DNA from: Deltaproteobacteria bacterium
Lineage (GTDB): Bacteria > Desulfobacterota > Desulfarculia > JACQYL01
Reading direction: 5' to 3'
DNA: 64,000 nt
NCBI GenBank assembly: GCA_016208165.1
Contig: JACQYL010000053.1
Span: 21,447 to 85,446 of the forward strand
Positions 1 through 64,000 of this stretch are shown here, piece after piece. Each line of letters starts with the position of its first letter. Within the stretch, counting starts at the first letter, position 1. The notes below the pieces were generated by a model. The model was given only the letters and a program-made list of their open reading frames with translations, was not told where the DNA came from and made no database searches. Made by a program: the position numbers and the translations under genes.

Positions 1-98
1 CAACGATGACAATATCGATCTGGTTGAGCGAATCAATGCAGGTAATCATCTTTTCGCCTCAATTTGAGCTGCTCCGGCGAAACACAGGCTGAAGCAAC

Positions 99-1274
99 TC
101 AGGCGTCCGAGTTTCGTTTCGCCGTCGCCGTGACTTCCGCATACACATCAATAACCGGAATGCCCAGTTGCCTCGCCAAGGCTGCACAGGACTCGTATTC
201 GGGATAATGTCGAACTTTTCCGTCCGGCATTTCCACCGTCTTGACGACAACCGAACCCAACTCGGTTTCCAGAACACCTGCTTTTCGGGGCAACGTCTCA
301 CGTTGAACCCGATAATACCGGACACCGATGGTGGTGGTTTCATTAAACAACACACGCACCAGTCGATCTCGTTTTTCCATCGGCGCCAAAACATGAACCA
401 TCAGACCCGGCCGGCATTTCTTCATTTGAACGGGCAGAAAACCCACGTCAAGAGCCCCCTCGTTCAAGAGGCGCTCCATGAGATAGCCCGCCCATTCCGG
501 GGTCAGGTCGTCAATGTTGGTTTCGATGGCTACGACCGCTTCAGGGCGAGTATTCCCGGTACCCAGAACAGCCCTGAGCACATTGGGTCGATCCGGCCAT
601 TCCCGCTTTCCGGCACCGTATCCGATGCGGGAAACCTTCATTTCCGGTAACGGGCCGAATTCCAGACAAACGACAGAAATGACGGCGGCGCCGGTGGGCG
701 TGACCGTTTCTCCCTCGAGTTCCACGCCGTAGACCGGCACGCCTTTCAGTATTTCCAGGGCGGCCGGTGCGGGAAGGGGGATAACCCCGTGCGCGCAGGA
801 GATACTTCCTCTTCCAAGGGGAAGGGGTGAACAGTAGGCCTTTTCGACCCCGAGAATATCCAGCGCCAGCATGATCCCGACGATATCCACAATGGAATCC
901 ACCGCGCCCACTTCGTGGAAGTGTACGGCTTCCACTGGTAAACCATGGATTCTGGATTCAGCCTCGGCGACCTTTCTGAACGCCTCGAGGGAGCGGCTCC
1001 GGACCCTCGAAGGAAGATCACTGCCTTCGATCATGCGGGTGATGTCCCCGAGACCGCGGTGGCTGTGACCGGCTTCGTGTAAAACTTCAAACCGCTGACC
1101 GCCGATTCCCATCCGGTCCGTGGTGGTCTGCTTCAAAGTATAGCGTCCGATTCCAAGGCCGGACAAAGCTGATTCAATCCGGCGCAAGTCCAGCCCAAGA
1201 TCCAGCAAGGAAGCCAGAATCATGTCCCCACTCAATCCGGCCGGGGCATCAAAATAAAGAATCGTGTTTCCCAT
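99..1274 (-). CDS. larC: LarC-like nickel insertion protein (DUF111/UPF0272 family; pyridinium-3,5-bisthiocarboxylate mononucleotide nickel chelatase-like)
   Basis: N-terminus MGNTILYFDAPAGLSGDMILASLLDLG matches the characteristic DUF111/LarC start (YFDCFSGISGDM...ALLDLG). Length 391 aa is typical. Confidence 0.75.
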   Translation of the reverse strand: MGNTILYFDAPAGLSGDMILASLLDLGLDLRRIESALSGLGIGRYTLKQTTTDRMGIGGQRFEVLHEAGHSHRGLGDITRMIEGSDLPSRVRSRSLEAFRKVAEAESRIHGLPVEAVHFHEVGAVDSIVDIVGIMLALDILGVEKAYCSPLPLGRGSISCAHGVIPLPAPAALEILKGVPVYGVELEGETVTPTGAAVISVVCLEFGPLPEMKVSRIGYGAGKREWPDRPNVLRAVLGTGNTRPEAVVAIETNIDDLTPEWAGYLMERLLNEGALDVGFLPVQMKKCRPGLMVHVLAPMEKRDRLVRVLFNETTTIGVRYYRVQRETLPRKAGVLETELGSVVVKTVEMPDGKVRHYPEYESCAALARQLGIPVIDVYAEVTATAKRNSDA

Positions 1275-1360
1275 AAGACCAAGACATTCTTGAGATTCGG
1301 CGAGCGTGATCGGCCCATCCTTTACACCGGGGCGATGCTCACCTCCCTGGCGGACGTTCG

Positions 1361-3766
1361 CTATTTCGGCGCCGGAGATGGGCTATCCAAGGCAACCTCG
1401 AGTATTTGATCCATGTGCGACACAGGAACAAATCGGACTTTTCTTCTGATATTCTCCGGAATCTCGATCAGATCTTTAACATTCTTTTCCGGAATGAGTA
1501 CCGTTTTTATACCGGCTCGATGCGCCGCCAACGCTTTCTCTTTGAGCCCGCCCACGGGTAAGACCTTTCCCCGAAGCGTAATCTCACCCGTCATCGCTAC
1601 CGAGCGTTTCACCGCCACCTTGGAAAGCGCTGAAATGACCGCCGTCGCCATGGTGACACCCGCGGACGGGCCATCTTTAGGAATCGCCCCTGCCGGCACA
1701 TGGATGTGAAAATCCATTTTCTCATGGAAATCGGGCACCGTGCGTAAAGTGTCGCTGCGGTTTCGCGCATAGCTTAACGCCGCCTGGGCCGATTCCTTCA
1801 TTACGTCGCCGAGTTGGCCTGTAAGGAGCAATTTCCCTTTGCCCTTCATGAGAGAGGCTTCCACGTACAGTACATCCCCGCCGCTTTCGGTCCAGGCCAG
1901 CCCTGTTGCTACTCCGACCTCGTCCACCTCCTGCTCCAATTCCGATAAGAACGTGGGAGGACCCAAATAGCGATGCAGGTTGCCGAGTGTGATGCGGAAA
2001 GGACCTTCTTGTCCTTCGGCTACTCGACGCGCCACCTTCCGGCATATCTTTCCAATTTCGCGCTCGAGGTTCCTCAGCCCCGCCTCGCGGGTGTAGCGGG
2101 AAATAACGCCTCGCAGAGCCTCTCGTCCGATGATGATCCGGCTTGTAGAAATCCCGTTGTCTTTGATTTGTCTGGGTAGTAAATAGTTGAAGGATATGGA
2201 GAGCTTCTCTTCTTCGGTATAACCGGAAAGGCGGATAATTTCCATCCGGTCCCTCAGCGGCGAAGGAATGGGATCCGACAGGTTCCCCGTGGTAATGAAC
2301 ATCACTTTGCTGAGGTCGAATGGAATGTTCAGATAATGGTCGCTGAATGTGCTGTTTTGTTCGGGGTCCAACACTTCGAGCAAAGCCGACGCCGGATCTC
2401 CCCGGAAATCCTGGCCGATTTTGTCCACCTCGTCTATAATAAACACGGGGTTATTCGAACCCGCCTGCTTGATCCCCTGTATGATTCGTCCGGGCAAAGA
2501 ACCGACATACGTACGCCTGTGCCCCCGGATTTCGGCTTCGTCACGCACTCCGCCGAGTGAAATGCGGCACATCTTTCGGCCCACTGCGCGTGCAATGGAC
2601 CTGCCCAGCGAAGTCTTTCCGGTACCCGGAGGTCCAATGAAACAGAGGATGGGGCCTTTCATGTTCGGGTTCAACTTGCGCACGCTCAGGTACTCGAGGA
2701 TTCGATCCTTGACCTTGCTCAGATTGTAATGATCTTCATCAAGGATCTCTTTGGCTCGTTTGAGATCCAGCAAATCCCGGGTGCTTTTTCTCCAAGGCAA
2801 TTCCACCATCCAGTCCAGGAAAGTACGGATGACCGAGGCCTCCGCGGTATCGGGATGCATCTGATCGAGCCTCTCGAGCTGTTTCAAAGCTTCCTTTTCC
2901 GCCGGTTTGGGCATGCGGGCGCGTTTGATTTTCTGCCGGTATTCCTTTGCCTCCTCGTTGCGATCGTCGAACTCTCCTAGCTCTTTTTGAATCGCCTTAA
3001 GTTGTTCGCGAAGGTAATAGTCCCGCTGCATCTTGCCGATCTCTTCCGTGGCTTCGGATTGGATCTTCGCCTGCATGGCGGACACTTCCAGTTCCTTGCC
3101 CAGATAACGCGTGACTTTCATCAGGCGTTTTACGGGATCGGTCATCTCCAGTATCCGTTGAGCGTCTTCTCCCTTAATGCGCAAATTGGACGCCACGAGA
3201 TCGGAGAGACGTCCGGGGTCCTCTATGCTGTTCAGAATGGATAAGACATCCGGATTCAGCATGCCTCTCAAAGACAGAATCTTTTCAGACTGTTCGCGAA
3301 CGGTCCGTACGAGGGCCTCGACTTCCGGCGTAAATTCGGCTAAAGGTATATCATGGATGGGTTCCACCGACACCTGATATAGGGGGTCATTCTGAACGTA
3401 GTCCAGTATGCGCGCCTTGGTGAGGCCCTGAACCAGCACCTTGAACCTGCCGTCCGGGATTCGAAGAACGCGCATGATCATGGCCACGGTGCCCACGGAA
3501 TAGATGTCACTGGGTTTAGGTTCTTCTATGGTGGGCTTCTTCTGTGCGGCCAGAAATACCAGACGATGTTTCCCGTAAGCCTCCTCCACTGCCCGGATGG
3601 ACCGCTCTCGGCCGACAAATAAGGGCAGAAGCATGTAGGAGAAAATGACCACGTCTCTGAGGGTCAGCAAAGGTAAGTGCTCCGGGAGATCTATGTTTTC
3701 CAGGGGCAAACCGTGTTCTGTTTGACTTCCTTGTCTCATTTCCGTCATAAAAAGATCGTATGCCAT
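1361..3766 (-). CDS. lon: ATP-dependent Lon protease (protease La)
   Basis: 801 aa. Lon N-domain ([26 protein letters not shown]), Walker [11 protein letters not shown]-terminal serine protease motif [17 protein letters not shown]. Confidence 0.95.
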
Positions 3767-3824
3767 TCAACAGTGTTTAGTTATGGGTGGTAGTAACGGG
3801 GGTCATCTTAACAGAAAAAGAGGT

Positions 3825-4251
3825 GGAGTCAAGACGAGCCCAGGGGGACTTTGCCGGCCGAGCGAATAGACGTATACGGCAAACATTCCCGATGTGACTC
3901 AAGACGACCTCCCACGCCCCCGTAGGAAAGGTCATTTCCGCCTGCAGACATTCCAATACAACGCCGGAACGATTCGTGTGTCGGATTACGGCTCCTTCAA
4001 CCACGGGACACGGCGGATCGAGACCTTTTCTTGTTGACCACCGGTATTCGAGAACCCAATGCTTAATGTGACTTTGAGTCGGGTCTTTTTCTAATGGGTT
4101 TGAAACGAAGCGCCGATCACGCCACATAGAACGCGGTTTTCGATCTCATAACCTCGGTGAACCGTGGCCCGTCGAGCTTCCCGGTGCACCACCACCCCCG
4201 GTAACCCTTACGTCTCGGCTCCCCCGCCCCCTTCAAGGAGTCGAGACGAGC
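3825..4251. repeat. Pair of 15-bp direct repeats (GGAGTCAAGACGAGC at 3825-3839; GGAGTCGAGACGAGC at 4237-4251; 14/15 identical) bracketing about 400 bp of non-coding DNA. A degenerate third copy (GACTCAAGACGA) lies near 3896-3907
   Basis: Read directly from the sequence. The second copy overlaps the RBS (AAGGAG) and ends 4 nt before the ATG of the downstream gene at 4256. Confidence 0.6.
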
Positions 4252-4255
4252 AAAG

Positions 4256-6154
4256 ATGCCAATGGACATTCGTAATTCACATATTCTTCTCGTTTTCCCC
4301 ACCCGTGCGGAGATCAACAGGCTCTCGAAGTGGCTTGATGAACTGGGTTTCAAATACGTCCACGCCGCGCAGAATTTCTCCGCGGCCTGGGAGATTTTGA
4401 CTACTTCGAAATGCGACCTCATTGTTTCCGAACGCGATTTGTCCGATGTGGACGGCATGGATTTCTTGAGGAAAATAAACGCGGATTCCACTCTCTTTCT
4501 CATCCCGTTCATACTGGTTACCTCCGAGAATCGGAAAAACAAAATCATGGAGGCCGTATATGAAGGTGCGAGCGGATATGTGCTAAGACCCTACTCCTTC
4601 AAGACGCTCCAAGGAAGAATGCTGGACCTGTTGAAGGCCAAAGGCGCTTTCCTGGGCAAGATGAAGCAGGTGGAAGAAGGCGATCAGCTCACGATCCAGG
4701 GCAAATACGATGAAGCTATTGAAGCCTACAAGCACGCCATTGCCGACGCCGAAGACGAGGAACAGTTCTACCAGAAAGGCTACCGCTTTATGGCGGAAGG
4801 GCGGTACGAGGATGCCATTTCCGCCTTCCGAAAGGCGATTGAAATAAATCACCTGTTCGCAGAAGCCTACCGCGGGCTCGGCGAAGTGTACATGAAAAAG
4901 GGCAATATCGATGAAGCGGAGGAATATCTCATCAAGGCCGGAAAATTGTTTATTGAAAAGAGCCAGTTCAACGAAGCCCGGCAATCCATCCTGTTGGCGC
5001 TAAAAGTCAACCCCAACAGCGCGAATCCATACAATACTCTGGGGATCGTTTACCGTAAATCCGGGGATTTCCACAAATCTATTCAAAGCTATCGGTTGGC
5101 CCTTCGGATCGATCCCTTCGATGCAGCGGTCCACTACAACCTGGCGCGTGCTTGCACGTCAGCCAAACGGTACCGCGAGGCCCTGGACGCCATCGAGAAA
5201 GCACTCGAGTTGAGGCCTGATTTCCAGGAAGCCATCGAGTTGAAAGATTTCCTGCTGCGGTCAACCTCGGCGGCCGAACCCGAACCACCAGAAGCGATCC
5301 TCAACAAATATCTTCCCATCAGCCAGGAAACGAGAGGGCCACGCACGAATATCGTTGCGTCGGACCGCGAGATGGGACGCAAAGTCGAAATCGTACGTTA
5401 TGCTCTTCCAAAAGCCGACGAACGGCTCATTGACAGACGCCTGCTCGATGAAACCTGGGACCGCGTGATCAAGACGGCGCGTTTGAGCCATCCATCAGCC
5501 ATACTGATTTTCGATGTCCATCGAGAAGAAAAGGAGTTTTACCTGGTTCAGGAATACCTGAATGGGGAAAGCCTGGTCGGTTTCTCCAAGCGTGGAAAAG
5601 AGGTGCCTTTCCGGTTGGGACTGGAAATCGGGCTTCGCGTGTCCAATGTATTGGGTTACATGCACAAGGAAGACATCTTGCATTTGGCGTTGGACCCCGG
5701 CAACATCCATATTACCCGGGAGCGCGATGTGAAAGTGTCCGGTTTCTCGCTCTATCAATTCGAAACCGTGTTGACCTCTCAAAGCGGGGAAACCTCTCAA
5801 AAGGGAAATCAGTATCTGGCGCCGGAACACTTTTCCGGAGAGCAGCCCCTCTCCCCGGCTACGGATGTATTCTGCTTGGGCGTCATATTGTATGAGTTGG
5901 TCACCCGATCTCATCCGTTCAAGGGCGCGTCTCCCTCTTCCACCATGTACAATATCTGTTTCAACGAGCCGGAACCCTTCAAGCACGTGATCGATCCCTT
6001 CGAACGGGTGATGCAGGCCGTCTTCAAGAAGGCCTTGGCCAAGGACCCGAGCCGGCGCTACGCCGACGGAAAGGAAATGGAAAGAGCGCTGGTCGACACC
6101 GTAAGCGTACTTGACAGGAATTGGAAAAGGGAGCCAAGCTATCTGAAGAAGTAA
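4256..6154 (+). CDS. Atypical receiver domain / TPR repeats / protein-kinase-like (predicted pseudokinase) signalling protein
   Basis: 632 aa. N-terminal CheY-like fold lacks the acidic DD pair and has Glu at the phospho-acceptor position (CDLIVSERDLSDVDGMDF). The middle has TPR repeats (YRGLGEVYMKKGNIDEAEEYL, NPYNTLGIVYRKSGDFHKSIQSYRLALRIDP). The C-terminal Ser/Thr-kinase fold retains the APE motif (YLAPEHF) and the DxWSLG-like motif (DVFCLGVILYELVT). It has HLALDPGN instead of HRDLKPEN, SGFS instead of DFG, and no GxGxxG loop. Confidence 0.7.
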   Translation: MPMDIRNSHILLVFPTRAEINRLSKWLDELGFKYVHAAQNFSAAWEILTTSKCDLIVSERDLSDVDGMDFLRKINADSTLFLIPFILVTSENRKNKIMEAVYEGASGYVLRPYSFKTLQGRMLDLLKAKGAFLGKMKQVEEGDQLTIQGKYDEAIEAYKHAIADAEDEEQFYQKGYRFMAEGRYEDAISAFRKAIEINHLFAEAYRGLGEVYMKKGNIDEAEEYLIKAGKLFIEKSQFNEARQSILLALKVNPNSANPYNTLGIVYRKSGDFHKSIQSYRLALRIDPFDAAVHYNLARACTSAKRYREALDAIEKALELRPDFQEAIELKDFLLRSTSAAEPEPPEAILNKYLPISQETRGPRTNIVASDREMGRKVEIVRYALPKADERLIDRRLLDETWDRVIKTARLSHPSAILIFDVHREEKEFYLVQEYLNGESLVGFSKRGKEVPFRLGLEIGLRVSNVLGYMHKEDILHLALDPGNIHITRERDVKVSGFSLYQFETVLTSQSGETSQKGNQYLAPEHFSGEQPLSPATDVFCLGVILYELVTRSHPFKGASPSSTMYNICFNEPEPFKHVIDPFERVMQAVFKKALAKDPSRRYADGKEMERALVDTVSVLDRNWKREPSYLKK

Positions 6155-6373
6155 TCGATCGGCAAAGCCCCCTGCATTCGTCCGGAACTTGGAAGGAACT
6201 GTCGGTTTTCAGGGCTTGCGTAAACGACGACACGCATGCTCGGGATCGAATCGAGAAAGACCGGGGCTTCCGGGTTCGGTCGAAGGAATCGACGGTTCGG
6301 GCCGCCGAAAGTTCGACTCGATCCTGCGGGCGAGTAGTCTGAACCAGGCCCTCAACATAGGAGTAAGCGAAAA

Positions 6374-7900
6374 GTGACTTCCGGAAAAGCCGGCATCGAC
6401 GGCAGTCAGGACTATGCAACCAGGCACGATACCTGTTCTTTCAACCATCTGGGGAAAACCGGACTGCGTGTCAGCGCGGTAGGTTTTGGCTGCTACCGGG
6501 TGGATCGAACCGTCGATGCCCACTATCAGGCCCTCAGTAAGGCGCTTTCAAAGGGCGTCAATCTGATCGACACCAGCACCAACTACGCTGACGGAGGCTC
6601 CGAGTTGCTCGTCGGAGCCGTGATTCGAGACCTAGCGGGTGCGGGCGGGATTTCCCGAGATTCAGTAGTGGTGGTCTCCAAAGCAGGCTACCTGCAAGGC
6701 AAGAATTATGACCTTAGTCAGGAGCGGAAAAGCCGGGGGAAACCGTTTCCGGACGTGGTGAGCGTTATGCCTAACCTCGAGCATTGTATTCATCCCGAGT
6801 TTCTCGAGGATCAGCTCACCCGCAGCTTGGAGCGTCTGGATTTGCAGACCCTGGACGTGTTTCTGTTACACAATCCGGAATATTTTCTCACCCGCGCCAT
6901 GGAAGCCGGAGAGTCCCTCTTGGACGCGCGGAATGAATACTACCGGCGAATAGAACTTGCCTTCAACCATCTCGAATCCGAAGTAGAACGCGGCCGCATC
7001 CAGTACTATGGTATCAGCTCGAATACGTTCCCTCATTCCGGCGACCATCCCGAATGCACTTGCCTCGAAACGGTATGGAATATCGCTCAAACCTTAGGCG
7101 AAGATAACCACTTCCAGGTCGTGGAAATGCCTCTGAATCTACTCGAGCCCAATGCGGTTCTCGGCAGGAACCAACCCAATGGCCAGAGCGTGCTCGAGTT
7201 CGCTCGGGACAAGCAACTGGGTGTATTGATCAATCGCCCTTTGAACGCCATTGTTGATCATAAGCTCCTTCGACTGGCGGATGTGGAGCCGACGGTATCC
7301 GCCGGCGAAGTCGTGGTGAACGCGCGAATCCGAGACCTGATCGCGTCGGAGGATCTGTTGAAACAGGAACTCTTTCCAAACCTGAATCTAAAATCTTCCC
7401 TTCAGAAGCAACTCGAGGATGCCGTCTCCGTGGGGTACAACCTGAAACGCCACTGGAAACAGTATGGAAGCTATCTGCGGTGGCTGGATGTACAGACTCA
7501 GTTCTTGATCCCCAAAGTGCAGGGCGTGGTTCAGTTCTTAGCGCAACAGGACCTGTCGGACGAGATGATCCGCAGGGTGGAAGCCCACGTCCGAAGTGTG
7601 CAGGAAAGCTTTTTCGCAGTGACAAGCGTCTACCAGGCCGAAGCATCCAAACAGGCCGGCTTCGCCAAGAAATGGGTCGCGGCGGCGGATAGAGACTGGG
7701 GATCCCCGAAAACACTGAGCCAAATGGCCATCAGGGCGATTCGATCCACTCCGGGTATTACAACGGTGCTGGTGGGCATGAGGCAGGATTCTTACGTCGA
7801 AGATGCGCTTGAAGAATGCCGACGCCCCGTGGATCAGGAATCGGACAGAGCGGGCTCCTGGAGGAAGCTCACCGAAACGATTCCGGACTTCTGGCGGTGA
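6374..7900 (+). CDS. Aldo/keto reductase family oxidoreductase with a long C-terminal extension
   Basis: LGKTGLRVSAVGFGCYRV...LIDTSTNYADGGSELLVG are typical AKR N-terminal motifs. 508 aa is longer than a canonical AKR. Confidence 0.75.
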   Translation: MTSGKAGIDGSQDYATRHDTCSFNHLGKTGLRVSAVGFGCYRVDRTVDAHYQALSKALSKGVNLIDTSTNYADGGSELLVGAVIRDLAGAGGISRDSVVVVSKAGYLQGKNYDLSQERKSRGKPFPDVVSVMPNLEHCIHPEFLEDQLTRSLERLDLQTLDVFLLHNPEYFLTRAMEAGESLLDARNEYYRRIELAFNHLESEVERGRIQYYGISSNTFPHSGDHPECTCLETVWNIAQTLGEDNHFQVVEMPLNLLEPNAVLGRNQPNGQSVLEFARDKQLGVLINRPLNAIVDHKLLRLADVEPTVSAGEVVVNARIRDLIASEDLLKQELFPNLNLKSSLQKQLEDAVSVGYNLKRHWKQYGSYLRWLDVQTQFLIPKVQGVVQFLAQQDLSDEMIRRVEAHVRSVQESFFAVTSVYQAEASKQAGFAKKWVAAADRDWGSPKTLSQMAIRAIRSTPGITTVLVGMRQDSYVEDALEECRRPVDQESDRAGSWRKLTETIPDFWR

Positions 7901-8164
7901 TTCGGAATATACCGTACTCCTCCGGGGCATCCGGTTTCTTAAAACGAAATCGGCCGGTCGAAACAGCCCGGTGAACGAATAGGTGTTCACCCATCTTCAT
8001 TCATGCGGCGATCCCAAGCACAGGGTCGCCGCATGCGTCCAAGCCTCCTGATGGAAGTGAAGTCGAATTCCGCAACGGGCGTGACTTTAGACTGACTCCC
8101 GTTCGGGAGAATTGGAGTTCGATGCACGTTCGGCGTCATACCATAACGGATATCATCATCTGCC

Positions 8165-9379
8165 ATGAACCCCTATGAGCCATATCTCGCCTGGATCGAT
8201 TCCCAACTCGACTCCATGCGCCGGCTCGTAATGGTTTGGGCGGGCACGAACTCGGCCGGCGGTAATCAGGCGGGCCTGCTTGAAATGTGTGGGCTGTTGA
8301 AGAAGGCTTTCCAGGTACTGAATGCAGATATCGAGGAAGTGGCGCTGCCGAGCTATGCGTCCATAGACGACAGAGGAAACGCCACGGAAAAGGCTCTTGG
8401 CAGAGCGCTGGTCATAAAAATGCGCTCGGAAGCTCATTTAAGGGTATTTCTTTCGATCCACATGGACACGGTGTTCGGACCGGAGGATTCCGTTGGAACC
8501 CCGACCCAGCTCGGTGAGAAGCGGCTTCAAGGGCCCGGAGTTGCGGATGCCAAAGGCGGACTCGCCGTTGTGCTCAAGGCGTTGGAAGCCTTCGAGCGCA
8601 GCCCCTTCGCCGACCGTGTCGGATGGGAGTTGTTGATCAATCCGGACGAAGAGATCGGCTCACCCGGATCCGCTTCGATTCTGGCCGAAGCCGCGGCCAG
8701 GCACCAATTCGGACTGGTGTTCGAGCCGGCGCTGCCCGACGGCGCCCTTGTGGCGGCCCGCAAAGGGTCCGGCAATTTCGTGGCCACGTTCCACGGCAAG
8801 GCGGCGCACGCCGGAAGGGAACCCCATAAGGGCCGAAGCGCCATTAACGCCATGGCCCGGTTCATCCTGGACTTGAACTCGATACAGGAAGAAAGTCCGG
8901 GCATCACCGTCAACGTGGGGCGGGTCTCCGGAGGCGGAGCCCTAAACGTGGTCCCGGACCTGGCTCAGTGCCGGTTCAATATTCGCATCCCGACACCCGA
9001 GGACCAGGCGGGTGTTTTGGGACGGCTCGAGCATCTTGTCGCACAGGTGAACAGGCGTGAAGGTCTCTCCGTGGAACTTCGAGGCGCCTTTACCCGACCG
9101 GCCAAACCCCTCGACTACAGAACGGAACACCTTCTTAATCTGATTTCGAAATGCGGGAACGAATTGGGTCTGTCCCTGGACTGGCGCTCCAGCGGAGGCG
9201 TCTGCGACGGGAACAACCTATCGGCGGCGGGATTGCCCACGGTGGATAGTATGGGAGTTCGAGGGGACCATCTCCACAGCCCGCATGAAGTCCTATATCT
9301 GGACAGCCTGACGGAAAGGGCTAAGCTCACCGCATTGCTGCTGATGAAACTGGGATCCGGAGAGATCGAAGCTCCCTGA
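8165..9379 (+). CDS. M20-family metallohydrolase (CPG2/ArgE/DapE-like), candidate N-succinyl-amino-acid desuccinylase of the AST pathway
   Basis: M20 motifs HMDTV and GVADAKGG, with a dimerisation-domain pattern. Located immediately upstream of astA-astD-astB. Confidence 0.75.
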   Translation: MNPYEPYLAWIDSQLDSMRRLVMVWAGTNSAGGNQAGLLEMCGLLKKAFQVLNADIEEVALPSYASIDDRGNATEKALGRALVIKMRSEAHLRVFLSIHMDTVFGPEDSVGTPTQLGEKRLQGPGVADAKGGLAVVLKALEAFERSPFADRVGWELLINPDEEIGSPGSASILAEAAARHQFGLVFEPALPDGALVAARKGSGNFVATFHGKAAHAGREPHKGRSAINAMARFILDLNSIQEESPGITVNVGRVSGGGALNVVPDLAQCRFNIRIPTPEDQAGVLGRLEHLVAQVNRREGLSVELRGAFTRPAKPLDYRTEHLLNLISKCGNELGLSLDWRSSGGVCDGNNLSAAGLPTVDSMGVRGDHLHSPHEVLYLDSLTERAKLTALLLMKLGSGEIEAP

Positions 9380-9442
9380 CCCCTTGAGTCCATCTTTTCC
9401 AAACAGCAACCACCCTGATCGGGATGCCCCGAGGAGCGCTGC

Positions 9443-10471
9443 ATGGTCTTCGTTCGGCCGGTTTCAATAAATGATCTGGATACACTGGTCCGCCTCGCGG
9501 GCAAAGCGGGCTACGGCCTGACATCACTGCCCGCCGACCGGGAACTCCTCAGAAAACGCATTGCCAAGTCGGAACTAAGCTTCGCGTCCCTGGCGGAAGA
9601 ACCCGGCGGAGAAACCTATACGTTAGTGATGGAGGACCGCAGTACCGGGGAAGTGATCGGCACCGGCAGCATCGTGTCCAAAGTAGGTGGGTTTGAGCCT
9701 TTCTATGCGTACAAGCTCACTGTGGATGTCCACGAGTCAAAGGCCTTGAACGTGCATCGCGAGATTCCGATGCTCGAACTTGTGACCCAGCACAGCGGCC
9801 CCTGCGAAATAGGCGGACTCTTCATGGATCCAGAGCGTCGGGGTCACGGTAACGGCAGGCTCATGTCACTTTGTCGTTTTTTGTTCATGGCTGAACACGG
9901 AAACATGTTCGAACCACTGGTCACGGCTGAAATGCGAGGCGTTGTGGACGCGTCGGGGCGGTCTCCTTTTTGGGAAGCACTCGGAAAACTGTTTTTCGGA
10001 ATCGAGTATCCCCGAGCCGACTACTTGAGCATGAAAGACAAGAAATTCATCGGTGAGCTTATGCCGAGACATCCGATTTATGTTCCTCTTCTTCCCGCCG
10101 AGGCTCAGAAAGTGATCGGCCAGGTGCACGAGAACACTCGTCCGGCCATGAAGCTGCTGCTCGATGAAGGATTTTCGGACAGCGGAATGGTGGATATTTT
10201 TGACGCCGGCCCCATCCTCACCTGCGCTTTGGATCAAGTCCGGACCATAAGACAAAGCGTTAGAACCCATGTGGAGTCTGTTGTGTCCGACCTCGATAAC
10301 GCTTCAACGTTCATGATATCAAATACGGCCTTTGATTTCCGGGCTTGCAACGGGCCAGCTGAACGAGCGCCCGGTGGAGGGGTGCGCATCACGGAGTCTT
10401 CGGCCTGCGTGCTTCGTGTAAAGTCCGGCGATCGGGTGCTGCTGGCGACCCCGAGATCGGATCAGCATTGA
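9443..10471 (+). CDS. astA: Arginine N-succinyltransferase
   Basis: Collinear similarity to E. coli AstA across the whole length (RPV...DL..L..LA...G.GLTSLPA, LCRFLFMAE, AEMRGV.D..G.SPFW, ELMP.HPIY, QVH..T.PA, DIFD.GP.L.C). Confidence 0.9.
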   Translation: MVFVRPVSINDLDTLVRLAGKAGYGLTSLPADRELLRKRIAKSELSFASLAEEPGGETYTLVMEDRSTGEVIGTGSIVSKVGGFEPFYAYKLTVDVHESKALNVHREIPMLELVTQHSGPCEIGGLFMDPERRGHGNGRLMSLCRFLFMAEHGNMFEPLVTAEMRGVVDASGRSPFWEALGKLFFGIEYPRADYLSMKDKKFIGELMPRHPIYVPLLPAEAQKVIGQVHENTRPAMKLLLDEGFSDSGMVDIFDAGPILTCALDQVRTIRQSVRTHVESVVSDLDNASTFMISNTAFDFRACNGPAERAPGGGVRITESSACVLRVKSGDRVLLATPRSDQH

Positions 10472-10485
10472 TAGGAACTCTCGCC

Positions 10486-11955
10486 ATGGCCTTCAAATCC
10501 CATTTTATCCGCAATCAATGGATCGAGGGTAAGGGAAACGATTTTGTGTCCACAGACCCCGCTACGGGCGAGACCGTTTGGCAAGGACGCATGGCAACAG
10601 AGGACGAAGTCCATCAGGCGGTCATGGCCGCCCGATCCGCTTACGAACACTGGGCGTCGGGCGATCTGTCGGCCCGAATCCGCGTTCTTGAAGCCTTTCG
10701 GGACAGGCTGGTCGAACATCGGCAAACCCTGGCTGAGACGATATCCATGGAGACCGGAAAACCGCTGTGGGAATCGCTGTTGGAAGTAGCCGCCATGGCG
10801 GCCAAGGTGGACATCTCCAGGGATGCCTACGAAGAGCGGCGGAGTCCCATTGTCCAGGAACGGGGGGGCGTCCAGACCGCAGTCCGTTTCAAACCCCACG
10901 GCGCATTCGGCGTCGTGGGTCCATTTAACATGCCGGGCCATCTGCCCAATGGTCATATTGTGCCCGCGCTTCTGGCCGGCAATACGGTGGTGTTCAAACC
11001 CAGCCGCAAGACGCCTGGGACGGCGCAAAAGACACTCGAACTTTGGGAAGCCTCCGGAATCCCGGCCGGCGTGATCAACCTCGTTCAGGGAGATCATTCC
11101 TCGGTTCATGCCATCGTCCGTCATCCCGACATACACGGCCTTGCGTTCACCGGCAGCTACGCAGCGGGAAAAGCGCTTCATCAGGCGTCCGCGGAACACC
11201 CGGAACGCATTCTCGCGCTCGAGATGGGCGGGAACAACCCCTTGGTGGTGCACGAAGTGTCCAATCCCATGGCGGCGGCGTACATGACTGTCCAATCCGC
11301 TTTTATCACTTCAGGCCAGCGCTGTAGTTGCGCCCGAAGACTGATAGTCACCTCGGGATCTCGCGGCGATGAGTTCGTAGACACTCTTCGAGGGATGATC
11401 CAACGGATCCGCGTTGGCCCGTGGACGGATCTACCGGAACCTTTCATGGGTCCCGTCATCTCCGCAGCCGCGGCAAAGGAGCTCTTGAAGGCGCAGGACG
11501 ACTTGGCCGAGCGGGGTGGGCGTCCTCTTGAAACCATGGGGCTCAAGAGCGATACCAGCGCTATGCTCACTCCCGGCCTGATGGACGTCACATCGGTCAA
11601 GGATCGCGCCGACACGGAAACCTTCGGACCATTTCTCCAACTGATCCGGGTTCCGGATTTCGATGCGGCCCTCGTGGAAGCGAATCGAACGGCCTACGGG
11701 CTTTCGGCGGGTATTCTGACGGATGAACCGGCGCTCTATAGACGCTTTTTCAACGAGGTCCGCGCCGGAGTGATTAACTGGAACCGGCCCATCACCGGCG
11801 CCAGTTCCTATCTGCCCTTCGGCGGAGTCGGCATCAGCGGCAACCACCGTCCGAGCGGCTATTACGCAGCGGACTATTGCGCCTATCCCGTCGCCTCTCT
11901 CGAGTCGTCTTCCCTTGCCCTTCCCGAGCAGCCGACGCCGGGGATTACCTTATGA
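10486..11955 (+). CDS. astD: N-succinylglutamate 5-semialdehyde dehydrogenase (aldehyde dehydrogenase family)
   Basis: Strong similarity to E. coli AstD ([79 protein letters not shown].ASLES). ATG at 10486 chosen ([15 protein letters not shown]). The ORF-finder TTG start at 10468 overlaps the astA stop. Confidence 0.9.
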   Translation: [489 protein letters not shown]

Positions 11956-13313
11956 CGCCCGGTGTGTTCGAAGTCAATTTCGACGGAATCGTGGGGCCAA
12001 CCCACAATTACGCCGGGTTATCGCACGGTAATCTGGCGTCGGAACGCCATAAATGGAACGTGTCCAATCCACGCGAGGCGTTTACCCAGGGGCTCCGTAA
12101 AATGAAGCTTCTGGCGGATATGGGATTGAAACAGGCCGTACTGCCCCCCCACGAAAGGCCGGACATAGAGACGCTGAGGCGACTGGGGTTTCACGGGACT
12201 GAGGCCGATATGATCGCCGAGGCGAAACGCAAGGACCCGGTTCTTTTGGCCTCCTGCTACAGCGCCTCGAGCATGTGGACCGCCAACGCGGCCACGGTTT
12301 CTCCTTCATCGGACACCTCCGATGGACGCGTACATTTCACTCCCGCCAATCTGGTAACCCAATTCCATCGCTCCCTGGAGACGGACGCCACCGCATTGGT
12401 GTTACGAAAGATTTTCTTCGACAATGCCGTGTTTGAGCACCATCCTCCCCTGCCGGCGACTCTACATTTCAGCGATGAAGGCGCCGCCAACCATACGCGC
12501 CTTTGCGATGCGCTTCATCATCCCGGCATCGAGATCTTTGTCTACGGGAAGGAAGCCTTCGATCCAACCTTGCAGGGGCCGGCGATTTACCCCGCCAGGC
12601 AGACATACGAGGCGTCCCTGGCCATATCTCGCCTTCATCTTCTGGACCCGAACGCTGTTTTTTTTCTTCGGCAAGGCCCTGCGCTCATTGACGCAGGCGT
12701 ATTCCATAACGACGTCATAGCCGTAGGGCATCGAGACACCCTTGTTTATCATGAGAGCGCCTTTTGCCGAGGCAGGAACACTCTCGAACAGATTCGATCC
12801 GTTTTTAACAAGCGATACGGACAAGACCTCCATTGCATCGAAGTGCCGTTGTCGGCGCTCTCCGTCGAAGAGGCCGTACAGACGTACCTGTTCAACAGCC
12901 AGTTGGTAACGCTGCCCAATGGTTTCCTGTGCCTGATCGCGCCTGTCGAGTGTCGGGAGAATCCCAAAACAGAGGCGATATTGAAAGAAGTGGTTCGTTC
13001 GGAGAATCCCATCGAGAGTATCCGATACGTCAACCTGCGCCAAAGCATGCGAAACGGAGGCGGTCCCGCCTGCCTCCGGCTCCGGGTTCCGCTAACCCTT
13101 GATGAAACTACCCGAGTCCATCAGGCCGTCTTCCTGACGGATGTGCTCTACAAAACACTGGAAGTCTGGGGCCAAACATATTATAGAGATACCCTGCACG
13201 CGGATGACCTGTCCGATCCAAAACTGGCGGAAGAAAGCCGCGCTGCATTGGACGCGTTGACGGAAATATTGAAACTGGGATCGATTTACCGCTTTCAGAG
13301 GGCGGGAGCCTGA
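11952..13313 (+). CDS. astB: N-succinylarginine dihydrolase
   Basis: MTPGVFEVNFDGIVGPTHNYAGLSHGNLAS...GVFHNDVIAV...MRNGGGPACLRLRV matches AstB along its entire length. The ATGA-type overlap with the astD stop suggests translational coupling. Confidence 0.9.
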   Translation: MTPGVFEVNFDGIVGPTHNYAGLSHGNLASERHKWNVSNPREAFTQGLRKMKLLADMGLKQAVLPPHERPDIETLRRLGFHGTEADMIAEAKRKDPVLLASCYSASSMWTANAATVSPSSDTSDGRVHFTPANLVTQFHRSLETDATALVLRKIFFDNAVFEHHPPLPATLHFSDEGAANHTRLCDALHHPGIEIFVYGKEAFDPTLQGPAIYPARQTYEASLAISRLHLLDPNAVFFLRQGPALIDAGVFHNDVIAVGHRDTLVYHESAFCRGRNTLEQIRSVFNKRYGQDLHCIEVPLSALSVEEAVQTYLFNSQLVTLPNGFLCLIAPVECRENPKTEAILKEVVRSENPIESIRYVNLRQSMRNGGGPACLRLRVPLTLDETTRVHQAVFLTDVLYKTLEVWGQTYYRDTLHADDLSDPKLAEESRAALDALTEILKLGSIYRFQRAGA

Positions 13314-13322
13314 AAGCAACCG

Positions 13323-13805
13323 ATGATAGTCCGTGTCCTGCGGCTACGAAAGCGAACGATACGGGGTAACGTCCTGGTGATGGATCGGAGGATGGGCTAC
13401 AACATGGATTCCAACGAAATCAACCGGTTGTTCAGTGAACAGAAACTCGCGGAACTCTTGCCGGCCAACATCGCGGACGACTTCTTCGAAGCGCTTTACG
13501 GAAGTTCCAATGACGGCGCCTATGACATCTCGCTTTCGTTTAGAGACGTTGACCCGGTGCGCAAGACGCTCGAGTTTGAGTTCGTTTTAAGGCAGCGTGC
13601 AGGAAAATGTCTGGGCTGCAGCCTGACCTTCGGCTTGCCGCAAGTGTTCTCGCGCCATCCGGTGATCAATGTCAAGGGGATCGTGGAAAGAATCGGCCGT
13701 TTGCTTGACGGCAAAGGAACATGCACCGATTGGACTCTAGGCAGGACGAAAATCGTTTCCGGCGATCTGCACATCATCCCATTAAGCATCAGCTATTCGG
13801 AGTAG
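13323..13805 (+). CDS. Hypothetical protein (no recognisable family; true start probably at an internal Met, e.g. 13392 or 13404)
   Basis: Only an open frame with coding-like composition downstream of astB. No motifs recognised. Confidence 0.3.
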   Translation: MIVRVLRLRKRTIRGNVLVMDRRMGYNMDSNEINRLFSEQKLAELLPANIADDFFEALYGSSNDGAYDISLSFRDVDPVRKTLEFEFVLRQRAGKCLGCSLTFGLPQVFSRHPVINVKGIVERIGRLLDGKGTCTDWTLGRTKIVSGDLHIIPLSISYSE

Positions 13806-14127
13806 AATTCCCTTCGACCATACAGGTTCCCGACCGTTCCATTTCGGATCACTCATCCTGTAGGGCTCTTGGGGCTGAAGCCGATGGGTGCGCGTCTCTT
13901 CTAATAGCCCTGTTCGTCCGCTCCTTCCACGCTCACCTGAAGCCTCAACCCGACCTGCTCCCGGCCGGATTCGGATGTCGCAAGGCTTGGGCAAGGTGTC
14001 TCACGATCACCGGATCTGCGGTACTCTGTTTTACTCCGGATTGACAACTGCGTCCCGGACATCTAGGTTAAAGACCGATGTTTGATGGGATATCGAATCG
14101 CCAAACCAACGATACGGAATCCAAGCC

Positions 14128-16095
14128 ATGAGTTCCACGCCGAGCAGCCCTCACCCATCCATGTCTTGTCACGCTCTTCTAACCGACATCAAATGGATTC
14201 GGGACCTAAACCTGGCTCTGGGTCGCGCTGTAACCCTTGAAGGGCTCCATGATGCGATCCTCACGGAAACGCTCGACCGGTTTAGGGCCCGTGTCGCCTT
14301 CCTGATCGAGTTTGACAATCGCAACGGCAAAACGCATCCCGTCCTGCGGAGCTTCGGAATCGAGACGAAAGGATTGGAACGCCTCAGAAGAATTCCCTGG
14401 GAAACCGCGTTGACGCGAAACGAACCCGTCATCGGACCGAGCGATCCCGAGTTTTCCAACCTTCATCACCTCCTGTCGGACATTGGAGGCGATCACCGAT
14501 GGATGGCGATTCCTCTTCTATCCAGCGAACGGAAGCTCGGATATCTCGTTCTAGGTACGAACCGTCATGCGCAACTCCTCGAGTCTGTCGATCGTGAAGT
14601 CGTCCGTCTCTTGAGTGTGGAGCTGGGGAGGTTTATTCAGCACTTTCGCGTGCACCGCGCACTGGACGATACGGAAAGGCGCTACCGAAGGATCTACGAA
14701 AACTCAAAAGATGTGTTTTACGAAACCACCAAAGAGGGTCGCTTTGTGGATGTAAATCAGTCGGGGGTCGATCTGTTCGGTTTCAGCAATAAGAGCGACG
14801 TACTAGCACTGGAATCCATCGCTTTTTTGTATCACGACGCAGCGGACCGTGTCCGATTTCAGGAAGCGATCGAACGCGACGGATACGTCAAGGATTATGA
14901 GGTGAAGTTCAAGACCAGAACCGGCCAGCCATTAGACGTGCTCATCACCTCGAACGTTCGAAGGGACCTGGAGGGGCGCATCCTTGGATATGAAGGCGTT
15001 ATTAAGAACATTACCGCGCGCAAGAGCCTCGAAACCAAGCTGGCTGAGTCGGAAGCCAAGTACCGTCTGATGGTCGAGAATTCGATTGACGGCATAGCCA
15101 TCTATGGGGAATGGCGTTTCCTTTATGTAAACCGGGCGTTCCTGTCCATGTTCGGGTACGAGGACGTGGAAGAAGTCAAGGGTATGGACATTCTCCAGAT
15201 CATTGCACCGGATTCCCAAGTCAGTTTCCTGGAACGGATCCATTGGGATCGGTCCATGAAAACAGGGCTTAAACTCTTTGAAGGTTATGGTTTGAAAAAG
15301 GATGGAATTGTTTTTGCCCTCGAGATGAGTGTTTTCCCCACCCAATTCGCGGGTCAGGACGTCCATCAGATTACCTTCCGCGATATCACCGAAAAGAAAG
15401 AGATGGAGGAGCAGCTCATACAGAGCGAGCGCCTTCGAGCCATGGGCAAGCTCGCCTTCGATATCGCCCACGAGATCAACAATCCACTGGGCGGCATCAT
15501 CACCTATTCGTATCTTGTGCTGGAATCTCAAACCCTGGACGATACCGACAGACGGAACATCGAAAAAGTGATCAAGTTGGCCAATCGCTGCAAAATCATC
15601 GTCAAAAGCCTTCTGGATTTTGCCCGGGACGACAATCAGGACCGGGAGCAGATGGATTTGAACGAAATCCTTCAGGAGACACTGATGTTGGTTGAAAACC
15701 ACCTGCTCCTGAGACACGTGGAGTTAAAGATCGATTTGGAATGGAATCTGCCGCTGGTTTCGGTGGCCCGCGGAAAAATGGAACAGGTTTTTCTGAATCT
15801 CATTATGAACGCAGCGGAGGCCATGGAAGGATCCGGAGTACTCGAGATTCGAACGAAGCTTTCCGAAAGCGGAGAATGGGTTCAGGTCATCTTTAAGGAC
15901 AACGGTCCGGGTGTGGAGGAGGAAAATCTTCGAAAGCTGTTTCAACCCTTCTTCACCACCAAGAAACGGGGTCGCGGGACCGGTCTGGGCCTTTCGGTCA
16001 GCCACGGCATCGTGAGCCAGCACGACGGACGAATTCTAGTGAGGACCAAGCCCGGCGAAGGCTGCGAGTTTACCATAGAATTACCGTGCTCTTAG
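14128..16095 (+). CDS. Sensor histidine kinase (GAF + PAS/PAC + HisKA + HATPase_c), soluble
   Basis: H-box FDIAHEINNPLGGI. N, G1 and G2 boxes (LIMNAAEAM, FKDNGPGV, GTGLGLS). The upstream half has GAF- and PAS-like repeats. Confidence 0.9.
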   Translation: MSSTPSSPHPSMSCHALLTDIKWIRDLNLALGRAVTLEGLHDAILTETLDRFRARVAFLIEFDNRNGKTHPVLRSFGIETKGLERLRRIPWETALTRNEPVIGPSDPEFSNLHHLLSDIGGDHRWMAIPLLSSERKLGYLVLGTNRHAQLLESVDREVVRLLSVELGRFIQHFRVHRALDDTERRYRRIYENSKDVFYETTKEGRFVDVNQSGVDLFGFSNKSDVLALESIAFLYHDAADRVRFQEAIERDGYVKDYEVKFKTRTGQPLDVLITSNVRRDLEGRILGYEGVIKNITARKSLETKLAESEAKYRLMVENSIDGIAIYGEWRFLYVNRAFLSMFGYEDVEEVKGMDILQIIAPDSQVSFLERIHWDRSMKTGLKLFEGYGLKKDGIVFALEMSVFPTQFAGQDVHQITFRDITEKKEMEEQLIQSERLRAMGKLAFDIAHEINNPLGGIITYSYLVLESQTLDDTDRRNIEKVIKLANRCKIIVKSLLDFARDDNQDREQMDLNEILQETLMLVENHLLLRHVELKIDLEWNLPLVSVARGKMEQVFLNLIMNAAEAMEGSGVLEIRTKLSESGEWVQVIFKDNGPGVEEENLRKLFQPFFTTKKRGRGTGLGLSVSHGIVSQHDGRILVRTKPGEGCEFTIELPCS

Positions 16096-16105
16096 CGTCG
16101 GATCT

Positions 16106-16140
16106 TGACATCCGCTCCGGCAACCTGTATTTGCTATCCA
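16106..16140 (+). promoter_or_regulatory. Candidate sigma70-type promoter (TTGACA-N17-TATTTG) upstream of the EF-G gene
   Basis: TTGACATCCGCTCCGGCAACCTGTATTTGCTAT read from the sequence. A GC-rich hairpin (GCGCCCCTTTCGGTGCGGCGC) follows in the leader. Confidence 0.3.
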
Positions 16141-16310
16141 GTTGCGCCCCTTTCGGTGCGGCGCCGGCTGTATTTGGGGTGCATGTGTTCAGATTCACTG
16201 CGTAATAAGGTGCACCTGCCTTGCCACATCCGTTGCTGCGAGCGACTATGAGCGCCGCAAGGGCGTTTCGGGCAACGGATCGGAAAACAAAAGCGTCAGC
16301 GACTTGGAAA

Positions 16311-18347
16311 ATGGCAAAACCAGGACTCTCAAGTATACGTAATATTGGAATAATGGCCCATATCGACGCCGGTAAGACGACTCTTACGGAACGGATACTC
16401 TATTATACCGGTCGTACTTACAAGATGGGCGAAGTGCACGACGGCACGGCCGTAATGGACTGGATGCCCCAGGAGCAGGAGCGGGGCATCACGATTACTT
16501 CGGCCGTGACGACCTGTCTGTGGAAATCCACCTCCATTAATATTATCGATACTCCGGGTCACGTGGATTTCACCATTGAGGTGGAACGCTCGTTGCGCGT
16601 TCTGGATGGGGCCATTGCCGTCTTTTGCGCCGTCGGAGGCGTCGAGCCTCAATCCGAGACCGTGTGGCATCAGGCGGACAAGTACAAAGTACCCAAGTTG
16701 GCTTTCATTAACAAGATGGATCGGGTTGGGGCCGATTTCTGGGACACCGTCCGGCAGATGCGTGAAAAGCTGGGCGCGAATGCGCTGTTACTCCAGATTC
16801 CCTGGGGATCCGAATCCAATTTCCGAGGAGTGATCGATCTGTTGGTCATGAAGGCCATCCGCTGGGAAGAATCCACCCTGGGCGCCGAATTCAATGACGT
16901 GGACATACCCGAGGATCTCGTGGACCAGGCTAAGGAATACCGGGAAAAGATCCTCGAATCCCTTGCCGAAGTAAACGACGAACTCATGGAACTTTACCTG
17001 GCCGAAGAGGAGATTCCCGAGAAAAGGCTCGTCGAGGCCATCCGTTCGGCGACGCTCGAGTTAAAACTCGTGCCCGTGTACTGCGGAACAGCCCTCAAGA
17101 ACAAGGGCGTACAGCCGCTTCTGGACGGAGTGGCTCATTTCCTGCCCAGTCCTCTGGACGCCAAACCTATTTCCGGAGAAAATCCCGAGACCGGCGAACG
17201 GGAAATACGCCGTCCCAACGAGCGGGATCCCCTTTGCGCCCTTTGCTTCAAGATCATGAATGAAGAGGGACGAAAGCTCTGTTACGTGCGTATCTATGCG
17301 GGACGATTGGAGACGGGAAGCGAGGTTTACAACGCCACCCGTGACAAGAAAGAGAAGATCGCGCGCATCCTTAGAATGCATTCCAACAAGCGGGAACGGA
17401 TTGACTCCGCCTCGACCGGGGACATCGTTGGCGTTATCGGACTGAAGAATACGTTCACGGGAGACACCCTGACACACCCCGACCACCCCATTCATCTGGA
17501 GCCTATAGGGTCCTACGAGCCGGTGATCAGTGTGGCTGTGGAACCCAGGAGCACGGCGGATCAGGAGCGCATCGACGCTTCCCTGGCCAAGCTTGCCGAA
17601 GAGGATCCGACCTTCCGGGTCAAAACGGACGAGGAGACGGGTCAGACGTTGATTTCCGGCATGGGAGAACTCCATTTGGAAATCCTCGTTCATCGCCTGA
17701 AACGTGAGTTCGGCGTGGAAGCCAACGTGGGCAAACCACAGGTCGTTTATCGCGAAACCATCACGAAAAGCGTCGAACACGAAGATACGTTCCAGCGTGA
17801 ATTGAGCGGCCAGCAGCATTATGCCGCCGTCCGGGTACTCGTAGAGCCTCTGGCGCGCGGTGAAGGCGTCCGGGTCGAGCATCGCCTGGATCCCGGGATC
17901 GTGCCCCAGGAGTGGATAAACGCGGCTCTTTCCGGCGCAAGAGAGGCTTTTGCCAGCGGTCCCATCATGGGATATCCTGTGTTGGACGTTGCGGCTACAA
18001 TACTGTCCGGTTCGTTTCGCGAAGGGCAGACTTCCCCCCTGGCGATCCAGGTGGCTTCCGGAATGGCCGTAAGAGAGGCCTGTGCGGCCGCCTCTCCGGT
18101 GCTGCTCGAACCGATCATGAAAGTGGAGGTGCTGGTGCCCGAGGAATTCATGGGTGACGTTATCGGCAATCTGAATTCCAGAAAAGGCAAGGTGCTCAAG
18201 ATTACCCCAAAACCCGGAACCAACGTCGTGGTGGCGGAGGCTCCTCTGTCACGCATGTTCGGATACTCGACCGACTTGCGTTCTTCCAGTCAGGGCCGCG
18301 CCACTTTCACCATGCATTTCCTGCGATACGACGTACGCGTCCAATAA
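16311..18347 (+). CDS. fusA: Elongation factor G paralog (stand-alone, EF-G2-like)
   Basis: G1 motif [22 protein letters not shown] and NKMD motifs. Full five-domain length. ATG at 16311 ([24 protein letters not shown]) preferred over the upstream ORF-finder start. Not located in an rpsL-rpsG-fusA-tuf context. Confidence 0.9.
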
Positions 18348-18552
18348 TAAGAGAAACCATTCCCTTCCACCGTCCCCTTCGACGTCCGTTTCGAGAACCA
18401 CTTCATAAGATCCGGAAACCGGGGGGAATCCCACCGCTGTTTGGATAGCGTCCGAACGGGATCTCCGGAAAAAGGAATAGAACGGCGGTGTTCGGAAAGG
18501 TACGCCTCGAAGGACGTGAGGATGTCCGCTCGACCGGCGAAAGGAATCTTCG

Positions 18553-19143
18553 TTGCCCGAGAATACGCAGCAAGAACTTGCCGGCCTGCTTCATGTGGAT
18601 CCGAACGTCCGCTTGGCTTCGATAAAGGCGCTTCGAAACTCGGAGGAAGTCCAAACTGTGGAACCGATCATGAAGATCGCCGTACAGGACCCCGTGGCTT
18701 ACATTCGAAGCGAGGCTGTTGAAACGCTCGTTTCTTTGAACGACGGTCAGGTCGTCGGCGCCTTGGCCGCCATTCTCGAGAACGATGAAAAGGCGTACGT
18801 CAGGTGGAAAGCCGCTGAAGCACTCGGCAGAATTCGCAGCACGGAAGCGTCCGAACCGCTGCTCCGGGCGTTGTCCGACCCCGATCCGAACATCGTATGG
18901 AAGGCTGCGGAAGCACTGGGATACCGCCGTGAGACCCTTGCCGTAGATTCATTAATAGGTTTACTCTCGCATGCGGACATGTACGTCCGGGAAAAGGCGG
19001 CGGAAGCGTTGGGCCATATCGGCGACCATCGGGCCGTGGAACCGCTTCGGAGCGTGGTCGACGATCAAGAGACGGTATATTCGTTGGACCACCAGCGTTT
19101 CCGTCGGGCGGCGGCAGCGGCGATCGAGAGGCTTGGTGCGTGA
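18553..19143 (+). CDS. HEAT/PBS-lyase-type repeat protein
   Basis: Repeated about 30-aa units ending in ...A..AL...G (e.g. VRWKAAEALGRIRS, VWKAAEALGYRR, VREKAAEALGHIG). Confidence 0.7.
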   Translation: MPENTQQELAGLLHVDPNVRLASIKALRNSEEVQTVEPIMKIAVQDPVAYIRSEAVETLVSLNDGQVVGALAAILENDEKAYVRWKAAEALGRIRSTEASEPLLRALSDPDPNIVWKAAEALGYRRETLAVDSLIGLLSHADMYVREKAAEALGHIGDHRAVEPLRSVVDDQETVYSLDHQRFRRAAAAAIERLGA

Positions 19144-19380
19144 AAACCGGCTGCAATCCGGCTTGGCATCCACAGGAATCGCATCGACATACCGTTTGAG
19201 GGTCATCAACTAGTCTGGTATATTTGGAACACGGCAGGAATGCCGACCACAGCCCCGGGGTTAGGTCCTCGATGTCGCGGACATCCCCTAGGATCGGACG
19301 ACCTCGGCTGAATCAGCGTTTCCAGCCTTTCCCTGACCTGCTCATACGTTTATCTTGGCCAATAAGCGCCGGAGATCCCT

Positions 19381-19950
19381 ATGATCTACAATCCTGACGG
19401 GCAATTCGATGCAGTGATCCGACTTACGATGATTGTGGCGATCCTGGTGGTTGGGTGCAGCAGCTACCAAGATCTCGTGTACGGCACCCGTGGCTATACC
19501 ACTAGGCTCCCTCGAGAAGCGCCTGTCTACGTGGCCGTTCCGAAGGACGCGCCGATTTCTTATTCTTCCGGTAAGACGGGAGACACCGGAGGTACGTTTC
19601 CGCAGTCCGGACAGTCCACGGCCGAAGTCATTGTGGGCGCCTTTGCGAAACGCGCATCCAGAGTCCAGTTGGCCCCGGAAACGCAGTCGCTGGCCGACGC
19701 ATTGAAACAAGCGAAGACGGATGGATTCAAGGTTCTGGTCTGGCCGACCCTGATCCATTGGACGGACCGGTCCGAGCACCGCCGGGATCAGATCGTCGTA
19801 AAATTGGTGTTGTACGACACCGGTACGAGAAAGGCTCTCGACTCGGTCACGATCAGAGCCAAGAGTGTAAAATCCGCGCTAGCCTCTCCGAAGGAACTCC
19901 TTTCCGACCCGGTGAGCGATTACGTTGATTCGCTCTATTTCGGCACATAG
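19381..19950 (+). CDS. Putative lipoprotein
   Basis: Hydrophobic N-terminus ending in the lipobox LVVGC (IVAILVVGCSS). Confidence 0.45.
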   Translation: MIYNPDGQFDAVIRLTMIVAILVVGCSSYQDLVYGTRGYTTRLPREAPVYVAVPKDAPISYSSGKTGDTGGTFPQSGQSTAEVIVGAFAKRASRVQLAPETQSLADALKQAKTDGFKVLVWPTLIHWTDRSEHRRDQIVVKLVLYDTGTRKALDSVTIRAKSVKSALASPKELLSDPVSDYVDSLYFGT

Positions 19951-20004
19951 ATCCCTTTCTGCCTCAGAAGCGCCGCAATCCTATTGACGAGGTCTTAGGC
20001 GAGA

Positions 20005-20043
20005 CAAAAAAACCGGGAGAACCCGATTCAACAGGTTTTCCCG
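20005..20043 (-). terminator. Rho-independent terminator at the 3' end of the minus-strand cytochrome operon
   Basis: Plus strand reads AAAAAAA-CCGGGAGAAC-(12 nt loop)-GTTTTCCCGG. On the minus strand this is a 10-bp GC-rich stem followed by a U7 run, 54 nt downstream of the stop of the 11-heme cytochrome gene. Confidence 0.45.
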
Positions 20044-20096
20044 GTTCCGGATAATGGCATCATAAGTGTGTGTTGTTAAAAACCCTCCCGCTCCGC

Positions 20097-22394
20097 TCAA
20101 CGAAAGCTGTGACAACTGCAGCAATCAAGCCTTTCAGTATGTCCCGCCGGTTGCGCAGTGATCGGACCCGGGCCGCACAGATCTACCTGCGACCCGTCGC
20201 CCCCGCTCAGGTCCGGAGCGAAGGGCACGAACTCGAAGTTGGCGCCCTGATCCGCCATGTGGATTTTTGGATCCACACCGTCGTGACAGGAAGAGCACGC
20301 GGAAGCGGTTGGAGTGATGTTAATATCGTCGTTGGGACTCGCCGCGTCGTTCCCTACTTCGATGGTCGTAGGCAACACGTTGTCGCCGATGGCCGGCAAT
20401 TCAAAGCTTCCATCGATATGACAGGCCTCGCAATCGTTTAACGGCCGGGGATAGCGAACTTCGCTGTAGTCGTTGGGGCTACCGCCAAATCCGTACACCA
20501 CGATGCCTTCGGTCCTGAAACCGTCGGCGGAGGAGGCGCCGGCATGGATGGCATGGATCAAGTATTTGAAATCAATGGTTTCCTGTGTCTTACCGTCGGC
20601 CGTTGTCGCTGAGCCACCCGGGCGCCGGCCGATATCCGTGGCATCCGGGTTATGGCAGATTACGCACAGCTGAGTTTCGTCGTTCCGGTTTGCTCCGTGC
20701 AAGCTCAACAAACCGTGGCACTGATCGCAGTTGGCGATGTCCACAACCTCCCGACGCGCCTGTGGCGTAGCGTCCGTGACGGCAAAAAAATTCACCACGC
20801 CTTTGACCGGCACCCGTACATCGAACACGCCGGGTTCGGATTCCACCGCAGGATGCCCCTCGATGGCCACAACCCCCGATCCGGTCACAGCCGCAGGAAT
20901 GGCCACTCCGGATGTCACTGTAAACGTGCCGTCGCCGTTGTCCACCGCGCTTGTAATCGGATTGATCGAGATGGGCTGAGCCGGGGTGCTGGTGCTGCCC
21001 GTGTTCGTATAATCTTCGGAATTCCAGCCGATGAGGATCGCCAATCGGCTGGCGCCTCCGGGAGCATTGAATTCCGGATCGACGAGAATATCGTAGGGCG
21101 CGTCACCGTTGGTGGGATCCGTAACCGAGAATGTGATCACCGGAAACTGTCCGGGCCCCGTGTTCTGGACGTCCAATATGTTGTATTCGAACCTGGCTGC
21201 GGCGGCCTGTTCCGGAATCACGTGAGTATCCGTGATGCCCGCCGCGCCTCCGGACGCCGGATGACAGTTGACGCAGCTGCGGTTGTCGGGTTGGGCGCCC
21301 CCGGCATGGTTTTCACCGGTCACCAAGTTGACGTCGTCGTGACACGACGTGCATGCGGCAATGGTGGGAACGTTCATCCAGTTGTCACCATCCGGCGTAT
21401 CGGAGTCCGAGCCGTCGTGACATTTGGTGCAGTTGCGCCGATCCTGAGGAAAGACCACGTTGGAGTAGTCGTTTACCGAATCCCCAAAACCATATATCAC
21501 ATATTCACCGCCGGCCTGCACACTGGGCAGGTCCTCACCCGAGTGGATCTTGTGGATCATTACCTTGAAATCAACGGTGTTGCCGCTGTTGGCGTCCGTA
21601 CTGCCCGGATTGTGGCAGGTTACGCAATACTTGACAGCGATCCTATCCCCGCCGTGAAATCCCAGCTTCCGGTGGCACTCGTCGCAGTTCGCGTTCCTCA
21701 CGATCGAGCGAGTGGTTATCGGCGTGCTGCCATCGGGCACGAATTCGAATATGGCGTTATCCGTGTTCTCCGTAGTCTGCATGGCCACGCGATGCGTCAG
21801 GGCGGGATTATACGCGACGGCTACGGGAGACGTTACGTTTTGGATATCGAACGAGAAGGTATAGCTGTAGCTGCCGTCCTGATTGTCCACAAACACGCCC
21901 CCCTGCGTACTCGTCCTTTCCGACGAAGCTTGAACCTGGTCCGTGGTCCCCGGCCCTACATCAGGGGTTTCAATCACATTGATGTAACTCTGCCAGAAAC
22001 TCGCATTGCCGTTTGCAGCGGGATTCAGCTGCGCCAGAGTGAAGCGGATGTTCGAAGGGGCCACAAACGCGAGCGGCTGGCCCGCGTTGAACAGCCTGAA
22101 ATTTATGGTCGTGGCGCCGCCAACGATCGTCACTGCGTCTATGACCCCGGTTATAGTCGTCTCCGGAGTGCTGTGCTGCGCGGCCACGTCTACGATCCGG
22201 CCCGGATCGTGGCACAGCATGCATTCTTCGTTGAATGTCTGCTCCACGAGAGGGGGCGCCTGATCTCCGGTACCGCCGCTCTCGCTGCCGCACCCTGCCA
22301 GAAGTAGAACGTAACCGATCGCAAGGCACAAGACCAAGCTGTTAAACAATCCTTTTCTCATGACACCATCTCCTTCCACTCTGAGGTCCGTCAC
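20097..22394 (-). CDS. Large multiheme c-type cytochrome lipoprotein (11 CxxCH motifs), candidate outer-surface terminal reductase
   Basis: CxxCH motifs: CMLCH, CDECH, CVTCH, CTKCH, CTSCH, CVNCH, CDQCH, CVICH, CEACH, CSSCH, CCSCH. Signal peptide with lipobox LLAGC (alternative start at M12 near 22361). Thr/Gly/Asn-rich, beta-rich composition between hemes. Confidence 0.9.
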   Translation of the reverse strand: MTDLRVEGDGVMRKGLFNSLVLCLAIGYVLLLAGCGSESGGTGDQAPPLVEQTFNEECMLCHDPGRIVDVAAQHSTPETTITGVIDAVTIVGGATTINFRLFNAGQPLAFVAPSNIRFTLAQLNPAANGNASFWQSYINVIETPDVGPGTTDQVQASSERTSTQGGVFVDNQDGSYSYTFSFDIQNVTSPVAVAYNPALTHRVAMQTTENTDNAIFEFVPDGSTPITTRSIVRNANCDECHRKLGFHGGDRIAVKYCVTCHNPGSTDANSGNTVDFKVMIHKIHSGEDLPSVQAGGEYVIYGFGDSVNDYSNVVFPQDRRNCTKCHDGSDSDTPDGDNWMNVPTIAACTSCHDDVNLVTGENHAGGAQPDNRSCVNCHPASGGAAGITDTHVIPEQAAAARFEYNILDVQNTGPGQFPVITFSVTDPTNGDAPYDILVDPEFNAPGGASRLAILIGWNSEDYTNTGSTSTPAQPISINPITSAVDNGDGTFTVTSGVAIPAAVTGSGVVAIEGHPAVESEPGVFDVRVPVKGVVNFFAVTDATPQARREVVDIANCDQCHGLLSLHGANRNDETQLCVICHNPDATDIGRRPGGSATTADGKTQETIDFKYLIHAIHAGASSADGFRTEGIVVYGFGGSPNDYSEVRYPRPLNDCEACHIDGSFELPAIGDNVLPTTIEVGNDAASPNDDINITPTASACSSCHDGVDPKIHMADQGANFEFVPFAPDLSGGDGSQVDLCGPGPITAQPAGHTERLDCCSCHSFR

Positions 22395-22403
22395 AAACTT
22401 ATG

Positions 22404-23000
22404 TTATCCCTTGTCGTGAAGGTAGAACTCCTCGTACAAGACGATCGCCTTCTTTACTGCGAATGTCGCCGCACGGGATGATATGGTCGCCCCGGCGATC
22501 CCGGTAATGTCTTTACCGACCGTTAGAACGGAACCGCTGGTCTTACCTTGGTACTGATCCATGAAACTACGTCTCGCGATGGGACGTCCCCTTTTTTCCT
22601 GATAGCTCATCACGAGCACTCTCTGGACGGCGCCCCTCAGATCCATTGCGATCATGAACTCGACAGGGCCCCATTTTCCGGGTTGGTCATCAATAACGGC
22701 CACCCCTATTTTTTTTCCGTCCTTTTCAGCAAAGTAGAAATCGATCTTCTTGCTTGCAACCACGGCTGCGGACTCTGAACCTTCCTGGAGAAATTCGAGG
22801 CTTCCTCCCAACCGTTCCGTCACGCGTTGCTCAACCTCGCCTTTCAACCTTTCCGTCTGTTTGATGATCTTGGTGCCCGCACCAAAAACCTCGAGCAGGG
22901 CCTCTTTGAGCGTCAACAAGGTGAACGCGTGGCCGAGAACAACAGAAGCGGCGAAAACGGCCACTGCGCTTACTACAACAAGAGCTTTCTGCTTTGTCAT
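22404..23000 (-). CDS. Membrane-anchored FMN-binding domain protein (FMN_bind; RnfG/NqrC/PplA-like flavinylation substrate)
   Basis: N-terminal TM helix. C-terminal region DITGIAGATISSRAATFAVKKA contains the conserved D..(S/T)GAT(I/L)(S/T) motif whose Thr is the FMN attachment site in NqrC/RnfG. Start taken at MTKQK (23000), which is preceded by an AGGAGA RBS. Confidence 0.8.
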   Translation of the reverse strand: MTKQKALVVVSAVAVFAASVVLGHAFTLLTLKEALLEVFGAGTKIIKQTERLKGEVEQRVTERLGGSLEFLQEGSESAAVVASKKIDFYFAEKDGKKIGVAVIDDQPGKWGPVEFMIAMDLRGAVQRVLVMSYQEKRGRPIARRSFMDQYQGKTSGSVLTVGKDITGIAGATISSRAATFAVKKAIVLYEEFYLHDKG

Positions 23001-23013
23001 GTGGTGTCTCCTG

Positions 23014-24036
23014 CTATTCGATAGTGGAAATCGCCTGGAGGCGATCTTTGAGACCGGAAGAGTACAAGACTTCACCGGATTCGGTGACCATGATCACCTC
23101 CATGCCGGGAATGCTCTCAACGATCTCGAGACCTTTCTCGGGCCCCAAAACGAACAACGCCGTATTCCAAGCGTCTGCGAGAGCCGGGTCCCCGTACAGG
23201 ATCGTAGTGCCCGTGAGTCCTGAAGCGGGATACCCTGTCTTCGGGTTAAAGATGTGGTGATAGCGCTTACCCTGGTCCATGAAGAATCGCTCGTAATCCC
23301 CCGATCCCATGATCGAGAGGTCCTCCGCCTCTATGAATCCGAGAAGGCCGTCGCCCCGTGGGTCTTTGATTCCCACCTTCCAGGACCGGAGTCCCTTTTT
23401 CCCCATGGCGTATACGTCTCCCCCGGCATCGATCAAGGCTGAGGTCACTCCTTCAGCCCGCAACACTTTTATCGCCTCACCCACCGCGTATCCTTTTGCA
23501 ATGCCGCCTAAGTCGATCCGAATATCGGGCCTAGTCTTTTCCACCTTCGAGTTCCGGACGACCAGATGTTTGTAGCCGATCTTTTCGATGCATCGTTCGA
23601 TGCTTTCGTGATCGGGGACGGAGGGATGGTCTCCATAAAACCCCCATAGCGATATGAGCGGACAGATCGTGATATCAAAGGCGCCGTCCGAATCGCGACT
23701 CACGCCTAAGGCTAATTTCACGAGATCCACGATCTCGCTGTCTGAAATGGGGGCGCCCTCATTGTTGAATGCATACAGGGGGCTTTTAGGGTTCAGGAAA
23801 TCAAACTTCTCATCGACTTCTTCCATCCGCTGCAAGGCCGCGTTCACGGCCTTGGATGTCAATTTCTCGGGGCCGACGGCATAGACGGTTACGTAGGTAT
23901 CCATCATCACGCGCGTCTGCTTTTCCAGATGGAATCGATAGGAGTTGTAGGTTCTCACGCTAAAAAAGACAGCGAACAGCACTCCGACAACTATGAATAT
24001 GACTTTCGCCGTCTTAGACAGGCTATTTTGCTTCAA
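23014..24036 (-). CDS. apbE: FAD:protein FMN transferase (ApbE family), membrane-anchored
   Basis: N-terminal TM helix, then the typical ApbE layout (MDTYVTVYA...GVSRDSDGAFDITI.PLI..WGF...IDLGGIAKGYAV...GD.Y..G). 340 aa. Confidence 0.85.
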   Translation of the reverse strand: MKQNSLSKTAKVIFIVVGVLFAVFFSVRTYNSYRFHLEKQTRVMMDTYVTVYAVGPEKLTSKAVNAALQRMEEVDEKFDFLNPKSPLYAFNNEGAPISDSEIVDLVKLALGVSRDSDGAFDITICPLISLWGFYGDHPSVPDHESIERCIEKIGYKHLVVRNSKVEKTRPDIRIDLGGIAKGYAVGEAIKVLRAEGVTSALIDAGGDVYAMGKKGLRSWKVGIKDPRGDGLLGFIEAEDLSIMGSGDYERFFMDQGKRYHHIFNPKTGYPASGLTGTTILYGDPALADAWNTALFVLGPEKGLEIVESIPGMEVIMVTESGEVLYSSGLKDRLQAISTIE

Positions 24037-24153
24037 TCCACCTCCTAGTTATGCTTCTTCCAGATCAGATCTCTCAGCCGGTCCGACCACGTGCGGCGGA
24101 CTACGCTTGTCCTCGTCAAACATAAGCCGGACATCATTTGGATCTTCCGGTTC

Positions 24154-25425
24154 TTAAAAGGTCGTCCTCCATCCCAACGTCCATCGGATGTACTTGAGCG
24201 TTTCCGAACCATCAGACCGATCGGCATCCACGAGTTCGATCTGTGGTATGATCGTCGAGTTACTGGTAATCCAGTAGTTCAAAGCCATGGACAATGTCTT
24301 ATAATTATCCGTAACGGCGCTCGTTGAAGGGAAGAAGAGATCTACATCGCTATACTTGGCCAACACCCGCCATTCGGGATTGAAAGTGTACATGGCCCGG
24401 ACGTAATATCCTTCGTTCACCGCATCCGCCGTTCCCCCGCCGATCAGCGGGGAATCTTCCTGTTCTCTTCGCAGGTATTCGCCGAGAAGGCTGATGCCCT
24501 TGTATCGCAAGTCCGCACCACCGAGCCATTGCCACGAGTTGTTATCATCGTCGTTATCCCACCTGCCCCATCCCAAGGAGCCCAGAATCCGTATGCTTAC
24601 GTCCATCAAGGAGAATTCGGGCGCTACATGCAGCAACAGATTCTTGGTGCCGTTGTTGTCCACGTAACGGCTCTCTTCATTGTCCCCGTTCAGATATGGA
24701 TAGAAATACACGGGCAATGAGAAATTCTCGAAATCGAAGTTGCGGTACAGCTCCACCCCCAGCGATCGCCAGGACTCCAAAAAGAGCAAGCCATTGTTCC
24801 CGTGATACTGCTCATGCCACCAAGTCTGTCTGGCGTATTCCTCGCTGAACATCGGGTAGAAGGCGCCCACCCGCGCTTCCAGTTCCCAGGGAAGCCTGAC
24901 CGTCATGTATGCCTCGTCAAGGTCCACATCCACGGAAGCCGAGCCCGCTCGGGTGATGTCTCCGCCGAGCCCGGGGGTGGCGGCGGCCAACACTTCGATC
25001 TTGGGAGCAACATCGAGACTCAGCCACTCGTTGAGCACTTTGCTGAAATAGAGATATACGTCACTGATGCCGGCGGAAAGATTGTTGTTCTGGCTCACAT
25101 CGTTGCGCTCACCGTCCGTCCGATCCAGCATGAAGAACTTGAAATGTCCCCCAATGTTGACCCCCTTCCGCACCTCCTCCATGATTTTTGAAGGCATCTG
25201 CGACAGTTCGTCAACACTGTCCTCGAGCTCGGGAATGGCTGCAATCTCTTCCTTCTGGGATTTCTGCTCCTCCTCGAGTTGTTCCACCCGCTCTTTCATC
25301 GTATCCATTGCCTTTTGCATCTGCTGGATCTGCTCTTTAAGATCGGCAATTTCGTCCGACATCGACCGAGCAGGCGCCAACAAAACACAAACAATGACAA
25401 CCACCAATGCAATTCGCAGCTTCAT
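24154..25425 (-). CDS. Putative outer-membrane beta-barrel (porin-like) protein with an N-terminal coiled-coil segment
   Basis: Cleavable signal peptide, about 60-aa heptad-rich Glu/Gln/Lys segment, then alternating aromatic/hydrophilic beta-strand pattern rich in Tyr/Trp/Asn/Gly. C-terminal ...LGWRTTF ends in Phe as in OMP beta-signals. Confidence 0.5.
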   Translation of the reverse strand: MKLRIALVVVIVCVLLAPARSMSDEIADLKEQIQQMQKAMDTMKERVEQLEEEQKSQKEEIAAIPELEDSVDELSQMPSKIMEEVRKGVNIGGHFKFFMLDRTDGERNDVSQNNNLSAGISDVYLYFSKVLNEWLSLDVAPKIEVLAAATPGLGGDITRAGSASVDVDLDEAYMTVRLPWELEARVGAFYPMFSEEYARQTWWHEQYHGNNGLLFLESWRSLGVELYRNFDFENFSLPVYFYPYLNGDNEESRYVDNNGTKNLLLHVAPEFSLMDVSIRILGSLGWGRWDNDDDNNSWQWLGGADLRYKGISLLGEYLRREQEDSPLIGGGTADAVNEGYYVRAMYTFNPEWRVLAKYSDVDLFFPSTSAVTDNYKTLSMALNYWITSNSTIIPQIELVDADRSDGSETLKYIRWTLGWRTTF

Positions 25426-25443
25426 ACCTCCCCCTCCTTATGT

Positions 25444-26292
25444 TTACCTAATAATGGTCCGGATCATTCTATTGACGGACAGGCCGAGTGACTTCCGGAA
25501 CCTCCGGGCGCCACCCACCCTCTCTACGTTTCCCTCCTTTTTATCCGTTCTCGTTTCACTCGGGGGTTCCATCCCTGGCCGGAGAAGCATAGCTACCAAG
25601 TGATTCTCGTGCTGTTGAGCAACCCTCCGATGAGTAGAAAGATCCCGCACAGTTTCCAGATCGGCGCTGCCTTCGAACATCGTCCGATCCATGGGGAAGT
25701 TCTGCCTGCGAAGATGAGCAACGGTGAAATGGATGATAAACACGTGCCCCATGGCCAGCATGCCCTCGATACGATGCACCCAAAGGGCTATGTTCAAGCC
25801 CCATCCCGGTATGATGCGCGTCGAAATCAGAGGGAAAGCCAGGATCAAGCCCGTTGTGCCCATGACCATCATGCCCCAGAATACCGCTCCCAGGTAATCC
25901 ACCTTTTCCCAATATCCCCAGCGGTCAAGACGTGGATGAGATCCTTTGCCGAGAAACCAGGCCACATGCTGGAAAAAATCCTTCACATCATGAGGTTGGG
26001 GAAACATGGAATCCGGGCCCATGAGGGATGACGGAAAAGTACGCCAGCGAATCCGGAAGGCCAGGTACACGAGATGGAGCAGAAAGGCCAGAATCATGAA
26101 AAGTCCCACGTACTTGTGAACCACGAGGGCCGACTCGTAGCCGCCGAACACGCGGGCAAGCCCTTTTCCCCAAGCCGTTTGGATATACATGCGCGCAAGT
26201 CCGGACGCGCCCTGCGTCAAGAACGTGATGATCAGCACCACATGTGAAATGCGTTCTACGGTGTTAAACCGTTTAAGTCTGATCTTCTCCAT
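25444..26292 (-). CDS. Membrane b-type cytochrome (Ni/Fe-hydrogenase b-type cytochrome subunit / cytochrome b561 family; candidate quinol oxidase)
   Basis: RFNTVERISHVVLIITF at the N-terminus is characteristic of the PF01292 family. Four hydrophobic helices with conserved His. Start taken at MEKIRLKRF. Overlaps the upstream gene stop by about 20 nt. Confidence 0.7.
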   Translation of the reverse strand: MEKIRLKRFNTVERISHVVLIITFLTQGASGLARMYIQTAWGKGLARVFGGYESALVVHKYVGLFMILAFLLHLVYLAFRIRWRTFPSSLMGPDSMFPQPHDVKDFFQHVAWFLGKGSHPRLDRWGYWEKVDYLGAVFWGMMVMGTTGLILAFPLISTRIIPGWGLNIALWVHRIEGMLAMGHVFIIHFTVAHLRRQNFPMDRTMFEGSADLETVRDLSTHRRVAQQHENHLVAMLLRPGMEPPSETRTDKKEGNVERVGGARRFRKSLGLSVNRMIRTIIR

Positions 26293-26995
26293 CCGTTTGA
26301 TGACCCTCGTCGCTAGGTTTTCTCTTGAGCAACAACTCCCTGAGACTCCAAAGGAACGTATGAGGCAGAAACACCACAAAGATGCTCACCGACATCCCTA
26401 TCATGATCCAGAACGCATAAAACAGGATCGGGAAATCTTTTCTTGTGCTGAGAGACGCCGGATTTGGCGAATGAACGACGTAGCTGGCAAACGAGGCGTT
26501 GGCTCCTTCGTGACACTTGGAGCAGACGTAGGCATGCCTTCGTATGGGATTCATGGGTGAATAATAGTATTCGCCGCCGGAGATCGGCTCTCCACCATGG
26601 CACTGGCGACACGTCAGATTGGCCCGAACGGTGTGCAGGTCTCGGGTTTCTCTTGGATGGCAATCTTCGCAGGTTTGATACTCGTAGAACCTCAGCCCCA
26701 CATGGGAATCTTCGAGGCGGCTCCGAATTCCTATCCTGGCCGCAGCCGGAGTGTACGGCAGCAGTCCTCGCCTCAAACCCGGAATCGCAATCAACGGGGA
26801 TTCGCTGAAGGGTCTAGCCTCATATTCCTCGTAGTACCCGGTACTCGCTTCATAGTTCTTGTAGCGACGGATGGACGACGCCACTTCCTCCTGAGCATGG
26901 CACAAAGCAGGCCCCAGGAGCAGCGCCGCCGCCAGGCCTAAAAGCAGGGCTATCGATACTCTCCCTGCGGCTCGGTTTCTCATAAGGAATCGCAT
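26273..26995 (-). CDS. Triheme c-type cytochrome with N-terminal signal/anchor and C-terminal transmembrane helix
   Basis: CEDCH, CRQCH and CSKCH motifs. Hydrophobic C-terminus FPILFYAFWIMIGMSVSIFVVFL followed by a charged tail. Confidence 0.8.
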   Translation of the reverse strand: MRFLMRNRAAGRVSIALLLGLAAALLLGPALCHAQEEVASSIRRYKNYEASTGYYEEYEARPFSESPLIAIPGLRRGLLPYTPAAARIGIRSRLEDSHVGLRFYEYQTCEDCHPRETRDLHTVRANLTCRQCHGGEPISGGEYYYSPMNPIRRHAYVCSKCHEGANASFASYVVHSPNPASLSTRKDFPILFYAFWIMIGMSVSIFVVFLPHTFLWSLRELLLKRKPSDEGHQTDGEDQT

Positions 26996-27193
26996 ATCCG
27001 TATCACCAATATTCCCGTATCAGCGCTCAGTGCATTTTCCCGGTCAGGATTCACCCATTGTTGGTGGAACGGGTGACCTGTTCGGCCCTGTCTGGATCTT
27101 CTTCCAAAGAAGAACTCACTTCTTCAATCGGTAGGTTTCCGCCGGATTCCTTCCAACTAAAGGAAGTATTCTGTCTTCCGGATTTCCGGCATG

Positions 27194-28525
27194 TTACTTG
27201 AGTTCAAACGTTTCCGCGCCTTCCTCCTTAAGCTGTATTTCCGGATCTTTTCCTTCCCCTTCCGGGGAGCCGGCCGATTCCGATTCGCCTCCGCCAAAGC
27301 CTCCAAAAGCATCTCGCTGCAACTTCTTCAAGTCGGCGCCCTTATGCTTGTGGCACGTCTCGCAGGAATTAGGAATGTTGGGATTCTTGATCGTGTCGAT
27401 GGGCAACAGGGTGACGAACACATGGCTGTGTAGATCCCCGGATTCCGCGTTTTTCGCGATCCTCGGCATATGACATCCTACGCAATTTGCAAAAGTGTGG
27501 ATGGCGTGCGCCTTAACCCTGTTGACCAACTGATGGCACTGGAAGCACTGCTGCGAACCGGCGGCGGACGTTTGGGACTTGGTTGGAGGCAGACCGATCT
27601 GGTGTACAAAGTGGCAGGAGGTACAGGTAACGCCTTCCACGTAATGAGCCGATTTCAGCCAATCGTTGTATTGCTGATGATGCCCCTTGGAGAACTCATT
27701 CATGTAGAAGTTTCCCGTGTCGCCCTCAGCATACGAAGTGGCGTTGTAATAGGCGGCAAGGGCTTCTCCCGGCTGGTAATCGACGGGCCAATGAACGCCT
27801 TCGGCTACCGTGGACATGCCGCGCTCGTGACACGAACCACAGATCTGAACCCTCGCTCCCGTGGACAATTTGGCCGGATTTACAATTGTTTTACGCTTTT
27901 CGAACACGGCTGTTTTCGGTAAGGCGACATGCCAGGAACCTTTCCCATGACACGCCTCGCACCCTATGCTCAACTCGCTGAACCTGTTGTTTTTCAGATC
28001 CACACCGGTGGCGTGGCAACCACCGCAATACTGGAGCCAGGGTTTTTGATCCCAGTCACCTTCGCGATAAGTCACCCATCGATGAGTGTCCATATTGTAT
28101 TGAATGGGAGCGATGTAAAGAGCGCCGTTTTTTTCAACGATGAAACGCTGCTGCCATTGCCCCCCAATGGCGTATTTGATCTCGTCAAGTTTGGGGATAT
28201 AGATCTGATCCGTCGATGGCTTGGCTGCATCTTCCGATTGGGTGAAGCTCTCCCGAATCTTGGCCTCACTATAAGGGACCATAATGGCGCTGGCGTCCTT
28301 TTGCACATCCAGGGTGCTGCGGCTGTGAGAGGTCATCTTCCAGGAATCGTAATGCTGCAGGTGGCACATCTTGCATCGATCCGATCCGGCGTACGTTTTT
28401 GGAGCTGCTGTGATTTCTTCAATATCTACAGGCGCTTCCGGACTACATGCGGCTAAAACAAGGAGTGTCAGACAGACTGCGATAAGCTTCGAACGGCTTC
28501 CCATGACCATGTTCCCCTCCTCCAT
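27194..28525 (-). CDS. Octaheme c-type cytochrome lipoprotein (periplasmic)
   Basis: Eight CxxCH motifs (CKMCH, CGGCH, CEACH, CGSCH, CTSCH, CFQCH, CVGCH, CETCH). Signal peptide with lipobox LAAC. Confidence 0.9.
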   Translation of the reverse strand: MEEGNMVMGSRSKLIAVCLTLLVLAACSPEAPVDIEEITAAPKTYAGSDRCKMCHLQHYDSWKMTSHSRSTLDVQKDASAIMVPYSEAKIRESFTQSEDAAKPSTDQIYIPKLDEIKYAIGGQWQQRFIVEKNGALYIAPIQYNMDTHRWVTYREGDWDQKPWLQYCGGCHATGVDLKNNRFSELSIGCEACHGKGSWHVALPKTAVFEKRKTIVNPAKLSTGARVQICGSCHERGMSTVAEGVHWPVDYQPGEALAAYYNATSYAEGDTGNFYMNEFSKGHHQQYNDWLKSAHYVEGVTCTSCHFVHQIGLPPTKSQTSAAGSQQCFQCHQLVNRVKAHAIHTFANCVGCHMPRIAKNAESGDLHSHVFVTLLPIDTIKNPNIPNSCETCHKHKGADLKKLQRDAFGGFGGGESESAGSPEGEGKDPEIQLKEEGAETFELK

Positions 28526-28607
28526 AAACGATAACCGTTTTCTCGATGACCCGGTTCGGCATTTCTGTCGGATCGGGTTCCGGCCGCCGGCATCGGCGCC
28601 TGGGTGA

Positions 28608-29879
28608 TCACATGAAAGGAGCTTTTTCTTTCACTGAAGATCCGAGGTTCTCATCGATCGTTTCGACACGCGCAAGGTCCCACAGACGGCTCGTACCGTC
28701 CGCCATGACATAGAGAGTCGCCACCCAATTACTGATCCACTCAACGAGATGACTAATTCTTTTCTTCTTTTCCAGCCTTGCTCCACGAATGCTGGTCCGC
28801 GCCGTTTCCCACAGGTACGGTATGGCTTCCCAGGAAAGCGTGAGTTTCGCCGCCACACTCTTTGACGAAATCCCGAAAAATCGCAGGAACGACAGTAAAC
28901 CGGTCAGTCCGTTGGCCAAGTCCGCCAGCGACGTGGTCATGGTTAACAGGAAACTCAGAAGCATCAGATAGAAAAGGCGAAATGCAAACTGAAACCCGTA
29001 GGTAACCCCTTCAATGGTCATCGTCAAATACGGTATCTCGAATATCGGACGGCCTTCCCCCTGAAGCAGAGCCGGGATCAGAAAAGATGTCAGAAGCAGC
29101 CATCGATACCTTCTTGATCTCCCCAGTAGCTGGGACACCGGAATTCTCGATAGCAACATCGAAGCCAGGAGAAGTCCGGAAAGGCTGAGCATTAACCAGA
29201 GGTTGGCGCTGATCAGAAGAATGAGCGACAAAATCCCACATCCGGCAATCTTTGCCTTGCTTGACAACTGATGGATACAAGAGTCCCGATGCACATAATG
29301 TCGAGATTCCGGCCTGGGCATCCCCTCCGATACCGTCAGAGCGGCTTCGGTCATCGTCCCGATGTGTTCCAACCGTATGCACACGGAGCGTGCAATCGCT
29401 CCGGTAACCCAGCCCATGAGCACGCCTCCGATGCAAAGCCAAGGCAGGAACACAAAAACACCTTCGTGTTTGATTAGTATGAGGTAGGCGAGGACCAGTT
29501 GGGTCAGATTATGGCAAAGGGCGCCCAAAATACTGATCCCGATCAAGCTGAAACGATAGTGACTGCTCGAACCGGAGACCCAGAAAAGGAAGCCCATGGC
29601 GCAGGTGCTGAGAAAGGCCCCGGAAATGCTCAGTACGAAAGGAGGGGACAGGAACGTGCCCATGAGGAAGGAACTGAGAATGGCCCGCAACAAAGCGACT
29701 TCCAGGGCTGCTTTAAAACCCAGGGTCACCAGGGCTACCAAAGTAATCATGTTGGCCAGCCCCAGCCTGAGACCGGGTATGGGGTGGGGCACAATCGATT
29801 CCGCTATTTGAAGCACACAAGAGAGGGAAACGAAAAGCGCTATTTTTTGCATTCGATCGGCTGACAAGGATGCTTCCAT
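28608..29879 (-). CDS. Fusion membrane protein: N-terminal Gx-transporter domain (formerly 'heptaprenyl diphosphate synthase component I', Hpt_synth_I) plus C-terminal ECF-transporter T-component (EcfT/CbiQ)-like domain
   Basis: Residues about 10-175 match the Gx transporter family (IAESIVPHPIPGLRLGLANMITLVALV...ISILGALCHNLTQL). Residues about 200-420 match EcfT/CbiQ (LTMTIEGVTYGFQFAFRLFYLMLLSFLLTMTTSLADLANGLTGLL..L.FFGIS...A.KLTLSW..IPYL.E.A). Confidence 0.65.
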   Translation of the reverse strand: MEASLSADRMQKIALFVSLSCVLQIAESIVPHPIPGLRLGLANMITLVALVTLGFKAALEVALLRAILSSFLMGTFLSPPFVLSISGAFLSTCAMGFLFWVSGSSSHYRFSLIGISILGALCHNLTQLVLAYLILIKHEGVFVFLPWLCIGGVLMGWVTGAIARSVCIRLEHIGTMTEAALTVSEGMPRPESRHYVHRDSCIHQLSSKAKIAGCGILSLILLISANLWLMLSLSGLLLASMLLSRIPVSQLLGRSRRYRWLLLTSFLIPALLQGEGRPIFEIPYLTMTIEGVTYGFQFAFRLFYLMLLSFLLTMTTSLADLANGLTGLLSFLRFFGISSKSVAAKLTLSWEAIPYLWETARTSIRGARLEKKKRISHLVEWISNWVATLYVMADGTSRLWDLARVETIDENLGSSVKEKAPFM

Positions 29880-29900
29880 AGGGCGGCTTCCACTTCCGGT

Positions 29901-30308
29901 TCAGCGAACCACGGCATCCACTAGCGGCGCTTTAGTGGATTGAACTTCGATCAGAATCCTGTTTGGGACACAAACGATAACCTCTCCCGGTACCTGTATC
30001 CAACCCGTACGAACGCAAATCTGTTTGCGGCAATTCGATCGCGCCACTCTGACTTTGCCCTCGTTTACTTCGATGTCCATCTCCTTGGAGGGAAGCGTGA
30101 ATACGTTGTTTTTCGACAGGTTCAACTCGGCCACCAGAAGGCCGTCCTTGAAAACGACGGCCGAGGTAGCTCGCCGGCTCTGACGGCCGGAGTCGTGTCC
30201 CATCCAGAGGATGCTTCCGGCGGAAAGGACGACAATCAGAAAGATCGAAAGCTTTTCGAGTCGAGTCATCCTGCGCGCATAGACTTGCCCCTGGCCTTCG
30301 TCCATCAT
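29901..30308 (-). CDS. NusG domain II-containing small membrane protein (NusG_II, DUF1312-like)
   Basis: About 120-135 aa. N-terminal TM helix then a beta-rich domain with spaced Cys (CRKQICVRTGWIQVPGEVIVCVPNRILIEV). The size, topology and pairing with a Gx-transporter gene 21 nt downstream are typical of this family. Alternative start at MTRLEK (30269). Confidence 0.6.
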   Translation of the reverse strand: MMDEGQGQVYARRMTRLEKLSIFLIVVLSAGSILWMGHDSGRQSRRATSAVVFKDGLLVAELNLSKNNVFTLPSKEMDIEVNEGKVRVARSNCRKQICVRTGWIQVPGEVIVCVPNRILIEVQSTKAPLVDAVVR

Positions 30309-30419
30309 TCATGGAGACTTTCTTGATGGAGAGCGCGTCCACAATTCACACGTATGGGAACCCTCAAGAGATATTTCAAGTCCCGAATCCCACTTTGCAG
30401 CACACAACGAGCGGCATTC

Positions 30420-30620
30420 ATTCCGATCGGGGTTGGACTAGAGACTCACGCGGCAGATAGGCGTTTTCTTCGTTGTGCGCCAAGCCACATATCGACTTTT
30501 TATTTTCTATACGAAATATAGTACAGGAGTCAACACCGATCTTAACTTTTTGTTTTACTATTGATTTCAACCGCCGGCGTCTTTAGCTGAAACTATATCG
30601 AAATCATCTACTTTGATCAC
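30420..30620. promoter_or_regulatory. AT-rich segment inside a 950-bp divergent intergenic region (likely promoter region of the minus-strand cytochrome/flavin operon)
   Basis: Marked local drop in GC (TTTTTATTTTCTATACGAAATATAGTAC...) in an otherwise high-GC sequence, directly upstream (minus-strand sense) of the first gene of the operon. Confidence 0.25.
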
Positions 30621-31262
30621 AAAACAGACGCCGGATGACAGTTGGAAATCCGTTTCCCGGTCAAATGATTCTCAGCAAATCGATCTCTCTGTCAAAGACG
30701 CAGCTGTAGAAGAGAAACCGCCCTTAAGAGCACATCATAACACTGGGAACTGCTTAAGATTGAACTTCCTGGGTTTTTTACACGAATCGGCGTTCATACT
30801 CATGTATGGCCGCATCGAGCTACGATCCCGACGCTGACTTCATGTGCAAGGGCTTCTTTCGATCACGGTCTTTTTAGAGGCGGGACTCGATCACGCACCA
30901 TGCGTTCGTGATTCGATCTGTTTTGCTCAGGCTGCGATACCTCTATAAAAAAGAGGGCTCTATGCCCTTACGAAGCAATTATACGATAACAGGAGAGCCG
31001 CAGGCCTGTCAAGAAATCGCCACGAAATTGCAGCGAACTCCGCACCGGGAATTGGCCTGTAATCGCGCACGGCCATCATGACTTCGGGATCACGCGGACG
31101 GTATAGCCCGAACAAGAACGATTTCTCAATTGCCTTTTCACGAAAAGGCGACTACTTTTTTGATGGTAATCCTGTTGAACAACATCGGCGAACTGTCACG
31201 ACCGAAATCATCCTGCCGCGGGAATACGATCCGTATACCCCCGAGTAATTAGGAGGACCACC

Positions 31263-32228
31263 ATGTTCAAGACTAGAGTCACCGAGATGTTGGGCATCAA
31301 ATATCCGATTATCGGTGGAACCATGATGTGGCTCAGCACTCCGGAATATGTTGCCGCCGTGTCCAGGGCCGGGGGGCTGGGCATTCTTGCTTCCGCCATG
31401 TACCAGAGCAAGAACGAACTGGCCGTCGCCATAGATCGGGTGCGCGAACTGACGGAAAAGCCTTTTGCCGTCAACCTTAATCTCTTTCCCGCCATGCGCG
31501 CGATAGACAACGGCGAGTACCTGGATGTGCTGCTCGAGAAAGATGTCAAGGTCGTGGAAACTTCAGGGCATTCCGCACCTGACGACTTGTGCGCGCGCTT
31601 CAAGAAGGCCGGAATGACCTGGATACATAAATGTGTCGGTGTCCGCTACGCCCTAAAGGTCCAGGACATGGGCGCGGACATTGTTACGGTGGTAGGCTAT
31701 GAAAACGGCGGCGCCACGGGCAAGCTCGATATTGGCGCCCTGGTTCTGGTGCCCAGCGTAGTCGACGCCTTGAGCATTCCCGTTATCGGTGGCGGCGGGG
31801 TTTCCGACGGCCGGGGTTTCCTGGCGGTGCTGGCTCTGGGAGCGGAAGGCGTCATCATAGGAACCCGGCTCCTGGCCACACGGGAAGCCCCCCTGCATGA
31901 TGCATTGAAGCAGTCCCTCGTCGGCGCGAGCGAGCTTGACACCATACTTGTCATGCGCTCGATCAACGCCACTCACAGAGTCTGGAACAATGCCGCGGCG
32001 CAAAAATGTCTAGAAATTGAAGCCCGGGGCGGAACGTTGAACGAAATCCTGGCAATCGCCACCGGGGCGAATGCAAAACGAATGTACGACAGCGGGGATC
32101 TTAACGCAGGCATCATGGCTTGCGGCCAGGGCGTGGGACTGGCGCATGATATCCCCACCATACGGGAGCTGTTGGACCGCATCGTGTCGGAAGCGGCCGG
32201 CTTGGCGAAAAAACTCGCTTCCAACTAG
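31263..32228 (+). CDS. Nitronate monooxygenase / FabK-like FMN-dependent oxidoreductase (NPD family)
   Basis: MFKTRVTEMLGIKYPIIGGTMMWLSTPEYVAAVSRAGGLGILA is the typical NMO/FabK N-terminus. Strong RBS AGGAGGA 7 nt upstream. Confidence 0.85.
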   Translation: MFKTRVTEMLGIKYPIIGGTMMWLSTPEYVAAVSRAGGLGILASAMYQSKNELAVAIDRVRELTEKPFAVNLNLFPAMRAIDNGEYLDVLLEKDVKVVETSGHSAPDDLCARFKKAGMTWIHKCVGVRYALKVQDMGADIVTVVGYENGGATGKLDIGALVLVPSVVDALSIPVIGGGGVSDGRGFLAVLALGAEGVIIGTRLLATREAPLHDALKQSLVGASELDTILVMRSINATHRVWNNAAAQKCLEIEARGGTLNEILAIATGANAKRMYDSGDLNAGIMACGQGVGLAHDIPTIRELLDRIVSEAAGLAKKLASN

Positions 32229-32408
32229 GAAAGCACCGCTGCATCACCTCCTTACCATTAGACGTTCAATTGAGATAGCAGGAGAATTCCGGGGGAACCT
32301 CTATTCTGAAGACTATGGCTCCGGGCTCGCTCCGTTTTCCCGGGCCGGCAAATGGTGACGCACCGGGTGGTGAGGGGATGTTCCTCGATGCCCGGGATTA
32401 GAAACCAT

Positions 32409-33425
32409 TTATCGCTTCGCGGCGGGCGCTATCGGTTCGTATTGCGGTCGCGTGAACCCTTGCCGGAACAGCGGGTGGCGGAGCACCTGTTCCGGCAGCT
32501 TTATTGGGGGCTCTCCAGTCAGGCCGTCATAGTGCAGCCGAATCTGCCTTACCAGGGCTGTCTCCACCGCCTCTTTCGCCGCCCATCCGATCAATTGGGC
32601 CGGCTTGCAGTGCCCCCCGGCGCAGGTCACTGAACGGCCCGAGCCGGAAACGATCATCACTTCATCCGTCCCGGTGCCCGTGGCCATGGCTTCCGGCGTA
32701 TAGGAACTTCGAATGCCCAGGTCCTGCAGCACAGCGGTCTTGGCTTCCGTAACCGTAATGATGGATCGGGCCATCTGTGCGTCTCCCAAAGAGGCGTTTG
32801 TCAGCACGATAACATTAATGGTCCCAAAGGGAATGCTTTCCTCGGATGAAGTTGATTCGGAGGCTCCTGTTTCCCTGGGTACGTGTTTATTCTCGAACCA
32901 GTCCCCGTAGTCCGTTCCCACGCGCATGGCGTTCGTTCCAGCACCCGCTGTCGCCAGGACGGTGACCGTGAGCCAGTCGTAGCGCTGGGTGGCCACGCCC
33001 AACGTATCCAAATCCGCCCCGGTGGAGAGCCGGACCAGATCAACGATGGAAAAACCGGCCATGTCGGCCAACCGCTCGAAGGCCACGCGCGTATAATCGG
33101 CGATCTGTCGGTCGTGCAGGACTCCCCACAGGGACGGGGGCACGTTGTGATTGGCGGCTACGGAGGAATGACGCAGCCCCTGAAGCGTGGAAAGGATCCA
33201 CCTGGGACTGTCCAGCTTGATCAGCAACGTTTTCAGGGTGTGCCGCCCTTCCATTTCAAGCGAATAACGATACACCTGGGCCTGAGCCCCCAGTTCCTCG
33301 GGCGTCGGGATGGCCCGGACCCCTATGTCCGCTTCGGAGGCCACACCGTGGGTTGCGACAACCAACCAGCACGCCACGATGACCCATTTCAGCAGGGATA
33401 AACCGTTCCTGGACCTGTAGTTCAC
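32409..33425 (-). CDS. Putative adenosylcobinamide amidohydrolase (CbiZ-like)
   Basis: Overall similarity pattern to the CbiZ family, including an ATGTGTDEV segment. The N-terminus looks like a signal peptide, which is unusual for CbiZ. Assignment tentative. Confidence 0.4.
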   Translation of the reverse strand: MNYRSRNGLSLLKWVIVACWLVVATHGVASEADIGVRAIPTPEELGAQAQVYRYSLEMEGRHTLKTLLIKLDSPRWILSTLQGLRHSSVAANHNVPPSLWGVLHDRQIADYTRVAFERLADMAGFSIVDLVRLSTGADLDTLGVATQRYDWLTVTVLATAGAGTNAMRVGTDYGDWFENKHVPRETGASESTSSEESIPFGTINVIVLTNASLGDAQMARSIITVTEAKTAVLQDLGIRSSYTPEAMATGTGTDEVMIVSGSGRSVTCAGGHCKPAQLIGWAAKEAVETALVRQIRLHYDGLTGEPPIKLPEQVLRHPLFRQGFTRPQYEPIAPAAKR

Positions 33426-33911
33426 TCTGTACCTCCTCGCCTTTCAATTCGGATATGAAAAACGTAGCGCGCTGCTCCGGCATCGGTCAAGCCGATTGTT
33501 CTTCGTGCGGTTGCCATCGCCAGGATCCCGGGTTTTTTCACGTTTCCGGAAAATGGCGTCTTTCGTTCAGCTTCGGGCTTTCGGCTGAGGACCGAGGAAT
33601 CGACGGTATTGACCGGAAACCACGTCTTGGCCTGAAAGGAGCAGCCCTAGGTCTCTGATCCGGCCGTTCCGGATAAGGTCCCGCCGCCCCGGCGCGCCAA
33701 TTTTCCATCGGACGGTCCGCTTTTTGGCGACCCTTTCTTTCGCTGCTTTTCTTCGGGTACTTGTAGGGCGACGGAGAAAAAAGTAAAATGACCGCTTGGA
33801 AGGAATCGCTTGCATTACACCTGTGGAAACAGCGTTTCCAGTTCGTTCCCCATATGATACGGTCTTCCACAGAAAGAACGGCCGCCGGATCGTCGTAACA
33901 TCCACAGCGAC

Positions 33912-35123
33912 GTGAGCATCCCGGCCATGATACCTCTTTACACTGACCCGTCGATAAGGCTAATGAATCTGACCGAATCCTTTCGAACATCACCCGACAC
34001 CGAGTCATCGTCTTTGGACACAGGCATTCGAATGGGCAATCCGGGTGCGGGTGTACGTTTCTTTAGAACCAAGGCCTTCGCGGTAATACTGATCGTGTGC
34101 CTTGGATTCTCTTTGCGCCTTCGTACCGGGTTGCTGTTTCCTTTAAGCTATGACGAATACCATTATCTGTCGGCGGCCAACAACTACGCTTACTGGATAT
34201 ATCAAGGGCGGATCGATCGTGTATTGACCGCCAAGCAGAACTATATGCATCCCCCCCTGGTCAAATATATCTTCGCCGCCGCGATACTCCTCACCAACAG
34301 CAAAGGCGACTTCGAGAACAACCGTCTGGTGGTTCGAATGCTCTCCGTTCTTGCGGGAACCGCATGCGTGGCGGTCCTGGCCTGGATGTGCCCCATGGCC
34401 GGTCTGGCATTGGCGGTCCATAACATAGGGGTTAAATTCAACGGCTTGGCCTACCTGGACTCCTTCCCCATGCTGTTCTCTTTCCTCGCCGTGTTGGCTT
34501 GTGAAAAGGCCGGCGCCCGGACCGGTAAATGGTTCTACGGTTCCGCCGTCCTGTTGGCCGCCACTGCGGCCTCGAAGTTGCCCTTTGTTATCGTGGGCGT
34601 TCCCATTGTGTATTTCACGTGGATCTCGCACCGCCCCAGGACCCGTTCACTGCTTAAATACGGTCTGACGTTTTTCCTCGCATTCGCACTTCTCAACCCG
34701 GTCTGGTGGTTTCGAACCGGAACCGAAGTAGTGGCAACGGTTCTGTTTCACTACGACTACAGTCGCAGTGAATATGTAAGCCACTTTGGGCTCCCGTGGT
34801 ATCAGCCATTGAAATACCTGTTCATGACCCGTACCGTGGCCACGGAACCGAGGCAGTTGCTTCAGCTCGACCCTTACGTCTTCTTGGCGAGTCTTTTAGG
34901 ATTGGGTCTGTTGTGGAAGCAAAGACCCATTTACCTTTGCTGGTATGCGACGGCGATGAGCTTTCTGTTCATCTGGCCCACGAAGTGGACTCACTACCCC
35001 ATGATTCTCCTGGTTCCGCTCTGTCTTTCATGCGGGCTTGCCGTTGAATGGACGGCCCGGAGATGGGGTTTCTTTACGAAATCGCTCGCTCAACGGTGGC
35101 CGATAAAGATGAAGGCGCCATAA
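33912..35123 (+). CDS. GT-C fold glycosyltransferase (PMT_2/ArnT-like, lipid-carrier-dependent)
   Basis: Multi-TM protein with conserved first periplasmic loop LSYDEYHYLSAANNYAYWIY...HPPLVKY typical of ArnT/PMT family 39/83 glycosyltransferases. Confidence 0.6.
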   Translation: MSIPAMIPLYTDPSIRLMNLTESFRTSPDTESSSLDTGIRMGNPGAGVRFFRTKAFAVILIVCLGFSLRLRTGLLFPLSYDEYHYLSAANNYAYWIYQGRIDRVLTAKQNYMHPPLVKYIFAAAILLTNSKGDFENNRLVVRMLSVLAGTACVAVLAWMCPMAGLALAVHNIGVKFNGLAYLDSFPMLFSFLAVLACEKAGARTGKWFYGSAVLLAATAASKLPFVIVGVPIVYFTWISHRPRTRSLLKYGLTFFLAFALLNPVWWFRTGTEVVATVLFHYDYSRSEYVSHFGLPWYQPLKYLFMTRTVATEPRQLLQLDPYVFLASLLGLGLLWKQRPIYLCWYATAMSFLFIWPTKWTHYPMILLVPLCLSCGLAVEWTARRWGFFTKSLAQRWPIKMKAP

Positions 35124-35288
35124 GTCCGGAGGAGATGAAATCCCTAAGACCTTTGTAGCACCCGAGATGTTCTTTGGCGCAACCGTTGGCAACAGGCCGC
35201 TCCCGGATTCGGACGGCGGCAACAGACACCTTCTACCCTCTTTTGCGGGACATGGCCCCCGGAAGATCGACCACCCTGAGAGATCGCG

Positions 35289-35753
35289 ATGATTGAATTC
35301 AAGCTAAATGGAAACATCGTCCGATTGGAGGTTTCTCCGGACATGCCTTTGTTATGGGTGCTCCGGGACATCCTTGGACTGACCGGAACCAAGTACGGTT
35401 GCGGAGAGGGCTTATGCGGGGCCTGCAACGTTCTTCTTAACGACAAGGCTGTTCATTCCTGCGTCACGCCGGTTTCCAGGGTTCAGGGCATGAATGTCAC
35501 CACCATCGAGGGTTTGGCGGCGGTCGAGAACCATCCGGTGTTATCGGCCTGGATCGAGGAGGAGGCGCCGGAGTGCGGGTATTGCCAGCCCGGACAGATT
35601 ATCTCGGCCACGGCCCTTTTGGCTGAAAACCACAGCCCCACGGATTCGGATATCGACGAAGCCATGTCTCAGAACCTCTGTCGATGCGGAACATATCGCC
35701 GAATCCGTCGCGCCATCCATCGTGCGCGGGCGCGCATGAATAAGGAGCGGTGA
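35289..35753 (+). CDS. (2Fe-2S)-binding small subunit of a molybdenum hydroxylase (CoxS/IorA-like)
   Basis: [11 protein letters not shown] and CGYCQPGQI...CRCGTY cluster motifs. Confidence 0.9.
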
Positions 35754-35760
35754 TCCGGCG

Positions 35761-38001
35761 ATGGGTACGCAGACCCGTATCTCTCGAAGAACCTTTCTAA
35801 AGGCCGCGGCGCTGTCCGGCGCCGGTCTGGCGATCGGGATTTCTCCGGACTCTTCAGGGAGAACCCCTCATGAGGGACAACATACCAGACTTGCCGGCTG
35901 GGTAAAAATCGGGTCGGACGATACGGTAACCGTACTCATCTCCAGGTCGGAGATGGGACAGGGCATTTCGACGGCTCTCGCCATGGTCGTGGCCGAAGAG
36001 CTGGAAGCGGACTGGACAAAAGTGCGCACGGAGTGGGCGCCTGTCACTCCCGAATACGCTCCACAAGCAACGGGCGCCAGCAAATCCATCCGAACGCTCT
36101 GGAAAAGACTTCTGATAGCGGGAGCCGCCGCCAGGGAAATGCTCATCGAGGCGGCCGCACGGACCTGGGAGGTCGGTAAAGAGACCTGCGTCGCTGAACG
36201 CGGATTTGTAGTTCATCGTTTTACCGGACGGCGTCTGGCTTATGGATCGTTGGCTGAAAAGGCCTCCGGTCTGGAAATACCCAAGTGGGTCGATCTGAAA
36301 AATCCGAAAGACTATCGACTCGTCGGTAAACCCCTACCCCGCCTCGACACACCGGAAAAGGTCAGGGGAGAGGCCATCTATTGTTGGGACCTAAAGGTTT
36401 CAGGCATGCTCGTCGCCACAGTAGCCCGGTGTCCCGTTCTGGGTGGTTGGGTCAAGGAGTTTGACGCTGAAGCAGTCGAAAAAATTGAGGGAGTGCGGTA
36501 TGTAGTACCGCTTTTTAATTCTTCCAGTGCATCCCGCCGGCAGGCATGGGCCTACCTCCGTTCCGCCGATTTTAGCGATAGCAGTCCAGCCGAACCGAAG
36601 CACTCTTCCCAGGACGATAATGGACCATCGGACGCCGCGCATTCCCCGCGCCCCCAGGGGACCGACATCGTGGCCATAGCGGTGGTTGCCGAGAATTTCT
36701 GGTCTGCAAAACGCGGTCGGGACGCCTTACAGGTTGAATGGGAAAACGGACCGAACGCCACGAGAGACAGTGGGGAGATTGCCGGCATCTTCGACAGCTG
36801 GTCCAGGGAAGGCCCGGGCAAGACCATAGTAAACAGAGGCGACGTGCGCAAAGCCGAGGCCGGGTGTGCGAGCAAACTATCCGCCGTGTATCAAGCGCCC
36901 TACCTCGCTCACGCCACCCCGGAGCCCATGTGCTGCGTTGCCGACGTCAGAAGGGAAAGCGCCGAAGTTTGGGCGCCGACGCAGGATCCGTGGGAATCGC
37001 TGACGGCGGCGAGCCAGTGGGCGGGTCTGCCTTCGGATGCCGTTCAATTGCACAAGATACGGCTGGGTGGAGGGTTCGGACGCCGATTGGTAACGGACTT
37101 CGTTGCTGAAGCCGTCCAGATATCAAAATCCATCGGTACGCCCGTAAAGGTCTTGTGGTCTCGAGAGGACGATATACGCCACGACTATTATCGACCCGCT
37201 ACAAGCCACAACATGAGCGCAGGAGTCGACGAATCCGGTCGGCCCACATTCTGGAGGCATCGAATCGCCGGACTGGGATCTCACGTGCAACTCCTGACGG
37301 GAGCGGATGAAATTCCCTACGCCATACCGGACAAAGTCGTCGAACTGGTTCAAGGGAAGATGCCGGAACCCGTAAAGACCGGTGCACATCGAGGTGTCGG
37401 ACATGTGCAAAACGCGTTTGCCATCGAATGCTTCATGGACGAAATTGCCGCGTCGGGAAAGAACGATCCGTTTGAACTGAGACGCAAATTACTGGCCGGC
37501 TCGCCTCGACACAAGGCCGTGCTCGAATTGGCCGCATCGAAGGCGGATTGGGGCGGGCCTTTGCCGGAAGGCATACATCGGGGAATTGCCATGCAGGCAC
37601 ATGAAGTAGGCAGCATTGCGGCGCAGGTGGCCGAGGTATCCATTGAAAAAGAGAACCGGGTGCGCGTGCATCGCGTGGTATGCGCCGTTGACTGCGGCAG
37701 AGTGGTCAACCCCAGTATTGTGACATCGCAAATAACGGGAGGGATCCTGTTCGGATTGTCCGGCGCCCTCAAAGAGGAAATCACACTGCATAAGGGACGA
37801 GTGGTCCAGAGTAATTTCCACGATTATCCTTTGCTCGGGATGGATGAAATCCCGGAAATCATCGTCCACACGGTACCCAGCCGGGAACATCCCGTAGGAG
37901 TCGGGGAACTGGGCGTTCTGCCCGTGGCTGCAGCCGTAGCCAATGCCGTTTTTGCGGCCACGGGCAAGCCCGTGCGTCGGCTCCCAATACGCCTCGCGTG
38001 A
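35761..38001 (+). CDS. Molybdopterin-dependent oxidoreductase large subunit (IorB/aldehyde oxidoreductase-like), Tat-exported
   Basis: Twin-arginine signal SRRTFLKAAALSGAGLAIG. 746 aa. Aldehyde oxidase/xanthine dehydrogenase-type domain order. Directly follows the 2Fe-2S subunit gene. Confidence 0.8.
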   Translation: MGTQTRISRRTFLKAAALSGAGLAIGISPDSSGRTPHEGQHTRLAGWVKIGSDDTVTVLISRSEMGQGISTALAMVVAEELEADWTKVRTEWAPVTPEYAPQATGASKSIRTLWKRLLIAGAAAREMLIEAAARTWEVGKETCVAERGFVVHRFTGRRLAYGSLAEKASGLEIPKWVDLKNPKDYRLVGKPLPRLDTPEKVRGEAIYCWDLKVSGMLVATVARCPVLGGWVKEFDAEAVEKIEGVRYVVPLFNSSSASRRQAWAYLRSADFSDSSPAEPKHSSQDDNGPSDAAHSPRPQGTDIVAIAVVAENFWSAKRGRDALQVEWENGPNATRDSGEIAGIFDSWSREGPGKTIVNRGDVRKAEAGCASKLSAVYQAPYLAHATPEPMCCVADVRRESAEVWAPTQDPWESLTAASQWAGLPSDAVQLHKIRLGGGFGRRLVTDFVAEAVQISKSIGTPVKVLWSREDDIRHDYYRPATSHNMSAGVDESGRPTFWRHRIAGLGSHVQLLTGADEIPYAIPDKVVELVQGKMPEPVKTGAHRGVGHVQNAFAIECFMDEIAASGKNDPFELRRKLLAGSPRHKAVLELAASKADWGGPLPEGIHRGIAMQAHEVGSIAAQVAEVSIEKENRVRVHRVVCAVDCGRVVNPSIVTSQITGGILFGLSGALKEEITLHKGRVVQSNFHDYPLLGMDEIPEIIVHTVPSREHPVGVGELGVLPVAAAVANAVFAATGKPVRRLPIRLA

Positions 38002-38170
38002 ATTCCTACGAGAAACGGTTGAACGGATATTCCCGATCCCTACCGGCTCGCTTCAAAGAAATCCGTTGAAGCCGCCAAAAAGCTGAGTTACGGTAGATAA
38101 CGAATGGTGACGGAGTTCGCTGCCTTAAACTTCCCGACATCGACCTTTGGACTATGCATAATGAGGGAGC

Positions 38171-39580
38171 ATGCAGCGGTTCTTTCTTAAATGGCTGGTG
38201 CTGAGGATTGTTTTATCCATCTGTAGTTTCAGCATATGCTGCATAGCGGCTGAAGAAGGAAACGTAGTTAATGACATTAGGATAGACGGCAAGCCTCATG
38301 ATTCCTACTTTTTCCGCTACGAACCACCACCGGCCATTTCTTCCTCATCCGATATTACGATCAAAAACGCGGAAATCGTCTTTAATTCCCGTAGATGCGC
38401 TTCTGAAAATCTTGTCCTGCATGGACGCATTATAGCTAAACAGACTTGTACAGTCGACTCCGAACTTACCGGATTTCGAAATACGGTCAACGCCGGTGGA
38501 TATCGGATCTATCCGGCGCTTATCAACGCCCACGATCACGGGTTTTCCAACTGGTCACCACCGATCAAAACACTCAAGTTCACCAATTATGTGGAATGGA
38601 TCGATCACGTACATAAACACTCGGATCCAAGCATCGCAGAAAACAGGATCACCTCTTTCGCCGACCGGCTCGATTTGATGTTTTATAAACAGGTTTTCAA
38701 CGGTGTGGGAACAGTGGAGCTTTTCACCGATAACACAAACAAATACTACGTGTACCAATATCCCATCCGCATTCTAGACATGTTCAGCCACAGCCATTCC
38801 ATCCTCGTCGGAGAACGCAGAACGGCGCTGGATTACGCCAGGACCAAAGGCGTTCAGCCTTTCCTGATTCATTTGGGCGAAGGGAAAGATGAAGCCATGC
38901 GCAAGGAGCTCGGTTGTCTCGACCGACTGGGCGCGCTATCCTCGAATACGGTGCTGATCCATGGAATTGCCTTCAAAGAAGGTGACTGGAAAAGAATCGC
39001 CCGTACCGGTGCGGCTCTCGTATGGTGCCCTTCCTCCAACATGCATCTGTACGGAACCACGGCCGACATTCCCGGAGCATTGAAGGCCGGGGTCAGGGTC
39101 TGCATCGGCACGGACGGCGCGATTACGGGAGGCAAGGGTCTGCTGGAGGAACTGCGTGTGGCGCAGCGTATCTATCCCAACATATCTTCTCAAAAGCTGT
39201 TTGAAATGGTTACCGAAACCGCGGCCTCGATTCTCGCAATCGATGACCAGGTAGGCACGTTGGATCCCGGAAAGCGGGCGGACCTTCTAATCGTTCGTAA
39301 GAAATCGGACGATCCGTTCCGAGACCTGATCGAGCTACAGCCCGAGGATATTGGACTCTTGATGGTGGACGGTGTTCCGGTATTCGGAGACGTCTTCTTT
39401 CTGAACGAGTTTCGCCTGCCCGTGGAGCGCGTTAAACATATTCAGGTGGCCGGGAAGAAAAAATTCCTGGTTGGAGATCTGGAGGGGCTTCTGGCCTCCA
39501 TCGCGCGTACCATCGGATATGCCAAGGGCTTCGATTTTCTTCCAACCATCGAATGGAGCCGCGACACGGCCGCTGAATAA
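38171..39580 (+). CDS. Amidohydrolase-superfamily metal-dependent hydrolase
   Basis: LINAHDHG metal-binding HxH motif, later His/Asp ligands (LIHLGEG...HGIAF...GTDG). N-terminal hydrophobic segment. Confidence 0.7.
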   Translation: MQRFFLKWLVLRIVLSICSFSICCIAAEEGNVVNDIRIDGKPHDSYFFRYEPPPAISSSSDITIKNAEIVFNSRRCASENLVLHGRIIAKQTCTVDSELTGFRNTVNAGGYRIYPALINAHDHGFSNWSPPIKTLKFTNYVEWIDHVHKHSDPSIAENRITSFADRLDLMFYKQVFNGVGTVELFTDNTNKYYVYQYPIRILDMFSHSHSILVGERRTALDYARTKGVQPFLIHLGEGKDEAMRKELGCLDRLGALSSNTVLIHGIAFKEGDWKRIARTGAALVWCPSSNMHLYGTTADIPGALKAGVRVCIGTDGAITGGKGLLEELRVAQRIYPNISSQKLFEMVTETAASILAIDDQVGTLDPGKRADLLIVRKKSDDPFRDLIELQPEDIGLLMVDGVPVFGDVFFLNEFRLPVERVKHIQVAGKKKFLVGDLEGLLASIARTIGYAKGFDFLPTIEWSRDTAAE

Positions 39581-39764
39581 ACTTCCCATACTTCCATCCG
39601 GTGATACTCGAAGCGAAGCTCCGAACAGGACAGGTTCCACGCCGGACTCGCTGGAAGATATGAGGATATAGAACGGGTTTGCCGCCGTTAACGTACCTGA
39701 AGCGCGGTCGTCGACTTCCCTCTTCCGCTTCTTCCAAACCCGGTGCCCTGTTCATGCCGAACGG

Positions 39765-40496
39765 TCACATCTTCTTTAACACCATGGTGTATCCGTTTTT
39801 CACTGCCTTCTTTATGCCCAGTTTTAGTAGAAAGAATTTCCATGCCTGCATGGGGAAGTCTACGAACATCCGATCGGATCCCCAACCCTCGGTCAAATCA
39901 GGCATCGAATATCGGTACACAATCTCCGCCAAGGCATATCTGTCCGAGATCACTTGCCTGGATCGAGGGGCGACGCTCTTGCAGAGATAGTGGCTGAACA
40001 CGTCCGGATTGTACGGCTTGACGTGGGATAGATCGTCATAAAATCGGGTCCAGAGCAAAGGAGTGCTGATGACGAGAGAACCGCCGGGGGACAAGACTCT
40101 GTCGATTTCCTTGACAAACGTGTAAAGTTCCAAGGGATCCAGGTGTTCCATCATATGACTGCAGTGTATGTAGTCCACGGCTTCGTCCTCGAACGGAAGC
40201 CTTTCGGGCGCCGTGTACGCCACCACGTTAGCATAGAGGCTGCTCAAATGCTTCACCGCTTCAGGATTGGAATCCAGAAGGAATACACGTTCGTATCTAT
40301 CATCGAGCTTCAGATGACGAACAAAAAGCCCGTCGCCGGATCCGATATCAACAATCGTCGCAGTTCCATGGGACGGCAGAAATCTCCCAGCCACCTCGTA
40401 GAAAGGAACGCGTTCCATGGTGGAATACTGTTTTCTGCAGCGGTAAGATTCCATCCACCGGCGATAGCTCGCTTTGATGTTATCCGTGCGACCCAT
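39765..40496 (-). CDS. Class I SAM-dependent methyltransferase
   Basis: Motif I VDIGSGDGLF and downstream acidic-residue pattern. Confidence 0.6.
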   Translation of the reverse strand: MGRTDNIKASYRRWMESYRCRKQYSTMERVPFYEVAGRFLPSHGTATIVDIGSGDGLFVRHLKLDDRYERVFLLDSNPEAVKHLSSLYANVVAYTAPERLPFEDEAVDYIHCSHMMEHLDPLELYTFVKEIDRVLSPGGSLVISTPLLWTRFYDDLSHVKPYNPDVFSHYLCKSVAPRSRQVISDRYALAEIVYRYSMPDLTEGWGSDRMFVDFPMQAWKFFLLKLGIKKAVKNGYTMVLKKM

Positions 40497-40756
40497 TGGA
40501 TTGAACCTCTTGAAATGTCATTTCGGACCAGCTTGAGCCTGCCGAAGGGCCCGTGCCGCCTTGCCGGCAAGAAAATCAAGCTTCATGAATTTTCCGGGTT
40601 ACCTGACCCCGCCCGCCACCGATCTTCGCTGCACAATTCGTTTGAACGGTTCCAGGATTCTTCCGAAGACCCTGTCAAGAACACTCGATCGCTTCGCAAG
40701 ACCGCTTTATTTCCGCAACACGCGAGCGTTTTTCCTAAAGATGATCGGGCCGTCGG

Positions 40757-42760
40757 TTAGTAAACAAAAATCGACGCCCAGTCCGCGAATCGGGTCTGAA
40801 AAACGTCGCCTCGATTCACCACCGCCAACTCGAGCTTCTGAACGCCTCGCACATTCACCAGGATTTTGAGGGGCGGTTCTCCTGCCTTGATCCACGTTGT
40901 CTGGGCGAGTTGGCGCCTGTCTCCGAACACCGAAAAAACGACGATCTTGGTTTCCGACTCCGCAGCGTCGTCCAGCCCCACCACGGCCTCGAGGCCCTTG
41001 TAGCGACCGTCGAGCCGATACACCACGGAACTGCTGGAACGCATTCGAATGCCGTTGGCATATTGGACTCCTCTCAGGTTCAAATACCCGCCGCAAATCT
41101 CGGGAGCAAAGAAGTGCTCTATGATGCCTCTTACGGGTACAACGGGATGAAGGGCGGTAAGGTACCGCGGAGAACCGACACCCACCACACTGTTCGCCCA
41201 CCGGATCGTAGAGGAGCCGGTCTCCTCATACGTGGGAGCACGAATGGACGAAGGGTTCCCGCAATAAAGGACCGCCGCGCAGGCGAGACCTTTTCGATAC
41301 ATCCGTACCATGTAGGCTCGCGACCATCCAGAGTCGGCGCCGGGATCGAAGGGCCTCCCCGGCTCCACGGCGTCCGTTACGACCACATACCCGGCGCCTG
41401 TCGGACCCCCAACTCCCGGCGAGAGGAGATAGAGGTTTTTCGTTGAACGATTTCCGAATAGGGACAGGTACGAGAAAGCGCCCGCGTCCGCCCATACGGG
41501 AATGTTCGGATTTTCGGAGATCAAAGAGGCCACTTCAGGAATGAATCGCGTTCGGGCGGTGTAGCGCTCTTGGTTTTCGGAAAGGGCCGGCCAGTCGTTC
41601 ATAAACAGCAACACGCAACACACCAGGAAAACGGTTTTGAATGGGTATCTGACTTGGCCGATGGGTTTGTTCAACACATCGAAGGCTCCGGCAGCCGTCA
41701 AAGCGAGCGGCGCGGACAGGGCAGCCAAGTCCGCCGGATTACGCAAAAACGAGAACGCCCCCTGCCCCAAGGCTCCCATGGATAAGGACAGTCCCACGGG
41801 AAGCAGGAGCCAGTACATCACAAAACGATTTTTGGGCCTGCCCCAAGCCGCCAACATCAGACCTAAAACGATCGCCGCACACAGCGTCTTCGGCAAGCCA
41901 TCGTAGGAATAGGCGTCGGGTATCGCATCCCATGCAGGTCCCGACCATTCCGCGCCAAATAAAGCCGCGGAGATCACGTAGACGACGAGTGAGGCCGCAA
42001 ACCAGCTCGAGTAGAAATAGGCGGCTTCCTTCCAAGGCCGTTGACGGTTGGGACTCTCGTAGTACAGCAGCACGCATGAGAACGGAAACAACATCCATCC
42101 CCATGGCCCGCACCAGCAGGCCGCGCCGAAAAGGAGTCCCGAAAAAATCAGGCTTCCCTTTTTCTTGTTCCGATGTGTACGCTGTTTCAGCAGGATCCAC
42201 GTAGCCAGGGAAACAAGCGTTCCTGCTGCAAGGGCTCCGCTCACCCGCGTGGCCGAAAAGATATCCGGAGCCCATATCGCGCAAAAGAACGCGGAAAGAA
42301 CCCCTGCAAAACGATTCTCAAACAATCGACTACCCAGTAGGTACAGGAGTGCTATCTGGCCCAGGGATATCAGAACGGGCCATCTCCAGATTACGGATGA
42401 CGATGGTCCTAAAACGGCAAGAAACGCTCGAACGGGTAACAGGACCGACCAGGGAGCGGTCAAGGAAGGTTCGATTTGATGTTGGAAAAACGTTTGATAC
42501 AACAAGCGGGCGTCTTGTTCGCCGATGCCGGTAAAGAAGACGGCTCGGAGCAGCATGCCGAGGGCAAGAACCCCAAAAAATAAGGGGCAAGCGCGCCGCT
42601 CCGCCCACACGACCGCGCTCGGGAGGATGTTTCCCTGCTCCGGGGGCTCCTGGGATCTTAACTTTCCACCGGTATCCAATGTTTCCGCGGTAGACGTCTC
42701 AAGAAAAAAAAGGCGGCGCCCGAAAACAGTTCGGAGCACGCCGCCTGGATGACGAGTCAC
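40757..42760 (-). CDS. Multi-pass membrane GT-C-like glycosyltransferase with C-terminal NPCBM (NEW2) carbohydrate-binding-like domain
   Basis: At least 10 predicted TM helices in the N-terminal 400 aa. C-terminal 150 aa show the NPCBM pattern (VYRLDGRYKGLEAVVGLDD...VVFSVFGDRRQL...ILVNVRGVQKLELAVVNRGD...FADWASI). Confidence 0.5.
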   Translation of the reverse strand: MTRHPGGVLRTVFGRRLFFLETSTAETLDTGGKLRSQEPPEQGNILPSAVVWAERRACPLFFGVLALGMLLRAVFFTGIGEQDARLLYQTFFQHQIEPSLTAPWSVLLPVRAFLAVLGPSSSVIWRWPVLISLGQIALLYLLGSRLFENRFAGVLSAFFCAIWAPDIFSATRVSGALAAGTLVSLATWILLKQRTHRNKKKGSLIFSGLLFGAACWCGPWGWMLFPFSCVLLYYESPNRQRPWKEAAYFYSSWFAASLVVYVISAALFGAEWSGPAWDAIPDAYSYDGLPKTLCAAIVLGLMLAAWGRPKNRFVMYWLLLPVGLSLSMGALGQGAFSFLRNPADLAALSAPLALTAAGAFDVLNKPIGQVRYPFKTVFLVCCVLLFMNDWPALSENQERYTARTRFIPEVASLISENPNIPVWADAGAFSYLSLFGNRSTKNLYLLSPGVGGPTGAGYVVVTDAVEPGRPFDPGADSGWSRAYMVRMYRKGLACAAVLYCGNPSSIRAPTYEETGSSTIRWANSVVGVGSPRYLTALHPVVPVRGIIEHFFAPEICGGYLNLRGVQYANGIRMRSSSSVVYRLDGRYKGLEAVVGLDDAAESETKIVVFSVFGDRRQLAQTTWIKAGEPPLKILVNVRGVQKLELAVVNRGDVFQTRFADWASIFVY

Positions 42761-42763
42761 CGG

Positions 42764-44164
42764 TTAAAAACCACCATACCCCATATTCACGGTTGCGGAA
42801 CCCGAGGTTACGGTTACATAGTTGACCCGTGTCTTGGTATTGGAACCGGCCGTGTTGGAGACCTGAAGCTTTACCGTATATATTCCCACCGCGGTGTAAT
42901 TATGAACGGGATTCTGCAGTAGGCTCTGGACGAGATTCGGATCTCCGGCGTCTCCGAAATTCCACTGCCAGGAAGTGGGACTGCCCGTGGATTGGTCTTG
43001 AAAAGTCACGAATAAGGGCGAAGGTCCGGTCGTGACCGTCGTGGCAATAAAGTCGGCCGTCGGCATCACATCGGCGGCGCTGACGCTGATGTAGTTCACT
43101 CTGGTGGTCCCGTTGCTGCCAAACGCGTTGCTTGCTATGAGCGTTACCGTGTACACGCCCGGATTCGTAAAGTTATGGGATGGATTCTGGAGCGCACTCT
43201 GAACCACGCTCGGATCTCCCGCGTCTCCAAAGTTCCACATCCAGCTTGTGGGGCTGCCCAAGGACGTATCAATAAAACCGACGGCCAAAGGCGCCGGTCC
43301 GCTGGTGGGCATCCCTGAGAACTGAGCTAATGGGGGCGTACCCGTAGCTGCGACCGAGACATAGCCGTTCTGGGTCAGCAGGGTCGATCCGCTGATGTTG
43401 GACACAGACAGAGACACGTCATAGGTTCCGGGATTATTGTAGGTATGTTGCGGATTTTGAAGCGTACTGGCAGCCCCATCCCCAAAACTCCATCCGAAGG
43501 CATCTTTGAAGTTGTTGGCGAGGGGCGACAGCACCGTCGGCGCCATGGACGGCGTCACGCCGACGTTACCCGAGGATGCGTTGGAAAACACCGTCGTCAT
43601 CTGCTCGGTACCGTCTCCCAAGTCCGTGGCGGTAAAGGTATTTCCTGACATAGTTGTCAAGAAGGCTTTGAAATCGACAGCGTCGAACGTATACACAATC
43701 ACCGTGGAACCGACCGTATAATCCTGGACATACATGCTCAACACATTGCTGCCGTCTTTCCAGATGCCGGAACGATCCGTCAATTGCGCTTGAAACGTTT
43801 TCGTAATGTCGATGACGGTGTCCGTATTCGGCGTGACGGTCCTGTTCGTAATCGTTGCGGTACCGGCCGTGGGTGCTGCAAATGAGAGGTGTAGCCCGCG
43901 GTCTTGACTGGGATCCAGGGAAAGAGCCTCAAACGTATTTCCCGACATGGAGCCGAGAAATGCATAGAAGTTAATTGCATCCCGGGTATAGATGACCACC
44001 GTGGAATTACCCTGCAGATAGTGCTGGATATAGAAGTTATGAATCGGATTGCCGCTCGTATCCTTCCACAGCCCCTGATAGCCGGTAGGCTGTCCGAAAG
44101 ACACACCTGGGACGAGCATCATCGCCACAAGACACGAAGAGACCAGCCACTGTTTAATTTTCAT
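42764..44164 (-). CDS. Secreted PKD-domain repeat protein
   Basis: Signal peptide. Three tandem PKD-like repeats (W.FGDG......NP.H.Y...G.Y.V.L..SN..GS) and two N-terminal repeats of another about 90-aa unit. Stop is 3 nt from the next gene's start. Confidence 0.75.
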   Translation of the reverse strand: MKIKQWLVSSCLVAMMLVPGVSFGQPTGYQGLWKDTSGNPIHNFYIQHYLQGNSTVVIYTRDAINFYAFLGSMSGNTFEALSLDPSQDRGLHLSFAAPTAGTATITNRTVTPNTDTVIDITKTFQAQLTDRSGIWKDGSNVLSMYVQDYTVGSTVIVYTFDAVDFKAFLTTMSGNTFTATDLGDGTEQMTTVFSNASSGNVGVTPSMAPTVLSPLANNFKDAFGWSFGDGAASTLQNPQHTYNNPGTYDVSLSVSNISGSTLLTQNGYVSVAATGTPPLAQFSGMPTSGPAPLAVGFIDTSLGSPTSWMWNFGDAGDPSVVQSALQNPSHNFTNPGVYTVTLIASNAFGSNGTTRVNYISVSAADVMPTADFIATTVTTGPSPLFVTFQDQSTGSPTSWQWNFGDAGDPNLVQSLLQNPVHNYTAVGIYTVKLQVSNTAGSNTKTRVNYVTVTSGSATVNMGYGGF

Positions 44165-44530
44165 GCTTTCTTCCCTTCTTCTTGAAAGAACTCACGTCGT
44201 GTAACATTAGTTACAATTCTATTTAATTCTGCTTTGTGGAGTCAAGAGAATAGATGTCGAACTCTTCTTTCGACACGCTCAGAAAGTTCGCGGGCAGGGC
44301 ATACAGACAAGACGATTACTAACTATATGTAAATGTTTTCAAAATTAGAAGAAGGCCTTAGAACCACCGTTCGTCCCGGCGCCGGTGACCATTACGGGAA
44401 GTCAAAGAGAAGCTTGCAATTTTGTCGCTTTTCCTGCAATGGTCACTTGGAATTGCCCGTTTATGTTTCACTGTACCTCTAACCGGTAGCCCGGTTCCTT
44501 TTTGAAATCATCATCTCACACGCAGCATAC

Positions 44531-45886
44531 ATGAAACGTATCCTGTTGATTTCTTATTGTGGGCCGCCCAACGCGGCGGTGCCCACAAAGAGAATTTCCT
44601 TTTTTGCCCGTCATCTCGATGCCCTTGGATGGACGCCCACCATTATTTCTGCCCATCCGCGCTACGCGGAAGTCCGCGACGATTTTTTTGTCCGCATACT
44701 TCCACCCGGATGCCGCATTTACCACACGCCGTCCTTCGAACCCTTTCGAAGCCGTTTCGTGCATTCCCATTCGCCGATTCCCCCCTCGGGACAGGAAGCG
44801 CCAACCCATAACCACACCCTTCAGCGGCGTCTGGATTGGGTTCTACTCACCCTACGCAGGCTATTGTCCTACGGATATCCCGTCCAGGAGCCCCAGTGGG
44901 GATGGAACCATTTCGTATTGCCCCGTGCTCGCGAACTGATTCGCACAGGCCGATTTTCCGTGGTTCTGGTTTCGCTTCCGCCGTTCTCGTCCATGCTCGC
45001 CGGGTATGCGCTCAAGAAGGAGTTCGGGATAAAGCTTGTGCTGGACTACCGGGATCCATTTCACCAGGTGCAAAATGGAGCCGTTGCTCCGTTCATGCGA
45101 TCGAGAAAGTATTCTCTCCGGGCCCGCCGACACATCCTGCTCGAGAATCGAGTACTTTCGGCCGCAGACGGCATCCTGGCGGCCACTTCCAGGAGCACGC
45201 AGCAGTTCAGGGACCGCCTCGGGCCCGAATTCAACGCCAGAACAAAAACGATTACCAACGCCTTTGATGAAGATATTCTCGACACCATACCGGCCAAACA
45301 CTTCGATCGCTTCACCATTATCCATGGTGGTTCCCTGCACGGTCCGCGCATCGAGGGACTGAAGCTGCTCGATGCCTTGGGCCGGCTGCTGAGGAGCGAG
45401 GCCGTGGCGCCGGATGCTTTCCAGGTGCTGCTCTTTCCCGGGACATTACCCGATTTTCATAAGGAACGAAGGCTTCGAACTCTATTGGATCGCTTCCCGG
45501 AACTGAACGCTGTGACGCGTTTCATGCCCTATTTGGGATACTACGACTACATAAGCTACGTAAAGGGCGCGGATCTGCTTTTCCTCGCATCCGGTCCCAT
45601 GAAAGAGATGATTCTTGCCAAATTCTACGATTACCTGGGAACGGGCCGTCCCATACTTGCTCTGGCCGATCCGGACAGCGCAATGGCCGACATTATAAAC
45701 CGGACCCGTTCGGGTGTCGTGATTCCCTACAACGAACTCTCCCTGCTGAAAATCACCATCCGGGACTTAATCAATCGGATCCGGCCTTCCGTCCGGACGA
45801 ACTCTCGATACGCTTCCGGATTCACGGCATCGAGCACTGCAAGCGATCTTGCCGCATTCCTGGATCGCATCGTTGGTCTCAGCTGA
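44531..45886 (+). CDS. GT-B fold glycosyltransferase (GT4-like)
   Basis: N-terminal ILLISYCGPPNAAVPTKRISFFARHLDALGW and C-terminal nucleotide-sugar-binding-like region. Assignment by general pattern only. Confidence 0.45.
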   Translation: MKRILLISYCGPPNAAVPTKRISFFARHLDALGWTPTIISAHPRYAEVRDDFFVRILPPGCRIYHTPSFEPFRSRFVHSHSPIPPSGQEAPTHNHTLQRRLDWVLLTLRRLLSYGYPVQEPQWGWNHFVLPRARELIRTGRFSVVLVSLPPFSSMLAGYALKKEFGIKLVLDYRDPFHQVQNGAVAPFMRSRKYSLRARRHILLENRVLSAADGILAATSRSTQQFRDRLGPEFNARTKTITNAFDEDILDTIPAKHFDRFTIIHGGSLHGPRIEGLKLLDALGRLLRSEAVAPDAFQVLLFPGTLPDFHKERRLRTLLDRFPELNAVTRFMPYLGYYDYISYVKGADLLFLASGPMKEMILAKFYDYLGTGRPILALADPDSAMADIINRTRSGVVIPYNELSLLKITIRDLINRIRPSVRTNSRYASGFTASSTASDLAAFLDRIVGLS

Positions 45887-47297
45887 TGTCGCCTCCAAAC
45901 GTTCAAGAGGGTAATTTTTCCGTCCGAGTCTTGGCCTATTTCGATAAGCTTTTCCCCCCCGGTTCGCTCCGTGGACCCACAATTAAAGGCGGCGTCTGGA
46001 CCCTTGTCTCCCTATCCCTTACCGGCCTGTTGGGCGTGGGATCGGGAGTCGTTCTCGCCCGCCTGCTGACCCCGGAGATTTTCGGTCTGGTGGGTGTCGC
46101 CCTCGCTACGGTGGCCATATGGGACGGTCTGACAAACCCGGGCGTGTGGCAGGCCTTGATTCAGAGATCCGACAACGTCGAGCCTTATCTCGATACCGCC
46201 TGGACCCTGCAGGTCGGAAGGGGCGTTCTGCTCTGTTGTTTGACTTTTTTCGGCGCGCCCTGGTTGGCGGCTTTTTACAACAATAACGAGCTGATTCCTC
46301 TTCTCAGAGTCCTATCTGTAACCTTTCTGATGCGTGGGGCTTCGAACCTATCCATGGTCGAATTGAATCGCGACATGCGGTTTCGAAGACTGGCGCTGTA
46401 TAATCAGATAACAGGGTTTGTCTCCATCTGTATTCAGGTCATTCTGGTCGTCCTGTTGAGAAACGCATGGGCTCTTGCGCTGGGGGCCGTTTCTTCAAGT
46501 TTGATACGATGTGTAGGATCATACGTTGTGATCCCAAGACTGAACCGTTTTGGGTGGGAATGGGCCAAGGCGCTCCCGCTGCTCCATTTCGGCAAGTACA
46601 TCTGGGGTTCGAGCCTTGTGTTTTTCCTGCTCTCGTGGGGCGACCGTGTATTCATAGGCCGAATGGTGGGCGAAAAGGAGTTGGGATTCTACGTCTTCGC
46701 TCTTTCCCTGGCCTACATATTTTCTGGGCCTCGATGGCGATTCTACCCTATGCGGGACTGATGGCCGTTCTGGCGCCTGATGTGGTCGCGTACATATATG
46801 GGACCAAATGGATCCAAGCCGTGCCCATCCTCAGAATCATGCTCGTCATGGGAGTGGCTTCAGCCTTTTCCGCCATAACCTACCCCCTTTTCAGAGCTGT
46901 CTCCCATCCGCGTCTGGATTTCCGGATGAATGTCGTATTTCTGGTGGTGGCGGCCGTCCTGATAGTGCCTTTCACCATGAAATACGGAATAACGGGAGTG
47001 GCTTTGGTGATGAGCATAGGGGCCTTGATCCGAGCCTTGGTAGGCTTTTTTTATACGCGTTCCTTGATTGGGATCTCGTTTGCCGCCCTGTTCGGCCCAC
47101 TGTCGGGTCTTCTCGCCGGGTCCATTCTCGCCGCGGCAGCGGCATGGCTGATCCGGTGGCGCCTGTTCGGAGATTCGGCGTGGTGGGCGCCGGCCGCCGC
47201 ATTGGCCCTGGCCCTGGTGCTTTACTTGGCCGTGGCGTTCTGGTGGTTTCTCCACGTGAGATCGGCGGAAAAACATCGGGAGGCTGGAACGGTTTGA
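45886..47297 (+). pseudogene. wzx: Wzx-type oligosaccharide flippase (MOP/polysaccharide biosynthesis protein) interrupted by a frameshift near 46720
   Basis: Two overlapping ORFs (45886-46761 and 46467-47297) are both multi-TM. They join into one about 470-aa Wzx-like protein if one frame change occurs around ...AYIF|WASMAILPY (46715-46725). Either a real pseudogene or a sequencing indel. Confidence 0.6.
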
Positions 47298-48391
47298 ACA
47301 TCACCGTCGGTCTGATAACCCGCAATCGGGCGCGCCCGCTCTAGAACTGCCTCGAAAGTCTATCGAGACAGCAGCTACTCCCGGAAGAAGTGATTGTCGT
47401 GGACAATGGGTCCGGCGACTCAACCGCCGATGTGGCGCGTTCCTTCGCCCGGAAGCTTCCGCTGCGTCTCTTCTCCGAAGCACGGCCCGGTATTCCCCGG
47501 TGTCGTAATCGTTGTCTGCGGGAAGCCCGAAACCGGGTATTGGCCTTCACGGACGATGATTGCAAGGTTCCTCCGGACTGGATCCAGAGGATCGCAACCT
47601 ATCACGAGGCCTATCCGGGCGCTGCGGCCATCGGAGGCCCGGTAGTGAACGGCGCCCCGGGCCTTCTGGGTGAGACCAATCAACGGATGTGGGAAAGCTG
47701 GTTATGCGCCTATCGGGAGGCGCCAAAATCCGGAACGTCGGATATCCGTTTTCGGACACCGGCCAGGATTCCACATGTCTTGAAAAGGCCCGCTCAAGTG
47801 CGGAGTCTGTTCACAGCCAACTGCTCGTATAAAGTGGTTTCGATCAGGCGCATCGGCGGTTTCAATGAATCACTGCTGACCATGTCGGACGAAGAATTGA
47901 ACTGGCGCCTCTGCAACTCCGGAGAACGGTTACTGTACATACCGGACATGCCCGTAGTTCATGCCCACCGTGGCGCTATTGCGTCCTTTATCGAGCAGCA
48001 TTTCCGGTACGGCATCGGGTTTTACCAGACGCGCACGCTGCATCCCGGTATGCCGGGTATTCTGCCTCGATCCACACTCGTTTCGGTATGGATGTTTCCA
48101 ATCCTCGCTCTGACACAAGCCTTGTTCAACGCAGGCGTCGCAAGGCTTTCGTGCAAAACGCTTCCCCTGGCGGTTTTGATGTGGATCGCAGAAACGGCGT
48201 TCCGTACCGGAGCCCTCTATGCCGGTACGGGGCATCGGAGGGCGGTCTTTTTACCGGCGCCCCAACCCGCTCCATCGAGGACGAGTGCGCCGTCCGCCCA
48301 CTCCCACTCGATGGCGGCCTCTCCCAAAGGCGACACAGAGAAGACACTGTCCTGTATCGCGCCGGGTCCCACTTCGAGAGGCAAGCTGTAA
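47294..48391 (+). pseudogene. GT2-family glycosyltransferase with an in-frame TAG (47342-47344) in the conserved N-terminal strand
   Basis: Same reading frame gives LNITVGLITRNRARPL-[TAG]-NCLESLSRQQLLPEEVIVVDNGSGDST, i.e. the canonical GT2 start (I.V.IPTYNRA..L..CLESL..Q.....E.IVVDNGS.D.T) with an amber codon replacing one residue. The ORF finder only reports the part after the stop (GTG at 47390). Confidence 0.6.
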
Positions 48392-50214
48392 AGCAGCCGG
48401 CACGGACCGAGGGCCGTCGCGCCCGGGACCGCCTTAGACCATCCCGGCCCGGGTTTATCGAAACGGATCCGAACGCCGCGCCCCGAACTTCCCCACACAA
48501 TTTCATGGTCTCGATATTCCCAGTCCGGGAACAACCGCAGAATGACCGGGCGCCATGTCACGGGAATTCCCGAGCTGTTTGTCAGACGATCCCAGAACAC
48601 AACGGTAAAGGGACTTGCCGAGACGATCATGGTCCGTTTCAGTATGGGTAGGGCAGGCCCCGAGATCCGCGCCGCACGGTAAAGAAAGGGACCTGATCCG
48701 AGCATTCGAACGAACTCTTCGACATGAGCTTTTCTGAAGCGCGGTCTCCTTAGATAACGGATAACGGTCCGTTGAAAGCGCCTCCAAGGGTTTTTGGTCT
48801 GGAATTCAGCCTCCCCCTGAAGGATCAAAGCACGATCATCCAATGCCCGGATTCGAATCCGCCTCCAGGTGTATGGATGATACTCCCGGCCCTCCGCGTT
48901 CAGGCTGGGAACGAAACCGGGACTCGCCAGGTTTTCGTCGTCCATTGGCTGGACCGGAGGTGGGGGGATGAGTTCTCGGCCGCGCGCCCGTAGAGAGATC
49001 AGATTCATTCCTGAAAAGCGGGGATCGAGTTCGAAATCGGGAAGGCTCTTTTGTCCCTGCAGGGACACGACGGCGCGACCGGCTCCGGAGTCTGAAAGCA
49101 ATAGCCCGGCTCCTAAAGCGACGAAAGTTCGAGGGGGTGTCCCGGAAACGGATGGGGGTTCCGATCGAATGGATCCCGGCGCTCGAACCGACGGATCCAA
49201 CAGCAACGCAGCGGCGAACGCATTGTATACCGTGTGATGCATGTAAAAGTCCCAGGAACTCTTGTCGCCACCGGTTGAACCCGGATTCAGAAGAACGCTC
49301 CCATCCGTAAGTTGAAGCTTCTTCAATTGATCCCCAACACGAAGCCCGGACCGCACCCATTCGCCGGTCCGTCCGGCAGCGCTCGGTTCACCGGATTCTT
49401 TCAGCTCTCGGGCCGCTCTCAGGAGTGTGTTCGCGGCAGTAGCAAGGCCAAACAGGCTGTGGTTGCTCCTTCCGTACGCAGCAATCTTTCCGTCTTCATC
49501 CACCAGGAACGCCAGGAGGTCAACGCCGCGCATCAAGGCTTGCCTGACCATAGGATCGTTCATGAACGGAAGGGCTTCCAGCAGAAAAAAGCAGCTAGCC
49601 GCATGATAGGTGAGGGGCGTCAGACGCTCCTGAAAACGGCGGCCGGGATTGCGGGGAAAATCGGCGAACAAGCCATCTGCATCCTGCCAACGCAATGTGT
49701 ACCGTTGGATCAGTCGCCGTCCCCGGTGAGTGTATCTCTGGGATCCTCTGATGCGCCCCAGAAGAAGGTGGTCCACCGCTTTAAGGGTAACCCAGTTATT
49801 TCCGTGAACAGTGTAGCGTCCTGAATCAAATCGCGGCTGAATCAGCCGATTCAGACGCCTTTTGAACGAAGCGTCCGTTTCAGGTGATACTTCCGCTCCC
49901 CCGGGCCACTCCATCCATGACTTGAGAAATGCATATTGAACGAACTCCCGATGGCCTTTGCCGGCCTCGGGCAGCCGGACCAGATGATCCAGGACGCCGA
50001 GCAGGGAATGCAGTATTCGATCTGTACCGTTCAGTCGGAAGAACCGGACAAGCGCAAGGGCGAAAAAGGCGTTTGCGCAATTCCCATCCGGAGTTGGAGC
50101 ACCGTCCCACTCGTCATACAGAGTTCCGGACGGTAGCCGGCGCCGAAGGAGATACCGAGTAATGTCTTCACCAATGGGAAATAATGGGCTGGTCGCGGCG
50201 GAAGAGTACATCAC
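48217..50214 (-). CDS. Hypothetical protein, possibly heparinase II/III-like polysaccharide-modifying enzyme
   Basis: Long ORF with coding-like composition inside a glycan locus. Family assignment is a weak impression only. The last about 60 codons overlap the convergent GT2 gene and look non-native. Confidence 0.3.
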   Translation of the reverse strand: MMYSSAATSPLFPIGEDITRYLLRRRLPSGTLYDEWDGAPTPDGNCANAFFALALVRFFRLNGTDRILHSLLGVLDHLVRLPEAGKGHREFVQYAFLKSWMEWPGGAEVSPETDASFKRRLNRLIQPRFDSGRYTVHGNNWVTLKAVDHLLLGRIRGSQRYTHRGRRLIQRYTLRWQDADGLFADFPRNPGRRFQERLTPLTYHAASCFFLLEALPFMNDPMVRQALMRGVDLLAFLVDEDGKIAAYGRSNHSLFGLATAANTLLRAARELKESGEPSAAGRTGEWVRSGLRVGDQLKKLQLTDGSVLLNPGSTGGDKSSWDFYMHHTVYNAFAAALLLDPSVRAPGSIRSEPPSVSGTPPRTFVALGAGLLLSDSGAGRAVVSLQGQKSLPDFELDPRFSGMNLISLRARGRELIPPPPVQPMDDENLASPGFVPSLNAEGREYHPYTWRRIRIRALDDRALILQGEAEFQTKNPWRRFQRTVIRYLRRPRFRKAHVEEFVRMLGSGPFLYRAARISGPALPILKRTMIVSASPFTVVFWDRLTNSSGIPVTWRPVILRLFPDWEYRDHEIVWGSSGRGVRIRFDKPGPGWSKAVPGATALGPCRLLYSLPLEVGPGAIQDSVFSVSPLGEAAIEWEWADGALVLDGAGWGAGKKTALRCPVPA

Positions 50215-50217
50215 ATC

Positions 50218-51318
50218 CTACCACACCCCGAGATTCCGGTTCAAAACAGGGATTCGGCAGATTCTTCTTCTCAACAAGGGCATGTGGTATCGGGTGAGGA
50301 CCCTTGGAAGGTCAAGCCATGACCGCGCTGCCATCCATTGCCAATCCACGTTCGGACTCGAACGCCATGTGGTGGAACACTCCGAACATGGCGAAGGCAG
50401 TCCCTCCGGTCCGGCCATCAGCCGACCACGCAATTCCCTCATGGCGGATCCATTCCACACGTCCATCAGGCCGTGTCGGGTCACGTCTCCACCCGGATAT
50501 TCGTTTCGATAATCCTGAAAACACGCCATGGCGCTGCCATCCCAGGTGATGGAAATGCCCGTGTAGGGTCTCAGACATGGAACGTACCGTTTCCCTCTTC
50601 GCGGGTCCGCCGCCGCTGAAGCTAGGCTTGGCAGTTTTTTCAGGCTCTCGGAATAGGACCCGGTCGAATGGATCGGGGCCGTGTAAATCCGGTCCACGGG
50701 CAGCCCCCTGAACAATTCAAGAAATCCCGGATCCGGATCTCGCCGGCTCGCGCGCGACTCGAACACCCGCACAATTTTGATGGAAACCATGGGTCCGGCC
50801 GAACCCCGTTTCTTCTTCATCCGAAGCAACCGAAGTATATTGGACAGCGTCTTTTCGTATTTGGCGCCACGGTGTATCCGCTCGTATTCGTCGGGAAATT
50901 CGCTGTCAAAACTGATCATCACGCTGTCCAGTCCGCTCTCCAGCAAGCCCCGAGATTTCCTTTCAGTCAACAACGTGGCGTTGGTATGCAAAAGCACCTG
51001 AGGAATCCCCGCCTCTTTGGCTTCCGTTATCATCCGGAACAGCTCCGGATGCAGCAAGGCTTCTCCCACGCCGTTTACCGTCAGGTGATGCACCTTTCCC
51101 CGGGCCTGACGGATCAAATGCGTGAATAACCGGCGCTCCATGTTTCCCGGCGGTCGACCCAATCCATAGTGGTGTGCGCATTTGATGCATCGGAGGTTGC
51201 ACCGGTTGGTGGTCTCCAGCCACATGGCGATCGGCGGGGTCGAGAGCTTTGTCCTGCCTGAACAGTACTGACGATACGCCGTGTTGTTCCTGTGTATGTA
51301 TCCAATCGTGTTTTTCAA
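50218..51318 (-). CDS. Radical SAM / SPASM-domain protein
   Basis: CNLRCIKC (CxxxCxxC) near the N-terminus. C-terminal Cys-rich auxiliary-cluster region (CLRPYTGISITWDGSAMAC...CSEC). Confidence 0.8.
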   Translation of the reverse strand: MKNTIGYIHRNNTAYRQYCSGRTKLSTPPIAMWLETTNRCNLRCIKCAHHYGLGRPPGNMERRLFTHLIRQARGKVHHLTVNGVGEALLHPELFRMITEAKEAGIPQVLLHTNATLLTERKSRGLLESGLDSVMISFDSEFPDEYERIHRGAKYEKTLSNILRLLRMKKKRGSAGPMVSIKIVRVFESRASRRDPDPGFLELFRGLPVDRIYTAPIHSTGSYSESLKKLPSLASAAADPRRGKRYVPCLRPYTGISITWDGSAMACFQDYRNEYPGGDVTRHGLMDVWNGSAMRELRGRLMAGPEGLPSPCSECSTTWRSSPNVDWQWMAARSWLDLPRVLTRYHMPLLRRRICRIPVLNRNLGVW

Positions 51319-51432
51319 GGATATCTTTTCGCTTTTTCGCCTTGCAGCCCGGACGCTTATGCCGGCATTCAGAGTCCCTACACATCCGCGGAAGCAGGAG
51401 GAAACCCCTAACCCAGTCGGGTGCGTGTCGCT

Positions 51433-52518
51433 CTAATCCGCGAGAACACCCTCCCGGCCTTTCCGAATGTCGGACTTGACCGTTTGATTCGAGCCACCGA
51501 CCTCGACACGCCCATCTTCCTGCATCCAGTTCAACAGCCGGTCAATACCCAGTTCCGGGGTCATGTGGGGACTAAATCCCAGTTCCGACCTTGCCCGATG
51601 AATATCATACCAGCGATCCCTGGTCAAAAGCCGTACTTGCTGAAAGGTCGGCAGGTATCCTTCGCCCGGAATGGAACGGCACCAAGACCGGCTCATACGG
51701 AAGCGGGCTTCCCCCAGACACGCCAGTGTCAGCAACAAGTTCTTCGGAACGGGGACGCATCCGGAAGCCATGCCCAGGTTCTTTCGAACGTGATCCAGCA
51801 ATTCCTGGAGAGTACAGGGCCTCGGGCCGGCCAGAGTATAAATCCGCCCCGAGGTTTTTCCGAGCAGACAGGCCTTCAGTAATCCATCCGCCAGGTCGCT
51901 CACCTCTATCAGATGCAGTCGATTCTTCCCATTGCCCGCGCAAAAGCAGACCGGCCTCGAGGCCATGCGGATAAGTTTGGGAATCAAACCATTCCTCTCC
52001 CGGGGGCCATACGTGAGCGCCGGACGGACAATGGTCACCGGCAGTCCTTGACGGGACGCCTCCAGGGCGCACCGTTCCGCAAGCAGTTTGGACACATGGT
52101 AATATCCTCCGGGAGCCGGTGGAACGGTCTCGCTTATTGGGCTTATTTTCGGCCATCCTTGCACGCCCACACTGCTCACCAGTATGAATTTCCGGGCGCG
52201 GAAACGCGCGGCCAGCTTAAGTAGTTCCCGGGTCAAACGCACATTGGCGTCCAGATACGTCTTAAAAGGCAACGGCCGTTCGCCCCTGAGAGCGCCCAAG
52301 TGCACCCAGACACCATCCGAGGGAAAACATCGATTCGGCCGTTCAACCCATTGGCCGCTTTCCGAGTCCCGTGTCCAAAAAAAAGCCGTTCCGGAATGGA
52401 ACCTGGCTTTAACGGGCGCCACTCCGTAACCGTTTTGCACCAACAGATCCAGGAAGTGACGAGCCACGAACCCTGACGATCCCGTCACTATCACTCGATC
52501 TCCGTCACTTGGTTTCAT
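51433..52518 (-). CDS. NAD-dependent epimerase/dehydratase (extended SDR)
   Basis: N-terminal Rossmann motif VIVTGSSGFVARHFLDLL. Y..K catalytic pair pattern (YHVSKLL). Confidence 0.85.
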   Translation of the reverse strand: MKPSDGDRVIVTGSSGFVARHFLDLLVQNGYGVAPVKARFHSGTAFFWTRDSESGQWVERPNRCFPSDGVWVHLGALRGERPLPFKTYLDANVRLTRELLKLAARFRARKFILVSSVGVQGWPKISPISETVPPAPGGYYHVSKLLAERCALEASRQGLPVTIVRPALTYGPRERNGLIPKLIRMASRPVCFCAGNGKNRLHLIEVSDLADGLLKACLLGKTSGRIYTLAGPRPCTLQELLDHVRKNLGMASGCVPVPKNLLLTLACLGEARFRMSRSWCRSIPGEGYLPTFQQVRLLTRDRWYDIHRARSELGFSPHMTPELGIDRLLNWMQEDGRVEVGGSNQTVKSDIRKGREGVLAD

Positions 52519-53296
52519 ACATCAGGTACCGGTGATGGGCCCACAGCGATTTCAGCCGGAGGGGCAAGTTTGAATTTTCTACGAATCCGAGGCGCTCGAC
52601 CCACTTCTTCTGCGCGGGGTCTTTACCCAGCAGATAGTCGAGGCTGCTCCACCGCCATCGTCTCATTGCATTGGCATCCGACCTCGGGAACAGCCGGCTG
52701 ACGGCCAGCCCTGTGTCGGGCCAGGGAGGACAATCCATCACCCCTTCCCGCACCAGCCGGACGCCGCTTCGGTAAAGGTTCTTCCTCACCAGATCCGCGC
52801 TCCCCCACAAGGCCTGATGCCTCTTAAAAAAGGAACGGTTCCACCCGAATCGCGCCCAAAGGTACCCCGCCTGAGTCAAATTGGGCAACACCAACAGCAC
52901 CACTTTGCGCGAAACGCGTACAAGTTCCTTCAGCAGCCGGCCAGGATCGGGCCAATGCCACAGCCCGTTGAAATTAAACGCGAGATCGAAGCTTTTCGAG
53001 CGAAACGGCAGCGATTCCCCGGTTCGCACCAGAACCGGACGTCTACCGAGTGCGATCCAGGAACGGCGGGCCGCATCGAGGACTCCCCATTCCATGTCCG
53101 CCAGTACTACGGCTACGTCCTTTTGGGCGAGAGGAACCGTGTTGATTCCGGCAATTCCGGACATACCGCGCACCGGGGCCTCCAGTACCCTGGAAAGGCC
53201 GTAGCTCGCATGGATGGAATCCAACAGATCCCACAGACGATGGCGCTCATAAACAGTTCCAAGACCCTCGTCCTGATTCGCGTGAGTCGAATCCAT
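52505..53296 (-). CDS. Putative SAM-dependent methyltransferase-like protein
   Basis: Weak class-I MTase-like pattern (FDLAFNFNGLWHWPD). Low certainty. Confidence 0.35.
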   Translation of the reverse strand: MDSTHANQDEGLGTVYERHRLWDLLDSIHASYGLSRVLEAPVRGMSGIAGINTVPLAQKDVAVVLADMEWGVLDAARRSWIALGRRPVLVRTGESLPFRSKSFDLAFNFNGLWHWPDPGRLLKELVRVSRKVVLLVLPNLTQAGYLWARFGWNRSFFKRHQALWGSADLVRKNLYRSGVRLVREGVMDCPPWPDTGLAVSRLFPRSDANAMRRWRWSSLDYLLGKDPAQKKWVERLGFVENSNLPLRLKSLWAHHRYLMYETK

Positions 53297-53300
53297 TCAC

Positions 53301-54374
53301 TCAAACCATCCCTAACCAGGCTTTGGACAATTTAAAAAAACCCGATGGGTGCATCAGGATATTCGTGAAGGCGGAGTTTGCCAGAGGGCAGGAACACGCA
53401 CGGTCGGCAATGCGCTTGCGAACCGATTGAGCCTCGGAGCGGTTCCACATGGCTCTAAAATCAAAGTCCCAATCCTGTAGTCTCCCCATGACCGACCCCT
53501 CCACGCAACAAGCCCAAACGGTTCCGTCCGCGTCCACATGGGCGGAGGCTCGCCCGGAATAACAGGGCAGGAGGCGGTTGTTGGGCTCGGGCTCAACAGC
53601 CAGCATATCGTAATAGCGCGCTCGCAAGGAAGCGGAAATACGGGAAAATCCGTCTCCCGCATGTTGAATCAGGTCCGCCTTTAACAGAGGAAGCGCCCCG
53701 CGGAGCTTTTCCGTATCGGGCTTTACATCCAATGGGGCATTCTGAAGCTCCCACCTTTCCTCTGCGATTTCCGTTAGGTAGTGATCCGGCTTCAAGGCCC
53801 GCAGAGACGGTGCAATTCGATCGATTCGATCCGAGTTGAGCGTCGAAATGACCGTGTGGATGCCGACCTTCAGGTTTTTGGGGCGGGCTTTCTGGATCCT
53901 TTGAAGGGTCTGAACCGCCCGCTCGAACGTTCCCGGGACTCCACGGATGCGGTCGTGAAGGTTGCCGATATCATCCAAGGATATGTTTGCCACGACTATG
54001 GTCTCCGGGCATGAGGCGGCAATGCGGACTGCGCGCTCCGCGGTCTCGGGAATGGTGGCGTTCGTGGGCAGATTGATCACCCTGGGACGGCACTTCCAAT
54101 AGAAAAGTTCGACGATGGTCTCCAGATCTTTCCTGAGGAAAGGTTCTCCTCCGCTGAACGTAATCCAGCGGGGCCATTTCCCAAGAGAAGAGGCCAGCCG
54201 GGAAATCTGTTCCAGCGACATCTCCGTACTGCAGCGGGTGGAGACCGAACACATCCGGCAGTGCAGGTTGCAGCGGTGCGTCAAGGATACCGTCAAGCTG
54301 AACGGAGGGGGAACGCGAAGCCCCATTCTATGGGCCATTCGGTGAAGCGCGATATAAGACAGGAGTCGGATCAT
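53301..54374 (-). CDS. Radical SAM / SPASM-domain protein (paralog of 50218-51318)
   Basis: CNLHCRMC motif. C-terminal Cys-rich region (CYSGRASAHVDADGTVWACCVEG...CSCP). Start ambiguous (54374, abutting the upstream stop, or 54398). Confidence 0.8.
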   Translation of the reverse strand: MIRLLSYIALHRMAHRMGLRVPPPFSLTVSLTHRCNLHCRMCSVSTRCSTEMSLEQISRLASSLGKWPRWITFSGGEPFLRKDLETIVELFYWKCRPRVINLPTNATIPETAERAVRIAASCPETIVVANISLDDIGNLHDRIRGVPGTFERAVQTLQRIQKARPKNLKVGIHTVISTLNSDRIDRIAPSLRALKPDHYLTEIAEERWELQNAPLDVKPDTEKLRGALPLLKADLIQHAGDGFSRISASLRARYYDMLAVEPEPNNRLLPCYSGRASAHVDADGTVWACCVEGSVMGRLQDWDFDFRAMWNRSEAQSVRKRIADRACSCPLANSAFTNILMHPSGFFKLSKAWLGMV

Positions 54375-55273
54375 GTTCTGGAAAGCTCGTCCAGACATTC
54401 TTTTGTGGTGGCTGAACGTTTCCATACCACATGAGAAGAGGGGAACCCCGTCATGTCCAAACGGCCCAGTGCTCTGCCCCACGCCTCGAGAAGCACGGCG
54501 AGAACCAGAAAAAGCCGGGAGCTCGCGGGAAAGGCACTGAACTCCTGAAGGAAGGCATGGAAGATGGTCCGGACATCAAACGTGGCCACACGATACCCCG
54601 TCTTCCGGTAAAAGTCCAAGTGTCCGCTATGGATGCGTCTTCTTTGCCTGAGAAAGTCCCTGATGGAAGTGGGGCCGTGATTCCAGATAATGGCTTCGGG
54701 CGCGTACACAAGGGTATATCCGTTCGACAGGAAGTGGTATTCGAGGGCCACTTCGTCCACCCAGGTCGTCTCCGGAATGGACGAGACTTTGGATACAAAT
54801 GCAACCACCTCGCCGAGCTTGGGCCGGATGGAAGCCATTCTATGGTGAAGCCGCCATTGCAAATGCACGGCATGGTTGACGGCCCCCTGTAAGGCGTTCA
54901 AAGGAACGGGGCGCCCTCCCGTCATGCCGACGCGCGGATCTTGAAAAGGCAAGATCAGTTTCTCGAATGCATCCGCGGCCGGCAGCACATCCGCACTCAC
55001 AAGAACTTGGATATCGCCCGTGGCTCGTTTCAGAAACTCGTTGACGGCGGACGCTTTCCCTGCACGACGTGGTTGGACGACAAGCTCGATCCGATGGTCT
55101 TCGCGGCTCAGAGCTTCCACGATTTCCACGGTACGATCCGTGCATCCGCTGGCCACAACCAGGATCTCGCTGATATAACCGGACTCGAGGCGCTGGTTAA
55201 GAACGGCCCGCAGCAGTCCGCCGATATTCTTGTCTTCGTTGTGAGCCATAACACCAACGCTTAATGTTGGCAT
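54371..55273 (-). CDS. GT2-family glycosyltransferase
   Basis: MPTLSVGVMAHNEDKNI...DxD-like region ILVVASGCTDRT. Confidence 0.8.
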   Translation of the reverse strand: MPTLSVGVMAHNEDKNIGGLLRAVLNQRLESGYISEILVVASGCTDRTVEIVEALSREDHRIELVVQPRRAGKASAVNEFLKRATGDIQVLVSADVLPAADAFEKLILPFQDPRVGMTGGRPVPLNALQGAVNHAVHLQWRLHHRMASIRPKLGEVVAFVSKVSSIPETTWVDEVALEYHFLSNGYTLVYAPEAIIWNHGPTSIRDFLRQRRRIHSGHLDFYRKTGYRVATFDVRTIFHAFLQEFSAFPASSRLFLVLAVLLEAWGRALGRLDMTGFPSSHVVWKRSATTKECLDELSRT

Positions 55274-56000
55274 GGTGAAACCTCCCCAAGCCTTTGAAGC
55301 GAAGCCTCAGAATGAGGAATATGGCTTCGAGAATCACTCCGACATGGAGTTTTGAACTGCCGCGAACCCGATCCGCAAAACGAATCGGAATCTCGGTCAC
55401 ACGGTATCCCTTCCTGCGCACCTGATGATTCACTTCTACCTGAAACACATATCCCAGTGATTCCAAGCCCTTCAGGTCCAGGCTCTCGAGCACTTGTCTT
55501 CGGAAACCTTTGAATCCCGAGGTGGCGTCCGTGCAGTAATCTCCGGTGATCAACCGGACGAACCAGGTAGCCATCCGGCTCAACACCAGCCGATGGAGGG
55601 CCCAGTTCTCCGTCTCGCCCCCTTTCAAGTACCGGGAACCCACCACCAAATCACTGTGTGAAAGCGCCTGTAGAAATGCCGGAATAGCTTCCGGCGCATG
55701 GGAGAAATCAGCGTCCATTTGAAGAATCTGCTCATAACCCCGATCCAATGCAAATCCGAATCCGGTGGCATAGGCGCGGCCCAATCCGTATTTCCATGGG
55801 CGGTGCAGCACCGCTACCTCGGCGTGGCGCGCGGCGAGTTCGTCCGCCACCCGCCCGGTTCCATCCGGCGAGTTGTCGTCCACGATCAGGATGTCAAGGC
55901 AGAGATTCAACCCAACGATGCGCTCAACGAGGGGAACAATGTTGCTTCGTTCGTTGAAGGTAGGGATGACTACAATGGTTTTGTGTGGCTGCAAATGCAA
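55197..56000 (-). CDS. Polyprenol-phosphate sugar synthase-like GT2 (dolichol-phosphate mannose synthase family)
   Basis: TIVVIPTFNERSNI...ILIVDDNSPDGT...DLVVGSRY typical of DPM1/GtrB-like enzymes. Confidence 0.8.
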   Translation of the reverse strand: MHLQPHKTIVVIPTFNERSNIVPLVERIVGLNLCLDILIVDDNSPDGTGRVADELAARHAEVAVLHRPWKYGLGRAYATGFGFALDRGYEQILQMDADFSHAPEAIPAFLQALSHSDLVVGSRYLKGGETENWALHRLVLSRMATWFVRLITGDYCTDATSGFKGFRRQVLESLDLKGLESLGYVFQVEVNHQVRRKGYRVTEIPIRFADRVRGSSKLHVGVILEAIFLILRLRFKGLGRFHHANIKRWCYGSQRRQEYRRTAAGRS

Positions 56001-56163
56001 TCCCCGGCGGTAACGCAGACTCCGGATTCAACGACAATAGACTGACCTTAACACGATACCGGAAAAGAGCGAAATCCGAAAGCCTATACTGGGTAGGTTC
56101 CGACAATCAGGCGTCCACGCCAAGATAGAAGAATCCTGGGTTACATCGAGATGCCGTGAGTGT

Positions 56164-56683
56164 TCACGCGTCTTTGACACAGGCGCCGGCCGGAAAATAC
56201 AGATCCACAATTCGATCCACTCTGTTCAGCCAGTCGCGGCGCGCCTCGATCGAGCTGGTCACCACCACGGTGTACATCTCCCGATAAAAGGTACGAACGC
56301 CGCAGAGGTCGAAAATGCAGTTCTTCCAAAGCAGTTGCAGCGGATCGCCGAAGGTCTCCCGTTCCCTTGCCGTGGGCGTGTTGGCCGTATTGAATACCAG
56401 AGCCGTCTGCGCCTTCAAGAGGCCCACCGGTACGCCTTCGCCGCCGTCGCCGTCGATGAACCGGTAGGCCACCCCGGGTCTGATGACACGATCGACCCAC
56501 CCTTTCAAAATGGCCGGCGGCTGGCCCCACCAGTTTGGGTGGACGATGACGATCCCGTCCGCCATAGAGGTCATGAACCATCGCACAATGACCGTTGCTC
56601 TCGATACGCGCGACCACGGTTTGTGCGATGGCGTGGTTGAAACTGCCTTTGGCCGGATGCGCCAATATGACCGAAATATTCAC
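56164..56683 (-). pseudogene. Flavodoxin-like-fold NAD(P)H-dependent oxidoreductase (Flavodoxin_2/NQO-like) with an internal out-of-frame deletion
   Basis: N-terminal part MNISVILAHPAKGSFNHAIAQTVVARIESNGHCAMVHDLY is in one frame. The central WW motif part ADGIVIVHPNWWGQPPAILKGWVDRV is in another frame, starting essentially at the same nucleotides. The about 30 residues normally between these motifs are missing. Confidence 0.55.
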
Positions 56684-56815
56684 TTGCCAATTCCACTTGG
56701 GAGACTGCGCCGCAATTCAAGAAACGTCCTTCCGGACGAACACATCGAGATCCGGACTTTAAAAAATGTGAAGCATGGTCACAAGTTTCAAGAAGCCTGG
56801 GTTCGTACGTCCGCA

Positions 56816-58459
56816 TCAGAATTCGGGTTTTACCCGATCCAAGCGTACGGGAGTGGTCTGGATCTCCATACCCTGCGCTCCCTTCCGCAACACGATGTTC
56901 TTCAGCCAATTTCGATTGTCTTCCTCCGGGTAATCCACACGGAAATGCGATCCACGGCTTTCCGTTCGTTCGAGGGCGGCCCGGCAGACCATCTCGGCCA
57001 CAAGTCTCATGTTTTGAAATTCCATGAGCCTGATCAGATCGGCGGGGCTTGCAACGGCGATTCGGGACTCGAGATTCCCGAATCGTCTCAGGGCTTCTCT
57101 GAGATCGTCTTCCCGGCGAATGACGCCCGCCTTGTACCACATCAGTTCTTTTAATTCACGGGCCAGCCGTTTAGGACTCGATCCCTGTTCAGAACGTGCG
57201 TCTTCCAGCCGGGACTTTTCTTCTTTCACCGCCTGTCGAGGGACGGGTGACATCCCTATCTCCCTTGCCCGCTGGGCGGCTTTGCCTCCCACACGGGAGC
57301 CCATGGCAAATACCTCGGCCAAAGCGTTGCCGCCGAGGCGATTGGCGCCGTGCATTCCCGCCGCCGCTTCTCCGGCGACGAAAAGTCCGTTCAAACATGT
57401 TTCCCCGTGTTCATCCGTCGCCACACCCCCCATACAGAAATGAGCCGTCGGCGCCACCTTGAACGTTTTCCGCCCCTTCCACCACTGGGAGGGCAGAATT
57501 TGAGCGAGCTGACCGGCGATCTCCTCGGGAAGCGCTTCGAGATCCATGAAGACCCCGTTCCTCTCCCTTCCATCATCACCGATCTCTTTCATCACCAGCT
57601 GCGCCAGTTGATCCCTCGTCACCCGCAGAGGGTCCAACCCATTTCGCCTGAGGATATCCTCACCGGCCTCGTTCCGTAGAACCACGCCTGTCTGGGGCAA
57701 AATCTTCTCATACAGCACGAGCTGGTTCCCTCGTTCGCCCATGGCCGTTGGATAGAATTGGACGAATTCCATTTCCTTCAATGGAACCCCCAAATCGTAG
57801 GCCAAAGCGTGGCCGTCTCCCGCGATGCCGGGAGCGTTATTGGTGTTGAGGAAGATCTGTGCGTAACCGCCGGTGGCCAATACTATGGTCTTTGCCTGCA
57901 TGGTAAGGAACCTGCCGTCCGCAGTGACACCGGTCGCGCCACTCACTCGTCCGCCGGATGCCAGAAACCGGGAGACAAACACATGTTCCGCAACGCGGAC
58001 GCCCACCTTCCTTGCCCGGCGTTCGAGCGGCAAAACGAGGTCCCTGCCGATCCAGTTCTCTCCGTACACATGGCGGGGATAGCTATGCCCCGGGATTTGA
58101 AACACACGGGGTTTTTCTCCTTCCATTCCGAAACGCACGCCGCATTCTTTCAAAAAAGCAATCTCGGCGCCCACTTGCTCCACCATCCGGGCCACCATGG
58201 CCTGATCGTTCAGAAAGCGTCCGCCTATTACCGTATCGGTCATGTGAACGTCTCTTGTGTCGTCCGGTGTCCCCCATCCCGTGGCAGCTATAACGGACTT
58301 GGAAATGAAGGTATTCGCGGCGCGTCCCAATCCGGACTTGGAAACCAGAAGCACGTCGGCGTTCTCTGCTTTGGCGGCGATAGCGGACCTGAGGCCTGCA
58401 CCCCCGCCTCCGATGACCAGTACGTCGCACGAAAGCGTCTCTTGTCTCTCCAGGAGCAT
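56816..58459 (-). CDS. FAD-binding oxidoreductase of the succinate dehydrogenase/fumarate reductase flavoprotein family (SdhA/FrdA/NadB-like), stand-alone
   Basis: Dinucleotide-binding motif DVLVIGGGGAGLRSAIAA. Family C-terminal signature HFRVDYPEEDNRNW. No adjacent Fe-S or membrane-anchor subunit genes. Start taken at MLLERQ (58459). Confidence 0.75.
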   Translation of the reverse strand: MLLERQETLSCDVLVIGGGGAGLRSAIAAKAENADVLLVSKSGLGRAANTFISKSVIAATGWGTPDDTRDVHMTDTVIGGRFLNDQAMVARMVEQVGAEIAFLKECGVRFGMEGEKPRVFQIPGHSYPRHVYGENWIGRDLVLPLERRARKVGVRVAEHVFVSRFLASGGRVSGATGVTADGRFLTMQAKTIVLATGGYAQIFLNTNNAPGIAGDGHALAYDLGVPLKEMEFVQFYPTAMGERGNQLVLYEKILPQTGVVLRNEAGEDILRRNGLDPLRVTRDQLAQLVMKEIGDDGRERNGVFMDLEALPEEIAGQLAQILPSQWWKGRKTFKVAPTAHFCMGGVATDEHGETCLNGLFVAGEAAAGMHGANRLGGNALAEVFAMGSRVGGKAAQRAREIGMSPVPRQAVKEEKSRLEDARSEQGSSPKRLARELKELMWYKAGVIRREDDLREALRRFGNLESRIAVASPADLIRLMEFQNMRLVAEMVCRAALERTESRGSHFRVDYPEEDNRNWLKNIVLRKGAQGMEIQTTPVRLDRVKPEF

Positions 58460-58719
58460 GTCGGGATTCCTCTTCTTTTCGATCCTTCTGAAACCGGTTG
58501 GGTGAACAGCAAAGCGGCTTTCTATTTTCACAATTTAAGTTAGAGACTACAAGCGGATTTCTTCCGTCATTCCAAAAGAAGGCGTGCACCCCGGGGCCGG
58601 AGCGGCTTACGGGCGCCTGACGCCGAAAGAGGCTTTGACACGGTCAAGAAAAGCAAAGGCGAGTCATCAATGGAACAGGTCCGGAGGGGCCATACGGGCG
58701 ACGCCCATATTCATTTCGG

Positions 58720-58941
58720 CTAAGGCATGGCGATCGAGATCTCGCGCAGAAGTCTCAACGATTCTTGCGCTTCCTGTTCATCTACTTTGTGGATGGCGAA
58801 ACCCGCGTGTACGATGACGTAGTCCCCCACACACAATTGATCCATGAGCAGGGTGGAAATCTTCAACCGGTTCCCACCCATATCGACCTGCGCAAAATCC
58901 TGTTCAATTGAAATAATTCTGGCGGGTATTGCAAGGCACAC
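58720..58941 (-). CDS. hypC: Hydrogenase maturation factor HypC/HupF
   Basis: GTG start gives MCLAIPARIISIEQ..., the hallmark MCLAIP N-terminus. About 74 aa. Confidence 0.8.
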   Translation of the reverse strand: MCLAIPARIISIEQDFAQVDMGGNRLKISTLLMDQLCVGDYVIVHAGFAIHKVDEQEAQESLRLLREISIAMP

Positions 58942-58970
58942 TCTGCGACCTCCCCCTGCGGGCATGCGAA

Positions 58971-59522
58971 TCAGCACGCTTCCTCGTCCCCAAAGGGAAA
59001 GCAAATCCGACCTTCCCCGCGGTTTTCTTCCGTTTTCGTTTCTGGAAATATGCCCCAGCGTCCCAGTTGATCCAGGGCCAGTCGTTCCAACCGTTCAATA
59101 CTCTCTCGGACGGGCGGCGTCAAGCCGATGCCCCAGGGTTCGATATCCAGTGGTTCCACTCCCACAACCACGGTTTCAGGCCGCTCTCCGACGAGACCCG
59201 CCAAAGTGAGTGTTTCCATCAAATCCGTCTGATGAAGCGAGTTTTTGGCGCGTATGTGAAAAGGGAGGTCTTCGTACTCGAGCAAGTACGTATCCCCGGG
59301 CGTTCCCCGGTTTTTGACGGCATCGAACACCAGGAGGCGTTCGGTCTGCGTAACCACGGACAAGAGACTTAAACCCAGTGTACCGCCGTCCACGATTTCC
59401 ACATAATCCGGAAAGACATATTTCCTTTCGAAGCGCTGGGCCATGAATACACCGACGCCCTCGTCCTTTAACAGGACGTTTCCGACTCCCAAGATGGTGA
59501 TTTTGCGATGCAATGCGTTCAT
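58971..59522 (-). CDS. Hydrogenase maturation endopeptidase (HyaD/HybD/HupD family)
   Basis: ITILGVGNVLLKDEGVGVF...VDGGTLGLSLL conserved motifs. Start taken at MNALHRK. Confidence 0.85.
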   Translation of the reverse strand: MNALHRKITILGVGNVLLKDEGVGVFMAQRFERKYVFPDYVEIVDGGTLGLSLLSVVTQTERLLVFDAVKNRGTPGDTYLLEYEDLPFHIRAKNSLHQTDLMETLTLAGLVGERPETVVVGVEPLDIEPWGIGLTPPVRESIERLERLALDQLGRWGIFPETKTEENRGEGRICFPFGDEEAC

Positions 59523-59640
59523 CGTGCTTTCAGCCGTGTAAGAAGAGGATCTCACAAACAGCCGCCCCCGGCCTCCCCATTGGGTGGGAAAACATCATAA
59601 CCGGGGGCGACAAGATGAAATAATTTCACCAACGATCGAA

Positions 59641-61278
59641 CTATAGCACCTTGACTTTGTACACCTCATTGGTATGGGGATCGATCACATGAACCGCACA
59701 AGCGATGCATGGGTCGAAAGAATGCACGGTGCGCAGAATTTCCAGCGGTTTTTTCGGGTCCGCAATGGGCGTTCCGATCAACGCCTCTTCCACCGGTCCT
59801 AAAATGTCCTTGGCGCAACGGGGGCCCAGATTCCAGGTGGAAGGCACGACCATCTGGTAGTTTTTAATTTTCTTGTCCTTGATATCCACCCAATGTCCCA
59901 ATGCGCCTCGAGGCACATCGTTCAGACCCATTCCCATGCCGTCCTTCCACGCATAGGACTGATATGTTTTCGTATCGCCTTTTTTGATCAGGTCGATCAG
60001 CTCGTTGGTCCAGTCCACCATGGCGTCGGCAATGAGTTTCGTATTGATGGCCCGCGCGGCGGTACGGCCCAGGGTGGAGAACAATGCGGTGGCCGGGATG
60101 TCCAACGTCTGGAGTACGCTGTCCACCGTGGCTTTGGCTTGAGGATGTCCGCTCCCGTAGGCCACCAGGAGGCGTGCCAGGGGACCGACTTCGCAGGCTT
60201 TGCCGTCGTAACGGGGGGCCTTCAGCCAGCTATACCGGTCATCGACATCCATTTTCGTGTATTTGGGCTTTGTTTCGCCTTTGGACGGATGCAGGGTGCC
60301 GTTCCCTTCGTACCAGGAGTGGCGAACGTGTTCCATGATCTTACCGGGGTCGACCGCCCCTACGGAGGCGATATCCCGATTGAAGATGACGCCGCGCGGC
60401 AGGAAGAGACTGTCGGGCTCCACGTCCGTTTGAGGGAATTCGCCATACGCCAGGAAGTTGGTCGTGCCTCCGATGGCGCCCCAGTCTTTGTAGAAGCCGG
60501 CTACGGCCAATATATCAGGGATGTATACATTGTCGATAAAGCTCTTTATCTCTTTGAGCAGGAACATGAAGTGGGCCACCCGGTCCGCGTTCAGATCGGC
60601 TCCGCAGGTTACGCCACCCACGGTCAGGCTCTGAATGTGGGGGTTCTTGGCGCCGAATATGGCGTGCAATTGCGCCGCCTTCACTTGCATCTTGAGCAGA
60701 TCCAAATAGTGCTTTGCGGCCATCAAGTTCGCTTCCGGTGGAAGTTTGTAGGCCGGGTGTCCCCAATACGCATTGGCGAAAGGCCCAAGTTGCCCGCTGG
60801 CTACGAAGGCCTTCAGCCTGTCTTTGACCGCCTCGAATTCCTTCACACCGGAGCCGGGGGCCGTGCTGACAGCGGCGGCCAGGTCCGCTGTTTTCTTGGG
60901 ATCGGCTTCCAGCGCATTGACCACATCCACCCAATCAAGGGCGCTCAGGGCATAAAAGTGTACCGGGTGATCGTGCAGATACTGGGCTCCCATCATGATG
61001 TTGCGCAGCAATCGGGCCATATTGGGGATCTTGATATCCAAAGCATCGTCCACGCATCGGACGCTCGCCAGACCGTGCACATAGGTACAAACACCGCAGG
61101 CGCGCTGCGTAAAGAGCCAGGCGTCGCGGGGGTCCCGGCCCTGAAGAATCATTTCTATTCCTCTGAATAACGTACCGGAACTCCAGGCATTCTTGACCTT
61201 TCCGTTCTCTACTTCAACCTCGATTCTGAGGTGTCCTTCTATTCTGGTAATCGGATCAACGACGATTCTGTTCGCCAT
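59641..61278 (-). CDS. [NiFe] hydrogenase large subunit
   Basis: N-terminal RIEGHLRIE...RACGVCTYVH with the first CxxC Ni-ligand pair. C-terminal DPCIACAVH Ni-ligand pair with protease cleavage His. Confidence 0.95.
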   Translation of the reverse strand: MANRIVVDPITRIEGHLRIEVEVENGKVKNAWSSGTLFRGIEMILQGRDPRDAWLFTQRACGVCTYVHGLASVRCVDDALDIKIPNMARLLRNIMMGAQYLHDHPVHFYALSALDWVDVVNALEADPKKTADLAAAVSTAPGSGVKEFEAVKDRLKAFVASGQLGPFANAYWGHPAYKLPPEANLMAAKHYLDLLKMQVKAAQLHAIFGAKNPHIQSLTVGGVTCGADLNADRVAHFMFLLKEIKSFIDNVYIPDILAVAGFYKDWGAIGGTTNFLAYGEFPQTDVEPDSLFLPRGVIFNRDIASVGAVDPGKIMEHVRHSWYEGNGTLHPSKGETKPKYTKMDVDDRYSWLKAPRYDGKACEVGPLARLLVAYGSGHPQAKATVDSVLQTLDIPATALFSTLGRTAARAINTKLIADAMVDWTNELIDLIKKGDTKTYQSYAWKDGMGMGLNDVPRGALGHWVDIKDKKIKNYQMVVPSTWNLGPRCAKDILGPVEEALIGTPIADPKKPLEILRTVHSFDPCIACAVHVIDPHTNEVYKVKVL

Positions 61279-61315
61279 GGGGTATCCTCCTCCTTTTCGG
61301 CATGATCGGCCTCGG

Positions 61316-62245
61316 CTACTTGGCTACATAAAAGGGAGTCATCTTATCCCAGAACTCGGGCTCGCTGCATCCGATGCAAGGATGCCCGGCTTCAATGGGC
61401 CAACTGATTCCCTGATTGAATTTGACCGTAGGACAGTTGTTATAGGTTTCCGGACCCTTGCAGCCGAGTTCGTACAGGCAGTAGCCGTTCAAGTGACCTG
61501 CGTCACCGAATTCCTTGGCGAAGTAACCTCCTTCGTAGCTGGCCCTTCGTTGGCAACGATCATGGATGGTTTGTCCATAGGCGAAAAGAGGACGACTCAA
61601 ATTGTCCAGTGCCGGAAGACTTCCGAGAACTATGGCATGGACAATGGTGGCCACCATGTTGATGGTGTTGGGTGGGCAACCCGGAATGTTGATGGTCTTG
61701 ATTCCCAGAGCATCCTGTATGGATTTTGCTCCGCTTGGATTGGGTTTGGCGGCCGGAAGTCCGCCGAAAGAGGCGCACGCGCCGACGCAGATCGTTGCAG
61801 CGGCCTTGCTGGTGATATCCTTCGCAATATCGATCATCGGCCTGCCCGCGATCATGCCGTAACCCTCTTTGGTGGGAAGGGCTCCGTCGATGATACAGAA
61901 AAACTTACCTTTGTTCTTCTCGGCGGTATCCATGAGCACCTCTTCAGCCTGGTGTCCGGCGGCCGCCATGATCGTCTCGCTGTAATCCAGGGAAATTACG
62001 TCCAAAATAAGATCCCCGATGCTCGGGTAAGTAGTGCGGATGAACGATTCCGCGCAGCCGGTGCATTCGGAAAACGCCAGCCAAATCACCGACGGTCTTG
62101 CGGCAGTCATTGCGTCAGCAACCTTTTCCGCCATGGTTACGGGAAGGCCGAGAGTTGCGGTAATCAATCCGCAATATTTCACAAAATCTCGCCGGCTAAT
62201 GCCCCGCTTTTCTGCATTCTGGCCCAGGATTTCATCCCTTGACAT
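61316..62245 (-). CDS. [NiFe] hydrogenase small subunit, Tat-exported (periplasmic)
   Basis: Twin-arginine motif GISRRDFVKYCG. Proximal/medial/distal FeS Cys pattern. Start taken at MSRDEILGQ (62245), preceded by an AGGAGGTG RBS. The longer ORF-finder N-terminus is probably not translated. Confidence 0.9.
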   Translation of the reverse strand: MSRDEILGQNAEKRGISRRDFVKYCGLITATLGLPVTMAEKVADAMTAARPSVIWLAFSECTGCAESFIRTTYPSIGDLILDVISLDYSETIMAAAGHQAEEVLMDTAEKNKGKFFCIIDGALPTKEGYGMIAGRPMIDIAKDITSKAAATICVGACASFGGLPAAKPNPSGAKSIQDALGIKTINIPGCPPNTINMVATIVHAIVLGSLPALDNLSRPLFAYGQTIHDRCQRRASYEGGYFAKEFGDAGHLNGYCLYELGCKGPETYNNCPTVKFNQGISWPIEAGHPCIGCSEPEFWDKMTPFYVAK

Positions 62246-62660
62246 TGCCCACCTCCTTGGTGAAGTTAGCTTTAGGAACAGATGCAACCGCAGTTTCGGT
62301 GCCGCAAGAAACCGCATCGCGATGTGACTTCGTGTTATCCGTCGGTTTTCCATCACCACCTTTACTGAATAGAATACGAAGCTGCGCAATATTGTATACA
62401 GGAAAGATCCGTTTATGGTCAATTAATTTGTGTTTAGACGAAAGGAGGGAAAATTGCAGGGGTGAGGTGGCCTATCAAGCCGGCTTTCTCTGAACCCGCT
62501 TCAAACTCCTTAGACGGGATAGTAACGGCAAATATTCAGGAATCGGCACTTCGGAATCATTCGTCCGCGGGAAGTCTCACGACCATGGATTCCGCGTGTC
62601 TGCGTTCGGCCGCACGGACACCGGCCCGATTACACTTTTTAGTATTTCAAAGGAGAGCCC

Positions 62661-63242
62661 ATGCCCAACGAGGCACAAACGCACACTGACTACAGGAACG
62701 ATCCTTCGATGGGTGCGAGTTTCTTCGCAGGAAACACTTGCGACGTGGCTCGATCGCTGATCGGCGCCATACTGAGGGTGGGTTCCTGCGCCGGCGCGAT
62801 TGTGGAAGTGGAAGCGTATAGAGCGGACGCCGCCTCCCACGCCGTCACCCGCCCACGCCAAGGGGCCATGCTGAAGGACACGTATGGGCGGATCTACGTT
62901 TACCTGATCTATGGCATGCATCATTGTTTGAACATCACCACCGAGCGAGAAGGCGTTGGCGCCGTTCTGATCCGGGCTGTCGAGCCTCTCGAAGGCCTGA
63001 CTCAGATGCGTCTGCGGCGCGGATGCGACAAGCTCTTGAACCTCACCAACGGTCCCGGAAAGCTCTGCCAGGCTTTCGGCATCGACCGCTCTTATCACGG
63101 AGAAATGGTGGGACAACGGCTCAGCATCCATCCCCCGCAACGGCCCTTTCCCGTAAGTCAGGGACCCCGGATCGGGATACGAAAAGCGACCGAGCTTCCT
63201 TGGAGATATTTCGTACCCGGCAATCGTTTTGTCAGCCGTTAG
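62661..63242 (+). CDS. DNA-3-methyladenine glycosylase (MPG/AAG family)
   Basis: FF.....VAR.LIGA.L......G.IVEVEAY...D.ASHA......M....G..YVY.IYGMHHC.N..TE..G.G.AVLIRA.EP pattern typical of bacterial Mpg. Confidence 0.85.
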   Translation: MPNEAQTHTDYRNDPSMGASFFAGNTCDVARSLIGAILRVGSCAGAIVEVEAYRADAASHAVTRPRQGAMLKDTYGRIYVYLIYGMHHCLNITTEREGVGAVLIRAVEPLEGLTQMRLRRGCDKLLNLTNGPGKLCQAFGIDRSYHGEMVGQRLSIHPPQRPFPVSQGPRIGIRKATELPWRYFVPGNRFVSR

Positions 63243-63385
63243 AAAGCAATCTTCTTTACAAGGGATGAGCCGGAAGACTATAGTTCATGCGATTTTTTTG
63301 ACCAGACGGGGCCGGGGCGACACGGATCCGGGAGCATGGATCGATCCCTGGACAGGGCCTCCAATCTATGAAATAGACGGATCTT

Positions 63386-64000
63386 ATGTCCGAACACTCA
63401 AATCCAACGGATTCCGCCTCAGAGCCGGTGCTTGCCGGCGACGTGGGAGGCACGAAGGTGAATCTGGGGCTGTTCTCTCGGGTGAACGGCCGGCCGGTTC
63501 CGATTCGGAAAGGCACTTTCTCGAGCCGCGAATACGATGGTCTGGAGGGGATCCTCGAGCAGTTTTTGAAAACCACCGACGTTTCCTGCCGCAAATGCTG
63601 CATCGGGGTGGCCGGCCCGGTGGTCAACGGCAGGTGCTTCACGACCAACATGCCCTGGGTGGTCAGTGAACAGGAGATCAGGTCCCGGTTCGGATTTGAT
63701 TCGGTGGAACTCGTCAACGATCTGGTAGCCACAGCCGAAGCCGTGCCGATACTGGAGAAGAAGGACCTGCACGATCTAAACGCGGGTCTGGAACACAAGA
63801 AACAGAATATCGGATTGATTGCCGCGGGTACGGGGCTCGGGGAAGCGTTCCTTCTGTGGAGCGGCGACCGGCACGTGGCCCAGGCATCCGAAGGGGGACA
63901 CGCGGATTTTGCTCCGACCAATCCATTGCAGGTCGAGCTTTGGCACGAGCTTCGGAAGAAATTCACCCATGTGAGTATCGAACGTGTGCTTTCGGGGCCG
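63386..64000 (+). CDS. glk: Glucokinase (Glk family), 5' partial; runs off the window end
   Basis: Manual translation from ATG 63386 gives LAGDVGGTKVNLGLF...CIGVAGPV...TNMPW...NDLVA...GTGLGEAFL...EGGHADFAP...ERVLSGP, all hallmark Glk motifs. Not in the ORF track because no stop is reached. Confidence 0.85.
   Translation, partial: MSEHSNPTDSASEPVLAGDVGGTKVNLGLFSRVNGRPVPIRKGTFSSREYDGLEGILEQFLKTTDVSCRKCCIGVAGPVVNGRCFTTNMPWVVSEQEIRSRFGFDSVELVNDLVATAEAVPILEKKDLHDLNAGLEHKKQNIGLIAAGTGLGEAFLLWSGDRHVAQASEGGHADFAPTNPLQVELWHELRKKFTHVSIERVLSGP

Follow-up and report, generated by a model that had tools for sequence, protein, structure and literature searches.

Two radical SAM enzymes of different families that probably tailor a sugar in a conserved lipid-linked glycan or glycolipid locus

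The window (the whole 64 kb stretch of DNA analyzed) holds a conserved unit of about 10 genes at 44531–56000 (Table 1). This cassette recurs in relatives with gene order and strand kept and protein identities of 42–85%; the flanks differ. The operon is tightly packed, with gaps of 3, 114, and 4 bp and several gene overlaps. Three GT2 genes, one GT4 gene, and a Wzx-type flippase gene surround a pair of radical SAM genes, and the GT4 and the 333-aa GT2 are kept in the related loci L001 and L002. The original prediction had described a locus rich in GT2, GT4, and GT-C transferases, with a flippase and a polyprenol-phosphate sugar synthase. All were found except GT-C: the window's cassette includes no gene for a GT-C, a Wzy, or an initiating phosphoglycosyltransferase. 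The sole GT-C signal is a weak Pfam match to PMT_2 at 33912–35123 (E = 2.2e-6), about 9.4 kb from the nearest locus end (the GT4 gene, at 44531). The flippase gene is split into two reading frames, with PRK10459 matching both halves; compared with the intact 504-aa orthologue in L001, the frame switches near 46692–46719. The FMN reductase gene also shows frame switches relative to its intact L001 counterpart, and is absent from L002. Its product is possibly an accessory electron donor, and its membership of the cassette is uncertain. Because both genes are frameshifted, the locus may be partly decayed or may hold assembly errors.

Table 1. Genes of the conserved locus and its edge, with coordinates in the window
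Feature	Length	Coordinates	Strand	Matches and remarks
GT4 glycosyltransferase	451 aa	44531..45886	+	Glyco_transf_4, Glyco_trans_4_4
Wzx/MOP-type flippase		45886..47297	+	Polysacc_synt_3 (E = 1.6e-52)
GT2	333 aa	47390..48391	+	Glycos_transf_2 (E = 2.5e-15); convergent with U665
U665, soluble protein	665 aa	48217..50214	-	predicted (alpha/alpha) toroid and beta-sandwich fold
rSAM-1, BtrN-like twitch radical SAM enzyme	366 aa	50218..51318	-	TTG start
Extended SDR, NAD-dependent epimerase/dehydratase/reductase family	361 aa	51433..52518	-	Epimerase (E = 1.4e-27)
Methyltransferase-like protein	263 aa	52505..53296	-	Methyltransf_11 (E = 1.5e-9)
rSAM-2, large uncharacterised twitch-type radical SAM family	357 aa	53301..54374	-	
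GT2_300, soluble or peripheral GT2 of 300 aa		54371..55273	-	Glycos_transf_2, Glyco_tranf_2_3, Glyco_trans_2_3
Dpm1/ArnC/GtrB-like polyprenyl-phosphate sugar synthase, GT2	267 aa	55197..56000	-	
Flavodoxin-like FMN reductase remnant, frameshifted		56141..56683	-	Flavodoxin_2 matches residues 1–45 only

The two radical SAM genes are real and, as had been noted, the epimerase and methyltransferase-like genes lie between them. They had also been called paralogous SPASM enzymes, and neither label holds. The two proteins are 25% identical across 155 aa (E = 6e-4) and belong to different families with different distributions. Pfam matches to Radical_SAM and SPASM were obtained for both rSAM-1 (E = 3.4e-14 and 4.5e-12) and rSAM-2 (E = 3.5e-16 and 1e-5). 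The cluster motif CxxxCxxC reads CNLRCIKC in rSAM-1, beginning at residue 40, and CNLHCRMC in rSAM-2, beginning at residue 35. Beyond it, the rSAM-1 family has four invariant auxiliary-cluster cysteines and rSAM-2 has five, a single set in each case, so judged by sequence both enzymes are of the twitch type and not full SPASM proteins. The rSAM-2 open reading frame spans 53301–54482 (393 aa), and translation most likely begins at M37 (54374). This choice agrees with a 100% identical 357-aa NCBI protein (P0042) and with the N-termini of 25 homologues.

The rSAM-1 family is small, and the first 30 residues of the protein are conserved among homologues of 57–87% identity. The carbohydrate dehydrogenase BtrN is by far its closest solved relative (E = 2e-31 for the family profile; the next match is at 7e-15), and SpeY (7wzv), another twitch carbohydrate dehydrogenase, is matched as well. 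With both, rSAM-1 shares the CxxxCxxC core and a C-terminal twitch domain, and all four of its invariant C-terminal cysteines (spacing 18, 45, 3) align with the BtrN auxiliary-cluster ligands. Identity is, however, about 25–30%, and rSAM-1 has about 100 additional residues, including an insert and a C-terminal tail that is specific to its clade and carries a fifth cysteine. The settings also differ: BtrN, a 2-deoxy-scyllo-inosamine dehydrogenase, belongs to the butirosin pathway in an aminoglycoside cluster, whereas rSAM-1 sits in a glycan-assembly operon with neither a 2-DOI synthase nor an aminotransferase. Within the rSAM-1 family, fusion partners are PMT_2 (GT-C), GT4, GT4+GT2, and B12-rSAM domains, and four of the six distinct contexts examined for distant homologues were Wzx/Wzy, GT4, or PMT_2 loci.

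No curated NCBIfam model exists for the rSAM-2 family, which is found in anaerobic bacteria and archaea, in hundreds of species altogether; the nearest model, for the PTO1314 family, reaches 71 bits where 306 are required. An amphipathic helix at the C-terminus of rSAM-2 hints only weakly at membrane association. Its gene overlaps that of GT2_300 in an ATGA stop/start. The invariant residues of GT2_300 (D46, D95, D173, and Q210-R211-x-R213-I214) make up a cellulose-synthase-like D, D, D, QRxRI motif set, and its best solved relative is 6yv7. Of 74 species loci, 50 have GT2_300 directly upstream of rSAM-2, no more than 150 bp away, and another 10 have it within 3 kb; about 80% of species loci couple rSAM-2 to a GT2. 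The pair was found in Cloacimonadota, Firestonebacteria, Chloroflexota, Acidobacteriota, Saccharibacteria, Woesearchaeota, and Altiarchaeota. In Cloacimonadota it takes a minimal two-gene form devoid of other tailoring genes, and one woesearchaeote locus (L041) has the same order as the window (Dpm1-like GT2, GT2_300, rSAM-2, methyltransferase-like gene, SDR), after which come genes for an AglH/WecA-type transferase and a flippase. This conservation shows that GT2_300 and rSAM-2 form a translationally coupled, ancient two-gene module, the core of the locus.

The SDR looks active from its motifs (GxxGxxG as GSSGFVA, YxxxK as YHVSK), and its best solved relatives are UDP-GlcA 4-epimerase (6zl6, E = 6e-13), MoeE5, and UDP-GlcA decarboxylase; its top NCBIfam match, HpnA, scores 87 bits, far under the cut-off. 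The methyltransferase-like protein has a non-canonical motif I and the conserved motifs DEGLGTVYER, SVLE.P..G.TG, and AHHRY, and its gene accompanies rSAM-2 in 16 of 74 loci. The Dpm1-like GT2 matches P. furiosus dolichol-P-mannose synthase (5mlz, E = 1.1e-35) and ArnC (E = 2e-10), and its NCBIfam matches include AglJ and PpgS. U665 matched nothing in Pfam or NCBIfam. Its AF2 model (pTM 0.80) was matched by Foldseek to a GAG lyase (8khw, E = 1.4e-9), an alginate lyase, dermatan sulfate epimerase, and heparinase III; the modeled fold is that of a polysaccharide lyase or uronyl C5-epimerase. The protein is soluble, and the modeled fold is not that of a GT-C. The search for U665 homologues yielded only nine, one being a GT4 fusion.

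Known systems offer several points of comparison. Hopanoid cyclitol ether synthesis (HpnI/HpnK/HpnJ) and archaeal GDGT head-group synthesis (a glycosyltransferase with the calditol synthase Cds) both rely on a glycosyltransferase to attach a hexose to a membrane lipid, after which that sugar is remodeled in place by a radical SAM enzyme (PMC13459092). By analogy, GT2_300 and rSAM-2 may follow the same logic, but the likeness is one of logic: the HpnH, HpnI, HpnA, and HpnB models were matched only far under their cut-offs. HpnJ belongs to the B12-binding-domain class. A Dpm1/ArnC-like GT2 beside sugar-tailoring redox enzymes, including an SDR, also recalls polyprenyl-phosphate sugar systems such as ArnC/ArnT, GtrA/B/C, and DprE1/E2 with a GT-C, to which three-component pentofuranose systems can be added (PMC11127046). 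PMT_2 GT-C genes and small EamA-like genes occur in related loci, and one rSAM-1 relative is fused to PMT_2. The known systems, however, use NAD- or FAD-dependent enzymes and not radical SAM, and the window's cassette has a Wzx-type flippase instead of a GT-C or small flippase. BlsE (cytosylglucuronate decarboxylase), DesII, viperin, and AprD4/AprD3 are radical SAM enzymes with sugar or nucleotide substrates, but identity is only 14–20%. All of them serve secondary metabolism or antiviral defense; rSAM-2, in contrast, is GT2-coupled and found in primary envelope-type loci of many phyla.

We consider that both radical SAM enzymes tailor a sugar in a lipid-linked glycan or glycolipid pathway and not a peptide, with a probability of roughly 0.6. 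The preference for sugar or lipid-linked-glycan modification over RiPP or sulfatase maturation was already part of the original prediction, and every comparative test run, genomic and structural, supports it: the proteins have no room for a peptide-recognition domain, no sulfatase is present, BtrN is the closest solved relative of the rSAM-1 family, fusions in that family are to glycosyltransferases, and rSAM-2 is coupled to a GT2. The substrate of rSAM-2 could nevertheless be the isoprenoid lipid itself, because a geranylgeranyl-reductase-like gene lies directly upstream of it in seven loci of Calditrichota, where it has no GT2 partner, and CrtI-like desaturases adjoin the GT2_300/rSAM-2 pair in Altiarchaeota. 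One or both enzymes would then carry out C–C coupling, cyclisation, or methylation of an isoprenoid/polyprenyl or other membrane-lipid chain, in the manner of Tes, Mss, Hbs, and GrsA/B, and the GT2s would supply only the head group. LPG_synthase_TM genes in several loci point the same way, as do weak matches to the tetraether synthase Tes and to GDGT-MAS, but these matches cover the generic core only and fall short of those to sugar-modifying enzymes, whereas the rSAM-1 match to BtrN runs through the substrate-side twitch domain. Chemistry on the lipid tail is made unlikely, too, by fusion partners that are glycosyltransferases, not lipid synthases, and by the presence of the pair in Saccharibacteria and Woesearchaeota, whose lipid biosynthesis is reduced.

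Protein maturation, in which an anSME-like rSAM-1 would modify U665 or the nearby PKD/NPCBM proteins and rSAM-2 its partner GT2, appears improbable. The rSAM-1 and U665 genes are 3 bp apart and occur together in all three close relatives, and anSME is among the structural neighbors of rSAM-2. However, anSME needs a 7-Cys SPASM motif and two auxiliary clusters, whereas only four or five cysteines are conserved here, and the 64 kb window contains no sulfatase. U665 has no signal peptide, rSAM-1 relatives occur without it, and its distant homologue P0169 is encoded in a polysaccharide locus of the exosortase kind lacking any radical SAM gene, which argues against the earlier suggestion that a heparinase-like or PKD protein is matured. 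We regard as very improbable a RiPP cluster in which the enzymes mature an unannotated ribosomal peptide that the GT2s glycosylate, as in mycofactocin biosynthesis (MftC/MftF). GT2_300 has a weak match to MftF (E = 4e-13; 49 bits, cut-off 280), and a PqqD-like gene and an ABC exporter lie about 6 kb upstream in L001, but both are missing from the window and every other locus. The top structural match of rSAM-2 is SkfB, a peptide maturase to which its structural likeness is as strong as to BlsE; yet the CxxxCxxC motif starts at about residue 117 in SkfB, and SkfB residues 1–100 have no counterpart in rSAM-1 or rSAM-2. With about 30 aa before the motif and no N-terminal peptide-recognition domain or 7-Cys motif, the two enzymes differ from anSME, SkfB, CteB, SuiB, PqqE, and MftC alike. 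As originally noted, the packed operon has no plausible precursor ORF, and the window lacks a precursor peptide, a peptidase, and an exporter.

In the favored sugar-tailoring reading, acceptor, sugar, and reaction type are inferences. The locus would build and tailor a lipid-linked surface glycan or glycolipid. GT2_300 would add a hexose to an acceptor embedded in the membrane, which may be polyprenyl phosphate or a lipid of the membrane, and the 5'-deoxyadenosyl radical of rSAM-2 would take a hydrogen from a sugar C–H. The single auxiliary cluster would handle the electron, a spare conserved cysteine may act as H-atom donor, and the outcome would be oxidation, dehydration, epimerisation, or rearrangement of the sugar. 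Accessory enzymes, present in some of the lineages, would contribute: the Dpm1-like GT2 by producing a polyprenyl-phosphate sugar, the SDR by reducing a keto intermediate, and the methyltransferase-like protein by methylating the sugar. Two proteins seem to be lineage-specific additions. rSAM-1 most likely turns a secondary sugar alcohol into a ketone, which together with the SDR would give net epimerisation or deoxygenation without oxygen, and U665 probably acts on a uronate-containing glycan. The GT4, the second GT2, and the Wzx flippase would assemble and export the product. At the center of this scheme, GT2_300/rSAM-2 is a very widespread gene pair that has so far gone unstudied.

The two radical SAM genes lie in a tightly packed minus-strand operon (48217–56000; gaps of 3, 114 and 4 bp and several gene overlaps), which three plus-strand glycan genes face. 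The resulting 10-gene unit is found entire in two relatives (42–85% identity), with different flanks. The longest open reading frame for rSAM-2 begins at a GTG (54482), but M37 is the first residue of 25 homologues and of an NCBI protein of 100% identity (annotated "MAG: Deltaproteobacteria bacterium"); with this start the protein has 357 residues and its gene overlaps that of the upstream GT2 by an ATGA stop/start. For rSAM-1, relatives at 57–87% identity conserve the first 30 residues, and its TTG start at 51318 is therefore credible. A scan for promoters and terminators gave no more sites than expected by chance, and the window gave no match when scanned for Rfam families and tRNA genes.

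Genes of the glycan locus, the operon in order of transcription
Gene	Coordinates	Strand	Remarks
Dpm1-like GT2	55197–56000	-	1st in transcription order
GT2_300 (300 aa)	54371–55273	-	2nd
rSAM-2	53301–54374	-	3rd
MT, methyltransferase-like	52505–53296	-	4th
Extended SDR	51433–52518	-	5th
rSAM-1	50218–51318	-	6th
U665 (665 aa)	48217–50214	-	7th; no family match
GT4	44531–45886	+	faces the operon
Wzx-type flippase	45886–47297	+	faces the operon
Second GT2	47390–48391	+	faces the operon

The Dpm1-like GT2 matches the Pyrococcus dolichol-phosphate-mannose synthase with an E value of 1e-35 and ArnC with one of 2e-10. The SDR has both its GxxGxxG and YxxxK motifs intact, and its nearest relatives are UDP-GlcA 4-epimerases and decarboxylases. 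A GT-C identity for U665 was considered and rejected: the protein has no hydrophobic segments, and its predicted fold, an (alpha/alpha) toroid with a beta-sandwich (pTM 0.80), is of the lyase/epimerase type, with best matches to glycosaminoglycan and alginate lyases, heparinase III and dermatan sulfate epimerase. It is the protein that had been called heparinase-like in the original prediction. U665 has only nine homologues, one of them a GT4 fusion. A distant homologue is carried by an exosortase polysaccharide locus that has no radical SAM gene, where it adjoins a DUF362 protein (L094:1554–2921).

The flippase is split over two reading frames, with a switch near 46692–46719, and is about 25 residues short of the intact 504-residue orthologue in the close relative L001; it is either a pseudogene or the result of an assembly indel. 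Upstream of the cassette, a flavodoxin-like FMN reductase (56141–56683, minus strand) has a frame change near 56486–56568 when compared with the intact L001 gene, and its Flavodoxin_2 match is restricted to residues 1–45. The second GT2, whose C-terminal 50 residues are of low complexity, and U665 are convergent and overlap by 175 bp; the orthologous pairs of L001 and of L002, another close relative, overlap by 49 and 98 bp, respectively. The region 56816–62422 (minus strand) encodes the small and large subunits of a NiFe hydrogenase and a HycI protease directly upstream of a fumarate-reductase-like flavoprotein (FAD_binding_2 and Succ_DH_flav_C), which precedes the glycan cassette. In a Nitrospiraceae locus (L010), HypF and a gene with an AIRS domain, perhaps HypE, adjoin the GT2 and rSAM-2 genes; the proximity to hydrogenase genes in both places is probably a coincidence. 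Farther away, a gene cluster at 20097–28525 (minus strand) resembles an extracellular electron-transfer conduit; it encodes multihaem cytochromes of the MtrC/OmcA kind together with a porin-like protein, ApbE, a cytochrome b561-like protein and an FMN_bind protein. Genes of the arginine succinyltransferase pathway (AstA, an aldehyde dehydrogenase and AstB) lie at 9443–13313 (plus strand).

Both rSAM-1 and rSAM-2 are members of the radical SAM superfamily. They carry the CxxxCxxC cluster motif (CNLRCIKC and CNLHCRMC, respectively) and exceed the gathering score of Pfam Radical_SAM (PF04055; E = 3.4e-14 and 3.5e-16), and an AF2 model of rSAM-2 superposes on radical SAM structures. They had been described as paralogous SPASM enzymes, and neither word proved apt. 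BLASTP aligns 155 residues of their shared core at 25% identity (E = 6e-4), and their family sizes and contexts differ. Each passes the Pfam SPASM threshold without having a full SPASM domain, because that model also spans the twitch half. The seven-cysteine SPASM motif (Cx9-15Gx4C, gap, Cx2Cx5Cx3C, gap, C) is absent from both families, and one auxiliary cluster in each enzyme is therefore expected. Four C-terminal cysteines are invariant in the rSAM-1 family (C-x12-G-x4-C ... C-x2-C). They match the twitch cysteines of BtrN, the carbohydrate dehydrogenase of the butirosin pathway, column for column; by this alignment rSAM-1 is assigned to the twitch subclass, with BtrN-like cluster ligands. 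The five invariant cysteines of the rSAM-2 family (C271, C289, C290, C327 and C329) are compatible with one cluster, and rSAM-2 is classed as probably twitch, and no more firmly, because its match to the twitch model NF033640 (61 bits) is below the cut-off of 170. The locus thus encodes two distinct enzymes of twitch type, with this qualification for rSAM-2.

The rSAM-1 family is modest in size and its local clade is rare. A word-indexed search of 5.8 billion proteins returned 41 relatives, only 4 of them with >50% identity, and 248 clusters at E ≤ 1e-30 emerged when 1.84 billion representatives were scanned exhaustively with HMMER. The C-terminal ~45 residues (50218–50360) form a clade-specific tail with a fifth conserved cysteine (RRxxC.P..NR) that has no counterpart in the wider family. 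Among solved structures, a profile of 24 members matched BtrN best (E = 2e-31), followed by PqqE (7e-15); the twitch dehydrogenase SpeY (7wzv) was also matched. The single rSAM-1 sequence matched BtrN at E = 1.9e-10, with the similarity confined to the twitch region. Together with the lack of a 2-DOI synthase or aminotransferase in the window, this confinement excludes a BtrN orthologue, and rSAM-1 would at best be BtrN-like in action.

Members of the rSAM-1 family are fused to glycosyltransferases, namely a PMT_2 GT-C domain (P0241), a GT4 domain (P0306) and a giant GT4, GT2 and TPR protein (P0259); a further fusion is to a B12-binding radical SAM domain (P0270). Distant homologues occupy glycan loci in four of six distinct contexts (L003, L091, L092 and L093; the other two are uninformative), in the company of Wzx, Wzy_C, PMT_2, GT4 or acyltransferase genes. 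In two of these loci (L091:4685–6984 and L092:3374–5676) the rSAM-1-like gene directly follows a B12-binding radical SAM gene, and in a third such a gene heads a cluster of several radical SAM genes, with two genes between it and the rSAM-1-like gene (L003:2943–9032). This arrangement suggests another uncharacterised pair of radical SAM enzymes that tailor glycans. The remaining locus, L093, carries in addition to its rSAM-1-like gene an SDR, an LPG_synthase_TM gene and a gene distantly related to rSAM-2.

The rSAM-2 family is large. At E ≤ 1e-5 it comprises at least 1193 clusters, the best 120 of which are 37–46% identical over >80% of the length. A scan of one genome per species gave at least 585 confirmed pattern matches; because one locus may match both patterns, we state this count as hundreds of species. 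Bacterial members come from Cloacimonadota, Firestonebacteria, Eisenbacteria, Chloroflexota, Calditrichota, Acidobacteriota, Syntrophobacteria and Saccharibacteria, and others from Methanomassiliicoccales, Woesearchaeota and Altiarchaeota. None of 26 family members reached an NCBIfam cut-off. The nearest curated model is that of the PTO1314 family (TIGR03961), which the best of the 26 matched at E = 1.2e-23. Of the top NCBIfam matches only this model and, at a lower score, TIGR04133 align to rSAM-2 over almost its full length. The score of 71 bits against a cut-off of 306 places rSAM-2 outside the PTO1314 family, of which we found no mention in the searchable literature. The amphipathic character of the C terminus (median hydrophobic moment 0.50, against a core mean of 0.27 and core maxima that reach 0.7) gives a faint hint that rSAM-2 is membrane-associated.

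GT2_300, the 300-residue GT2 encoded beside rSAM-2, forms a conserved pair with it. The comparison loci were searched with the window proteins by tblastn: of 74 species loci that could be assessed, 50 have GT2_300 on the strand of rSAM-2 and ≤150 bp upstream of it, and 10 more have it within 3 kb. Independent clustering of all neighbouring open reading frames agreed, since GT2_300 (60 of 83 loci) was the one neighbour shared by a majority of loci; Cloacimonadota have the bare two-gene form. The SDR, MT and Dpm1-like GT2 each accompany the pair in ~14–16 loci, and these five genes make up a recurrent cassette whose order in a Woesearchaeote (L041) is that of the window: Dpm1-like GT2, GT2, rSAM-2, MT, SDR. 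There, two B12-radical SAM genes precede the cassette and a PF00953 (AglH/WecA-type) transferase and a flippase follow it. DUF362, B12-radical SAM and LPG_synthase_TM genes are further recurrent neighbours of the pair; DUF362 proteins adjoin the cassette in 15 loci (e.g., L014:11056–12255 and L084:12089–13216). The invariant residues of GT2_300 (D46, D95, D173 and Q-R-x-R-I) correspond at the sequence level to the D, D, D, Q(R)xRW-type signature that marks GT2 enzymes of the cellulose-synthase-like kind, whose acceptors are embedded in the membrane. Among solved structures the best match to GT2_300 is 6yv7, which we take to be the Pyrobaculum mannosyltransferase PcManGT.

What the two radical SAM enzymes act on can be narrowed by these contexts. 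A role in peptide maturation might be entertained, since a structural search with rSAM-2 scored SkfB about as high as BlsE and so did not separate peptide- from sugar-modifying neighbours. The original prediction that no precursor-peptide gene lies nearby was borne out: a small-ORF scan of all intergenic gaps gave no plausible candidate, and the operon leaves no room for one. Only ~30 residues precede the cluster motif in either enzyme, and the alignment showed no counterpart of the N-terminal 100-residue peptide-recognition region of SkfB. In L001, the 85%-identity relative, a 96-residue PqqD-like gene and an ABC exporter lie ~6 kb upstream of the cassette (L001:246–2804); both are absent from the window and from every other comparison locus. 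With neither an adjacent precursor nor a peptide-recognition domain, and with the L001 genes not conserved, we reject a RiPP maturase. An anaerobic sulfatase-maturating enzyme is likewise rejected. The cysteines are too few for two auxiliary clusters, no Sulfatase-domain protein occurs among window ORFs of ≥150 residues, and no anSME model is among the top NCBIfam matches. Membership of the hopanoid pathway fails as well, as the HpnA, HpnB, HpnH and HpnI models all score far below their cut-offs. The main caveat concerns a different substrate, an isoprenoid lipid instead of a sugar. This is suggested by Calditrichota, where a geranylgeranyl-reductase-like flavoprotein takes the place of the GT2 before rSAM-2 (L077:8747–9961 and six other loci), and by an altiarchaeote in which two CrtI-like desaturases, a PMT_2 and two small EamA-like genes surround the pair (L009:2550–6077).

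Glycan modification by the two enzymes can be set against several known systems. The setting has the look of a primary pathway that assembles glycans or glycolipids of the cell envelope. On its Dpm1-like side the cassette recalls the Arn-, Gtr- and DprE-type polyprenyl-phosphate systems. Of the three components of a GtrA/B/C or ArnC/EF/T-type system, the cassette has a candidate for the polyprenyl-phosphate sugar synthase GT2 but no small flippase and no GT-C. The only PMT_2 in the window (33912–35123) lies outside the cassette, and PMT_2 is present in the related loci L003, L009 and L092. Of the genes expected in a Wzx/Wzy-dependent locus, Wzx is present but frameshifted; the window yielded no match to Wzy_C or to an initiating transferase (PF00953 or PF02397), and both occur in related loci. 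The two-enzyme logic of GT2_300 and rSAM-2 resembles that of HpnI/HpnJ and of a glycosyltransferase with the calditol synthase Cds (PMC13459092), and the likeness of Cds and HpnJ to rSAM-2 is one of gene-pair logic only. Within the searchable literature, Cds (Saci_1489) is mentioned only by that review, and we found no relevant description there of radical SAM enzymes in polysaccharide or polyprenyl loci, nor any of the GT2_300/rSAM-2 pair.

A sugar-modifying twitch radical SAM enzyme is a known kind; what lacks a curated NCBIfam model is its coupling to a GT2 in envelope-type loci across phyla. To our knowledge, sugar-acting enzymes of this class come almost only from antibiotic pathways (BtrN, SpeY, NeoN, AprD4 and BlsE). 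HpnJ and Cds are the two radical SAM cases that concern lipid head groups.

We envisage that GT2_300 would glycosylate a membrane-embedded acceptor and that rSAM-2 would transform the acceptor-linked sugar by H-atom abstraction. The SDR would reduce a keto intermediate and MT would methylate. rSAM-1 would carry out a BtrN-like oxidation of an alcohol to a ketone, U665 would act on a uronate-containing product, and GT4, GT2 and Wzx would assemble and export it. In its boldest form, argued by analogy, the pair would be the bacterial and DPANN/CPR counterpart of the glycosyltransferase and calditol synthase or of HpnI/HpnJ. rSAM-2 would then rearrange a lipid- or polyprenyl-linked hexose, by ring contraction or another change of skeleton, to a head group that resists hydrolysis, is carbocyclic or in some other way without precedent, and is widespread in anaerobes; in this deltaproteobacterium rSAM-1 would add an oxygen-independent oxidation or epimerisation on the lipid-linked sugar. 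We give this tentative reading a probability of roughly one in eight.

Hundreds of species-representative genomes of anaerobes, bacterial and archaeal, conserve the pair, among them the reduced genomes of Saccharibacteria and Woesearchaeota. It offers a solid lead, open to experiment, toward glycan or glycolipid chemistry that would be new, but it is no categorical surprise; its minimal two-gene form suits heterologous expression. If oxygen-independent sugar modification does take place on a lipid-linked substrate, it would represent a new and widespread envelope biochemistry, extend radical SAM enzymology by a new type of reaction and perhaps provide a new biomarker, lipid or glycan, of anoxic environments.
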